Origin: Auanema rhodensis
Taxonomy: Eukaryota; Animalia; Nematoda
DNA: 64,000 nt
Direction: 5' to 3'
Assembly (NCBI GenBank): GCA_964057225.1
Contig: OZ059896.1
Span: forward strand, 22,816,001-22,880,000
Part shown: positions 1-64,000 of the stretch, piece by piece
How positions within the stretch are numbered: position 1 is the first letter of the stretch
How the letters are laid out: each line of letters starts with the position of its first letter
Translations under genes and position numbers: made by a program
Notes under the pieces: model-generated
The model's database searches: none
Seen by the model: the letters and a program-made list of their open reading frames with translations, nothing else
Told to the model about the DNA's origin: nothing

Positions 1-176
1 ACTTTGAAATTTACGTGAACTTTAATTTATGCTAATTAAATGTACACGTGATGTGCACTTGGTATGTAACTCGCTTCACGTGAAAAATAAAGAGATGCGC
101 TTTTCAAAATTAGATTCCCCATGTCCATATTAGTCTAAAAACAAATTTTTATTAATATTGGTTCATGGTAACCATG
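1..176 (+). repeat. Representative 176-bp monomer
   Basis: Contains ACGTGA x3 (13-18, 46-51, 78-83), TGTACA (41-46), GTGCAC (53-58), the perfect palindrome TTCACGTGAA (75-84), TAAAAA-CAAA-TTTTTA (136-151) and CATGGT-A-ACCATG (164-176). Confidence 0.98.
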
Positions 177-2599
177 TCTTTGAAATTTACGTGAACTTTA
201 ATTTATGCTAATTAAATGTACACGTGATGTGCACTTGGTATGTAACTCGCTTGAAAGATAAAGAGATGCGGTTTTCAAAATTAGATTCCCCATGTCCATA
301 TTAGTCTAAAAACAAATTTTTATTGATATTGGTTCATGGTAACCATGACTTTGAAATTTACGTGAACTTTAATTTATGCTAATTAAATGTACACGTGATG
401 TGCACTTGGTATGTAACTCGCTTCACGTGAAAGATAAAGAGATGCGGTTTTCAAAATTAGATTCCCCATGTCCATATTAGTCTAAAAACAAATTTTTATT
501 AATATTGGTTCATGGTAACCATGTCTTTGAAATTTACGTGATCTTTAATTTATGCTAATTAAATGTACACGTGATGTGCACTTGGTATGTAACTCGCTTC
601 ACGTGAAAGATAAAGAGATGCGGTTTTCAAAATTAGATTTCCCATGTCCATATTAGTCTAGAAACAAATTTCTATTGATATTGGTTTATGGTAACCATAT
701 CTTTGAAATTTACGTGAACTTTAATTTATGCTAATTAAATGTACACGTGATGTGCACTTGGTATGTAACTCGCTTGAAAGATAAAGAGATGCGGTTTTCA
801 AAATTAGATTCCCCATGTCCATATTAGTCTAAAAACAAATTTTTATTGATATTGGTTCATGGTAACCATGACTTTGAAATTTACGTGAACTTTAATTTAT
901 GCTAATTAAATGTACACGTGATGTGCACTTGGTATGTAACTCGCTTCACGTGAAAGATAAAGAGATGCGGTTTTCAAAATTAGATTCCCCATGTCCATAT
1001 TAGTCTAAAAACAAATTTTTATTGATATTGGTTCATGGTAACCATGACTTTGAAATTTACGTGAACTTTAATTTATGCTAATTAAATGTACACGTGATGT
1101 GCACTTGGTATGTAACTCGCTTCACGTGAAAGATAAAGAGATGCGGTTTTCAAAATTAGATTCCCCATGTCCATATTAGTCTAGAAACAATTTTCTATTG
1201 ATATTGGTTTATGGTAACCATATCTTTGAAATTTACGTGAACTTTAATTTATGCTAATTAAATGTACACGTGATGTGCACTTGGTATGTAACTCGCTTCA
1301 CGTGAAAGATAAAGAGATGCGGTTTTCAAAATTAGATTCCCCATGTCCATATTAGTCTAAAAACAAATTTTTATTGATATTGGTTCATGGTAACCATGTC
1401 TTTGAAATTTACGTGAACTTTAATTTATGCTAATTAAATGTACACGTGATGTGCACTTGGTATGTAACTCGCTTCACGTGAAAGATAAAGAGATGCGGTT
1501 TTCAAAATTAGATTCCCCATGTCCATATTAGTCTAGAAACAAATTTCTATTGATATTGGTTTATGGTAACCATATCTTTGAAATTTACGTGAACTTCAAT
1601 TTATGCTAATTAAATGTACACGTGATGTGCACTTGGTATGTAACTCGCTTCACGTGAAAGATAAAAAGATGCAGTTTTCAAAATTAGATTCCCCATGTCC
1701 ATATTAGTCTAAAAACAAATTTTTATTGATATTGGTTTATGGTAACCATGTCTTTGAAATTTACGTGAACTTTAATTTATGCTAATTAAATGTACACGTG
1801 ATGTGCACTTGGTATGTAACTCGCTTCACGTGAAAAATAAAGAGATGCGGTTTTCAAAAGTAGATTCTCCATGTCCATATTAGTCTAAAAACAAATTTTT
1901 ATTAATATTGGTTCATGGTAACCATGACTTTGAAATTTACGTGAACTTTAATTTATGCTAATTAAATGTACACGTGATGTGCACTTGGTATGTAACTCGC
2001 TTGAAAGATAAAGAGATGCGGTTTTCAAAATTAGATTCCCCATGTCCATATTAGTCTAAAAACAAATTTTTATTGATATTGGTTCATGGTAACCATGACT
2101 TTGAAATTTACGTGAACTTTAATTTATGCTAATTAAATGTACACGTGATGTGCACTTGGTATGTAACTCGCTTCACGTGAAAGATAAAGAGATGCGGTTT
2201 TCAAAATTAGATTCCCCATGTCCATATTAGTCTAAAAACAAATTTTTATTGATATTGGTTCATGGTAACCATGACTTTGAAATTTACGTGAACTTTAATT
2301 TATGCTAATTAAATGTACACGTGATGTGCACTTGGTATGTAACTCGCTTCACGTGAAAGATAAAGAGATGCGGTTTTCAAAATTAGATTCCCCATGTCCA
2401 TATTAGTCTAAAAACAAATTTTTATTGATATTGGTTCATGGTAACCATGACTTTGAAATTTACGTGAACTTTAATTTATGCTAATTAAATGTACACGTGA
2501 TGTGCACTTGGTATGTAACTCGCTTCACGTGAAAGATAAAGAGATGCGGTTTTCAAAATTAGATTCCCCATGTCCATATTAGTCTAAAAACAAATTTTT

Positions 2600-5500
2600 A
2601 TTAATATTGGTTCATGGTAACCATGTCTTTGAAATTTACGTGAACTTTAATTTATGCTAATTAAATGTACACGTGATGTGCACTTGGTATGTAACTCGCT
2701 TCACGTGAAAGATAAAGAGATGCGGTTTTCAAAATTAGATTCCCCATGTCCATATTAGTCTAAAAACAAATTTTTATTGATATTGGTTCATGGTAACCAT
2801 GACTTTGAAATTTACGTGAACTTTAATTTATGCTAATTAAATGTACACGTGATGTGCACTTGGTATGTAACTCGCTTCACGTGAAAGATAAAGAGATGCG
2901 GTTTTTAAAATTAGATTCCCCATGTCCATATTAGTCTAAAAACAAATTTTTATTAATATTGGTTCATGGTAACCATGTCTTTGAAATTTACGTGAACTTT
3001 AATTTATGCTAATTAAATGTACACGTGATGTGCTCTTGGTATGTAACTCGCTTCACGTGAAAGATAAAGAGATGCGGTTTTCAAAATTAGATTCCCCATG
3101 TCCATTTTAGTCTAAAAACAAATTTTTATTGATATTGGTTTATGGTAACCATATCTTTGAAATTTACGTGAACTTTAATTTATGCTAATTAAATGTACAC
3201 GTGATGTGCACTTGGTATGTAACTCGCTTCACGTGAAAGATAAAGAGATGCGGTTTTCAAAATTAGATTCCCCATGTCCATATTAGTCTAAAAACAAATT
3301 TTTATTGATATTGGTTCATGGTAACCATGTTTTTGAAATTTACGTGAACTTTAATTTATGCTAATTAAATGTACACGTGATGTGCACTTGGTATGTAACT
3401 CGCTTCACGTGAAAAATAAAGAGATGCGGTTTTCAAAATTAGATTCCCCATGTCCATATTAGTCTAAAAACAAATTTTTATTGATATTGGTTCATGGTAA
3501 CCATGACTTTGAAATTTACGTGAACTTTAATTTATGCTAATTAAATGTACACGTGATGTGCACTTGGTATGTAACTCGCTTCACGTGAAAGATAAAGAGA
3601 TGCGGTTTTCAAAATTAGATTCCCCATGTCCATATTAGTCTAAAAACAAATTTCTATTGATATTGGTTTATGGTAACCATGTCTTTGAAATTTACGTGAA
3701 CTTTAATTTATGCTAATTAAATGTACACGTGATGTGCACTTGGTATGTAACTCGCTTCACGTGAAAAATAAAAAGATGCGGTTTTCAAAATTAGATTCCC
3801 CATGTCCATATTAGTCTAAAAACAAATTTTTATTAATATTGGTTCATGGTAACCATGTCTTTGAAATTTACGTGAACTTTAATTTATGCTAATTAAATGT
3901 ACACGTGATGTGCACTTGGTATGTAACTCGCTTCACGTGAAAGATAAAAAGATGCAGTTTTCAAAATTAGATTCCCCATGTCCATATTAGTCTAAAAACA
4001 AATTTTTATTGATATTGGTTCATGGTAACCATGTCTTTGAAATTTACGTGAACTTTAATTTATGCTAATTAAATCTACACGTGATGTGCACTTTGTATGT
4101 AACTCGCTTCACGTGAAAAATAAAGAGATGCGGTTTCCAAAATTAGATTCCCCATGTCCATATTAGTCTAAAAACAAATTTTTATTAATATTGGTTCATG
4201 GTAACCATGACTTTGAAATTTACGTGAACTTTAATTTATGCTAATTAAATGTACACGTGATGTGCACTTGGTATGTAACTCGCTTCACGTGAAAGATAAA
4301 AAGATGCAGTTTTCAAAATTAGATTCCCCATGTCCATATTAGTCTAAAAACAAATTTTTATTGATATTGGTTCATGGTAACCATGACTTTGAAATTTACG
4401 TGAACTTTAATTTATGCTAATTAAATGTACACGTGATGTGCACTTGGTATGTAACTCGCTTCACGTGAAAGATAAAGAGATGCGGTTTTCAAAATTAGAT
4501 TCCCCATGTCCATATTAGTCTAAAAACAAATTTCTATTGATATTGGTTTATGGTAACCATGACTTTGAAATTCACGTGAACTTCAATTTATGCTAATTAA
4601 ATGTACACGTGATGTGCACTTGGTATGAAACTCGCTTCCCGTGAAAGATAAAGAGATGCGGTTTTCAAAATTAGATTCCCCAAGTCCATATTAGTCTAAA
4701 AACAATATTTTATTGATATTGGTGCATGGTAACCATGTCTTTGAAATTTACGTGAACTTTAATTTATGCTAATTAAATGTACACGTGATGTGCACTTGGT
4801 ATGTAACTCGCTTCACGTGAAAAATAAAGAGATGCGGTTTTCAAAATTAGATTCCCCATGTCCATATTAGTCTAAAAACAAATTTTTATTAATATTGGTT
4901 CATGGTAACCATGTCTTTGAAATTTACGTGAACTTTAATTTATGCTAATTAAATGTACACGTGATGTGCACTTGGTATGTAACTCGCTTCACGTAAAAGA
5001 TGAAGAGATGCGGTTTTCAAAATTAGATTCCCCATTTCCATATTAGTTTAAAAACAAATTTTTATTGATATTGGTTCATGGTAACCATGACTTTGAAATT
5101 TACGTGAACTTTAATTTATGCTAATTAAATCTACACGTGATGTGCACTTGGTATGTAACTCGCTTCACGTGAAAAATAAAGAGATGCGGTTTTCAAAATT
5201 AGATTCCCCATGTCCATATTAGTCTAAAAACAAATTTTTATTGATATTGGTTCATGTAACCATGACTTTGAAATTTACGTGAACTTTAATTTATGCTAAT
5301 TAAATCTACACGTGATGTGCACTTGGTATGTAACTCGCTTCACGTGAAAAATAAAGAGATGCGGTTTTCAAAATTAGATTCCCCATGTCCATATTAGTCT
5401 AAAAACAAATTTTTATTGATATTGGTTCATGGTAACCATGACTTTGAAATTTACGTGAACTTTAATTTATGCTAATTAAATGTACACGTGATGTGCACTT

Positions 5501-8500
5501 GGTATGTAACTCGCTTCACGTGAAAGATAAAGAGATGCGGTTTTCAAAATTAGATTCCCCATGTCCATATTAGTCTAAAAACAAATTTTTATTGATATTG
5601 GTTCATGGTAACCATGACTTTGAAATTTACGTGAACTTTAATTTATGCTAATTAAATGTACACGTGATGTGCACTTGGTATGTAACTCGCTTCACGTGAA
5701 AGATAAAGAGATGCGGTTTTCGAAATTAGATTCCCCATGTCCATATTAGTCTAAAAACAAATTTTTATTAATATTGGTTCATGGTAACCATGTCTTTGAA
5801 ATTTACGTGAACTTTAATTTATGCTAATTAAATGTACACGTGATGTGCACTTGGTATGTAACTCGCTTCACGTGAAAGATAAAGAGATGCGGTTTTCAAA
5901 ATTAGATTCCCCATGTCCATATTAGTCTAAAAACAAATTTTTATTGATATTGGTTCATGGTAACCGTGACTTTGAAATTTACGTGAACTTTAATTTATGC
6001 TAATTAAATGTACACGTGATGTGCACTTGGTATGTAACTCGCTTCACGTGAAAGATAAAGAGATGCGGTTTTTAAAATTAGATTCCCCATGTCCATATTA
6101 GTCTAAAAACAAATTTTTATTAATATTGGTTCATGGTAACCATGTCTTTGAAATTTACGTGAACTTTAATTTATGCTAATTAAATGTACACGTGATGTGC
6201 TCTTGGTATGTAACTCGCTTCACGTGAAAGATAAAGAGATGCGGTTTTCAAAATTAGATTCCCCATGTCCATTTTAGTCTAAAAACAAATTTTTATTGAT
6301 ATTGGTTTATGGTAACCATATCTTTGAAATTTACGTGAATTTTAATTTATGCTAATTAAATGTACACGTGATGTGCACTTGGTATGTAACTCGCTTCACG
6401 TGAAAGATAAAGAGATGCGGTTTTCAAAATTAGATTCCCCATGTCCATATTAGTCTAAAAACAAATTTTTATTGATATTGGTTCATGGTAACCATGTTTT
6501 TGAAATTTACGTGAACTTTAATTTATGCTAATTAAATGTACACGTGATGTGCACTTGGTATGTAACTCGCTTCACGTGAAAAATAAAGAGATGCGGTTTT
6601 CAAAATTAGATTCCCCATGTCCATATTAGTCTAAAAACAAATTTTTATTGATATTGGTTCATGGTAACCATGACTTTGAAATTTACGTGAACTTTAATTT
6701 ATGCTAATTAAATGTACACGTGATGTGCACTTGGTATGTAACTCGCTTCACGTGAAAGATAAAGAGATGCGGTTTTCAAAATTAGATTCCCCATGTCCAT
6801 ATTAGTCTAAAAACAAATTTCTATTGATATTGGTTTATGGTAACCATGTCTTTGAAATTTACGTGAACTTTAATTTATGCTAATTAAATGTACACGTGAT
6901 GTGCACTTGGTATGTAACTCGCTTCACGTGAAAAATAAAAAGATGCGGTTTTCAAAATTAGATTCCCCATGTCCATATTAGTCTAAAAACAAATTTTTAT
7001 TAATATTGGTTCATGGTAACCATGTCTTTGAAATTTACGTGAACTTTAATTTATGCTAATTAAATGTACACGTGATGTGCACTTGGTATGTAACTCGCTT
7101 CACGTAAAAGATAAAAAGATGCAGTTTTCAAAATTAGATTCCCCATGTCCATATTAGTCTAAAAACAAATTTTTATTGATATTGGTTCATGGTAACCATG
7201 TCTTTGAAATTTACGTGAACTTTAATTTATGCTAATTAAATCTACACGTGATGTGCACTTGGTATGTAACTCGCTTCACGTGAAAAATAAAGAGATGCGG
7301 TTTCCAAAATTAGATTCCCCATGTCCATATTAGTCTAAAAACACATTTTTATTGATATTGGTTCATGGTAACCATGACTTTGAAATTTACGTGAACTTTA
7401 ATTTATGCTAATTAAATGTACACGTGATGTGCACTTGGTATGTAACTCGCTTCACGTGAAAGATAAAGAGATGCGGTTTTCAAAATTAGATTCCCCATGT
7501 CCATATTAGTCTAAAAACAAATTTCTATTGATATTGGTTTATGGTAACCATGTCTTTGAAATTTACGTGAACTTTAATTTATGCTAATTAAATGTACACG
7601 TGATGTGCACTTGGTATGTAACTCGCTTCACGTGAAAAATAAAAAGATGCGGTTTTCAAAATTAGATTCCCCATGTCCATATTAGTCTAAAAACAAATTT
7701 TTATTAATATTGGTTCATGGTAACCATGTCTTTGAAATTTACGTGAACTTTAATTTATGCTAATTAAATGTACACGTGATGTGCACTTGGTATGTAACTC
7801 GCTTCACGTAAAAGATAAAAAGATGCAGTTTTCAAAATTAGATTCCCCATGTCCATATTAGTCTAAAAACAAATTTTTATTGATATTGGTTCATGGTAAC
7901 CATGTCTTTGAAATTTACGTGAACTTTAATTTATGCTAATTAAATCTACACGTGATGTGCACTTGGTATGTAACTCGCTTCACGTGAAAAATAAAGAGAT
8001 GCGGTTTCCAAAATTAGATTCCCCATGTCCATATTAGTCTAAAAACAAATTTTTATTAATATTGGTTCATGGTAACCATGACTTTGAAATTTACGTGAAC
8101 TTTAATTTATGCTAATTAAATGTACACGTGATGTGCACTTGGTATGTAACTCGCTTCACGTGAAAGATAAAAAGATGCAGTTTTCAAAATTAGATTCCCC
8201 ATGTCCATATTAGTCTAAAAACAAATTTTTATTGATATTGGTTCATGGTAACCATGACTTTGAAATTTACGTGAACTTTAATTTATGCTAATTAAATGTA
8301 CACGTGATGTGCACTTGGTATGTAACTCGCTTCACGTGAAAGATAAAGAGATGCGGTTTTCAAAATTAGATTCCCCATGTCCATATTAGTCTAAAAACAA
8401 ATTTCTATTGATATTGGTTTATGGTAACCATGACTTTGAAATTCACGTGAACTTCAATTTATGCTAATTAAATGTACACGTGATGTGCACTTGGTATGAA

Positions 8501-8950
8501 ACTCGCTTCCCGTGAAAGATAAAGAGATGCGGTTTTCAAAATTAGATTCCCCAAGTCCATATTAGTCTAAAAACAATATTTTATTGATATTGGTGCATGG
8601 TAACCATGTCTTTGAAATTTACGTGAACTTTAATTTATGCTAATTAAATGTACACGTGATGTGCACTTGGTATGTAACTCGCTTCACGTGAAAAATAAAG
8701 AGATGCGGTTTTCAAAATTAGATTCCCCATGTCCATATTAGTCTAAAAACAAATTTTTATTAATATTGGTTCATGGTAACCATGTCTTTGAAATTTACGT
8801 GAACTTTAATTTATGCTAATTAAATGTACACGTGATGTGCACTTGGTATGTAACTCGCTTCACGTAAAAGATGAAGAGATGCGGTTTTCAAAATTAGATT
8901 CCCCATGTCCATATTAGTTTAAAAACAAATTTTTATTGATATTGGTTCAT
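2600..8950. repeat. Block duplication (offset 18 monomers) with a nested 4-monomer duplication in the second copy
   Basis: GTGCTC 3034/6201 (+3167 = 18x176-1). CACGTAAAAG 7106/7810 (+704 = 4x176). Divergent monomer at 4562/8433 (+3871 = 22x176-1). Boundaries are approximate. Confidence 0.82.
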
Positions 8951-11900
8951 GGTAACCATGTCTTTGAAATTTACGTGAACTTTAATTTATGCTAATTAAA
9001 TGTACACGTGATGTGCACTCGGTATGTAACTCGCTTCACGTGAAAAATAAAGAGATGCGGTTTTCAAAATTAGATTCCCCATGTCCATATTAGTCTAAAA
9101 ACAAATTTTTATTAATATTGGTTCATGGTAACCATGTCTTTGAAATTTACGTGAACTTTAATTTATGCTAATTAAATGTACACGTGATGTGCACTTGGTA
9201 TGTAACTCGCTTCACGTGAAAGATAAAGAGATGCGGTTTTCAAAATTAGATTCCCCATGTCCATATTAGTCTAAAAACAAATTTCTATTGATATTGGTTT
9301 ATGGTAACCATGTCTTTGAAATTTACGTGAACTTTAATTTATGCTAATTAAATGTACACGTGATGTGCACTTGGTATGTAACTCGCTTCACGTGAAAAAT
9401 AAAGAGATGCGGTTTTCAAAATTAGATTCCCCATGTCCATATTAGTCTAAAAACAATTTTTTATTAATATTGGTTCATGGTAACCATGTCTTTGAAATTT
9501 ACGTGAACTTTAATTTATGCTAATTAAATGTACACGTGATGTGCACTTGGTATGTAACTCGCTTCACGTGAAAGATGAAGAGATGCGGTTTTCAAAATTA
9601 GATTCCCCATGTCCATATTAGTTTAAAAACAAATTTTTATTGATATTGGTTCATGGTAACCATGACTTTGAAATTTACGTGAACTTTAATTTATGCTAAT
9701 TAAATGTACACGTGATGTGCACTTGGTATGTAACTCGCTTCACGTGAAAGATAAAGAGATGCGGTTTTCAAAATTAGATTCCCCATGTCCATATTAGTCT
9801 AAAAACAAATTTTTATTGATATTGGTTCATGGTAACCATGACTTTGAAATTTACGTGAACTTTAATTTATGCTAATTAAATGTACACGTGATGTGCACTT
9901 GGTATGTAACTCGCTTCACGTGAAAGATAAAGAGATGCGGTTTTCAAAATTAGATTCCCCATGTCCATATTAGTCTAAAAACAAATTTTTATTGATATTG
10001 GTGCATGGTAACCATGACTTTGAAATTTACGTGAACTTTAATTTATGCTAATTAAATGTACACGTGATGTGCACTCGGTATGTAACTCGCTTCACGTGAA
10101 AAATAAAGAGATGCGGTTTTCAAAATTAGATTCCCCATGTCCATATTAGTCTAAAAACAAATTTTTATTGATATTGGTGCATGGTAACCATGACTTTGAA
10201 ATTTACGTGAACTTTAATTTATGCTAATTAAATGTACACGTGATGTGCACTCGGTATGTAACTCGCTTCACGTGAAAAATAAAGAGATGCGGTTTTCAAA
10301 ATTAGATTCCCCATGTCCATATTAGTCTAAAAACAAATTTTTATTAATATTGGTTCATGGTAACCATGTCTTTGAAATTTACGTGAACTTTAATTTATGC
10401 TAATTAAATGTACACGTGATGTGCACTTGGTATGTAACTCGCTTCACGTGAAAGATGAAGAGATGCGGTTTTCAAAATTAGATTCCCCATGTCCATATTA
10501 GTTTAAAAACAAATTTTTATTGATATTGGTTCATGGTAACCATGACTTTGAAATTCACGTGAACTTTAATTTATGCTAATTAAATGTACACGTGATGTGC
10601 ACTTGGTATGTAACTCGCTTCACGTGAAAGATAAAGAGATGCGGTTTTCAAAATTAGATTTCCCATGTCCATATTAGTCTAAAAACAAATTTCTATTGAT
10701 ATTGGTTCATGGTAACCATGACTTTGAAATTTACGTGAACTTTAATTTATGCTAATTAAATGTACACGTGATGTGCACTTGGTATGTAACTCGCTTCACG
10801 TGTAAGATAAAGAGATGCGGTTTTCAAAATTAGATTCCTCATGTCCATATTAGTCTAAAAACAAATTTTTATTGATATTGGTTCATGGTAACCATGACTT
10901 TGAAATTTACGTGAACTTTAATTTATGCTAATTAAATGTACACGTGATGTGCACTTGGTATGTAACTCGCTTCACGTGAAAGATAAAGAGATGCGGTCTT
11001 CAAAATTAGATTCCCCATGTCCATATTAGTCTAAAAACAAATTTCTATCGATATTGGTTTATGGTAACCATGTCTTTGAAATTTACGTGAACTTTAATTT
11101 ATGCTGATTAAATGTACACGTGATGTGCACTTGGTATGTAACTCGCTTCACGTGAAAAATAAAGAGATGCGGTTTTCAAAATTAGATTCCCCATGTCCAT
11201 ATTAGTCTAAAAACAAATTTTTATTAATATTGGTTCATGGTAACCATGTCTTTGAAATTTACGTGAACTTTAATTTATGCTAATTAAATGTACACGTGAT
11301 GTGCACTTGGTATGTAACTCGCTTCACGTGAAAGATAAAAAGATGCAGTTTTCAAAATTAGATTCCCCATGTCCATATTAGTCTAAAAACAAATTTTTAT
11401 TGATATTGGTTCATGGTAACCATGTCTTTGAAATTTACGTGAACTTTAATTTATGCTAATTAAATCTACACGTGATGTGCACTTGGTATGTAACTCGCTT
11501 CACGTGAAAAATAAAGAGATGCGGTTTTCAAAATTAGATTCCCCATGTCCATATTAGTCTAAAAACAAATTTTTATTAATATTGGTTCATGGTAACCATG
11601 ACTTTGAAATTTACGTGAACTTTAATTTATGCTAATTAAATGTACACGTGATGTGCACTTGGTGTGTAACTCGCTTCACGTGAAAGATAAAGAAATGCGG
11701 TTTTCAAAATTAGATTCCCCATGTCCATATTAGTCTAAAAACAAATTTTTATTGATATTGGTTCATGGTAACCATGACTTTGAAATTTACGTGAACTTTA
11801 ATTTATGCTAATTAAATCTACACGTGATGTGCACTTGGTATGTAACTCGCTTCACGTGAAAAATAAAGAGATGCGGTTTTCAAAATTAGATTCCCCATGT

Positions 11901-14900
11901 CCATATTAGTCTAAAAACAAATTTTTATTGATATTGGTTCATGTAACCATGACTTTGAAATTTACGTGAACTTTAATTTATGCTAATTAAATCTACACGT
12001 GATGTGCACTTGGTATGTAACTCGCTTCACGTGAAAAATAAAGAGATGCGGTTTTCAAAATTAGATTCCCCATGTCCATATTAGTCTAAAAACAAATTTT
12101 TATTGATATTGGTTCATGGTAACCATGACTTTGAAATTTACGTGAACTTTAATTTATGCTAATTAAATGTACACGTGATGTGCACTTGGTATGTAACTCG
12201 CTTCACGTGAAAGATAAAGAGATGCGGTTTTCAAAATTAGATTCCCCATGTCCATATTAGTCTAAAAACAAATTTTTATTGATATTGGTTCATGGTAACC
12301 ATGACTTTGAAATTTACGTGAACTTTAATTTATGCTAATTAAATGTACACGTGATGTGCACTTGGTATGTAACTCGCTTCACGTGAAAGATAAAGAGATG
12401 CGGTTTTCAAAATTAGATTCCCCATGTCCATATTAGTCTAAAAACAAATTTTTATTGATATTGGTTCATGTAACCATGACTTTGAAATTTACGTGAACTT
12501 TAATTTATGCTAATTAAATCTACACGTGATGTGCACTTGGTATGTAACTCGCTTCACTTGAAAGATAAAGAGATGCGGTTTTCAAAATTAGATTCCCCAT
12601 GTCCATATTAGTCTAAAAACAAATTTTTATTGATATTGGTTCATGGTAACCATGACTTTGAAATTTACGTGAACTTTAATTTATGCTAATTAAATGTACA
12701 CGTGATGTGCACTTGGTATGTAACTCGCTTCACGTGAAAGATAAAGAGATGCGGTTTTCAAAATTAGATTCCCCATGTCTATATTAGTCTAAAAACAAAT
12801 TTTTATTGATATTGGTTGATGGTAACCATGACTTTGAAATTTACGTGAACTTTAATTTATGCTAATTAAATGTACACGTGATGTGCACTTGGTATGTAAC
12901 TCGCTTCACGTGAAAAATAAAGAGATGCGGCTTTCAAAATTAGATTCCCCATGTCCATATTAGTCTAAAAACAAATTTTTATTAATATTGGTTCATGGTA
13001 ACCATGTCTTTGAAATTTACGTGAACTTTAATTTATGCTAATTAAATGTACACGTGATGTGCACTTGGTATGTAACTCGCTTCACGTGAAAGATAAAGAG
13101 ATGCGGTTTTCAAAATTAGATTCCCCATGTCCATATTGGTCTAAAAACAAATTTTTATTGATATTGGTTCATGGTAACCATGACTTTGAAATTTACGTGA
13201 ACTTTAATTTATGCTAATTAAATGTACACGTGATGTGCACTTGGTATGTAACTCGCTTCACGTGAAAGATAAAGAGATGCGGTTTTCAAAATTAGATTCC
13301 CCATGTCCATATTAGTCTAAAAACAAATTTTTATTGATATTGGTTCATGGTAACCATGTCTTTGAAATTTACGTGAACTTTAATTTATGCTACTTAAATG
13401 TACACGTGATGTGCACTTGGTATGTAACTCGCTTCACGTGAAAAATAAAGAGATGCGGTTTTCAAAATTAGATTCCCCATGTCCATATTAGTCTAAAAAC
13501 AAATTTTTATTAATATTGGTTCATGGTAACCATGTCTTTGAAATTTACGTGAACTTTAATTTATGCTAATTAAATGTACACGTGATGTGCACTTGGTATG
13601 TAACTCGCTTCACGTGAAAGATAAAGAGATGCGGTTTTCAAAATTAGATTCCCCATGTCCATATTAGTCTAAAAACAAATTTTTATTAATATTGGTTCAT
13701 GGTAACCATGTCTTTGAAATTTACGTGAACTTTAATTTATGCTAATTAAATGTACACGTGATGTGCACTTGGTATGTAACTCGCTTCACGTGAAAGATAA
13801 AGAGATGCGGTTTTCAAAATTAGATTCCCCATGTCCATATTAGTCTAAAAACAAATTTTTATTGATATTGGTTCATGGTAACCATGACTTTGAAATTTAC
13901 GTGAACTTTAATTTATGCTAATTAAATGTACACGTGATGTGCACTTGGTATGTAACTCGCTTCACGTGAAAGATAAAGAGATGCGGTTTTCAAAATTAGA
14001 TTCCCCATGTCCATATTAGTCTAAAAACAAATTTTTATTAATATTGGTTCATGGTAACCATGTCTTTGAAATTTACGTGAACTTTAATTTATGCTAATTA
14101 AATGTACACGTGATGTGCACTTGGTATGTAACTCGCTTCACGTGAAAGATAAAGAGATGCGGTTTTCAAAATTAGATTCCCCATGTCCATATTAGTCTAA
14201 AAACAAATTTTTATTAATATTGGTTCATGGTAACCATGTCTTTGAAATTTACGTGAACTTTAATTTATGCTAATTAAATGTACACGTGATGTGCACTTGG
14301 TATGTAACTCGCTTCACGTGAAAGATAAAGAGATGCGGTTTTCAAAATTAGATTCCCCATGTCCATATTAGTCTAAAAACAAATTTTTATTGATATTGGT
14401 TCATGGTAACCATGACTTTGAAATTTACGTGAACTTTAATTTATGCTAATTAAATGTACACGTGATGTGCACTTGGTATGTAACTCGCTTCACGTGAAAG
14501 ATAAAGAGATGCGGTTTTCAAAATTAGATTCCCCATGTCCATATTAGTCTAAAAACAAATTTTTATTGATATTGGTTCATGGTAACCATGTCTTTGAAAT
14601 TTACGTGAACTTTAATTTATGCTAATTAAATGTACACGTGATGTGCACTTGGTATGTAACTCGCTTCACGTGAAAAATAAAGAGATGCGGTTTTCAAAAT
14701 TAGATTCCCCATGTCCATATTAGTCTAAAAACAAATTTTTATTAATATTGGTTCATGGTAACCATGTCTTTGAAATTTACGTGAACTTTAATTTATGCTA
14801 ATTAAATGTACACGTGATGTGCACTTGGTATGTAACTCGCTTCACGTGAAAGATAAAGAGATGCGGTTTTCAAAATTAGATTCCCCATGTCCATATTAGT

Positions 14901-17900
14901 CTAAAAACAAATTTTTATAGATATTGGTTCATGGTAACCATGACTTTGAAATTTACGTGAACTTTAATTTATGCTAATTAAATGTACACGTGATGTGCAC
15001 TTGGTATGTAACTCGCTTCACGTGAAAGATAAAGAGATGCGGTTTTCAAAATTAGATTCCCCATGTCCATATTAGTCTAAAAACAAATTTTTATTGATAT
15101 TGGTTGATGGTAACCATGACTTTGAAATTTACGTGAACTTTAATTTATGCTAATTAAATGTACACGTGATGTGCACTTGGTATGTAACTCGCTTCACGTG
15201 AAAGATAAAGAGATGCGGTTTTCAAAATTAGATTCCCCATGTCCATATTAGTCTAAAAACAAATTTTTATTAATATTGGTTCATGGTAACCATGTCTTTG
15301 AAATTTACGTGAACTCTAATTTATGCTAATTAAATGTACACGTGATGTGCACTTGGTATGTAACTCGCTTCACGTGAAAGAGAAAGAGATGCGGTTTTCA
15401 AAATTAGATTCCCCATGTCCATATTAGTCTAAAAACAAATTTTTATTGATATTGGTGCATGGTAACCATGACTTTGAAATTTACGTGAACTTTAATTTAT
15501 GCTAATTAAATGTACACGTGATGTGCACTTGGTATGTAACTCGCTTCACGTGAAAGATAAAGAGATGCGGTTTTCAAAATTAGATTCCCCATGTCCATAT
15601 TAGTCTAAAAACAAATTTTTATTGATATTGGTTTATGGTAACCATGTCTTTGAAATTTACGTGAACTTTAATTTATGCTAATTAAATGTACACGTGATGT
15701 GCACTTGGTATGTAACTCGCTTCACGTGAAAGATAAAGAGATGCGGTTTTCAAAATTAGATTCCCCATGTCCATATTAGTCTAAAAACAAATTTTTATTA
15801 ATATTGGTTCATGGTAACCATGTCTTTGAAATTTACGTGAACTTTAATTTATGCTAATTAAATGTACACGTGATGTGCACTTGGTATGTAACTCGCTTCA
15901 CGTGAAAGATAAAGAGATGCGGTTTTCAAAATTAGATTCCCCATGTCCATATTAGTCTAAAAACAAATTTTTATTGATATTGGTTCATGGTAACCATGAC
16001 TTTGAAATTTACGTGAACTTTAATTTATGCTAATTAAATGTACACGTGATGTGCACTTGGTATGTAACTCGCTTCACGTGAAAGATAAAGAGATGCGGTT
16101 CTCAAAATTAGATTCCCCATGTCCATATTAGTCTAAAAACAAATTTTTATTGATATTGGTTGATGGTAACCATGACTTTGAAATTTACGTGAACTTTAAT
16201 TTATGCTAATTAAATGTACACGTGATGTGCACTTGGTATGTAACTCGCTTCACGTGAAAGATAAAGAGATGCGGTTTTCAAAATTAGATTCCCCATGTCC
16301 ATATTAGTCTAAAAACAAATTTTTATTAATATTGGTTCATGGTAACCATGTCTTTGAAATTTACGTGAACTTTAATTTATGCTAATTAAATGTACACGTG
16401 ATGTGCACTTGGTATGTAACTCGCTTCACGTGAAAGATAAAGAGATGCGGTTTTCAAAATTAGATTCCCCATGTCCATATTAGTCTAAAAACAAATTTTT
16501 ATTAATATTGGTTCATGGTAACCATGTCTTTGAAATTTACGTGAACTTTAATTTATGCTAATTAAATGTACACGTGATGTGCACTTGGTATGTAACTCGC
16601 TTCACGTGAAAGATAAAGAGATGCGGTTTTCAAAATTAGATTCCCCATGTCCATATTAGTCTAAAAACAAATTTCTATCGATATTGGTTTATGGTAACCA
16701 TGTCTTTGAAATTTACGTGAACTTTAATTTATGCTAATTAAATCTACACGTGATGTGCACTTGGTATGTAACTCGCTTCACGTGAAAAATAAAGAGATAC
16801 GGTTTTCAAAATTAGATTCCCCATGTCCATATTAGTCTAAAAACAAATTTTTATTAATATTGGTTCATGGTAACCATGTCTTTGAAATTTACGTGAACTT
16901 TAATTTATGCTAATTAAATGTACACGTGATGTGCACTTGGTATGTAACTCGCTTCACGTGAAAGATAAAGAGATGCGGTTTTCAAAATTAGATTCCCCAT
17001 GTCCATATTAGTCTAAAAACAAATTTTTATTGATATTGGTTCATGGTAACCATGACTTTGAAATTTACGTGAACTTTAATTTATGCTAATTAAATGTACA
17101 CGTGATGTGCACTTGGTATGTAACTCGCTTCACGTGAAAGATAAAGAGATGCGGTTTTCAAAATTAGATTCCCCATGTCCATATTAGTCTAAAAACAAAT
17201 TTTTATTGATATTGGTTCATGGTAACCATGACTTTGAAATTTACGTGAACTTTAATTTATGCTAATTAAATGTACACGTGATGTGCACTTGGTATGTAAC
17301 TCGCTTCACGTGAAAGATAAAGAGATGCGGTTTTCAAAATTAGATTCCCCATGTCCATATTAGTCTAAAAACAAATTTTTATTGATATTGGTTGATGGTA
17401 ACCATGACTTTGAAATTTACGTGAACTTTAATTTATGCTAATTAAATGTACACGTGATGTGCACTTGGTATGTAACTCGCTTCACGTGAAAGATAAAGAG
17501 ATGCGGTTTTCAAAATTAGATTCCCCATGTCCATATTAGTCTAAAAACAAATTTTTATTGATATTGGTTCATGGTAACCATGACTTTGAAATTTACGTGA
17601 ACTTTAATTTATGCTAATTAAATGTACACGTGATGTGCACTTGGTATGTAACTCGCTTCACGTGAAAGATAAAGAGATGCGGTTCTCAAAATTAGATTCC
17701 CCATGTCCATATTAGTCTAAAAACAAATTTTTATTGATATTGGTTGATGGTAACCATGACTTTGAAATTTACGTGAACTTTAATTTATGCTAATTAAATG
17801 TACACGTGATGTGCACTTGGTATGTAACTCGCTTCACGTGAAAGATAAAGAGATGCGGTTTTCAAAATTAGATTCCCCATGTCCATATTAGTCTAAAAAC

Positions 17901-19300
17901 AAATTTTTATTAATATTGGTTCATGGTAACCATGTCTTTGAAATTTACGTGAACTTTAATTTATGCTAATTAAATGTACACGTGATGTGCACTTGGTATG
18001 TAACTCGCTTCACGTGAAAGATAAAGAGATGCGGTTTTCAAAATTAGATTCCCCATGTCCATATTAGTCTAAAAACAAATTTTTATTAATATTGGTTCAT
18101 GGTAACCATGTCTTTGAAATTTACGTGAACTTTAATTTATGCTAATTAAATGTACACGTGATGTGCACTTGGTATGTAACTCGCTTCACGTGAAAGATAA
18201 AGAGATGCGGTTTTCAAAATTAGATTCCCCATGTCCATATTAGTCTAAAAACAAATTTTTATTGATATTGGTTCATGGTAACCATGACTTTGAAATTTAC
18301 GTGAACTTTAATTTATGCTAATTAAATCTACACGTGATGTGCACTTGGTATGTAACTCGCTTCACGTGAAAGATAAAGAGATGCGGTTTTCAAAATTAGA
18401 TTCCCCATGTCCATATTAGTCTAAAAACAAATTTTTATTGATATTGGTTCATGGTAACCATGACTTTGAAATTTACGTGAACTTTAATTTATGCTAATTA
18501 AATGTACACGTGATGTGCACTTGGTATGTAACTCGCTTCACGTGAAAGATAAAGAGATGCGGTTTTCAAAATTAGATTCCCCATGTCCATATTAGTCTAA
18601 AAACAAATTTTTATTGATATTGGTTCATGGTAACCATGACTTTGAAATTTACGTGAACTTTAATTTATGCTAATTAAATGTACACGTGATGTGCACTTGG
18701 TATGTAACTCGCTTCACGTGAAAGATAAAGAGATGCGGTTTTCAAAATTAGATTCCCCATGTCCATATTAGTCTAAAAACAAATTTCTATCGATATTGGT
18801 TTATGGTAACCATGTCTTTGAAATTTACGTGAACTTTAATTTATGCTAATTAAATCTACACGTGATGTGCACTTGGTATGTAACTCGCTTCACGTGAAAA
18901 ATAAAGAGATACGGTTTTCAAAATTAGATTCCCCATGTCCATATTAGTCTAAAAACAAATTTTTATTGATATTGGTTCATGGTAACCATGACTTTGAAAT
19001 TTACGTGAACTTTAATTTATGCTAATTAAATCTACACGTGATGTGCACTTGGTATGTAACTCGCTTCACGTGAAAGATAAAGAGATGCGGTTTTCAAAAT
19101 TAGATTCCCCATGTCCATATTAGTCTAAAAACAAATTTTTATTGATATTGGTTCATGGTAACCATGACTTTGAAATTTACGTGAACTTTAATTTATGCTA
19201 ATTAAATGTACACGTGATGTGCACTTGGTATGTAACTCGCTTCACGTGAAAGATAAAGAGATGCGGTTTTCAAAATTAGATTCCCCATGTCCATATTAGC

Positions 19301-22300
19301 CTAAAAACAAATTTTTATTGATATTGGTTGATGGTAACCATGACTTTGAAATTTACGTGAACTTTAATTTATGCTAATTAAATGTACACGTGATGTGCAC
19401 TTGGTATGTAACTCGCTTCACGTGAAAGATAAAGAGATGCGGTTTTCAAAATTAGATTCCCCATGTCCATATTAGTCTAAAAACAAATTTTTATTAATAT
19501 TGGTTCATGGTAACCATGTCTTTGAAATTTACGTGAACTTTAATTTATGCTAATTAAATGTACACGTGATGTGCACTTGGTATGTAACTCGCTTCACGTG
19601 AAAGATAAAGAGATGCGCTTTTCAAAATTAGATTCCCCATGTCCATATTAGTCTAAAAACAAATTTTTATTAATATTGGTTCATGGTAACCATGTCTTTG
19701 AAATTTACGTGAACTTTAATTTATGCTAATTAAATGTACACGTGATGTGCACTTGGTATGTAACTCGCTTCACGTGAAAGATAAAGAGATGCGGTTTTCA
19801 AAATTAGATTCCCCATGTCCATATTAGTCTAAAAACAAATTTTTATTGATATTGGTTCATGGTAACCATGACTTTGAAATTTACGTGAACTTTAATTTAT
19901 GCTAATTAAATGTACACGTGATGTGCACTTGGTATGTAACTCGCTTCACGTGAAAGATAAAGAGATGCGGTTTTCAAAATTAGATTCCCCATGTCCATAT
20001 TAGTCTAAAAACAAATTTTTATTGATATTGGTTGATGGTAACCATGACTTTGAAATTTACGTGAACTTTAATTTATGCTAATTAAATGTACACGTGATGT
20101 GCACTTGGTATGTAACTCGCTTCACGTGAAAGATAAAGAGATGCGGTTTTCAAAATTAGATTCCCCATGTCCATATTAGTTTAAAAACAAATTTTTATTA
20201 ATATTGGTTCATGGTAACCATGTCTTTGAAATTTACGTGAACTCTAATTTATGCTAATTAAATGTACACGTGATGTGCACTTGGTATGTAACTCGCTTCA
20301 CGTGAAAGAGAAAGAGATGCGGTTTTCAAAATTAGATTCCCCATGTCCATATTAGTCTAAAAACAAATTTTTATTGATATTGGTTCATGGTAACCATGAC
20401 TTTGAAATTTACGTGAACTTTAATTTATGCTAATTAAATTTACACGTGATGTGCACTTGGTATGTAACTCGCTTCACGTGGAAGATAAAGAGATGCGGTT
20501 TTCAAAATTAGATTCCCCATGTCCATATTAGTCTAAAAACAAATTTTTATTGATATTGGTTCATGGTAACCATGACTTTGAAATTTACGTGAACTTTAAT
20601 TTATGCTAATTAAATGTACACGTGATGTGCACTTGGTATGTAACTCGCTTCACGTGAAAGATAAAGAGAGGCGGTTTTCAAAATTAGATTCCCCATGTCC
20701 ATATTAGTCTAAAAACAAATTTTTATTAATATTGGTTCATGGTAACCATGTCTTTGAAATTTACGTGATCTTTAATTTATGCTAATTAAATGTACACGTG
20801 ATGTGCACTTGGTATGTAACTCGCTTCACGTGAAAGATAAAGAGATGCGGTTTTCAAAATTAGATTCCCCATATCCATATTAGTCTAGAAACAAATTTCT
20901 ATTGATATTGGTTTATGGTAACCATATCTTTGAAATTTACGTGAACTTTAATTTATGCTAATTAAATGTACACGTGATGTGCACTTGGTATGTAACTCGC
21001 TTCACGTGAAAGATAAAGAGATGCGGTTTTCAAAATTAGATTCCCCATGTCCATATTAGTCTAGAAACAAATTTCTATTGATATTGGTTTATGGTAACCA
21101 TATCTTTGAAATTTACGTGAACTTTAATTTATGCTAATTAAATGTACACGTGATGTGCACTTGGTATGTAACTCGCTTCACGTGAAAGATAAAGAGATGC
21201 GGTTTTCAAAATTAGATTCCCCATGTCCATATTAGTCTAAAAACAAATTTTTATTGATATTGGTTGATGGTAACCATGACTTTGAAATTTACGTGAACTT
21301 TAATTTATGCTAATTAAATGTACACGTGATGTGCACTTGGTATGTAACTCGCTTCACGTGAAAGATAAAGAGATGCGGTTTTCAAAATTAGATTCCCCAT
21401 GTCCATATTAGTCTAAAAACAAATTTTTATTAATATTGGTTCATGGTAACCATGTCTTTGAAATTTACGTGAACTTTAATTTATGCTAATTAAATGTACA
21501 CGTGATGTGCACTTGGTATGTAACTCGCTTCACGTGAAAGATAAAGAGATGCGGTTTTCAAAATTAGATTCCCCATGTCCATATTAGTCTAAAAACAAAT
21601 TTTTATTGATATTGGTTCATGGTAACCATGACTTTGAAATTTACGTGAACTTTAATTTATGCTAATTAAATGTACACGTGATGTGCACTTGGTATGTAAC
21701 TCGCTTCACGTGAAAGATAAAGAGATGCGGTTTTCAAAATTAGATTCCCCATGTCCATATTAGTCTAAAAACAAATTTTTATTGATATTGGTTCATGGTA
21801 ACCATGACTTTGAAATTTACGTGAACTTTAATTTATGCTAATTAAATGTACACGTGATGTGCACTTGGTATGTAACTCGCTTCACGTGAAAGATAAAGAG
21901 ATGCGGTTTTCAAAATTAGATTCCCCATGTCCATATTAGTCTAAAAACAAATTTTTATTGATATTGGTTCATGGTAACCATGACTTTGAAATTTACGTGA
22001 ACTTTAATTTATGCTAATTAAATGTACACGTGATGTGCACTTGGTATGTAACTCGCTTCACGTGAAAGATAAAGAGATGCGGTTTTCAAAATTAGATTCC
22101 CCATGTCCATATTAGTCTAAAAACAAATTTCTATCGATATTGGTTTATGGTAACCATGTCTTTGAAATTTACGTGAACTTTAATTTATGCTAATTAAATC
22201 TACACGTGATGTGCACTTGGTATGTAACTCGCTTCACGTGAAAAATAAAGAGATACGGTTTTCAAAATTAGATTCCCCATGTCCATATTAGTCTAAAAAC

Positions 22301-25300
22301 AAATTTTTATTGATATTGGTTCATGGTAACCATGACTTTGAAATTTACGTGAACTTTAATTTATGCTAATTAAATCTACACGTGATGTGCACTTGGTATG
22401 TAACTCGCTTCACGTGAAAGATAAAGAGATGCGGTTTTCAAAATTAGATTCCCCATGTCCATATTAGTCTAAAAACAAATTTTTATTGATATTGGTTCAT
22501 GGTAACCATGACTTTGAAATTTACGTGAACTTTAATTTATGCTAATTAAATGTACACGTGATGTGCACTTGGTATGTAACTCGCTTCACGTGAAAGATAA
22601 AGAGATGCGGTTTTCAAAATTAGATTCCCCATGTCCATATTAGCCTAAAAACAAATTTTTATTGATATTGGTTGATGGTAACCATGACTTTGAAATTTAC
22701 GTGAACTTTAATTTATGCTAATTAAATGTACACGTGATGTGCACTTGGTATGTAACTCGCTTCACGTGAAAGATAAAGAGATGCGGTTTTCAAAATTAGA
22801 TTCCCCATGTCCATATTAGTCTAAAAACAAATTTTTATTAATATTGGTTCATGGTAACCATGTCTTTGAAATTTACGTGAACTTTAATTTATGCTAATTA
22901 AATGTACACGTGATGTGCACTTGGTATGTAACTCGCTTCACGTGAAAGATAAAGAGATGCGCTTTTCAAAATTAGATTCCCCATGTCCATATTAGTCTAA
23001 AAACAAATTTTTATTAATATTGGTTCATGGTAACCATGACTTTGAAATTTACGTGAACTTTAATTTATGCTAATTAAATGTACACGTGATGTGCACTTGG
23101 TATGTAACTCGCTTCACGTGAAAGATGAAGAGATGCGGTTTTCAAAATTAGATTCCCCATGTCCATATTAGTCTAAAAACAAATTTTTATTGATATTGGT
23201 TGATGGTAACCATGACTTTGAAATTTACGTGAACTTTAATTTATGCTAATTAAATGTACACGTGATGTGCACTTGGTATGTAACTCGCTTCACGTGAAAG
23301 ATAAAGAGATGCGGTTTTCAAAATTAGATTCCCCATGTCCATATTAGTTTAAAAACAAATTTTTATTAATATTGGTTCATGGTAACCATGTCTTTGAAAT
23401 TTACGTGAACTCTAATTTATGCTAATTAAATGTACACGTGATGTGCACTTGGTATGTAACTCGCTTCACGTGAAAGAGAAAGAGATGCGGTTTTCAAAAT
23501 TAGATTCCCCATGTCCATATTAGTCTAAAAACAAATTTTTATTGATATTGGTTCATGGTAACCATGACTTTGAAATTTACGTGAACTTTAATTTATGCTA
23601 ATTAAATTTACACGTGATGTGCACTTGGTATGTAACTCGCTTCACGTGAAAGATAAAGAGATGCGGTTTTCAAAATTAGATTCCCCATGTCCATATTAGT
23701 CTAAAAACAAATTTTTATTGATATTGGTTCATGGTAACCATGACTTTGAAATTTACGTGAACTTTAATTTATGCTAATTAAATGTACACGTGATGTGCAC
23801 TTGGTATGTAACTCGCTTCACGTGAAAGATAAAGAGAGGCGGTTTTCAAAATTAGATTCCCCATGTCCATATTAGTCTAAAAACAAATTTTTATTAATAT
23901 TGGTTCATGGTAACCATGTCTTTGAAATTTACGTGATCTTTAATTTATGCTAATTAAATGTACACGTGATGTGCACTTGGTATGTAACTCGCTTCACGTG
24001 AAAGATAAAGAGATGCGGTTTTCAAAATTAGATTCCCCATATCCATATTAGTCTAGAAACAAATTTCTATTGATATTGGTTTATGGTAACCATATCTTTG
24101 AAATTTACGTGAACTTTAATTTATGCTAATTAAATGTACACGTGATGTGCACTTGGTATGTAACTCGCTTCACGTGAAAGATAAAGAGATGCGGTTTTCA
24201 AAATTAGATTCCCCATGTCCATATTAGTCTAGAAACAAATTTCTATTGATATTGGTTTATGGTAACCATATCTTTGAAATTTACGTGAACTTTAATTTAT
24301 GCTAATTAAATGTACACGTGATGTGCACTTGGTATGTAACTCGCTTCACGTGAAAGATAAAGAGATGCGGTTTTCAAAATTAGATTCCCCATGTCCATAT
24401 TAGTCTAAAAACAAATTTTTATTGATATTGGTTGATGGTAACCATGACTTTGAAATTTACGTGAACTTTAATTTATGCTAATTAAATGTACACGTGATGT
24501 GCACTTGGTATGTAACTCGCTTCACGTGAAAGATAAAGAGATGCGGTTTTCAAAATTAGATTCCCCATGTCCATATTAGTCTAAAAACAAATTTTTATTA
24601 ATATTGGTTCATGGTAACCATGTCTTTGAAATTTACGTGAACTTTAATTTATGCTAATTAAATGTACACGTGATGTGCACTTGGTATGTAACTCGCTTCA
24701 CGTGAAAGATAAAGAGATGCGCTTTTCAAAATTAGATTCCCCATGTCCATATTAGTCTAAAAACAAATTTTTATTAATATTGGTTCATGGTAACCATGTC
24801 TTTGAAATTTACGTGAACTTTAATTTATGCTAATTAAATGTACACGTGATGTGCACTTGGTATGTAACTCGCTTCACGTGAAAGATAAAGAGATGCGGTT
24901 TTCAAAATTAGATTCCCCATGTCCATATTAGTCTAAAAACAAATTTTTATTGATATTGGTTCATGGTAACCATGACTTTGAAATTTACGTGAACTTTAAT
25001 TTATGCTAATTAAATGTACACGTGATGTGCACTTGGTATGTAACTCGCTTCACGTGAAAGATAAAGAGATGCGGTTTTCAAAATTAGATTCCCCATGTCC
25101 ATATTAGTCTAAAAACAAATTTTTATTGATATTGGTTGATGGTAACCATGACTTTGAAATTTACGTGAACTTTAATTTATGCTAATTAAATGTACACGTG
25201 ATGTGCACTTGGTATGTAACTCGCTTCACGTGAAAGATAAAGAGATGCGGTTTTCAAAATTAGATTCCCCATGTCCATATTAGTTTAAAAACAAATTTTT

Positions 25301-28300
25301 ATTAATATTGGTTCATGGTAACCATGTCTTTGAAATTTACGTGAACTCTAATTTATGCTAATTAAATGTACACGTGATGTGCACTTGGTATGTAACTCGC
25401 TTCACGTGAAAGAGAAAGAGATGCGGTTTTCAAAATTAGATTCCCCATGTCCATATTAGTCTAAAAACAAATTTTTATTGATATTGGTTCATGGTAACCA
25501 TGACTTTGAAATTTACGTGAACTTTAATTTATGCTAATTAAATTTACACGTGATGTGCACTTGGTATGTAACTCGCTTCACGTGGAAGATAAAGAGATGC
25601 GGTTTTCAAAATTAGATTCCCCATGTCCATATTAGTCTAAAAACAAATTTTTATTGATATTGGTTCATGGTAACCATGACTTTGAAATTTACGTGAACTT
25701 TAATTTATGCTAATTAAATGTACACGTGATGTGCACTTGGTATGTAACTCGCTTCACGTGAAAGATAAAGAGAGGCGGTTTTCAAAATTAGATTCCCCAT
25801 GTCCATATTAGTCTAAAAACAAATTTTTATTAATATTGGTTCATGGTAACCATGTCTTTGAAATTTACGTGATCTTTAATTTATGCTAATTAAATGTACA
25901 CGTGATGTGCACTTGGTATGTAACTCGCTTCACGTGAAAGATAAAGAGATGCGGTTTTCAAAATTAGATTCCCCATATCCATATTAGTCTAGAAACAAAT
26001 TTCTATTGATATTGGTTTATGGTAACCATATCTTTGAAATTTACGTGAACTTTAATTTATGCTAATTAAATGTACACGTGATGTGCACTTGGTATGTAAC
26101 TCGCTTCACGTGAAAGATAAAGAGATGCGGTTTTCAAAATTAGATTCCCCATGTCCATATTAGTCTAGAAACAAATTTCTATTGATATTGGTTTATGGTA
26201 ACCATATCTTTGAAATTTACGTGAACTTTAATTTATGCTAATTAAATGTACACGTGATGTGCACTTGGTATGTAACTCGCTTCACGTGAAAGATAAAGAG
26301 ATGCGGTTTTCAAAATTAGATTCCCCATGTCCATATTAGTCTAAAAACAAATTTTTATTGATATTGGTTGATGGTAACCATGACTTTGAAATTTACGTGA
26401 ACTTTAATTTATGCTAATTAAATGTACACGTGATGTGCACTTGGTATGTAACTCGCTTCACGTGAAAGATAAAGAGATGCGGTTTTCAAAATTAGATTCC
26501 CCATGTCCATATTAGTCTAAAAACAAATTTTTATTAATATTGGTTCATGGTAACCATGTCTTTGAAATTTACGTGAACTTTAATTTATGCTAATTAAATG
26601 TACACGTGATGTGCACTTGGTATGTAACTCGCTTCACGTGAAAGATAAAGAGATGCGGTTTTCAAAATTAGATTCCCCATGTCCATATTAGTCTAAAAAC
26701 AAATTTTTATTGATATTGGTTCATGGTAACCATGACTTTGAAATTTACGTGAACTTTAATTTATGCTAATTAAATGTACACGTGATGTGCACTTGGTATG
26801 TAACTCGCTTCACGTGAAAGATAAAGAGATGCGGTTTTCAAAATTAGATTCCCCATGTCCATATTAGTCTAAAAACAAATTTTTATTGATATTGGTTCAT
26901 GGTAACCATGACTTTGAAATTTACGTGAACTTTAATTTATGCTAATTAAATGTACACGTGATGTGCACTTGGTATGTAACTCGCTTCACGTGAAAGATAA
27001 AGAGATGCGGTTTTCAAAATTAGATTCCCCATGTCCATATTAGTCTAAAAACAAATTTTTATTGATATTGGTTCATGGTAACCATGACTTTGAAATTTAC
27101 GTGAACTTTAATTTATGCTAATTAAATGTACACGTGATGTGCACTTGGTATGTAACTCGCTTCACGTGAAAGATAAAGAGATGCGGTTTTCAAAATTAGA
27201 TTCCCCATGTCCATATTAGTCTAAAAACAAATTTCTATCGATATTGGTTTATGGTAACCATGTCTTTGAAATTTACGTGAACTTTAATTTATGCTAATTA
27301 AATCTACACGTGATGTGCACTTGGTATGTAACTCGCTTCACGTGAAAAATAAAGAGATACGGTTTTCAAAATTAGATTCCCCATGTCCATATTAGTCTAA
27401 AAACAAATTTTTATTGATATTGGTTCATGGTAACCATGACTTTGAAATTTACGTGAACTTTAATTTATGCTAATTAAATCTACACGTGATGTGCACTTGG
27501 TATGTAACTCGCTTCACGTGAAAGATAAAGAGATGCGGTTTTCAAAATTAGATTCCCCATGTCCATATTAGTCTAAAAACAAATTTTTATTGATATTGGT
27601 TCATGGTAACCATGACTTTGAAATTTACGTGAACTTTAATTTATGCTAATTAAATGTACACGTGATGTGCACTTGGTATGTAACTCGCTTCACGTGAAAG
27701 ATAAAGAGATGCGGTTTTCAAAATTAGATTCCCCATGTCCATATTAGCCTAAAAACAAATTTTTATTGATATTGGTTGATGGTAACCATGACTTTGAAAT
27801 TTACGTGAACTTTAATTTATGCTAATTAAATGTACACGTGATGTGCACTTGGTATGTAACTCGCTTCACGTGAAAGATAAAGAGATGCGGTTTTCAAAAT
27901 TAGATTCCCCATGTCCATATTAGTCTAAAAACAAATTTTTATTAATATTGGTTCATGGTAACCATGTCTTTGAAATTTACGTGAACTTTAATTTATGCTA
28001 ATTAAATGTACACGTGATGTGCACTTGGTATGTAACTCGCTTCACGTGAAAGATAAAGAGATGCGCTTTTCAAAATTAGATTCCCCATGTCCATATTAGT
28101 CTAAAAACAAATTTTTATTAATATTGGTTCATGGTAACCATGACTTTGAAATTTACGTGAACTTTAATTTATGCTAATTAAATGTACACGTGATGTGCAC
28201 TTGGTATGTAACTCGCTTCACGTGAAAGATGAAGAGATGCGGTTTTCAAAATTAGATTCCCCATGTCCATATTAGTCTAAAAACAAATTTTTATTGATAT

Positions 28301-29508
28301 TGGTTGATGGTAACCATGACTTTGAAATTTACGTGAACTTTAATTTATGCTAATTAAATGTACACGTGATGTGCACTTGGTATGTAACTCGCTTCACGTG
28401 AAAGATAAAGAGATGCGGTTTTCAAAATTAGATTCCCCATGTCCATATTAGTTTAAAAACAAATTTTTATTAATATTGGTTCATGGTAACCATGTCTTTG
28501 AAATTTACGTGAACTCTAATTTATGCTAATTAAATGTACACGTGATGTGCACTTGGTATGTAACTCGCTTCACGTGAAAGAGAAAGAGATGCGGTTTTCA
28601 AAATTAGATTCCCCATGTCCATATTAGTCTAAAAACAAATTTTTATTGATATTGGTTCATGGTAACCATGACTTTGAAATTTACGTGAACTTTAATTTAT
28701 GCTAATTAAATTTACACGTGATGTGCACTTGGTATGTAACTCGCTTCACGTGAAAGATAAAGAGATGCGGTTTTCAAAATTAGATTCCCCATGTCCATAT
28801 TAGTCTAAAAACAAATTTTTATTGATATTGGTTCATGGTAACCATGACTTTGAAATTTACGTGAACTTTAATTTATGCTAATTAAATGTACACGTGATGT
28901 GCACTTGGTATGTAACTCGCTTCACGTGAAAGATAAAGAGAGGCGGTTTTCAAAATTAGATTCCCCATGTCCATATTAGTCTAAAAACAAATTTTTATTA
29001 ATATTGGTTCATGGTAACCATGTCTTTGAAATTTACGTGATCTTTAATTTATGCTAATTAAATGTACACGTGATGTGCACTTGGTATGTAACTCGCTTCA
29101 CGTGAAAGATAAAGAGATGCGGTTTTCAAAATTAGATTCCCCATATCCATATTAGTCTAGAAACAAATTTCTATTGATATTGGTTTATGGTAACCATATC
29201 TTTGAAATTTACGTGAACTTTAATTTATGCTAATTAAATGTACACGTGATGTGCACTTGGTATGTAACTCGCTTCACGTGAAAGATAAAGAGATGCGGTT
29301 TTCAAAATTAGATTCCCCATGTCCATATTAGTCTAGAAACAAATTTCTATTGATATTGGTTTATGGTAACCATATCTTTGAAATTTACGTGAACTTTAAT
29401 TTATGCTAATTAAATGTACACGTGATGTGCACTTGGTATGTAACTCGCTTCACGTGAAAGATAAAGAGATGCGGTTTTCAAAATTAGATTCCCCATGTCC
29501 ATATTAGT
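19301..29508. repeat. Tandem duplication of a 29-monomer (5104 bp) higher-order unit
   Basis: Rare variants recur at +5104: CGTGGAAG 20481/25585, GCGCTT 19618/24722 and 22962/28066, TAGCCT 22644/27748, GATGAAG 23127/28231, GAGAGGC 20670/25774 and 23838/28942. Boundaries are approximate. Confidence 0.9.
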
Positions 29509-29689
29509 CTAAAAACAAATTTTTATTGATATTGGTTGATGGTAACCATGACTTTGAAATTTACGTGAACTTTAATTTATGCTAATTAAATGTACACGTG
29601 ATGTGCACTTGGTATGTAACTCGCTTCACGTGAAAGATAAAGAGATGCGGTTTTCAAAATTAGATTCCCCATGTCCATATTAGTCAAAA

Positions 29690-32600
29690 AACAAATTTTT
29701 ATTAATATTGGTTCATGGTAACCATGTCTTTGAAATTTACGTGAACTTTAATTTATGCTAATTAAATGTACACGTGATGTGCACTTGGTATGTAACTCGC
29801 TTCACGTGAAAGATAAAGAGATGCGGTTTTCAAAATTAGATTCCCCATGTCCATATTAGTCTAAAAACAAATTTTTATTAATATTGGTTCATGGTAACCA
29901 TGTCTTTGAAATTTACGTGAACTTTAATTTATGCTAATTAAATGTACACGTGATGTGCACTTGGTATGTAACTCGCTTCACGTGAAAGATAAAGAGATGC
30001 GGTTTTCAAAATTAGATTCCCCATGTCCATATTAGTCTAAAAACAAATTTTTATTGATATTGGTTCATGGTAACCATGACTTTGAAATTTACGTGAACTT
30101 TAATTTATGCTAATTAAATGTACACGTGATGTGCACTTGGTATGTAACTCGCTTCACGTGAAAGATAAAGAGATGCGGTTTTCAAAATTAGATTCCCCAT
30201 GTCCATATTAGTCTAAAAACAAATTTTTATTGATATTGGTTGATGGTAACCATGACTTTGAAATTTACGTGAACTTTAATTTATGCTAATTAAATGTACA
30301 CGTGATGTGCACTTGGTATGTAACTCGCTTCACGTGAAAGATAAAGAGATGCGGTTTTCAAAATTAGATTCCCCATGTCCATATTAGTCTAAAAACAAAT
30401 TTTTATTAATATTGGTTCATGGTAACCATGTCTTTGAAATTTACGTGAACTCTAATTTATGCTAATTAAATGTACACGTGATGTGCACTTGGTATGTAAC
30501 TCGCTTCACGTGAAAGAGAAAGAGATGCGGTTTTCAAAATTAGATTCCCCATGTCCATATTAGTCTAAAAACAAATTTTTATTGATATTGGTTCATGGTA
30601 ACCATGACTTTGAAATTTACGTGATCTTTAATTTATGCTAATTAAATGTACACGTGATGTGCACTTGGTATGTAACTCGCTTCACGTAAAAGATAAAAAG
30701 ATGCAGTTTTCAAAATTAGATTCCCCATGTCCATATTAGTCTAAAAACAAATTTTTATTGATATTGGTTCATGGTAACCATGACTTTGAAATTTACGTGA
30801 TCTTTAATTTATGCTAATTAAATGTACACGTGATGTGCACTTGGTATGTAACTCGCTTCACGTGAAAGATAAAGAGATGCGGTTTTCAAAATTAGATTCC
30901 CCATGTCCATATTAGTCTAGAAACAAATTTCTATTTATATTGGTTTATGGTAACCATATCTTTGAAATTTACGTGAACTTTAATTTATGCTAATTAAATG
31001 TACACGTGATGTGCACTTGGTATGTAACTCGCTTCACGTGAAAGATAAAGAGATGCGGTTTTCAAAATTAGATTCCCCATGTCCATATTAGTCTAGAAAC
31101 AAATTTCTATTGATATTGGTTTATGGTAACCATATCTTTGAAATTTACGTGAACTTTAATTTATGCTAATTAAATGTACACGTGATGTGCACTTGGTATG
31201 TAACTCGCTTCACGTGAAAGATAAAAAGATGCAGTTTTCAAAATTAGATTCCCCATGTCCATATTAGTCTAAAAACAAATTTTTATTGATATTGGTTGAT
31301 GGTAACCATGACTTTGAAATTTACGTGAACTTTAATTTATGCTAATTAAATGTACACGTGATGTGCACTTGGTATGTAACTCGCTTCACGTGAAAGATAA
31401 AGAGATGCGGTTTTCAAAATTAGATTCCCCATGTCCATATTAGTCTAAAAACAAATTTTTATTGATATTGGTTCATGGTAACCATGACTTTGAAATTTAC
31501 GTGAACTTTAATTTATGCTAATTAAATTTACACGTGATGTGCACTTGGTATGTAACTCGCTTCACGTGAAAGATAAAGAGATGCGGTTTTCAAAATTAGA
31601 TTCCCCATGTCCATATTAGTCTAAAAACAAATTTTTATTGATATTGGTTCATGGTAACCATGACTTTGAAATTTACGTGAACTTTAATTTATGCTAATTA
31701 AATGTACACGTGATGTGCACTTGGTATGTAACTCGCTTCACGTGAAAGATAAAGAGATGCGGTTTTCAAAATTAGATTCCCCATGTCCATATTAGTCTAG
31801 AAACAAATTTCTATTTATATTGGTTTATGGTAACCATATCTTTGAAATTTACGTGATCTTTAATTTATGCTAATTAAATGTACACGTGATGTGCACTTGG
31901 TATGTAACTCGCTTCACGTAAAAGATAAAAAGATGCAGTTTTCAAAATTAGATTCCCCATGTCCATATTAGTCTAAAAACAAATTTTTATTGATATTGGT
32001 TCATGGTAACCATGACTTTGAAATTTACGTGATCTTTAATTTATGCTAATTAAATGTACACGTGATGTGCACTTGGTATGTAACTCGCTTCACGTGAAAG
32101 ATAAAGAGATGCGGTTTTCAAAATTAGATTCCCCATGTCCATATTAGTCTAGAAACAAATTTCTATTTATATTGGTTTATGGTAACCATATCTTTGAAAT
32201 TTACGTGAACTTTAATTTATGCTAATTAAATGTACACGTGATGTGCACTTGGTATGTAACTCGCTTCACGTGAAAGATAAAGAGATGCGGTTTTCAAAAT
32301 TAGATTCCCCATGTCCATATTAGTCTAGAAACAAATTTCTATTGATATTGGTTTATGGTAACCATATCTTTGAAATTTACGTGAACTTTAATTTATGCTA
32401 ATTAAATGTACACGTGATGTGCACTTGGTATGTAACTCGCTTCACGTGAAAGATAAAAAGATGCAGTTTTCAAAATTAGATTCCCCATGTCCATATTAGT
32501 CTAAAAACAAATTTTTATTGATATTGGTTCATGGTAACCATGACTTTGAAATTTACGTGATCTTTAATTTATGCTAATTAAATGTACACGTGATGTGCAC

Positions 32601-35600
32601 TTGGTATGTAACTCGCTTCACGTGAAAGATAAAAAGATGCAGTTTTCAAAATTAGATTCCCCATGTCCATATTAGTCTAAAAACAAATTTCTATTGATAT
32701 TGGTTTATGGTAACCATATCTTTGAAATTTACGTGAACTTTAATTTATGCTAATTAAATGTACACGTGATGTGCACTTGGTATGTAACTCGCTTCACGTG
32801 AAAGATAAAGAGATGCGGTTTTCAAAATTAGATTCCCCATGTCCATATTAGTCTAAAAACAAATTTTTATTGATATTGGTTCATGGTAACCATGACTTTG
32901 AAATTTACGTGAACTTTAATTTATGCTAATTAAATTTACACGTGATGTGCACTTGGTATGTAACTCGCTTCACGTGAAAGATAAAGAGATGCGGTTTTCA
33001 AAATTAGATTCCCCATGTCCATATTAGTCTAAAAACAAATTTTTATTGATATTGGTTCATGGTAACCATGACTTTGAAATTTACGTGAACTTTAATTTAT
33101 GCTAATTAAATGTACACGTGATGTGCACTTGGTATGTAACTCGCTTCACGTGAAAGATAAAGAGATACGGTTTTCAAAATTAGATTCCCCATGTCCATAT
33201 TAGTCTAAAAACAAATTTTTATTAATATTGGTTCATGGTAACCATGTCTTTGAAATTTACGTGATCTTTAATTTATGCTAATTAAATGTACACGTGATGT
33301 GCACTTGGTATGTAACTCGCTTCACGTGAAAGATAAAGAGATGCGGTTTTCAAAATTAGATTCCCCATGTCCATATTAGTCTAGAAACAAATTTCTATTG
33401 ATATTGGTTTATGGTAACCATATCTTTGAAATTTACGTGAACTTTAATTTATGCTAATTAAATGTACACGTGATGTGCACTTGGTATGTAACTCGCTTCA
33501 CGTGAAAGATAAAAAGATGCAGTTTTCAAAATTAGATTCCCCATGTCCATATTAGTCTAAAAACAAATTTTTATTGATATTGGTTCATGGTAACCATGAC
33601 TTTGAAATTTACGTGATCTTTAATTTATGCTAATTAAATGTACACGTGATGTGCACTTGGTATGTAACTCGCTTCACGTGAAAGATAAAAAGATGCAGTT
33701 TTCAAAATTAGATTCCCCATGTCCATATTAGTCTAAAAACAAATTTCTATTGATATTGGTTTATGGTAACCATATCTTTGAAATTTACGTGAACTTTAAT
33801 TTATGCTAATTAAATGTACACGTGATGTGCACTTGGTATGTAACTCGCTTCACGTGAAAGATAAAGAGATGCGGTTTTCAAAATTAGATTCCCCATGTCC
33901 ATATTAGTCTAAAAACAAATTTTTATTGATATTGGTTCATGGTAACCATGACTTTGAAATTTACGTGAACTTTAATTTATGCTAATTAAATTTACACGTG
34001 ATGTGCACTTGGTATGTAACTCGCTTCACGTGAAAGATAAAGAGATGCGGTTTTCAAAATTAGATTCCCCATGTCCATATTAGTCTAAAAACAAATTTTT
34101 ATTGATATTGGTTCATGGTAACCATGACTTTGAAATTTACGTGAACTTTAATTTATGCTAATTAAATGTACACGTGATGTGCACTTGGTATGTAACTCGC
34201 TTCACGTGAAAGATAAAGAGATACGGTTTTCAAAATTAGATTCCCCATGTCCATATTAGTCTAAAAACAAATTTTTATTAATATTGGTTCATGGTAACCA
34301 TGTCTTTGAAATTTACGTGATCTTTAATTTATGCTAATTAAATGTACACGTGATGTGCACTTGGTATGTAACTCGCTTCACGTGAAAGATAAAGAGATGC
34401 GGTTTTCAAAATTAGATTCCCCATGTCCATATTAGTCTAAAAACAAATTTTTATTAATATTGGTTCATGGTAACCATGTCTTTGAAATTTACGTGATCTT
34501 TAATTTATGCTAATTAAATGTACACGTGATGTGCACTTGGTATGTAACTCGCTTCACGTGAAAGATAAAGAGATGCGGTTTTCAAAATTAGATTTCCCAT
34601 GTCCATATTAGTCTAGAAACAAATTTCTATTGATATTGGTTTATGGTAACCATATCTTTGAAATTTACGTGAACTTTAATTTATGCTAATTAAATGTACA
34701 CGTGATGTGCACTTGGTATGTAACTCGCTTCACGTGAAAGATAAAGAGATGCGGTTTTCAAAATTAGATTTCCCATGTCCATATTAGTCTAGAAACAAAT
34801 TTCTATTGATATTGGTTTATGGTAACCATATCTTTGAAATTTACGTGAACTTTAATTTATGCTAATTAAATGTACACGTGATGTGCACTTGGTATGTAAC
34901 TCGCTTCACGTGAAAGATAAAGAGATGCGGTTTTCAAAATTAGATTCCCCATGTCCATATTAGTCTAAAAACAAATTTTTATTAATATTGGTTCATGGTA
35001 ACCATGTCTTTGAAATTTACGTGAACTTTAATTTATGCTAATTAAATGTACACGTGATGTGCACTTGGTATGTAACTCGCTTCACGTGAAAGATAAAGAG
35101 ATGCGGTTTTCAAAATTAGATTCCCCATGTCCATATTAGTCTAAAAACAAATTTTTATTAATATTGGTTCATGGTAACCATGTCTTTGAAATTTACGTGA
35201 ACTTTAATTTATGCTAATTAAATGTACACGTGATGTGCACTTGGTATGTAACTCGCTTCACGTGAAAGATAAAGAGATGCGGTTTTCAAAATTAGATTCC
35301 CCATGTCCATATTAGTCTAAAAACAAATTTTTATTGATATTGGTTCATGGTAACCATGACTTTGAAATTTACGTGAACTTTAATTTATGCTAATTAAATG
35401 TACACGTGATGTGCACTTGGTATGTAACTCGCTTCACGTGAAAGATAAAGAGATGCGGTTTTCAAAATTAGATTCCCCATGTCCATATTAGTCTAAAAAC
35501 AAATTTTTATTGATATTGGTTGATGGTAACCATGACTTTGAAATTTACGTGAACTTTAATTTATGCTAATTAAATGTACACGTGATGTGCACTTGGTATG

Positions 35601-37079
35601 TAACTCGCTTCACGTGAAAGATAAAGAGATGCGGTTTTCAAAATTAGATTCCCCATGTCCATATTAGTCTAAAAACAAATTTTTATTAATATTGGTTCAT
35701 GGTAACCATGTCTTTGAAATTTACGTGAACTCTAATTTATGCTAATTAAATGTACACGTGATGTGCACTTGGTATGTAACTCGCTTCACGTGAAAGAGAA
35801 AGAGATGCGGTTTTCAAAATTAGATTCCCCATGTCCATATTAGTCTAAAAACAAATTTTTATTGATATTGGTTCATGGTAACCATGACTTTGAAATTTAC
35901 GTGATCTTTAATTTATGCTAATTAAATGTACACGTGATGTGCACTTGGTATGTAACTCGCTTCACGTAAAAGATAAAAAGATGCAGTTTTCAAAATTAGA
36001 TTCCCCATGTCCATATTAGTCTAAAAACAAATTTTTATTGATATTGGTTCATGGTAACCATGACTTTGAAATTTACGTGATCTTTAATTTATGCTAATTA
36101 AATGTACACGTGATGTGCACTTGGTATGTAACTCGCTTCACGTGAAAGATAAAGAGATGCGGTTTTCAAAATTAGATTCCCCATGTCCATATTAGTCTAG
36201 AAACAAATTTCTATTTATATTGGTTTATGGTAACCATATCTTTGAAATTTACGTGAACTTTAATTTATGCTAATTAAATGTACACGTGATGTGCACTTGG
36301 TATGTAACTCGCTTCACGTGAAAGATAAAGAGATGCGGTTTTCAAAATTAGATTCCCCATGTCCATATTAGTCTAGAAACAAATTTCTATTGATATTGGT
36401 TTATGGTAACCATATCTTTGAAATTTACGTGAACTTTAATTTATGCTAATTAAATGTACACGTGATGTGCACTTGGTATGTAACTCGCTTCACGTGAAAG
36501 ATAAAAAGATGCAGTTTTCAAAATTAGATTCCCCATGTCCATATTAGTCTAAAAACAAATTTTTATTGATATTGGTTGATGGTAACCATGACTTTGAAAT
36601 TTACGTGAACTTTAATTTATGCTAATTAAATGTACACGTGATGTGCACTTGGTATGTAACTCGCTTCACGTGAAAGATAAAGAGATGCGGTTTTCAAAAT
36701 TAGATTCCCCATGTCCATATTAGTCTAAAAACAAATTTTTATTGATATTGGTTCATGGTAACCATGACTTTGAAATTTACGTGAACTTTAATTTATGCTA
36801 ATTAAATTTACACGTGATGTGCACTTGGTATGTAACTCGCTTCACGTGAAAGATAAAGAGATGCGGTTTTCAAAATTAGATTCCCCATGTCCATATTAGT
36901 CTAAAAACAAATTTTTATTGATATTGGTTCATGGTAACCATGACTTTGAAATTTACGTGAACTTTAATTTATGCTAATTAAATGTACACGTGATGTGCAC
37001 TTGGTATGTAACTCGCTTCACGTGAAAGATAAAGAGATGCGGTTTTCAAAATTAGATTCCCCATGTCCATATTAGTCTA
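29690..37079. repeat. About 12-monomer block (~29690-31799) copied 5280 bp (30 monomers) downstream (~34970-37079)
   Basis: The same ordered variants appear in lines 30421/35701 (GAACTCT), 30661/35941 (CACGTAAAAG), 30901/36181 (CTATTTAT), 31261/36541 (GTTGAT) and 31501/36781 (AAATTTAC). Identity breaks at 31800/37080. Confidence 0.85.
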
Positions 37080-40000
37080 AAAACAAATTTTTATTAATAT
37101 TGGTTCATGGTAACCATGTCTTTGAAATTTACGTGATCTTTAATTTATGCTAATTAAATGTACACGTGATGTGCACTTGGTATGTAACTCGCTTCACGTG
37201 AAAGATAAAGAGATGCGGTTTTCAAAATTAGATTTCCCATGTCCATATTAGTCTAGAAACAAATTTCTATTGATATTGGTTTATGGTAACCATATCTTTG
37301 AAATTTACGTGAACTTTAATTTATGCTAATTAAATGTACACGTGATGTGCACTTGGTATGTAACTCGCTTCACGTGAAAGATAAAGAGATGCGGTTTTCA
37401 AAATTAGATTTCCCATGTCCATATTAGTCTAGAAACAAATTTCTATTGATATTGGTTTATGGTAACCATATCTTTGAAATTTACGTGAACTTTAATTTAT
37501 GCTAATTAAATGTACACGTGATGTGCACTTGGTATGTAACTCGCTTCACGTAAAAGATAAAAAGATGCAGTTTTCAAAATTAGATTCCCCATGTCCATAT
37601 TAGTCTAAAAACAAATTTTTATTGATATTGGTTCATGGTAACCATGACTTTGAAATTTACGTGATCTTTAATTTATGCTAATTAAATGTACACGTGATGT
37701 GCACTTGGTATGTAACTCGCTTCACGTGAAAGATAAAGAGATGCGGTTTTCAAAATTAGATTCCCCATGTCCATATTAGTCTAGAAACAAATTTCTATTT
37801 ATATTGGTTTATGGTAACCATATCTTTGAAATTTACGTGAACTTTAATTTATGCTAATTAAATGTACACGTGATGTGCACTTGGTATGTAACTCGCTTCA
37901 CGTGAAAGATAAAGAGATGCGGTTTTCAAAATTAGATTCCCCATGTCCATATTAGTCTAGAAACAAATTTCTATTGATATTGGTTTATGGTAACCATATC
38001 TTTGAAATTTACGTGAACTTTAATTTATGCTAATTAAATGTACACGTGATGTGCACTTGGTATGTAACTCGCTTCACGTGAAAGATAAAAAGATGCAGTT
38101 TTCAAAATTAGATTCCCCATGTCCATATTAGTCTAAAAACAAATTTTTATTGATATTGGTTCATGGTAACCATGACTTTGAAATTTACGTGATCTTTAAT
38201 TTATGCTAATTAAATGTACACGTGATGTGCACTTGGTATGTAACTCGCTTCACGTGAAAGATAAAAAGATGCAGTTTTCAAAATTAGATTCCCCATGTCC
38301 ATATTAGTCTAAAAACAAATTTCTATTGATATTGGTTTATGGTAACCATATCTTTGAAATTTACGTGAACTTTAATTTATGCTAATTAAATGTACACGTG
38401 ATGTGCACTTGGTATGTAACTCGCTTCACGTGAAAGATAAAGAGATGCGGTTTTCAAAATTAGATTCCCCATGTCCATATTAGTCTAAAAACAAATTTTT
38501 ATTGATATTGGTTCATGGTAACCATGACTTTGAAATTTACGTGAACTTTAATTTATGCTAATTAAATTTACACGTGATGTGCACTTGGTATGTAACTCGC
38601 TTCACGTGAAAGATAAAGAGATGCGGTTTTCAAAATTAGATTCCCCATGTCCATATTAGTCTAAAAACAAATTTTTATTGATATTGGTTCATGGTAACCA
38701 TGACTTTGAAATTTACGTGAACTTTAATTTATGCTAATTAAATGTACACGTGATGTGCACTTGGTATGTAACTCGCTTCACGTGAAAGATAAAGAGATGC
38801 GGTTTTCAAAATTAGATTCCCCATGTCCATATTAGTCTAAAAACAAATTTTTATTAATATTGGTTCATGGTAACCATGTCTTTGAAATTTACGTGATCTT
38901 TAATTTATGCTAATTAAATGTACACGTGATGTGCACTTGGTATGTAACTCGCTTCACGTGAAAGATAAAGAGATGCGGTTTTCAAAATTAGATTTCCCAT
39001 GTCCATATTAGTCTAGAAACAAATTTCTATTGATATTGGTTTATGGTAACCATATCTTTGAAATTTACGTGAACTTTAATTTATGCTAATTAAATGTACA
39101 CGTGATGTGCACTTGGTATGTAACTCGCTTCACGTAAAAGATAAAAAGATGCAGTTTTCAAAATTAGATTCCCCATGTCCATATTAGTCTAAAAACAAAT
39201 TTTTATTGATATTGGTTCATGGTAACCATGACTTTGAAATTTACGTGATCTTTAATTTATGCTAATTAAATGTACACGTGATGTGCACTTGGTATGTAAC
39301 TCGCTTCACGTGAAAGATAAAGAGATGCGGTTTTCAAAATTAGATTCCCCATGTCCATATTAGTCTAGAAACAAATTTCTATTTATATTGGTTTATGGTA
39401 ACCATATCTTTGAAATTTACGTGAACTTTAATTTATGCTAATTAAATGTACACGTGATGTGCACTTGGTATGTAACTCGCTTCACGTGAAAGATAAAGAG
39501 ATGCGGTTTTCAAAATTAGATTCCCCATGTCCATATTAGTCTAGAAGCAAATTTCTATTGATATTGGTTTATGGTAACCATATCTTTGAAATTTACGTGA
39601 ACTTTAATTTATGCTAATTAAATGTACACGTGATGTGCACTTGGTATGTAACTCGCTTCACGTGAAAGATAAAAAGATGCAGTTTTCAAAATTAGATTCC
39701 CCATGTCCATATTAGTCTAAAAACAAATTTTTATTGATATTGGTTCATGGTAACCATGACTTTGAAATTTACGTGATCTTTAATTTATGCTAATTAAATG
39801 TACACGTGATGTGCACTTGGTATGTAACTCGCTTCACGTGAAAGATAAAAAGATGCAGTTTTCAAAATTAGATTCCCCATGTCCATATTAGTCTAAAAAC
39901 AAATTTCTATTGATATTGGTTTATGGTAACCATATCTTTGAAATTTACGTGAACTTTAATTTATGCTAATTAAATGTACACGTGATGTGCACTTGGTATG

Positions 40001-43000
40001 TAACTCGCTTCACGTGAAAGATAAAGAGATGCGGTTTTCAAAATTAGATTCCCCATGTCCATATTAGTCTAAAAACAAATTTTTATTGATATTGGTTCAT
40101 GGTAACCATGTCTTTGAAATTTACGTGAACTTTAATTTATGCTAATTAAATGTACACGTGATGTGCACTTGGTATGTAACTCGCTTCACGTGAAAGATAA
40201 AGAGATGCGGTTTTCAAAATTAGATTCCCCATGTCCATATTAGTCTAGAAACAAATTTCTATTGATATTGGTTTATGGTAACCATATCTTTGAAATTTAC
40301 GTGAACTTTAATTTATGCTAATTAAATGTACACGTGATGTGCACTTGGTATGTAACTCGCTTCACGTGAAAGATAAAGAGATGCGGTTTTCAAAATTAGA
40401 TTCCCCATGTCCATATTAGTCTAGAAACAAATTTCTATTTATATTGGTTTATGGTAACCATATCTTTGAAATTTACGTGAACTTTAATTTATGCTAATTA
40501 AATGTACACGTGATGTGCACTTGGTATGTAACTCGCTTCACGTGAAAGATAAAGAGATGCGGTTTTCAAAATTAGATTCCCCATGTCCATATTAGTCTAG
40601 AAGCAAATTTCTATTGATATTGGTTTATGGTAACCATATCTTTGAAATTTACGTGAACTTTAATTTATGCTAATTAAATGTACACGTGATGTGCACTTGG
40701 TATGTAACTCGCTTCACGTGAAAGATAAAAAGATGCAGTTTTCAAAATTAGATTCCCCATGTCCATATTAGTCTAAAAACAAATTTTTATTGATATTGGT
40801 TCATGGTAACCATGACTTTGAAATTTACGTGATCTTTAATTTATGCTAATTAAATGTACACGTGATGTGCACTTGGTATGTAACTCGCTTCACGTGAAAG
40901 ATAAAAAGATGCAGTTTTCAAAATTAGATTCCCCATGTCCATATTAGTCTAAAAACAAATTTCTATTGATATTGGTTTATGGTAACCATATCTTTGAAAT
41001 TTACGTGAACTTTAATTTATGCTAATTAAATGTACACGTGATGTGCACTTGGTATGTAACTCGCTTCACGTGAAAGATAAAGAGATGCGGTTTTCAAAAT
41101 TAGATTCCCCATGTCCATATTAGTCTAAAAACAAATTTTTATTGATATTGGTTCATGGTAACCATGTCTTTGAAATTTACGTGAACTTTAATTTATGCTA
41201 ATTAAATGTACACGTGATGTGCACTTGGTATGTAACTCGCTTCACGTGAAAGATAAAGAGATGCGGTTTTCAAAATTAGATTCCCCATGTCCATATTAGT
41301 CTAGAAACAAATTTCTATTGATATTGGTTTATGGTAACCATATCTTTGAAATTTACGTGAACTTTAATTTATGCTAATTAAATGTACACGTGATGTGCAC
41401 TTGGTATGTAACTCGCTTCACGTGAAAGATAAAAAGATGCAGTTTTCAAAATTAGATTCCCCATGTCCATATTAGTCTAAAAACAAATTTTTATTGATAT
41501 TGGTTCATGGTAACCATGACTTTGAAATTTACGTGAACTTTAATTTATGCTAATTAAATGTACACGTGATGTGCACTTGGTATGTAACTCGCTTCACGTG
41601 AAAGATAAAGAGATGCGGTTTTCAAAATTAGATTCCCCATGTCCATATTAGTCTAAAAACAAATTTTTATTGATATTGGTTCATGGTAACCATGTCTTTG
41701 AAATTTACGTGAACTTTAATTTATGCTAATTAAATGTACACGTGATGTGCACTTGGTATGTAACTCGCTTCACGTGAAAAATAAAGAGATGCGCTTTTCA
41801 AAATTAGATTCCCCATGTCCATATTAGTCTAAAAACAAATTTTTATTAATATTGGTTCATGGTAACCATGTCTTTGAAATTTACGTGAACTTTAATTTAT
41901 GCTAATTAAATGTACACGTGATGTGCACTTGGTATGTAACTCGCTTGAAAGATAAAGAGATGCGGTTTTCAAAATTAGATTCCCCATGTCCATATTAGTC
42001 TAAAAACAAATTTTTATTGATATTGGTTCATGGTAACCATGACTTTGAAATTTACGTGAACTTTAATTTATGCTAATTAAATGTACACGTGATGTGCACT
42101 TGGTATGTAACTCGCTTCACGTGAAAGATAAAGAGATGCGGTTTTCAAAATTTGATTCCCCATGTCCATATTAGTCTAAAAACAAATTTTTATTGATATT
42201 GGTTCATGGTAACCATGACTTTGAAATTTACGTGAACTTTAATTTATGCTAATTAAATGTACACGTGATGTGCACTTGGTATGTAACTCGCTTCACGTGA
42301 AAGATAAAGAGATGCGGTTTTCAAAATTAGATTCCCCATGTCCATATTAGTCTAAAAACAAATTTCTATTGATATTGGTTTATGGTAACCATGTCTTTGA
42401 AATTTACGTGAACTTTAATTTATGCTAATTAAATGTACACGTGATGTGCACTTGGTATGTAACTCGCTTCACGTGAAAGATAAAGAGATGCGGTTTTCAA
42501 AATTAGATTCCCCATGTCCATATTAGTCTAAAAACAAATTTTTATCAATATTGGTTCATGGTAACCATGTCTTTGAAATTTACGTGAACTTTAATTTATG
42601 CTAATTAAATGTACACGTGATGTGCACTTGGTATGTAACTCGCTTCACGTGAAAGATAAAGAGATGCGGTTTTCAAAATTAGATTCCCCATGTCCATATT
42701 AGTCTAGAAACAAATTTCTATTGATATTGGTTTATGGTAACCATATCTTTGAAATTTACGTGAACTTTAATTTATGCTAATTAAATCTACACGTGATGTG
42801 CACTTGGTATGTAACTCGCTTCACGTGAAAAATAAAAAGATGCGGTTTTCAAAATTAGATTCCCCATGTCCATATTAGTCTAAAAACAAATTTTTATTAA
42901 TATTGGTTCATGGTAACCATGACTTTGAAATTTACGTGAACTTTAATTTATGCTAATTAAATGTACACGTGATGTGCACTTGGTATGTAACTCGCTTCAC

Positions 43001-46000
43001 GTGAAAGATAAAGAGATGCGGTTTTCAAAATTAGATTCCCCATGTCCATATTAGTCTAAAAACAAATTTTTATTGATATTGGTTCATGGTAACCATGACT
43101 TTGAAATTTACGTGAACTTTAATTTATGCTAATTAAATGTACACGTGATGTGCACTTGGTATGTAACTCGCTTCACGTGAAAGATAAAGAGATGCGGTTT
43201 TCAAAATTAGATTCCCCATGTCCATATTAGTCTAAAAACAAATTTTTATTGATATTGGTTCATGGTAACCATGACTTTGAAATTTACGTGAACTTTAATT
43301 TATGCTAATTAAATGTACACGTGATGTGCACTTGGTATGTAACTCGCTTCACGTGAAAGATAAAGAGATGCGGTTTTCAAAATTAGATTCCCCATGTCCA
43401 TATTAGTCTAAAAACAAATTTTTATTAATATTGGTTCATGGTAACCATGTCTTTGAAATTTACGTGAACTTTAATTTATGCTAATTAAATGTACACGTGA
43501 TGTGCACTTGGTATGTAACTCGCTTCACGTGAAAGATAAAGAGATGCGGTTTTCAAAATTAGATTCCCCATGTCCATATTAGTCTAAAAACAAATTTTTA
43601 TTGATATTGGTTCATGGTAACCATGACTTTGAAATTTACGTGAACTTTAATTTATGCTAATTAAATGTACACGTGATGTGCACTTGGTATGTAACTCGCT
43701 TCACGTGAAAGATAAAGAGATGCGGTTTTTAAAATTAGATTCCCCATGTCCATATTAGTCTAAAAACAAATTTTTATTAATATTGGTTCATGGTAACCAT
43801 GTCTTTGAAATTTACGTGAACTTTAATTTATGCTAATTAAATGTACACGTGATGTGCTCTTGGTATGTAACTCGCTTCACGTGAAAGATAAAGAGATGCG
43901 GTTTTCAAAATTAGATTCCCCATGTCCATTTTAGTCTAAAAACAAATTTTTATTGATATTGGTTTATGGTAACCATATCTTTGAAATTTACGTGAACTTT
44001 AATTTATGCTAATTAAATGTACACGTGATGTGCACTTGGTATGTAACTCGCTTCACGTGAAAGATAAGGAGATGCGGTTTTCAAAATTAGATTCCCCATG
44101 TCCATATTAGTCTAAAAACAAATTTTTATTGATATTGGTTTATGGTAACCATATCTTTGAAATTTACGTGAACTTTAATTTATGCTAATTAAATGTACAC
44201 GTGATGTGCTCTTGGTATGTAACTCGCTTCACGTGAAAGATAAAGAGATGCGGTTTTCAAAATTAGATTCCCCATGTCCATTTTAGTCTAAAAACAAATT
44301 TTTATTGATATTGGTTCATGGTAACCATGACTTTGAAATTTACGTGAACTTTAATTTATGCTAATTAAATGTACACGTGATGTGCACTTGGTATGTAACT
44401 CGCTTCACGTGAAAGATAAAGAGATGCGGTTTTCAAAATTAGATTCCCCATGTCCATATTAGTCTAAAAACAAATTTTTATTGATATTGGTTCATGGTAA
44501 CCATGACTTTGAAATTTACGTGAACTTTAATTTATGCTAATTAAATGTACACGTGATGTGCACTTGGTATGTAACTCGCTTCACGTGAAAGATAAAGAGA
44601 TGCGGTTTTCAAAATTAGATTCCCCATGTCCATATTAGTCTAAAAACAAATTTTTATTAATATTGGTTCATGGTAACCATGTCTTTGAAATTTACGTGAA
44701 CTTTAATTTATGCTAATTAAATGTACACGTGATGTGCACTTGGTATGTAACTCGCTTCACGTGAAAGATAAAGAGATGCGGTTTTCAAAATTAGATTCCC
44801 CATGTCCATATTAGTCTAAAAACAAATTTTTATTGATATTGGTTCATGGTAACCATGACTTTGAAATTTACGTGAACTTTAATTTATGCTAATTAAATGT
44901 ACACGTGATGTGCTCTTGGTATGTAACTCGCTTCACGTGAAAGATAAAGAGATGCGGTTTTCAAAATTAGATTCCCCATGTCCATTTTAGTCTAAAAACA
45001 AATTTTTATTGATATTGGTTTATGGTAACCATATCTTTGAAATTTACGTGAACTTTAATTTATGCTAATTAAATGTACACGTGATGTGCACTTGGTATGT
45101 AACTCGCTTCACGTGAAAGATAAGGAGATGCGGTTTTCAAAATTAGATTCCCCATGTCCATATTAGTCTAAAAACAAATTTTTATTGATATTGGTTCATG
45201 GTAACCATGTTTTTGAAATTTACGTGAACTTTAATTTATGCTAATTAAATGTACACGTGATGTGCACTTGGTATGTAACTCGCTTCACGTGAAAAATAAA
45301 GAGATGCGGTTTTCAAAATTAGATTCCCCATGTCCATATTAGTCTAAAAACAAATTTTTATTGATATTGGTTCATGGTAACCATGACTTTGAAATTTACG
45401 TGAACTTTAATTTATGCTAATTAAATGTACACGTGATGTGCACTTGGTATGTAACTCGCTTCACGTGAAAGATAAAGAGATGCGGTTTTCAAAATTAGAT
45501 TCCCCATGTCCATATTAATCTAAAAACAAATTTTTATTGATATTGCTTCATGGTAACCATGACTTTGAAATTTACGTGAACTTTAATTTATGCTAATTAA
45601 ATGTACACGTGATGTGCACTTGGTATGTAACTCGCTTCACGTGAAAGATAAAGAGATGCGGTTTTCAAAATTAGATTCCCCATGTCCATATTAGTCTAAA
45701 AACAAATTTTTATTAATATTGGTTCATGGTAACCATGTCTTTGAAATTTACGTGAACTCTAATTTATGCTAATTAAATGTACACGTGATGTGCACTTGGT
45801 ATGTAACTCGCTTCACGTGAAAGAGAAAGAGATGCGGTTTTCAAAATTAGATTCCCCATGTCCATATTAGTCTAAAAACAAATTTTTATTGATATTGGTT
45901 CATGGTAACCATGACTTTGAAATTTACGTGAACTTTAATTTATGCTAATTAAATGTACACGTGATGTGCACTTGGTATGTAACTCGCTTCACGTGAAAGA

Positions 46001-49000
46001 TAAAGAGATGCGGTTTTCAAAATTAGATTCCCCATGTCCATATTAGTCTAAAAACAAATTTTTATTAATATTGGTTCATGGTAACCATGTCTTTGAAATT
46101 TACGTGAACTTTAATTTATGCTAATTAAATGTACACGTGATGTGCACTTGGTATGTAACTCGCTTCACGTGAAAGATAAAGAGATGCGGTTTTCAAAATT
46201 AGATTCCCCATGTCCATATTAGTCTAAAAACAAATTTTTATTGATATTGGTTCATGGTAACCATGACTTTGAAATTTACGTGAACTTTAATTTATGCTAA
46301 TTAAATGTACACGTGATGTGCACTTGGTATGTAACTCGCTTCACGTGAAAGATAAAGAGATGCGGTTTTCAAAATTAAATTCCCCATGTCCATATTAGTC
46401 TAAAAACAAATTTTTATTGATATTGGTTGATGGTAACCATGACTTTGAAATTTACGTGAACTTTAATTTATGCTAATTAAATGTACACGTGATGTGCACT
46501 TGGTATGTAACTCGCTTCACGTGAAAGATAAAGAGATGCGGTTTTCAAAATTAGATTCCCCATGTCCATATTAGTCTAAAAACAAATTTTTATTGATATT
46601 GGTTCATGGTAACCATGACTTTGAAATTTACGTGAACTTTAATTTATGCTAATTAAATTTACACGTGATGTGCACTTGGTATGTAACTCGCTTCACGTGA
46701 AAGATAAAGAGATGCGGTTTTCAAAATTAGATTCCCCATGTCCATATTAGTCTAAAAACAAATTTTTATTGATATTGGTTCATGGTAACCATGACTTTGA
46801 AATTTACGTGAACTTTAATTTATGCTAATTAAATGTACACGTGATGTGCACTTGGTATGTAACTCGCTTCACGTGAAAGATAAAGAGATGCGGTTTTCAA
46901 AATTAGATTCCCCATGTCCATATTAGTCTAAAAACAAATTTTTATTAATATTGGTTCATGGTAACCATGTCTTTGAAATTTACGTGATCTTTAATTTATG
47001 CTAATTAAATGTACACGTGATGTGCACTTGGTATGTAACTCGCTTCACGTGAAAGATAAAGAGATGCGGTTTTCAAAATTAGATTTCCCATGTCCATATT
47101 AGTCTAGAAACAAATTTCTATTGATATTGGTTTATGGTAACCATATCTTTGAAATTTACGTGAACTTTAATTTATGCTAATTAAATGTACACGTGATGTG
47201 CACTTGGTATGTAACTCGCTTCACGTGAAAGATAAAGAGATGCGGTTTTCAAAATTAGATTTCCCATGTCCATATTAGTCTAGAAACAAATTTCTATTGA
47301 TATTGGTTTATGGTAACCATATCTTTGAAATTTACGTGAACTTTAATTTATGCTAATTAAATGTACACGTGATGTGCACTTGGTATGTAACTCGCTTCAC
47401 GTAAAAGATAAAAAGATGCAGTTTTCAAAATTAGATTCCCCATGTCCATATTAGTCTAAAAACAAATTTTTATTGATATTGGTTCATGGTAACCATGACT
47501 TTGAAATTTACGTGATCTTTAATTTATGCTAATTAAATGTACACGTGATGTGCACTTGGTATGTAACTCGCTTCACGTGAAAGATAAAGAGATGCGGTTT
47601 TCAAAATTAGATTCCCCATGTCCATATTAGTCTAGAAACAAATTTCTATTTATATTGGTTTATGGTAACCATATCTTTGAAATTTACGTGAACTTTAATT
47701 TATGCTAATTAAATGTACACGTGATGTGCACTTGGTATGTAACTCGCTTCACGTGAAAGATAAAGAGATGCGGTTTTCAAAATTAGATTCCCCATGTCCA
47801 TATTAGTCTAGAAACAAATTTCTATTGATATTGGTTTATGGTAACCATATCTTTGAAATTTACGTGAACTTTAATTTATGCTAATTAAATGTACACGTGA
47901 TGTGCACTTGGTATGTAACTCGCTTCACGTGAAAGATAAAAAGATGCAGTTTTCAAAATTAGATTCCCCATGTCCATATTAGTCTAAAAACAAATTTTTA
48001 TTGATATTGGTTCATGGTAACCATGACTTTGAAATTTACGTGATCTTTAATTTATGCTAATTAAATGTACACGTGATGTGCACTTGGTATGTAACTCGCT
48101 TCACGTGAAAGATAAAAAGATGCAGTTTTCAAAATTAGATTCCCCATGTCCATATTAGTCTAAAAACAAATTTCTATTGATATTGGTTTATGGTAACCAT
48201 ATCTTTGAAATTTACGTGAACTTTAATTTATGCTAATTAAATGTACACGTGATGTGCACTTGGTATGTAACTCGCTTCACGTGAAAGATAAAGAGATGCG
48301 GTTTTCAAAATTAGATTCCCCATGTCCATATTAGTCTAAAAACAAATTTTTATTGATATTGGTTCATGGTAACCATGTCTTTGAAATTTACGTGAACTTT
48401 AATTTATGCTAATTAAATGTACACGTGATGTGCACTTGGTATGTAACTCGCTTCACGTGAAAGATAAAGAGATGCGGTTTTCAAAATTAGATTCCCCATG
48501 TCCATATTAGTCTAGAAACAAATTTCTATTGATATTGGTTTATGGTAACCATATCTTTGAAATTTACGTGAACTTTAATTTATGCTAATTAAATGTACAC
48601 GTGATGTGCACTTGGTATGTAACTCGCTTCACGTGAAAGATAAAAAGATGCAGTTTTCAAAATTAGATTCCCCATGTCCATATTAGTCTAGAAACAAATT
48701 TCTATTTATATTGGTTTATGGTAACCATATCTTTGAAATTTACGTGAACTTTAATTTATGCTAATTAAATGTACACGTGATGTGCACTTGGTATGTAACT
48801 CGCTTCACGTGAAAGATAAAGAGATGCGGTTTTCAAAATTAGATTCCCCATGTCCATATTAGTCTAGAAACAAATTTCTATTGATATTGGTTTATGGTAA
48901 CCATATCTTTGAAATTTACGTGAACTTTAATTTATGCTAATTAAATGTACACGTGATGTGCACTTGGTATGTAACTCGCTTCACGTGAAAGATAAAAAGA

Positions 49001-52000
49001 TGCAGTTTTCAAAATTAGATTCCCCATGTCCATATTAGTCTAAAAACAAATTTTTATTGATATTGGTTCATGGTAACCATGACTTTGAAATTTACGTGAT
49101 CTTTAATTTATGCTAATTAAATGTACACGTGATGTGCACTTGGTATGTAACTCGCTTCACGTGAAAGATAAAAAGATGCAGTTTTCAAAATTAGATTCCC
49201 CATGTCCATATTAGTCTAAAAACAAATTTCTATTGATATTGGTTTATGGTAACCATATCTTTGAAATTTACGTGAACTTTAATTTATGCTAATTAAATGT
49301 ACACGTGATGTGCACTTGGTATGTAACTCGCTTCACGTGAAAGATAAAGAGATGCGGTTTTCAAAATTAGATTCCCCATGTCCATATTAGTCTAAAAACA
49401 AATTTTTATTGATATTGGTTCATGGTAACCATGTCTTTGAAATTTACGTGAACTTTAATTTATGCTAATTAAATGTACACGTGATGTGCACTTGGTATGT
49501 AACTCGCTTCACGTGAAAGATAAAGAGATGCGGTTTTCAAAATTAGATTCCCCATGTCCATATTAGTCTAGAAACAAATTTCTATTGATATTGGTTTATG
49601 GTAACCATATCTTTGAAATTTACGTGAACTTTAATTTATGCTAATTAAATGTACACGTGATGTGCACTTGGTATGTAACTCGCTTCACGTGAAAGATAAA
49701 AAGATGCAGTTTTCAAAATTAGATTCCCCATGTCCATATTAGTCTAAAAACAAATTTTTATTGATATTGGTTCATGGTAACCATGACTTTGAAATTTACG
49801 TGAACTTTAATTTATGCTAATTAAATGTACACGTGATGTGCACTTGGTATGTAACTCGCTTAACGTGAAAGATAAAGAGATGCGGTTTTCAAAAGTAGAT
49901 TCCCCATGTCCATATTAGTCTAAAAACAAATTTTTATTGATATTGGTGCATGGTAACCATGACTTTGAAATTTACGTGAACTTTAATTTATGCTAATTAA
50001 ATGTACACGTGATGTGCACTTGGTATGTAACTCGCTTCACGTGAAAGATAAAGAGATGCGGTTTTCAAAATTAGATTCCCCATGTCCATATTAGTCTAAA
50101 AACAAATTTTTATTGATATTGGTTCATGGTAACCATGTCTTTGAAATTTACGTGAACTTTAATTTATGCTAATTAAATGTACACGTGATGTGCACTTGGT
50201 ATGTAACTCGCTTCACGTGAAAAATAAAGAGATGCGCTTTTCAAAATTAGATTCCCCATGTCCATATTAGTCTAAAAACAAATTTTTATTAATATTGGTT
50301 CATGGTAACCATGTCTTTGAAATTTACGTGAACTTTAATTTATGCTAATTAAATGTACACGTGATGTGCACTTGGTATGTAACTCGCTTGAAAGATAAAG
50401 AGATGCGGTTTTCAAAATTAGATTCCCCATGTCCATATTAGTCTAAAAACAAATTTTTATTGATATTGGTTCATGGTAACCATGACTTTGAAATTTACGT
50501 GAACTTTAATTTATGCTAATTAAATGTACACGTGATGTGCACTTGGTATGTAACTCGCTTCACGTGAAAGATAAAGAGATGCGGTTTTCAAAATTAGATT
50601 CCCCATGTCCATATTAGTCTAAAAACAAATTTTTATTGATATTGGTTCATGGTAACCATGACTTTGAAATTTACGTGAACTTTAATTTATGCTAATTAAA
50701 TGTACACGTGATGTGCACTTGGTATGTAACTCGCTTCACGTGAAAGATAAAGAGATGCGGTTTTCAAAATTAGATTCCCCATGTCCATATTAGTCTAAAA
50801 ACAAATTTTTATTAATATTGGTTCATGGTAACCATGTCTTTGAAATTTACGTGAACTTTAATTTATGCTAATTAAATGTACACGTGATGTGCACTTGGTA
50901 TGTAACTCGCTTCACGTGAAAGATAAAAAGATGCAGTTTTCAAAATTAGATTCCCCATGTCCATATTAGTCTAAAAACAAATTTTTATTGTTATTGGTTC
51001 ATGGTAACCATGTCTTTGAAATTTACGTGAACTTTAATTTATGCTAATTAAATCTACACGTGATGTGCACTTGGTATGTAACTCGCTTCACGTGAAAAAT
51101 AAAAAGATGCGGTTTTCAAAATTAGATTCCCCATGTCCATATTAGTCTAAAAACAAATTTTTATTAATATTGGTTCATGGTAACCATGACTTTGAAATTT
51201 ACGTGAACTTTAATTTATGCTAATTAAATGTACACGTGATGTGCACTTGGTATGTAACTCGCTTCACGTGAAAGATAAAGAGATGCGGTTTTCAAAATTA
51301 GATTCCCCATGTCCATATTAGTCTAAAAACAAATTTTTATTGATATTGGTTCATGGTAACCATGACTTTGAAATTTACGTGAACTTTAATTTATGCTAAT
51401 TAAATGTACACGTGATGTGCACTTGGTATGTAACTCGCTTCACGTGAAAGATAAAGAGATGCGGTTTTCAAAATTAGATTCCCCATGTCCATATTAGTCT
51501 AAAAACAAATTTTTATTGATATTGGTTCATGGTAACCATGACTTTGAAATTTACGTGAACTTTAATTTATGCTAATTAAATGTACACGTGATGTGCACTT
51601 GGTATGTAACTCGCTTCACGTGAAAGATAAAGAGATGCGGTTTCCAAAATTAGATTCCCCATGTCCATATTAGTCTAAAAACAAATTTTTATTGATATTG
51701 GTTCATGGTAACCATGACTTTGAAATTTACGTGAACTTTAATTTATGCTAATTAAATGTACACGTGATTTGCACTTGGTATGTAACTCGCTTCACGTGAA
51801 AGATAAAGAGATGCGGTTTTTAAAATTAGATTCCCCATGTCCATATTAGTCTAAAAACAAATTTTTATTAATATTGGTTCATGGTAACCATGTCTTTGAA
51901 ATTTACGTGAACTTTAATTTATGCTAATTAAATGTACACGTGATGTGCTCTTGGTATGTAACTCGCTTCACGTGAAAGATAAAGAGATGCGGTTTTCAAA

Positions 52001-55000
52001 ATTAGATTCCCCATGTCCATTTTAGTCTAAAAACAAATTTTTATTGATATTGGTTTATGGTAACCATATCTTTGAAATTTACGTGAACTTTAATTTATGC
52101 TAATTAAATGTACACGTGATGTGCACTTGGTATGTAACTCGCTTCACGTGAAAGATAAAGAGATGCGGTTTTCAAAATTAGATTCCCCATGTCCATATTA
52201 GTCTAAAAACAAATTTTTATTGATATTGGTTCATGGTAACCATGTTTTTGAAATTTACGTGAACTTTAATTTATGCTAATTAAATGTACACGTGATGTGC
52301 ACTTGGTATGTAACTCGCTTCACGTGAAAAATAAAGAGATGCGGTTTTCAAAATTAGATTCCCCATGTCCATATTAGTCTAAAAACAAATTTTTATTGAT
52401 ATTGGTTCATGGTAACCATGACTTTGAAATTTACGTGAACTTTAATTTATGCTAATTAAATGTACACGTGATGTGCACTTGGTATGTAACTCGCTTCACG
52501 TGAAAGATAAAGAGATGCGGTTTTCAAAATTAGATTCCCCATGTCCATATTAGTCTAAAAACAAATTTCTATTGATATTGGTTTATGGTAACCATGTCTT
52601 TGAAATTTACGTGAACTTTAATTTATGCTAATTAAATGTACACGTGATGTGCACTTGGTATGTAACTCGCTTCACGTGAAAAATAAAAAGATGCGGTTTT
52701 CAAAATTAGATTCCCCATGTCCATATTAGTCTAAAAACAAATTTTTATTAATATTGGTTCATGGTAACCATGTCTTTGAAATTTACGTGAACTTTAATTT
52801 ATGCTAATTAAATGTACACGTGATGTGCACTTGGTATGTAACTCGCTTCACGTGAAAGATAAAAAGATGCAGTTTTCAAAATTAGATTCCCCATGTCCAT
52901 ATCAGTCTAAAAACAAATTTTTATTGATATTGGTTCATGGTAACCATGTCTTTGAAATTTACGTGAACTTTAATTTATGCTAATTAAATCTACACGTGAT
53001 GTGCACTTGGTATGTAACTCGCTTCACGTGAAAAATAAAGAGATGCGGTTTCCAAAATTAGATTCCCCATGTCCATATTAGTCTAAAAACAAATTTTTAT
53101 TAATATTGGTTCATGGTAACCATGACTTTGAAATTTACGTGAACTTTAATTTATGCTAATTAAATGTACACGTGATGTGCACTTGGTATGTAACTCGCTT
53201 CACGTGAAAGATAAAGAGATGCGGTTTTCAAAATTAGATTCCCCATGTCCATATTAGTCTAAAAACAAATTTTTATTAATATTGGTTCATGGTAACCATG
53301 ACTTTGAAATTTACGTGAACTTTAATTTATGCTAATTAAATCTACACGTGATGTGCACTTGGTATGTAACTCGCTTCACGTGAAAGATAAAGAGATGCGG
53401 TTTTCAAAATTAGATTCCCCATGTCCATATTAGTCTAAAAACAAATTTTTATTAATATTGGTTCATGGTAACCATGACTTTGAAATTTACGTGAACTTTA
53501 ATTTATGCTAATTAAATGTACACGTGATGTGCACTTGGTATGTAACTCGCTTCACGTGAAAGATAAAGAGATGCGGTTTTTAAAATTAGATTCCCCATGT
53601 CCATATTAGTCTAAAAACAAATTTCTATTGATATTGGTTTATGGTAACCATATCTTTGAAATTTACGTGAACTTTAATTTATGCTAATTAAATGTACACG
53701 TGATGTGCACTTGGTATGTAACTCGCTTCACGTGAAAGATAAAGAGATGCGGTTTTCAAAATTAGATTCCCCATGTCCATATTAGTCTAAAAACAAATTT
53801 TTATTGATATTGGTTCATGGTAACCATGTCTTTGAAATTTACGTGAACTTTAATTTATGCTAATTAAATCTACACGTGATGTGCACTTGGTATGTAACTC
53901 GCTTCACGTGAAAAATAAAGAGATGCGGTTTTCAAAATTAGATTCCCCATGTCCATATTAGTCTAAAAACAAATTTTTATTAATATTGGTTCATGGTAAC
54001 CATGACTTTGAAATTTACGTGAACTTTAATTTATGCTAATTAAATCTACACGTGATGTGCACTTGGTATGTAACTCGCTTCACGTGAAAAATAAAGAGAT
54101 GCGGTTTTCAAAATTAGATTCCCCATGTCCATATTAGTCTAAAAACAAATTTTTATTAATATTGGTTCATGGTAACCATGACTTTGAAATTTACGTGAAC
54201 TTTAATTTATGCTAATTAAATGTACACGTGATGTGCACTTGGTATGTAACTCGCTTCACGTGAAAGATAAAGAGATGTGGTTTTCAAAATTAGATTCCCC
54301 ATGTCCATATTAGTCTAAAAACAAATTTTTATTAATATTGGTTCATGGTAACCATGACTTTGAAATTTACGTGAACTTTAATTTATGCTAATTAAATCTA
54401 CACGTGATGTGCACTTGGTATGTAACTCGCTTCACGTGAAAGATAAAGAGATGCGGTTTTTAAAATTAGATTCCCCATGTCCATATTAGTCTAAAAACAA
54501 ATTTCTATTGATATTGGTTTATGGTAACCATATCTTTGAAATTTACGTGAACTTTAATTTATGCTAATTAAATGTACACGTGATGTGCACTTGGTATGTA
54601 ACTCGCTTCACGTGAAAGATAAAGAGATGCGGTTTTCAAAATTAGATTCCCCATGTACATATTAGTCTAAAAACAAATTTTTATTGATATTGGTTCATGG
54701 TAACCATGTCTTTGAAATTTACGTGAACTTTAATTTATGCTAATTAAATGTACACGTGATGTGCACTTGGTATGTAACTCGCTTCACGTGAAAGATAAAA
54801 AGATGCAGTTTTCAAAATTAGATTCCCCATGTCCATATTAGTCTAAAAACAAATTTTTATTGATATTGGTTCATGGTAACCATGTCTTTGAAATTTACGT
54901 GAACTTTAATTTATGCTAATTAAATCTACACGTGATGTGCACTTGGTATGTAACTCGCTTCACGTGAAAAATAAAGAGATGCGGTTTTCAAAATTAGATT

Positions 55001-55764
55001 CCCCATGTCCATATTAGTCTAAAAACAAATTTTTATTAATATTGGTTCATGGTAACCATGACTTTGAAATTTACGTGAACTTTAATTTATGCTAATTAAA
55101 TCTACACGTGATGTGCACTTGGTATGTAACTCGCTTCACGTGAAAAATAAAGAGATGCGGTTTTCAAAATTAGATTCCCCATGTCCATATTAGTCTAAAA
55201 ACAAATTTTTATTAATATTGGTTCATGGTAACCATGACTTTGAAATTTACGTGAACTTTAATTTATGCTAATTAAATGTACACGTGATGTGCACTTGGTA
55301 TGTAACTCGCTTCACGTGAAAGATAAAGAGATGCGGTTTTCAAAATTAGATTCCCCATGTCCATATTAGTCTAAAAACAAATTTTTATTGATATTGGTTC
55401 ATGGTAACCATGACTTTGAAATTTACGTGAACTTTAATTTATGCTAATCAAATGTACACGTGATGTGCACTTGGTATGTAACTCGCTTCACGTGAAAGAT
55501 AAAGAGATGCGGTTTTCAAAATTAGATTCCCCATGTCCATATTAGTCTAAAAACAAATTTTTATTGATATTGGTTCATGGTAACCATGACTTTGAAATTT
55601 ACGTGAACTTTAATTTATGCTAATTAAATGTACACGTGATGTGCACTTGGTATGTAACTCGCTTCACGTGAAAGATAAAGAGATGCGGTTTTCAAAATTA
55701 GATTCCCCATGTCCATATTAGTCTAAAAACAAATTTTTATTAATATTGGTTCATGGTAACCATG

Positions 55765-56990
55765 TCTTTGAAATTTACGTGAACTTTAATTTATGCTAAT
55801 TAAATGTACACGTGATGTGCACTTGGTATGTAACTCGCTTGAAAGATAAAGAGATGCGGTTTTCAAAATTAGATTCCCCATGTCCATATTAGTCTAAAAA
55901 CAAATTTTTATTGATATTGGTTCATGGTAACCATGACTTTGAAATTTACGTGAACTTTAATTTATGCTAATTAAATGTACACGTGATGTGCACTTGGTAT
56001 GTAACTCGCTTCACGTGAAAGATAAAGAGATGCGGTTTTCAAAATTAGATTCCCCATGTCCATATTAGTCTAAAAACAAATTTTTATTGATATTGGTTCA
56101 TGGTAACCATGACTTTGAAATTTACGTGAACTTTAATTTATGCTAATTAAATGTACACGTGATGTGCACTTGGTATGTAACTCGCTTCACGTGAAAGATA
56201 AAGAGATGCGGTTTTCAAAATTAGATTCCCCATGTCCATATTAGTCTAAAAACAAATTTTTATTAATATTGGTTCATGGTAACCATGTCTTTGAAATTTA
56301 CGTGAACTTTAATTTATGCTAATTAAATGTACACGTGATGTGCACTTGGTATGTAACTCGCTTGAAAGATAAAGAGATGCGGTTTTCAAAATTAGATTCC
56401 CCATGTCCATATTAGTCTAAAAACAAATTTTTATTGATATTGGTTCATGGTAACCATGACTTTGAAATTTACGTGAACTTTAATTTATGCTAATTAAATG
56501 TACACGTGATGTGCACTTGGTATGTAACTCGCTTCACGTGAAAGATAAAGAGATGCGGTTTTCAAAATTAGATTCCCCATGTCCATATTAGTCTAAAAAC
56601 AAATTTTTATTGATATTGGTTCATGGTAACCATGACTTTGAAATTTACGTGAACTTTAATTTATGCTAATTAAATGTACACGTGATGTGCACTTGGTATG
56701 TAACTCGCTTCACGTGAAAGATAAAGAGATGCGGTTTTCAAAATTAGATTCCCCATGTCCATATTAGTCTAAAAACAAATTTTTATTAATATTGGTTCAT
56801 GGTAACCATGTCTTTGAAATTTACGTGAACTTTAATTTATGCTAATTAAAAGTACACGTGATGTGCACTTGGTATGTAACTCGCTTGAAAGATAAAGAGA
56901 TGCGGTTTTCAAAATTAGATTCCCCATGTCCATATTAGTCTAAAAACAAATTTTTATTAATATTGGTTCATGGTAACCATGACTTTGAAA
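55765..56990. repeat. 3-monomer local periodicity (523 bp) marked by the 171-bp deletion monomer
   Basis: CGCTTGAAAG deletion alleles at ~55840, ~56363 and ~56886, spaced 523 bp = 3x176-5. Confidence 0.8.
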
Positions 56991-59797
56991 TTTACGTGAA
57001 CTTTAATTTATGCTAATTAAATGTACACGTGATGTGCACTTGGTATGTAACTCGCTTCACGTGAAAGATAAAAAGATGCAGTTTTCAAAATTAGATTCCC
57101 CATGTCCATATTAGTCTAAAAACAAATTTTTATTGATATTGGTTCATGGTAACCATGTCTTTGAAATTTACGTGAACTTTAATTTATGCTAATTAAATCT
57201 ACACGTGATGTGCACTTGGTATGTAACTCGCTTCACGTGAAAAATAAAGAGATGCGGTTTTCAAAATTAGATTCCCCATGTCCATATTAGTCTAAAAACA
57301 AATTTTTATTAATATTGGTTCATGGTAACCATGACTTTGAAATTTACGTGAACTTTAATTTATGCTAATTAAATGTACACGTGATGTGCACTTGGTATGT
57401 AACTCGCTTCACGTGAAAGATAAAGAGATGTGGTTTTCAAAATTAGATTGCCCATGTCCATATTAGTCTAAAAACATATTTTTATTGATATTGGTTCATG
57501 GTAACCATGTCTTTGAAATTTACGTGAACTTTAATTTATGCTAATTAAATGTACACGTGATGTGCACTTGGTATGTAACTCGCTTCACGTGAAAGATAAA
57601 AAGATGCAGTTTTCAAAATTAGATTCCCCATGTCCATATTAGTCTAAAAACAAATTTTTATTGATATTGGTTCATGGTAACCATGTCTTTGAAATTTACG
57701 TGAACTTTAATTTATGCTAATTAAATCTACACGTGATGTGCACTTGGTATGTAACTCGCTTCACGTGAAAAATAAAGAGATGCGGTTTTCAAAATTAGAT
57801 TCCCCATGTCCATATTAGTCTAAAAACAAATTTTTATTAATATTGGTTCATGGTAACCATGACTTTGAAATTTACGTGAACTTTAATTTATGCTAATTAA
57901 ATCTACACGTGATGTGCACTTGGTATGTAACTCGCTTCACGTGAAAAATAAAGAGATGCGGTTTTCGAAATTAGATTCCCCATGTCCATATTAGTCTAAA
58001 AACAAATTTTTATTAATATTGGTTCATGGTAACCATGACTTTGAAATTTACGTGAACTTTAATTTATGCTAATTAAATGTACACGTGATGTGCACTTGGT
58101 ATGTAACTCGCTTCACGTGAAAGATAAAGAGATGCGGTTTTCAAAATTAGATTCCCCATGTCCATATTAGTCTAAAAACAAATTTTTATTAATATTGGTT
58201 CATGGTAACCATGACTTTGAAATTTACGTGAACTTTAATTTATGCTAATTAAATCTACACGTGATGTGCACTTGGTATGTAACTCGCTTCACGTGAAAGA
58301 TAAAGAGATGCGGTTTTTAAAATTAGATTCCCCATGTCCATATTAGTCTAAAAACAAATTTCTATTGATATTGGTTTATGGTAACCATATCTTTGAAATT
58401 TACGTGAACTTTAATTTATGCTAATTAAATGTACACGTGATGTGCACTTGGTATGTAACTCGCTTCACGTGAAAGATAAAGAGATGCGGTTTTCAAAATT
58501 AGATTCCCCATGTCCATATTAGTCTAAAAACAAATTTTTATTGATATTGGTTCATGGTAACCATGTCTTTGAAATTTACGTGAACTTTAATTTATGCTAA
58601 TTAAATGTACACGTGATGTGCACTTGGTATGTAACTCGCTTCACGTGAAAGATAAAAAGATGCAGTTTTCAAAATTAGATTCCCCACGTCCATATTAGTC
58701 TAAAAACAAATTTTTATTGATATTGGTTCATGGTAACCATGTCTTTGAAATTTACGTGAACTTTAATTTATGCTAATTAAATCTACACGTGATGTGCACT
58801 TGGTATGTAACTCGCTTCACGTGAAAAATAAAGAGATGCGGTTTTCAAAATTAGATTCCCCATGTCCATATTAGTCTAAAAACAAATTTTTATTAATATT
58901 GGTTCATGGTAACCATGACTTTGAAATTTACGTGAACTTTAATTTATGCTAATTAAATCTACACGTGATGTGCACTTGGTATGTAACTCGCTTCACGTGA
59001 AAAATAAAGAGATGCGGTTTTCAAAATTAGATTCCCCATGTCCATATTAGTCTAAAAACAAATTTTTATTAATATTGGTTCATGGTAACCATGACTTTGA
59101 AATTTACGTGAACTTTAATTTATGCAAATTAAATGTACACGTGATGTGCACTTGGTATGTAACTCGCTTCACGTGAAAGATAAAGAGATGTGGTTTTCAA
59201 AATTAGATTCCCCATGTCCATATTAGTCTAAAAACAAATTTTTATTAATATTGGTTCATGGTAACCATGACTTTGAAATTTACGTGAACTTTAATTTATG
59301 CTAATTAAATGTACACGTGATGTGCACTTGGTATGTAACTCGCTTCACGTGAAAGATAAAGAGATGCGGTTTTCAAAATTAGATTCCCCATGTCCATATT
59401 AGTCTAAAAACAAATTTTTATTGATATTGGTTCATGGTAACCATGACTTTGAAATTTACGTGAACTTTAATTTATGCTAATCAAATGTACACGTGATGTG
59501 CACTTGGTATGTAACTCGCTTCACGTGAAAGATAAAGAGATGCGGTTTTCAAAATTAGATTCCCCATGTCCATATTAGTCTAAAAACAAATTTTTATTGA
59601 TATTGGTTCATGGTAACCATGACTTTGAAATTTACGTGAACTTTAATTTATGCTAATTAAATGTACACGTGATGTGCACTTGGTATGTAACTCGCTTCAC
59701 GTGAAAGATAAAGAGATGCGGTTTTCAAAATTAGATTCCCCATGTCCATATTAGTCTAAAAACAAATTTTTATTAATATTGGTTCATGGTAACCATG

Positions 59798-62700
59798 TCT
59801 TTGAAATTTACGTGAACTTTAATTTATGCTAATTAAATGTACACGTGATGTGCACTTGGTATGTAACTCGCTTGAAAGATAAAGAGATGCGGTTTTCAAA
59901 ATTAGATTCCCCATGTCCATATTAGTCTAAAAACAAATTTTTATTGATATTGGTTCATGGTAACCATGACTTTGAAATTTACGTGAACTTTAATTTATGC
60001 TAATTAAATGTACACGTGATGTGCACTTGGTATGTAACTCGCTTCACGTGAAAGATAAAGAGATGCGGTTTTCAAAATTAGATTCCCCATGTCCATATTA
60101 GTCTAGAAACAAATTTTTATTAATATTGGTTCATGGTAACCATGTCTTTGAAATTTACGTGAACTTTAATTTATGCTAATTAAAAGTACACGTGATGTGC
60201 ACTTGGTATGTAACTCGCTTGAAAGATAAAGAGATGCGGTTTTCAAAATTAGATTCCCCATGTCCATATTAGTCTAAAAACAAATTTTTATTGATATTGG
60301 TTCATGGTAACCATGACTTTGAAATTTACGTGAATTTTAATTTATGCTAATTAAATGTACACGTGATGTGCACTTGGTATGTAACTCGCTTCACGTGAAA
60401 GATAATGAGATGCGGTTTTCAAAATTAGATTCCCCATGTCCATATTAGTCTAAAAACAAATTTTTATTGATATTGGTTCATGGTAACCATGACTTTGAAA
60501 TTTACGTGAACTTTAATTTATGCTAATTAAATGTACACGTGATGTGCACTTGGTATGTAACTCGCTTCACGTGAAAGATAAAGAGATGCGGTTTTCAAAA
60601 TTAGATTCCCCATGTCCATATTAGTCTAAAAACAAATTTTTATTGATATTGGTTCATGGTAACCATGACTTTGAAATTTACGTGAACTTTAATTTATGCT
60701 AATTGAATGTACACGTGATGTGCACTTGGTATGTAACTCGCTTCACGTGAAAGATAAAGAGATGCGGTTTTCAAAATTAGATTCCTCATGTCCATATTAG
60801 TCTAAAAACAAATTTTTATTAATATTGGTTCATGGTAACCATGTCTTTGAAATTTACGTGAACATTAATTTATGCTAATTAAATGTACACGTGATGTGCA
60901 CTTGGTATGTAACTCGCTTCACGTGAAAGATAAAGAGATGTGGTTTTCAAAATTAGATTCCCCATGTCCATATTAGTCTAAAAACAAATTTTTATTGATA
61001 TTAGTTCATGGTAACCATGACTTTGAAATTTACGTGAACTTTAATTTATGCTAATTAAATGTACACGTGATGTGCACTTGGTATGTAACTCGCTTCACGT
61101 GAAAGATAAAGAGATGCGGTTTTCAAAATTAGATTCCCCATGTCCATATTAGTCTAAAAACAAATTTTTATTAATATTGGTTCATGGTAACCATGTCTTT
61201 GAAATTTACGTGAACTTTAATTTATGCTAATTAAATGTACACGTGATGTGCACTTGGTATGTAACTCGCTTGAAAGATAAAGAGATGCGGTTTTCAAAAT
61301 TAGATTCCCCATGTCCATATTAGTCTAAAAACAAATTTTTATTGATATTGGTTCATGGTAACCATGACTTTGAAATTTACGTGAACTTTAATTTATGCTA
61401 ATTAAATGTACACGTGATGTGCACTTGGTATGTAACTCGCTTCACGTGAAAGATAAAGAGATGCGGTTTTCAAAATTAGATTCCCCATGTCCATATTAGT
61501 CTAGAAACAAATTTTTATTAATATTGGTTCATGGTAACCATGTCTTTGAAATTTACGTGAACTTTAATTTATGCTAATTAAAAGTACACGTGATGTGCAC
61601 TTGGTATGTAACTCGCTTGAAAGATAAAGAGATGCGGTTTTCAAAATTAGATTCCCCATGTCCATATTAGTCTAAAAACAAATTTTTATTGATATTGGTT
61701 CATGGTAACCATGACTTTGAAATTTACGTGAATTTTAATTTATGCTAATTAAATGTACACGTGATGTGCACTTGGTATGTAACTCGCTTCACGTGAAAGA
61801 TAATGAGATGCGGTTTTCAAAATTAGATTCCCCATGTCCATATTAGTCTAAAAACAAATTTTTATTGATATTGGTTCATGGTAACCATGACTTTGAAATT
61901 TACGTGAACTTTAATTTATGCTAATTAAATGTACACGTGATGTGCACTTGGTATGTAACTCGCTTCACGTGAAAGATAAAGAGATGCGGTTTTCAAAATT
62001 AGATTCCCCATGTCCATATTAGTCTAAAAACAAATTTTTATTGATATTGGTTCATGGTAACCATGACTTTGAAATTTACGTGAACTTTAATTTATGCTAA
62101 TTGAATGTACACGTGATGTGCACTTGGTATGTAACTCGCTTCACGTGAAAGATAAAGAGATGCGGTTTTCAAAATTAGATTCCTCATGTCCATATTAGTC
62201 TAAAAACAAATTTTTATTAATATTGGTTCATGGTAACCATGTCTTTGAAATTTACGTGAACATTAATTTATGCTAATTAAATGTACACGTGATGTGCACT
62301 TGGTATGTAACTCGCTTCACGTGAAAGATAAAGAGATGTGGTTTTCAAAATTAGATTCCCCATGTCCATATTAGTCTAAAAACAAATTTTTATTGATATT
62401 AGTTCATGGTAACCATGACTTTGAAATTTACGTGAACTTTAATTTATGCTAATTAAATGTACACGTGATGTGCACTTGGTATGTAACTCGCTTCACGTGA
62501 AAGATAAAGAGATGCGGTTTTCAAAATTAGATTCCCCATGTCCATATTAGTCTAAAAACAAATTTTTATTAATATTGGTTCATGGTAACCATGTCTTTGA
62601 AATTTACGTGAACTTTAATTTATGCTAATTAAATGTACACGTGATGTGCACTTGGTATGTAACTCGCTTGAAAGATAAAGAGATGCGGTTTTCAAAATTA

Positions 62701-63815
62701 GATTCCCCATGTCCATATTAGTCTAAAAACAAATTTTTATTGATATTGGTTCATGGTAACCATGACTTTGAAATTTACGTGAACTTTAATTTATGCTAAT
62801 TAAATGTACACGTGATGTGCACTTGGTATGTAACTCGCTTCACGTGAAAGATAAAGAGATGCGGTTTTCAAAATTAGATTCCCCATGTCCATATTAGTCT
62901 AGAAACAAATTTTTATTAATATTGGTTCATGGTAACCATGTCTTTGAAATTTACGTGAACTTTAATTTATGCTAATTAAAAGTACACGTGATGTGCACTT
63001 GGTATGTAACTCGCTTGAAAGATAAAGAGATGCGGTTTTCAAAATTAGATTCCCCATGTCCATATTAGTCTAAAAACAAATTTTTATTGATATTGGTTCA
63101 TGGTAACCATGACTTTGAAATTTACGTGAATTTTAATTTATGCTAATTAAATGTACACGTGATGTGCACTTGGTATGTAACTCGCTTCACGTGAAAGATA
63201 ATGAGATGCGGTTTTCAAAATTAGATTCCCCATGTCCATATTAGTCTAAAAACAAATTTTTATTGATATTGGTTCATGGTAACCATGACTTTGAAATTTA
63301 CGTGAACTTTAATTTATGCTAATTGAATGTACACGTGATGTGCACTTGGTATGTAACTCGCTTCACGTGAAAGATAAAGAGATGCGGTTTTCAAAAATTG
63401 ATTCCTCATGTCCATATTAGTCTAAAAACAAATTTTTATTAATATTGGTTCATGGTAACCATGTCTTTGAAATTTACGTGAACATTAATTTATGCTAATT
63501 AAATGTACACGTGATGTGCACTTGGTATGTAACTCGCTTCACGTGAAAGATAAAGAGATGTGGTTTTCAAAATTAGATTCCCCATGTCCATATTAGTCTA
63601 AAAACAAATTTTTATTGATATTAGTTCATGGTAACCATGACTTTGAAATTTACGTGAACTTTAATTTATGCTAATTAAATGTACACGTGATGTGCACTTG
63701 GTATGTAACTCGCTTCACGTGAAAGATAAAGAGATGCGGTTTTCAAAATTAGATTCCCCATGTCCATATTAGTCTAAAAACAAATTTTTATTGATATTGG
63801 TTCATGGTAACCATG
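59798..63815. repeat. 8-monomer higher-order repeat (1398 bp), three copies; the third copy lacks one monomer
   Basis: 5-bp deletions at ~59873/61271/62669 and ~60220/61618/63016; AAAAGTAC 60185/61583/62981; GATAATGAG 60406/61804/63202 (all +1398). ATTGAATG at 60705/62103/63325 steps +1398 then +1222. Confidence 0.93.
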
Positions 63816-64000
63816 ACTTTGAAATTTACGTGAACTTTAATTTATGCTAATTAAATGTACACGTGATGTGCACTTGGTATGTAACTCGCTTCACGTGAAA
63901 GATAAAGAGATGCGGTTTTCAAAATTAGATTCCCCATGTCCATATTAGTCTAAAAACAAATTTTTATTGATATTGGTTCATGGTAACCATGTCTTTGAAA

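Follow-up and report, generated by a model that had tools for sequence, protein, structure and literature searches.

The whole of the 64-kb window, by which the complete stretch of DNA analysed is meant (1..64000, + strand), is an uninterrupted tandem array of head-to-tail 176-bp satellite monomers, as delineated by TRF, GC content, anchor spacing and MAFFT alignment. TRF returned a period of 176 with 364.1 copies and 97% matches, the GC content stays at 0.31 (31% GC) throughout, and the monomers, which were delimited by anchor spacing and aligned with MAFFT, comprise 363 whole, near-identical copies, 346 of them 176 bp, 14 of them 171 bp and 3 of them 175 bp in length. An Rfam search of 1.8 kb of the array assigned it to no family (best match E = 0.49, far short of the threshold), the literature yielded nothing relevant on a 176-bp nematode satellite or on the monomer's own sequence, and exact-pattern scans of metagenome and prokaryotic genome contigs for further linked monomers gave no match. 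The satellite is very abundant, and the haplotype with paired changes that is described here is a local monomer subfamily, a feature of an ordinary kind.

The full derived haplotype, consisting of A1T, A19T, G123A, A138G, T149C, C164T and G176A, is carried by monomer 20751..20926 (+ strand), for which monomer position 1 equals window position 20751, and the region singled out beforehand (20869-20926) corresponds to positions 119-176 of this copy. Dyad A (positions 136-151; 20886..20901) has 6-bp arms and a 4-nt loop, reads TAAAAA-CAAA-TTTTTA in the consensus and TAGAAA-CAAA-TTTCTA in the derived form, the A:T pair 138/149 having become G:C, and dyad B (positions 164-176; 20914..20926) is a 6-1-6 palindrome that reads CATGGT-A-ACCATG in the consensus and TATGGT-A-ACCATA in the derived form, where the C:G pair 164/176 is replaced by T:A. 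G123A adds a CCATA at positions 119-123 (20869..20873), for which a third pairing with positions 164-168 over a 40-nt loop had been claimed. The stem letters were correctly given in the earlier note, as were the four monomers with G123A, which lie at exactly 20873, 24041, 25977 and 29145, and the locations of the haplotype, which is found in the monomers that begin at 524, 1047 and 1399 and again over 20.7-49.6 kb.

Among the 363 monomers of the window, A138G and T149C occur together in 41 and C164T and G176A in 57, and every monomer with the first pair also carries the second (41/41), so that a single four-site haplotype is shared. Nested intermediate haplotypes were observed in 2, 13, 6, 10, 37 and 4 copies, such as the doubly uncompensated state with T149C and C164T only (13 monomers, exemplified by 3506..3681, + strand) and C164T with G176A in the absence of the 138/149 changes (6 monomers, exemplified by 2978..3153, + strand). 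T149C was detected without A138G in 24 monomers, A138G without T149C in 3 (as against 41 with it) and C164T without G176A in 15, and C164G, which breaks the 164/176 pair and leaves the partner unchanged, in 21 (for example 12655..12830, + strand). At 138/149, 27 monomers are thus broken and 41 compensated, and at 164/176 the figures are 36 and 57. The three copies with A138G alone, starting at 59969, 61367 and 62765 (the first spanning 59969..60144, + strand), represent one event copied at an 8-monomer period. G176A never occurs off the C164T background (0/57), in agreement with what had been reported, and the intermediates cited at 3654, 60106, 1738 and 3141 are all present; the one-sided states had been under-counted, however, as T149C without A138G is found in 24 monomers rather than in one and the 21 monomers with C164G had gone unmentioned.

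For the genome-wide comparison, contigs of three organisms were compared with one 176-letter consensus monomer and alleles were listed at 1% or above; since contigs drop rare variants, this evidence is allele-level and semi-quantitative, and linkage between sites was read within the 64-kb window only. A138G, T149C, C164T, G176A and G123A each make up less than 1% of the satellite in the contigs, and A1T, present in 49% of the monomers of the window, is not among the alleles listed at 1% or above in the three organisms, which places these variants, at the level of alleles in contigs, as local to the array and not genome-wide. T163G, on the other hand, reaches 42–51% genome-wide versus 6/363 in the window. 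Together with T150C (~2%), C164A (up to 4%) and C119T (5–17%), it is one of the common stem variants in the contigs that are one-sided, with no partner change listed at 1% or above for any of the four.

Block duplication was evident from a run of 29 identical monomers at lag 29, which defines two identical 29-monomer (5.1-kb) blocks, 19343-24446 and 24447-29550 (19343..29550, + strand), and this copying doubled G123A and the adjoining haplotype copies. Further runs of 13 and 11 identical monomers were observed at other lags, and monomer types marked by linked diagnostic substitutions, including the 41 monomers with both pairs, recur through such multi-monomer duplication at periods of 29, 18, 11 and 8 monomers. 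All four gametes are present at 149/176 and at 138/149, and mosaic monomers occur, such as A19T-G92A-G99A-T149C-C164T-G176A. A tree built after masking of the five sites requires several changes (8–15) for each common allele, numbers that are unusable as counts of independent mutations because recombination and few informative sites make common alleles look recurrent. As all 41 monomers with both pairs share the four-site haplotype, each compensation is essentially one event, and the warning of few independent events given beforehand was right. The array resembles known satellite subfamilies with block-amplified structure in its head-to-tail, 97% alike monomers, its diagnostic linked substitutions and multi-monomer periods, its perfect multi-kb block copies and its array-common alleles that are rare genome-wide, whereas it differs from higher-order satellite structure in having overlapping block duplications and mosaic monomers and no single regular period.

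The paired changes are real, yet they are poor evidence that any DNA or RNA structure is conserved, because the origins are single, the copies were made in blocks and many uncompensated changes occur alongside. With moderate confidence, the haplotype is read as a local subfamily in which each pair arose about once and was then block-copied, the complementarity being most likely a coincidence and no structure being maintained. Point substitutions would have accrued stepwise on one monomer lineage, each essentially once, and we infer that they were neutral and that C164T probably came first, followed by T149C and G176A, then by A138G and then by G123A. Duplication of multi-monomer blocks multiplied the haplotype monomers, unequal exchange or conversion would have mixed them with other types, and two later substitutions would by coincidence have hit the positions that pair with two earlier ones in the dyads. 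The unit is AT-rich and dyad-dense, and the case was picked post hoc among many satellite windows; the case illustrates how block duplication in a dyad-dense repeat makes one or two coincidences resemble a common structure-preserving haplotype.

Short dyads are mildly enriched in the monomer over dinucleotide shuffles (p = 0.02–0.04). With stems of at least 5 bp and loops of at most 20, 76/176 positions lie in stems versus 47 in shuffles and 50 pairs are formed versus 28.6 ± 11.6 (p = 0.03), and with stems of at least 6 bp and loops of at most 10, 20 pairs are formed versus 5.2 (p = 0.02); the earlier note had named the commonness of such pairings in a palindrome-dense unit as something that would speak against its own reading. 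When the 86 distinct variants were moved over positions with their carriers kept, the probability of at least two compensated pairs was 0.002–0.008 for stems of at least 6 bp with loops of at most 10, 0.02 for 5 bp/10 and 0.07–0.10 for 4 bp/20, the stem definition having been chosen post hoc. The permutation that had been proposed as a check thus gives P = 0.002–0.1, varying with the stem definition, and an excess over chance that is marginal only. Against chance stands the nominally low probability, under uniform placement, of two compensated pairs in tight stems (P = 0.002–0.02). The background dependence of G176A (0/57 off C164T) and of A138G (mostly on T149C, 41 versus 3) and the position of all four substitutions within 39 bp (p ~0.04 under uniform placement, by our own calculation) also count against chance. 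The G123A:C164T pairing, which goes back to a single event, involves a 5-bp stem and a 40-nt loop, and one or more pairs of this kind turn up in 48% of permutations.

The tests that address covariation directly were not significant. Tree-corrected sign tests gave p = 0.125–1, and three pairs were changed on both sides versus 2.7 in shuffles, a number reached in 349/500 shuffles. The three tightest stems show 18 broken versus 2 compensated states (273 versus 98 monomer-pair cells), and the longest short-loop stem (21-27/34-40) shows 7 broken states and no compensated one. Each pair has one origin, in place of several independent compensatory events per structure, and no deficit of pair-breaking states was observed. 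Variants that destabilise the local DNA fold amount to 39.5% of those observed versus 39.6% of all possible substitutions (Mann-Whitney p = 0.97), stabilising variants to 18.6% versus 20.6%, and dyad-perfecting variants to 21/86 (24%) versus 132/528 (25%; p = 0.59), with 9/34 in the genome-wide variant list against a null of 0.245. About one quarter of all possible monomer substitutions repair some quasi-palindrome, and this fraction provides a usable null for similar cases in this genome. Stem-breaking alleles proved at least as frequent as stem-preserving ones both in the window and in the contigs of the three organisms, an outcome that the earlier note had named as contrary to its view, and the covariation for which it had offered selection on a structure as one explanation does not withstand the tree-corrected tests and the excess of broken states. 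Of its overall interpretation, the caution about few events holds, selection on a structure is not supported, and template-switch correction may account for the two events, its general signature being absent.

Quasi-palindrome template-switch correction, a mutational process that acts without selection, is a tentative and rather unlikely alternative to coincidence. T149C and C164T would first have made dyads A and B imperfect, a strand switch onto the other arm would then have given A138G and G176A by arm copying, and G123A might have been copied likewise, either off the TATGG arm or off the CCATA close by (125-129). Template switching is able, over two steps, to repair the base pairing of stems that already exist (PMC8794818, PMC5453318), and, as in such two-step changes (Ripley-type; Loytynoja and Goldman 2017, PMC5453318; Monttinen and Loytynoja 2022, PMC8794818), an imperfect inverted repeat here became a perfect one, with both steps visible as separate haplotypes. 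The imperfect dyad came first (intermediates in 24 and 15 copies) and the second change restored exact complementarity, G176A is found only on C164T, tight stems give a low permutation P, and all three CATGG/CCATG changes give the TATGG/CCATA form already present at 125-129. These are single-base cases, however, which are indistinguishable from point mutation, and the multi-base parallel changes that are diagnostic by the criterion of PMC8794818 are absent, as are loop inversion and stem extension. Repair happened once per dyad and no general bias accompanies it, neither the dyad-repairing nor the stabilising variants being in excess; the far more abundant one-sided genome-wide variants T163G, C119T, C164A and T150C lack a partner at 1% or above, C164G (21 copies) and the A138G-only monomers remain uncorrected, and the corrected arm differs, being the 5' arm in dyad A and the 3' arm in dyad B. 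A broader palindrome-restoring process on short perfect dyads, either through template-switch correction or through selection for extrudable dyads, with the paired replacements as its footprints, is doubtful; if it were true, linked genome-wide data would show recurrence in other arrays.

Selection that keeps dyads A and B pairable, as a cruciform, an ssDNA hairpin or a transcript hairpin, with one-sided changes being mildly deleterious and the partner change acting as a rescue, is improbable. In line with it, the two perfect dyads that are tightest in this part of the monomer have each exchanged one Watson-Crick pair for another, short dyads are mildly enriched, dyad A is centred on the monomer-wide symmetry axis at 143.5, and with DNA parameters the double changes regain part of the lost stability, the predicted hairpin of dyad A passing from -2.1 kcal/mol in the consensus to 0 with either single change and to -2.7 kcal/mol in the derived form, and that of dyad B from -3.9 to -1.3 in the intermediate and to -2.7 kcal/mol. 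As RNA, however, dyad A is not predicted in the consensus (0 kcal/mol, becoming -2.4 kcal/mol in the derived form), and G176A gains nothing in dyad B over the U.G intermediate (-5.8 in the consensus, -3.6 in the intermediate and -3.5 kcal/mol in the derived form). Arms of 5–6 bp are very short for cruciform extrusion, C164 would need G176 as well as G123 for a partner, in structures that exclude each other, the array has no Rfam family, none of the listed sequencing runs is recorded as RNA, and selection acting on one monomer among very many copies should be negligible. Selection of this kind also faces one event per compensation, 18 broken versus 2 compensated states, the amplification of the broken haplotypes themselves to 13, 10 and 21 copies, destabilising variants that are not in deficit, and common genome-wide stem variants that are one-sided. 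With hairpins supported by covariation (R-scape-type), the two pairs share A:T to G:C and C:G to T:A replacements at paired positions, whereas they differ from them in having one event per pair, abundant non-paired states, marginally stable hairpins and a tree-corrected signal that is not significant. A role of satellite dyad symmetry at centromeres has been proposed (Kasinathan and Henikoff 2018, PMC5889037), and the array is similar to such satellites in its mild enrichment of dyads below 10 bp and its monomer-wide symmetry axis, whereas its fold z-scores are not significant (-1.7 for DNA, -1.9 and -1.4 for the two RNA strands) and the nematode genome may be holocentric. Were the covariation genuine, it would count as direct evidence, of a kind seldom available, that constraint or drive preserves hairpins of DNA or RNA in a satellite monomer, and it would be relevant to the debated part of non-B DNA in how satellites and centromeres function.

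Artefacts of assembly or base calling in a satellite that is hard to assemble, with strand-symmetric errors in palindromes mimicking pairs, are very improbable. The four alleles lie below 1% when contigs are compared with the consensus monomer, and the assembly itself could have duplicated the perfect 5.1-kb block; the alleles nevertheless occur in fixed combinations, in periodic monomers and with distinct linked variants, whereas context errors would strike identical monomers alike, and one sequencing run (X1) contains 93% of the sampled words of 20223-23390, including two such monomers. That a dimeric protein binds at the palindromes, with symmetric changes preserving the twofold symmetry, is hardly credible, for although CATGGT-A-ACCATG is a perfect 6-1-6 palindrome whose derived form is again perfectly symmetric, the second symmetric change leaves the original half-site unrestored and should move the site further from the recognised sequence instead of compensating, and C164G, C164A and T163G are common and one-sided.

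Palindrome partner positions share their context on opposite strands, so that a context hotspot would mimic compensation. Such a symmetric hotspot was dropped as the main cause, as C164T, G176A and G123A are all below 1% genome-wide and C164A occurs without a G176T partner, and it was retained as a minor contributor alongside coincidence: CATGG motifs may have a hotspot at their C, the three such positions having taken 5 events in the window versus 1.5 expected.

A single tandem array fills all 64,000 bases of the window (period 176, 364 copies, 97% matches and negligible indels in Tandem Repeats Finder), with a GC content of 0.31 that is flat along its length. Splitting at an invariant 12-mer yielded 363 whole monomers. 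Most of them (346) are 176 bp long, while 14 measure 171 bp and 3 measure 175 bp. The 171-bp monomers, found first at 177-347 and starting otherwise at 700, 1927, 41871, 50314, 55765, 56288, 56811, 59798, 60145, 61196, 61543, 62594 and 62941, have lost CACGTG because the five bases at positions 76-80 are missing (CTTCACGTGAAAG to CTTGAAAG).

The earlier note had proposed that paired substitutions preserve two inverted repeats, dyad A (monomer 136-151, consensus TAAAAA-CAAA-TTTTTA) and dyad B or palindrome B (164-176, CATGGT-A-ACCATG), which read TAGAAA-CAAA-TTTCTA at 20886-20901 and TATGGT-A-ACCATA at 20914-20926 in the cited monomer, and all of its coordinates were correct against a variant table of the 363 monomers. 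In this table A138G has 44 copies, T149C 65, C164T 72, C164G 21, G176A 57 and G123A 4. Written as the letters at sites 123, 138, 149, 164 and 176, the haplotypes comprise the consensus GATCG (265 monomers); GGCTA (37); GATGG (21); GACTG (13); GACTA (10); GATTA (6); AGCTA (4); GGTCG (3); GATTG (2); and GACCG and TATCG (1 each). G176A never occurs without C164T (0 of 57), as had been stated, and the reported one-sided intermediates do exist, although not in the number given: 41 compensated monomers, with both partners changed and still pairing, stand against 27 unpaired at 138/149, and 57 against 36 at 164/176, the latter including 21 C164G monomers absent from that account. The three 175-bp monomers (5090-5264, 11777-11951 and 12304-12478) are short of one G in the CATGG of palindrome B (TTCATGTAACCATG), a further uncompensated break in three copies.

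The 138/149 pair occurs in 41 monomers, every one of which has the 164/176 pair as well, so these monomers descend from a single one. A perfect 29-monomer (5.1-kb) copy, in which 19343-24446 equals 24447-29550 monomer for monomer, reflects a duplication that either happened very recently or was introduced by the assembly; identical-monomer runs of 13 and 11 were observed at other lags, and such block duplications account for the four G123A copies. All four gametes are present at 149/176 and at 138/149 and the variant map plainly shows mosaic monomers, indicating frequent exchange between monomer types, owing to which a tree with the five sites masked shows every common allele as recurrent. Tree-corrected sign tests between partner sites gave p = 0.125-1, having too few independent contrasts to reach significance. 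Among 63 distinct 89-nt segments, 3 pairs had both partners changed, where shuffling gave 2.7 (a count of 3 was reached in 349 of 500 shuffles), and cell-level measures alone, which are inflated by monomer relatedness, exceeded the shuffles. Given the shared ancestry, the block duplication and the weak event-level tests, each compensation amounts to about one event, as the earlier note had suspected. An ordinary local monomer subfamily is the most likely account, in which a handful of single substitutions would build the subfamily and block duplication would then spread its monomers through the array.

The complementarity of the two pairs has about an even probability of being due to chance. 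Of the 176 positions, 76 lie in stems of at least 5 bp with loops no longer than 20, compared with 47 +/- 16 after dinucleotide shuffling. When the 86 distinct substitution variants were moved to random positions with their carriers kept, the probability of at least two compensated pairs was 0.002-0.008 (stems of at least 6 bp, loops up to 10), 0.02 (5 bp, loop 10) or 0.07-0.10 (4 bp, loop 20), and that of the observed three pairs with long loops allowed was 0.03, all nominal values, as the stem definition was chosen post hoc and the case was singled out after very many windows had been scanned. The third claimed pairing, 123/164 (5-bp stem, 40-nt loop), adds little through G123A, since at least one long-loop pair arises in 48% of permutations. 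The excess of compensated pairs over chance is therefore marginal, varying with stem definition in this palindrome-dense unit, and with about one event per pair the caveat that chance might suffice was well placed.

That quasi-palindrome template-switch correction made the second change in each dyad is possible but doubtful. Published work documents that pairing in a stem already present can be repaired through template switching (PMC8794818, PMC5453318), and the two-step pattern matches its expectation, but one base changed per step, without the parallel changes that serve as diagnostic, and plentiful one-sided variants remain uncorrected. A quarter of all possible substitutions repair some quasi-palindrome, and the dyad-repairing share is 24% observed against 25% possible in the window and 26% against 25% genome-wide. 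This process is a fair rival for the two events, short of a demonstrated one.

Selection on a hairpin or cruciform that keeps the dyads pairing is improbable: each compensation is about one event, the hairpins are marginal and no sign of a constrained structure emerged. Two of the three refuting conditions set in the earlier note apply to the structural reading, as the unit is dense in palindromes and stem-breaking states are no rarer than stem-preserving ones. Across the three tightest stems, distinct broken states number 18 (273 monomer-pair cells) and compensated ones 2 (98 cells). The monomer's best stem with a short loop (21-27/34-40) shows 7 broken states and 0 compensated. Local DNA folding revealed no deficit of destabilising variants (39.5% observed against 39.6% of 528 possible, p = 0.97), those with at least 4 copies being more destabilising, if anything. 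The predicted hairpins are marginal: for the consensus, one-sided and doubly changed forms, dyad A folds at 0, 0 and -2.4 kcal/mol as RNA and -2.1, 0 and -2.7 as DNA, and dyad B at -5.8, -3.6 (U.G) and -3.5 (U:A) as RNA, with no gain from the second change, and -3.9, -1.3 and -2.7 as DNA. Whole-monomer fold z-scores range from -1.4 to -1.9, C164 would need conflicting partners (G176 in one structure, G123 in another), and a search of 1.8 kb of the array against Rfam found no family. A dimeric protein site is illogical, as a symmetric second change leaves the original half-site unrestored.

Logan contigs from four runs (organisms A-D) were aligned to one consensus monomer, giving approximate depths and alleles without linkage, with rare variants dropped. 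The satellite is hugely abundant in organisms A, B and C, and the common genome-wide variants inside the dyad stems are all one-sided at the 1% listing level, which counts against the structural reading: T150C (~2% of depth; partner A137G); C164A (up to 4%; G176T); T163G (42-51%; A1C in the next monomer); C119T (5-17%; G168A); and C119G (~3%; G168C), with none of these partners listed at >=1%. The haplotype-defining alleles and A1T are likewise absent from the >=1% variant lists of these three organisms, so the haplotype is local to the window's array; A1T reaches 49% in the window against <1% genome-wide, and G154A 28% against ~3%. T163G (e.g., window 21793), at 42-51% of satellite depth in these organisms, occurs in only 6 of 363 window monomers. 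The genome has at least two major subfamilies, and the window array belongs to the 163T type, of which it forms a private variant. In organism D, run X11 contains one 206-base satellite contig, identical to the consensus (depth 29, on window 21690-21865), against millions in the other three, which points to a trace or contamination, or alternatively to very few copies of the satellite.

The consensus A1 of the next monomer pairs with T163, extending palindrome B to 7 bp; this seventh pair is missing in half of the window monomers, and all 57 G176A monomers precede a T at position 1 (e.g., junction 20926-20927). With both strands considered, each of the three CATGG motifs varies at its C (monomer 123, 164 and 176; e.g., window 20873, 20914 and 20926), with G123 changing to A and T, C164 to T and G in the window and to A genome-wide, and G176 to A, making five window events on three sites against ~1.5 expected. 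The transitions all convert CCATG/CATGG to the CCATA/TATGG form that positions 125-129 already carry, and a hotspot, or else short templated conversion, could account for this variability. Every monomer (e.g., window 21631-21806) also displays a whole-monomer dyad symmetry about axes 55.5 (GTGCAC) and 143.5 (the dyad A loop), with 42 of 88 position pairs complementary against 24.8 +/- 4.3 for other axes and a best axis in shuffled monomers averaging 36.3 (95th percentile 40); pairs 138/149 and 123/164 sit on this monomer-wide axis, and 164/176 on a local axis at 170.
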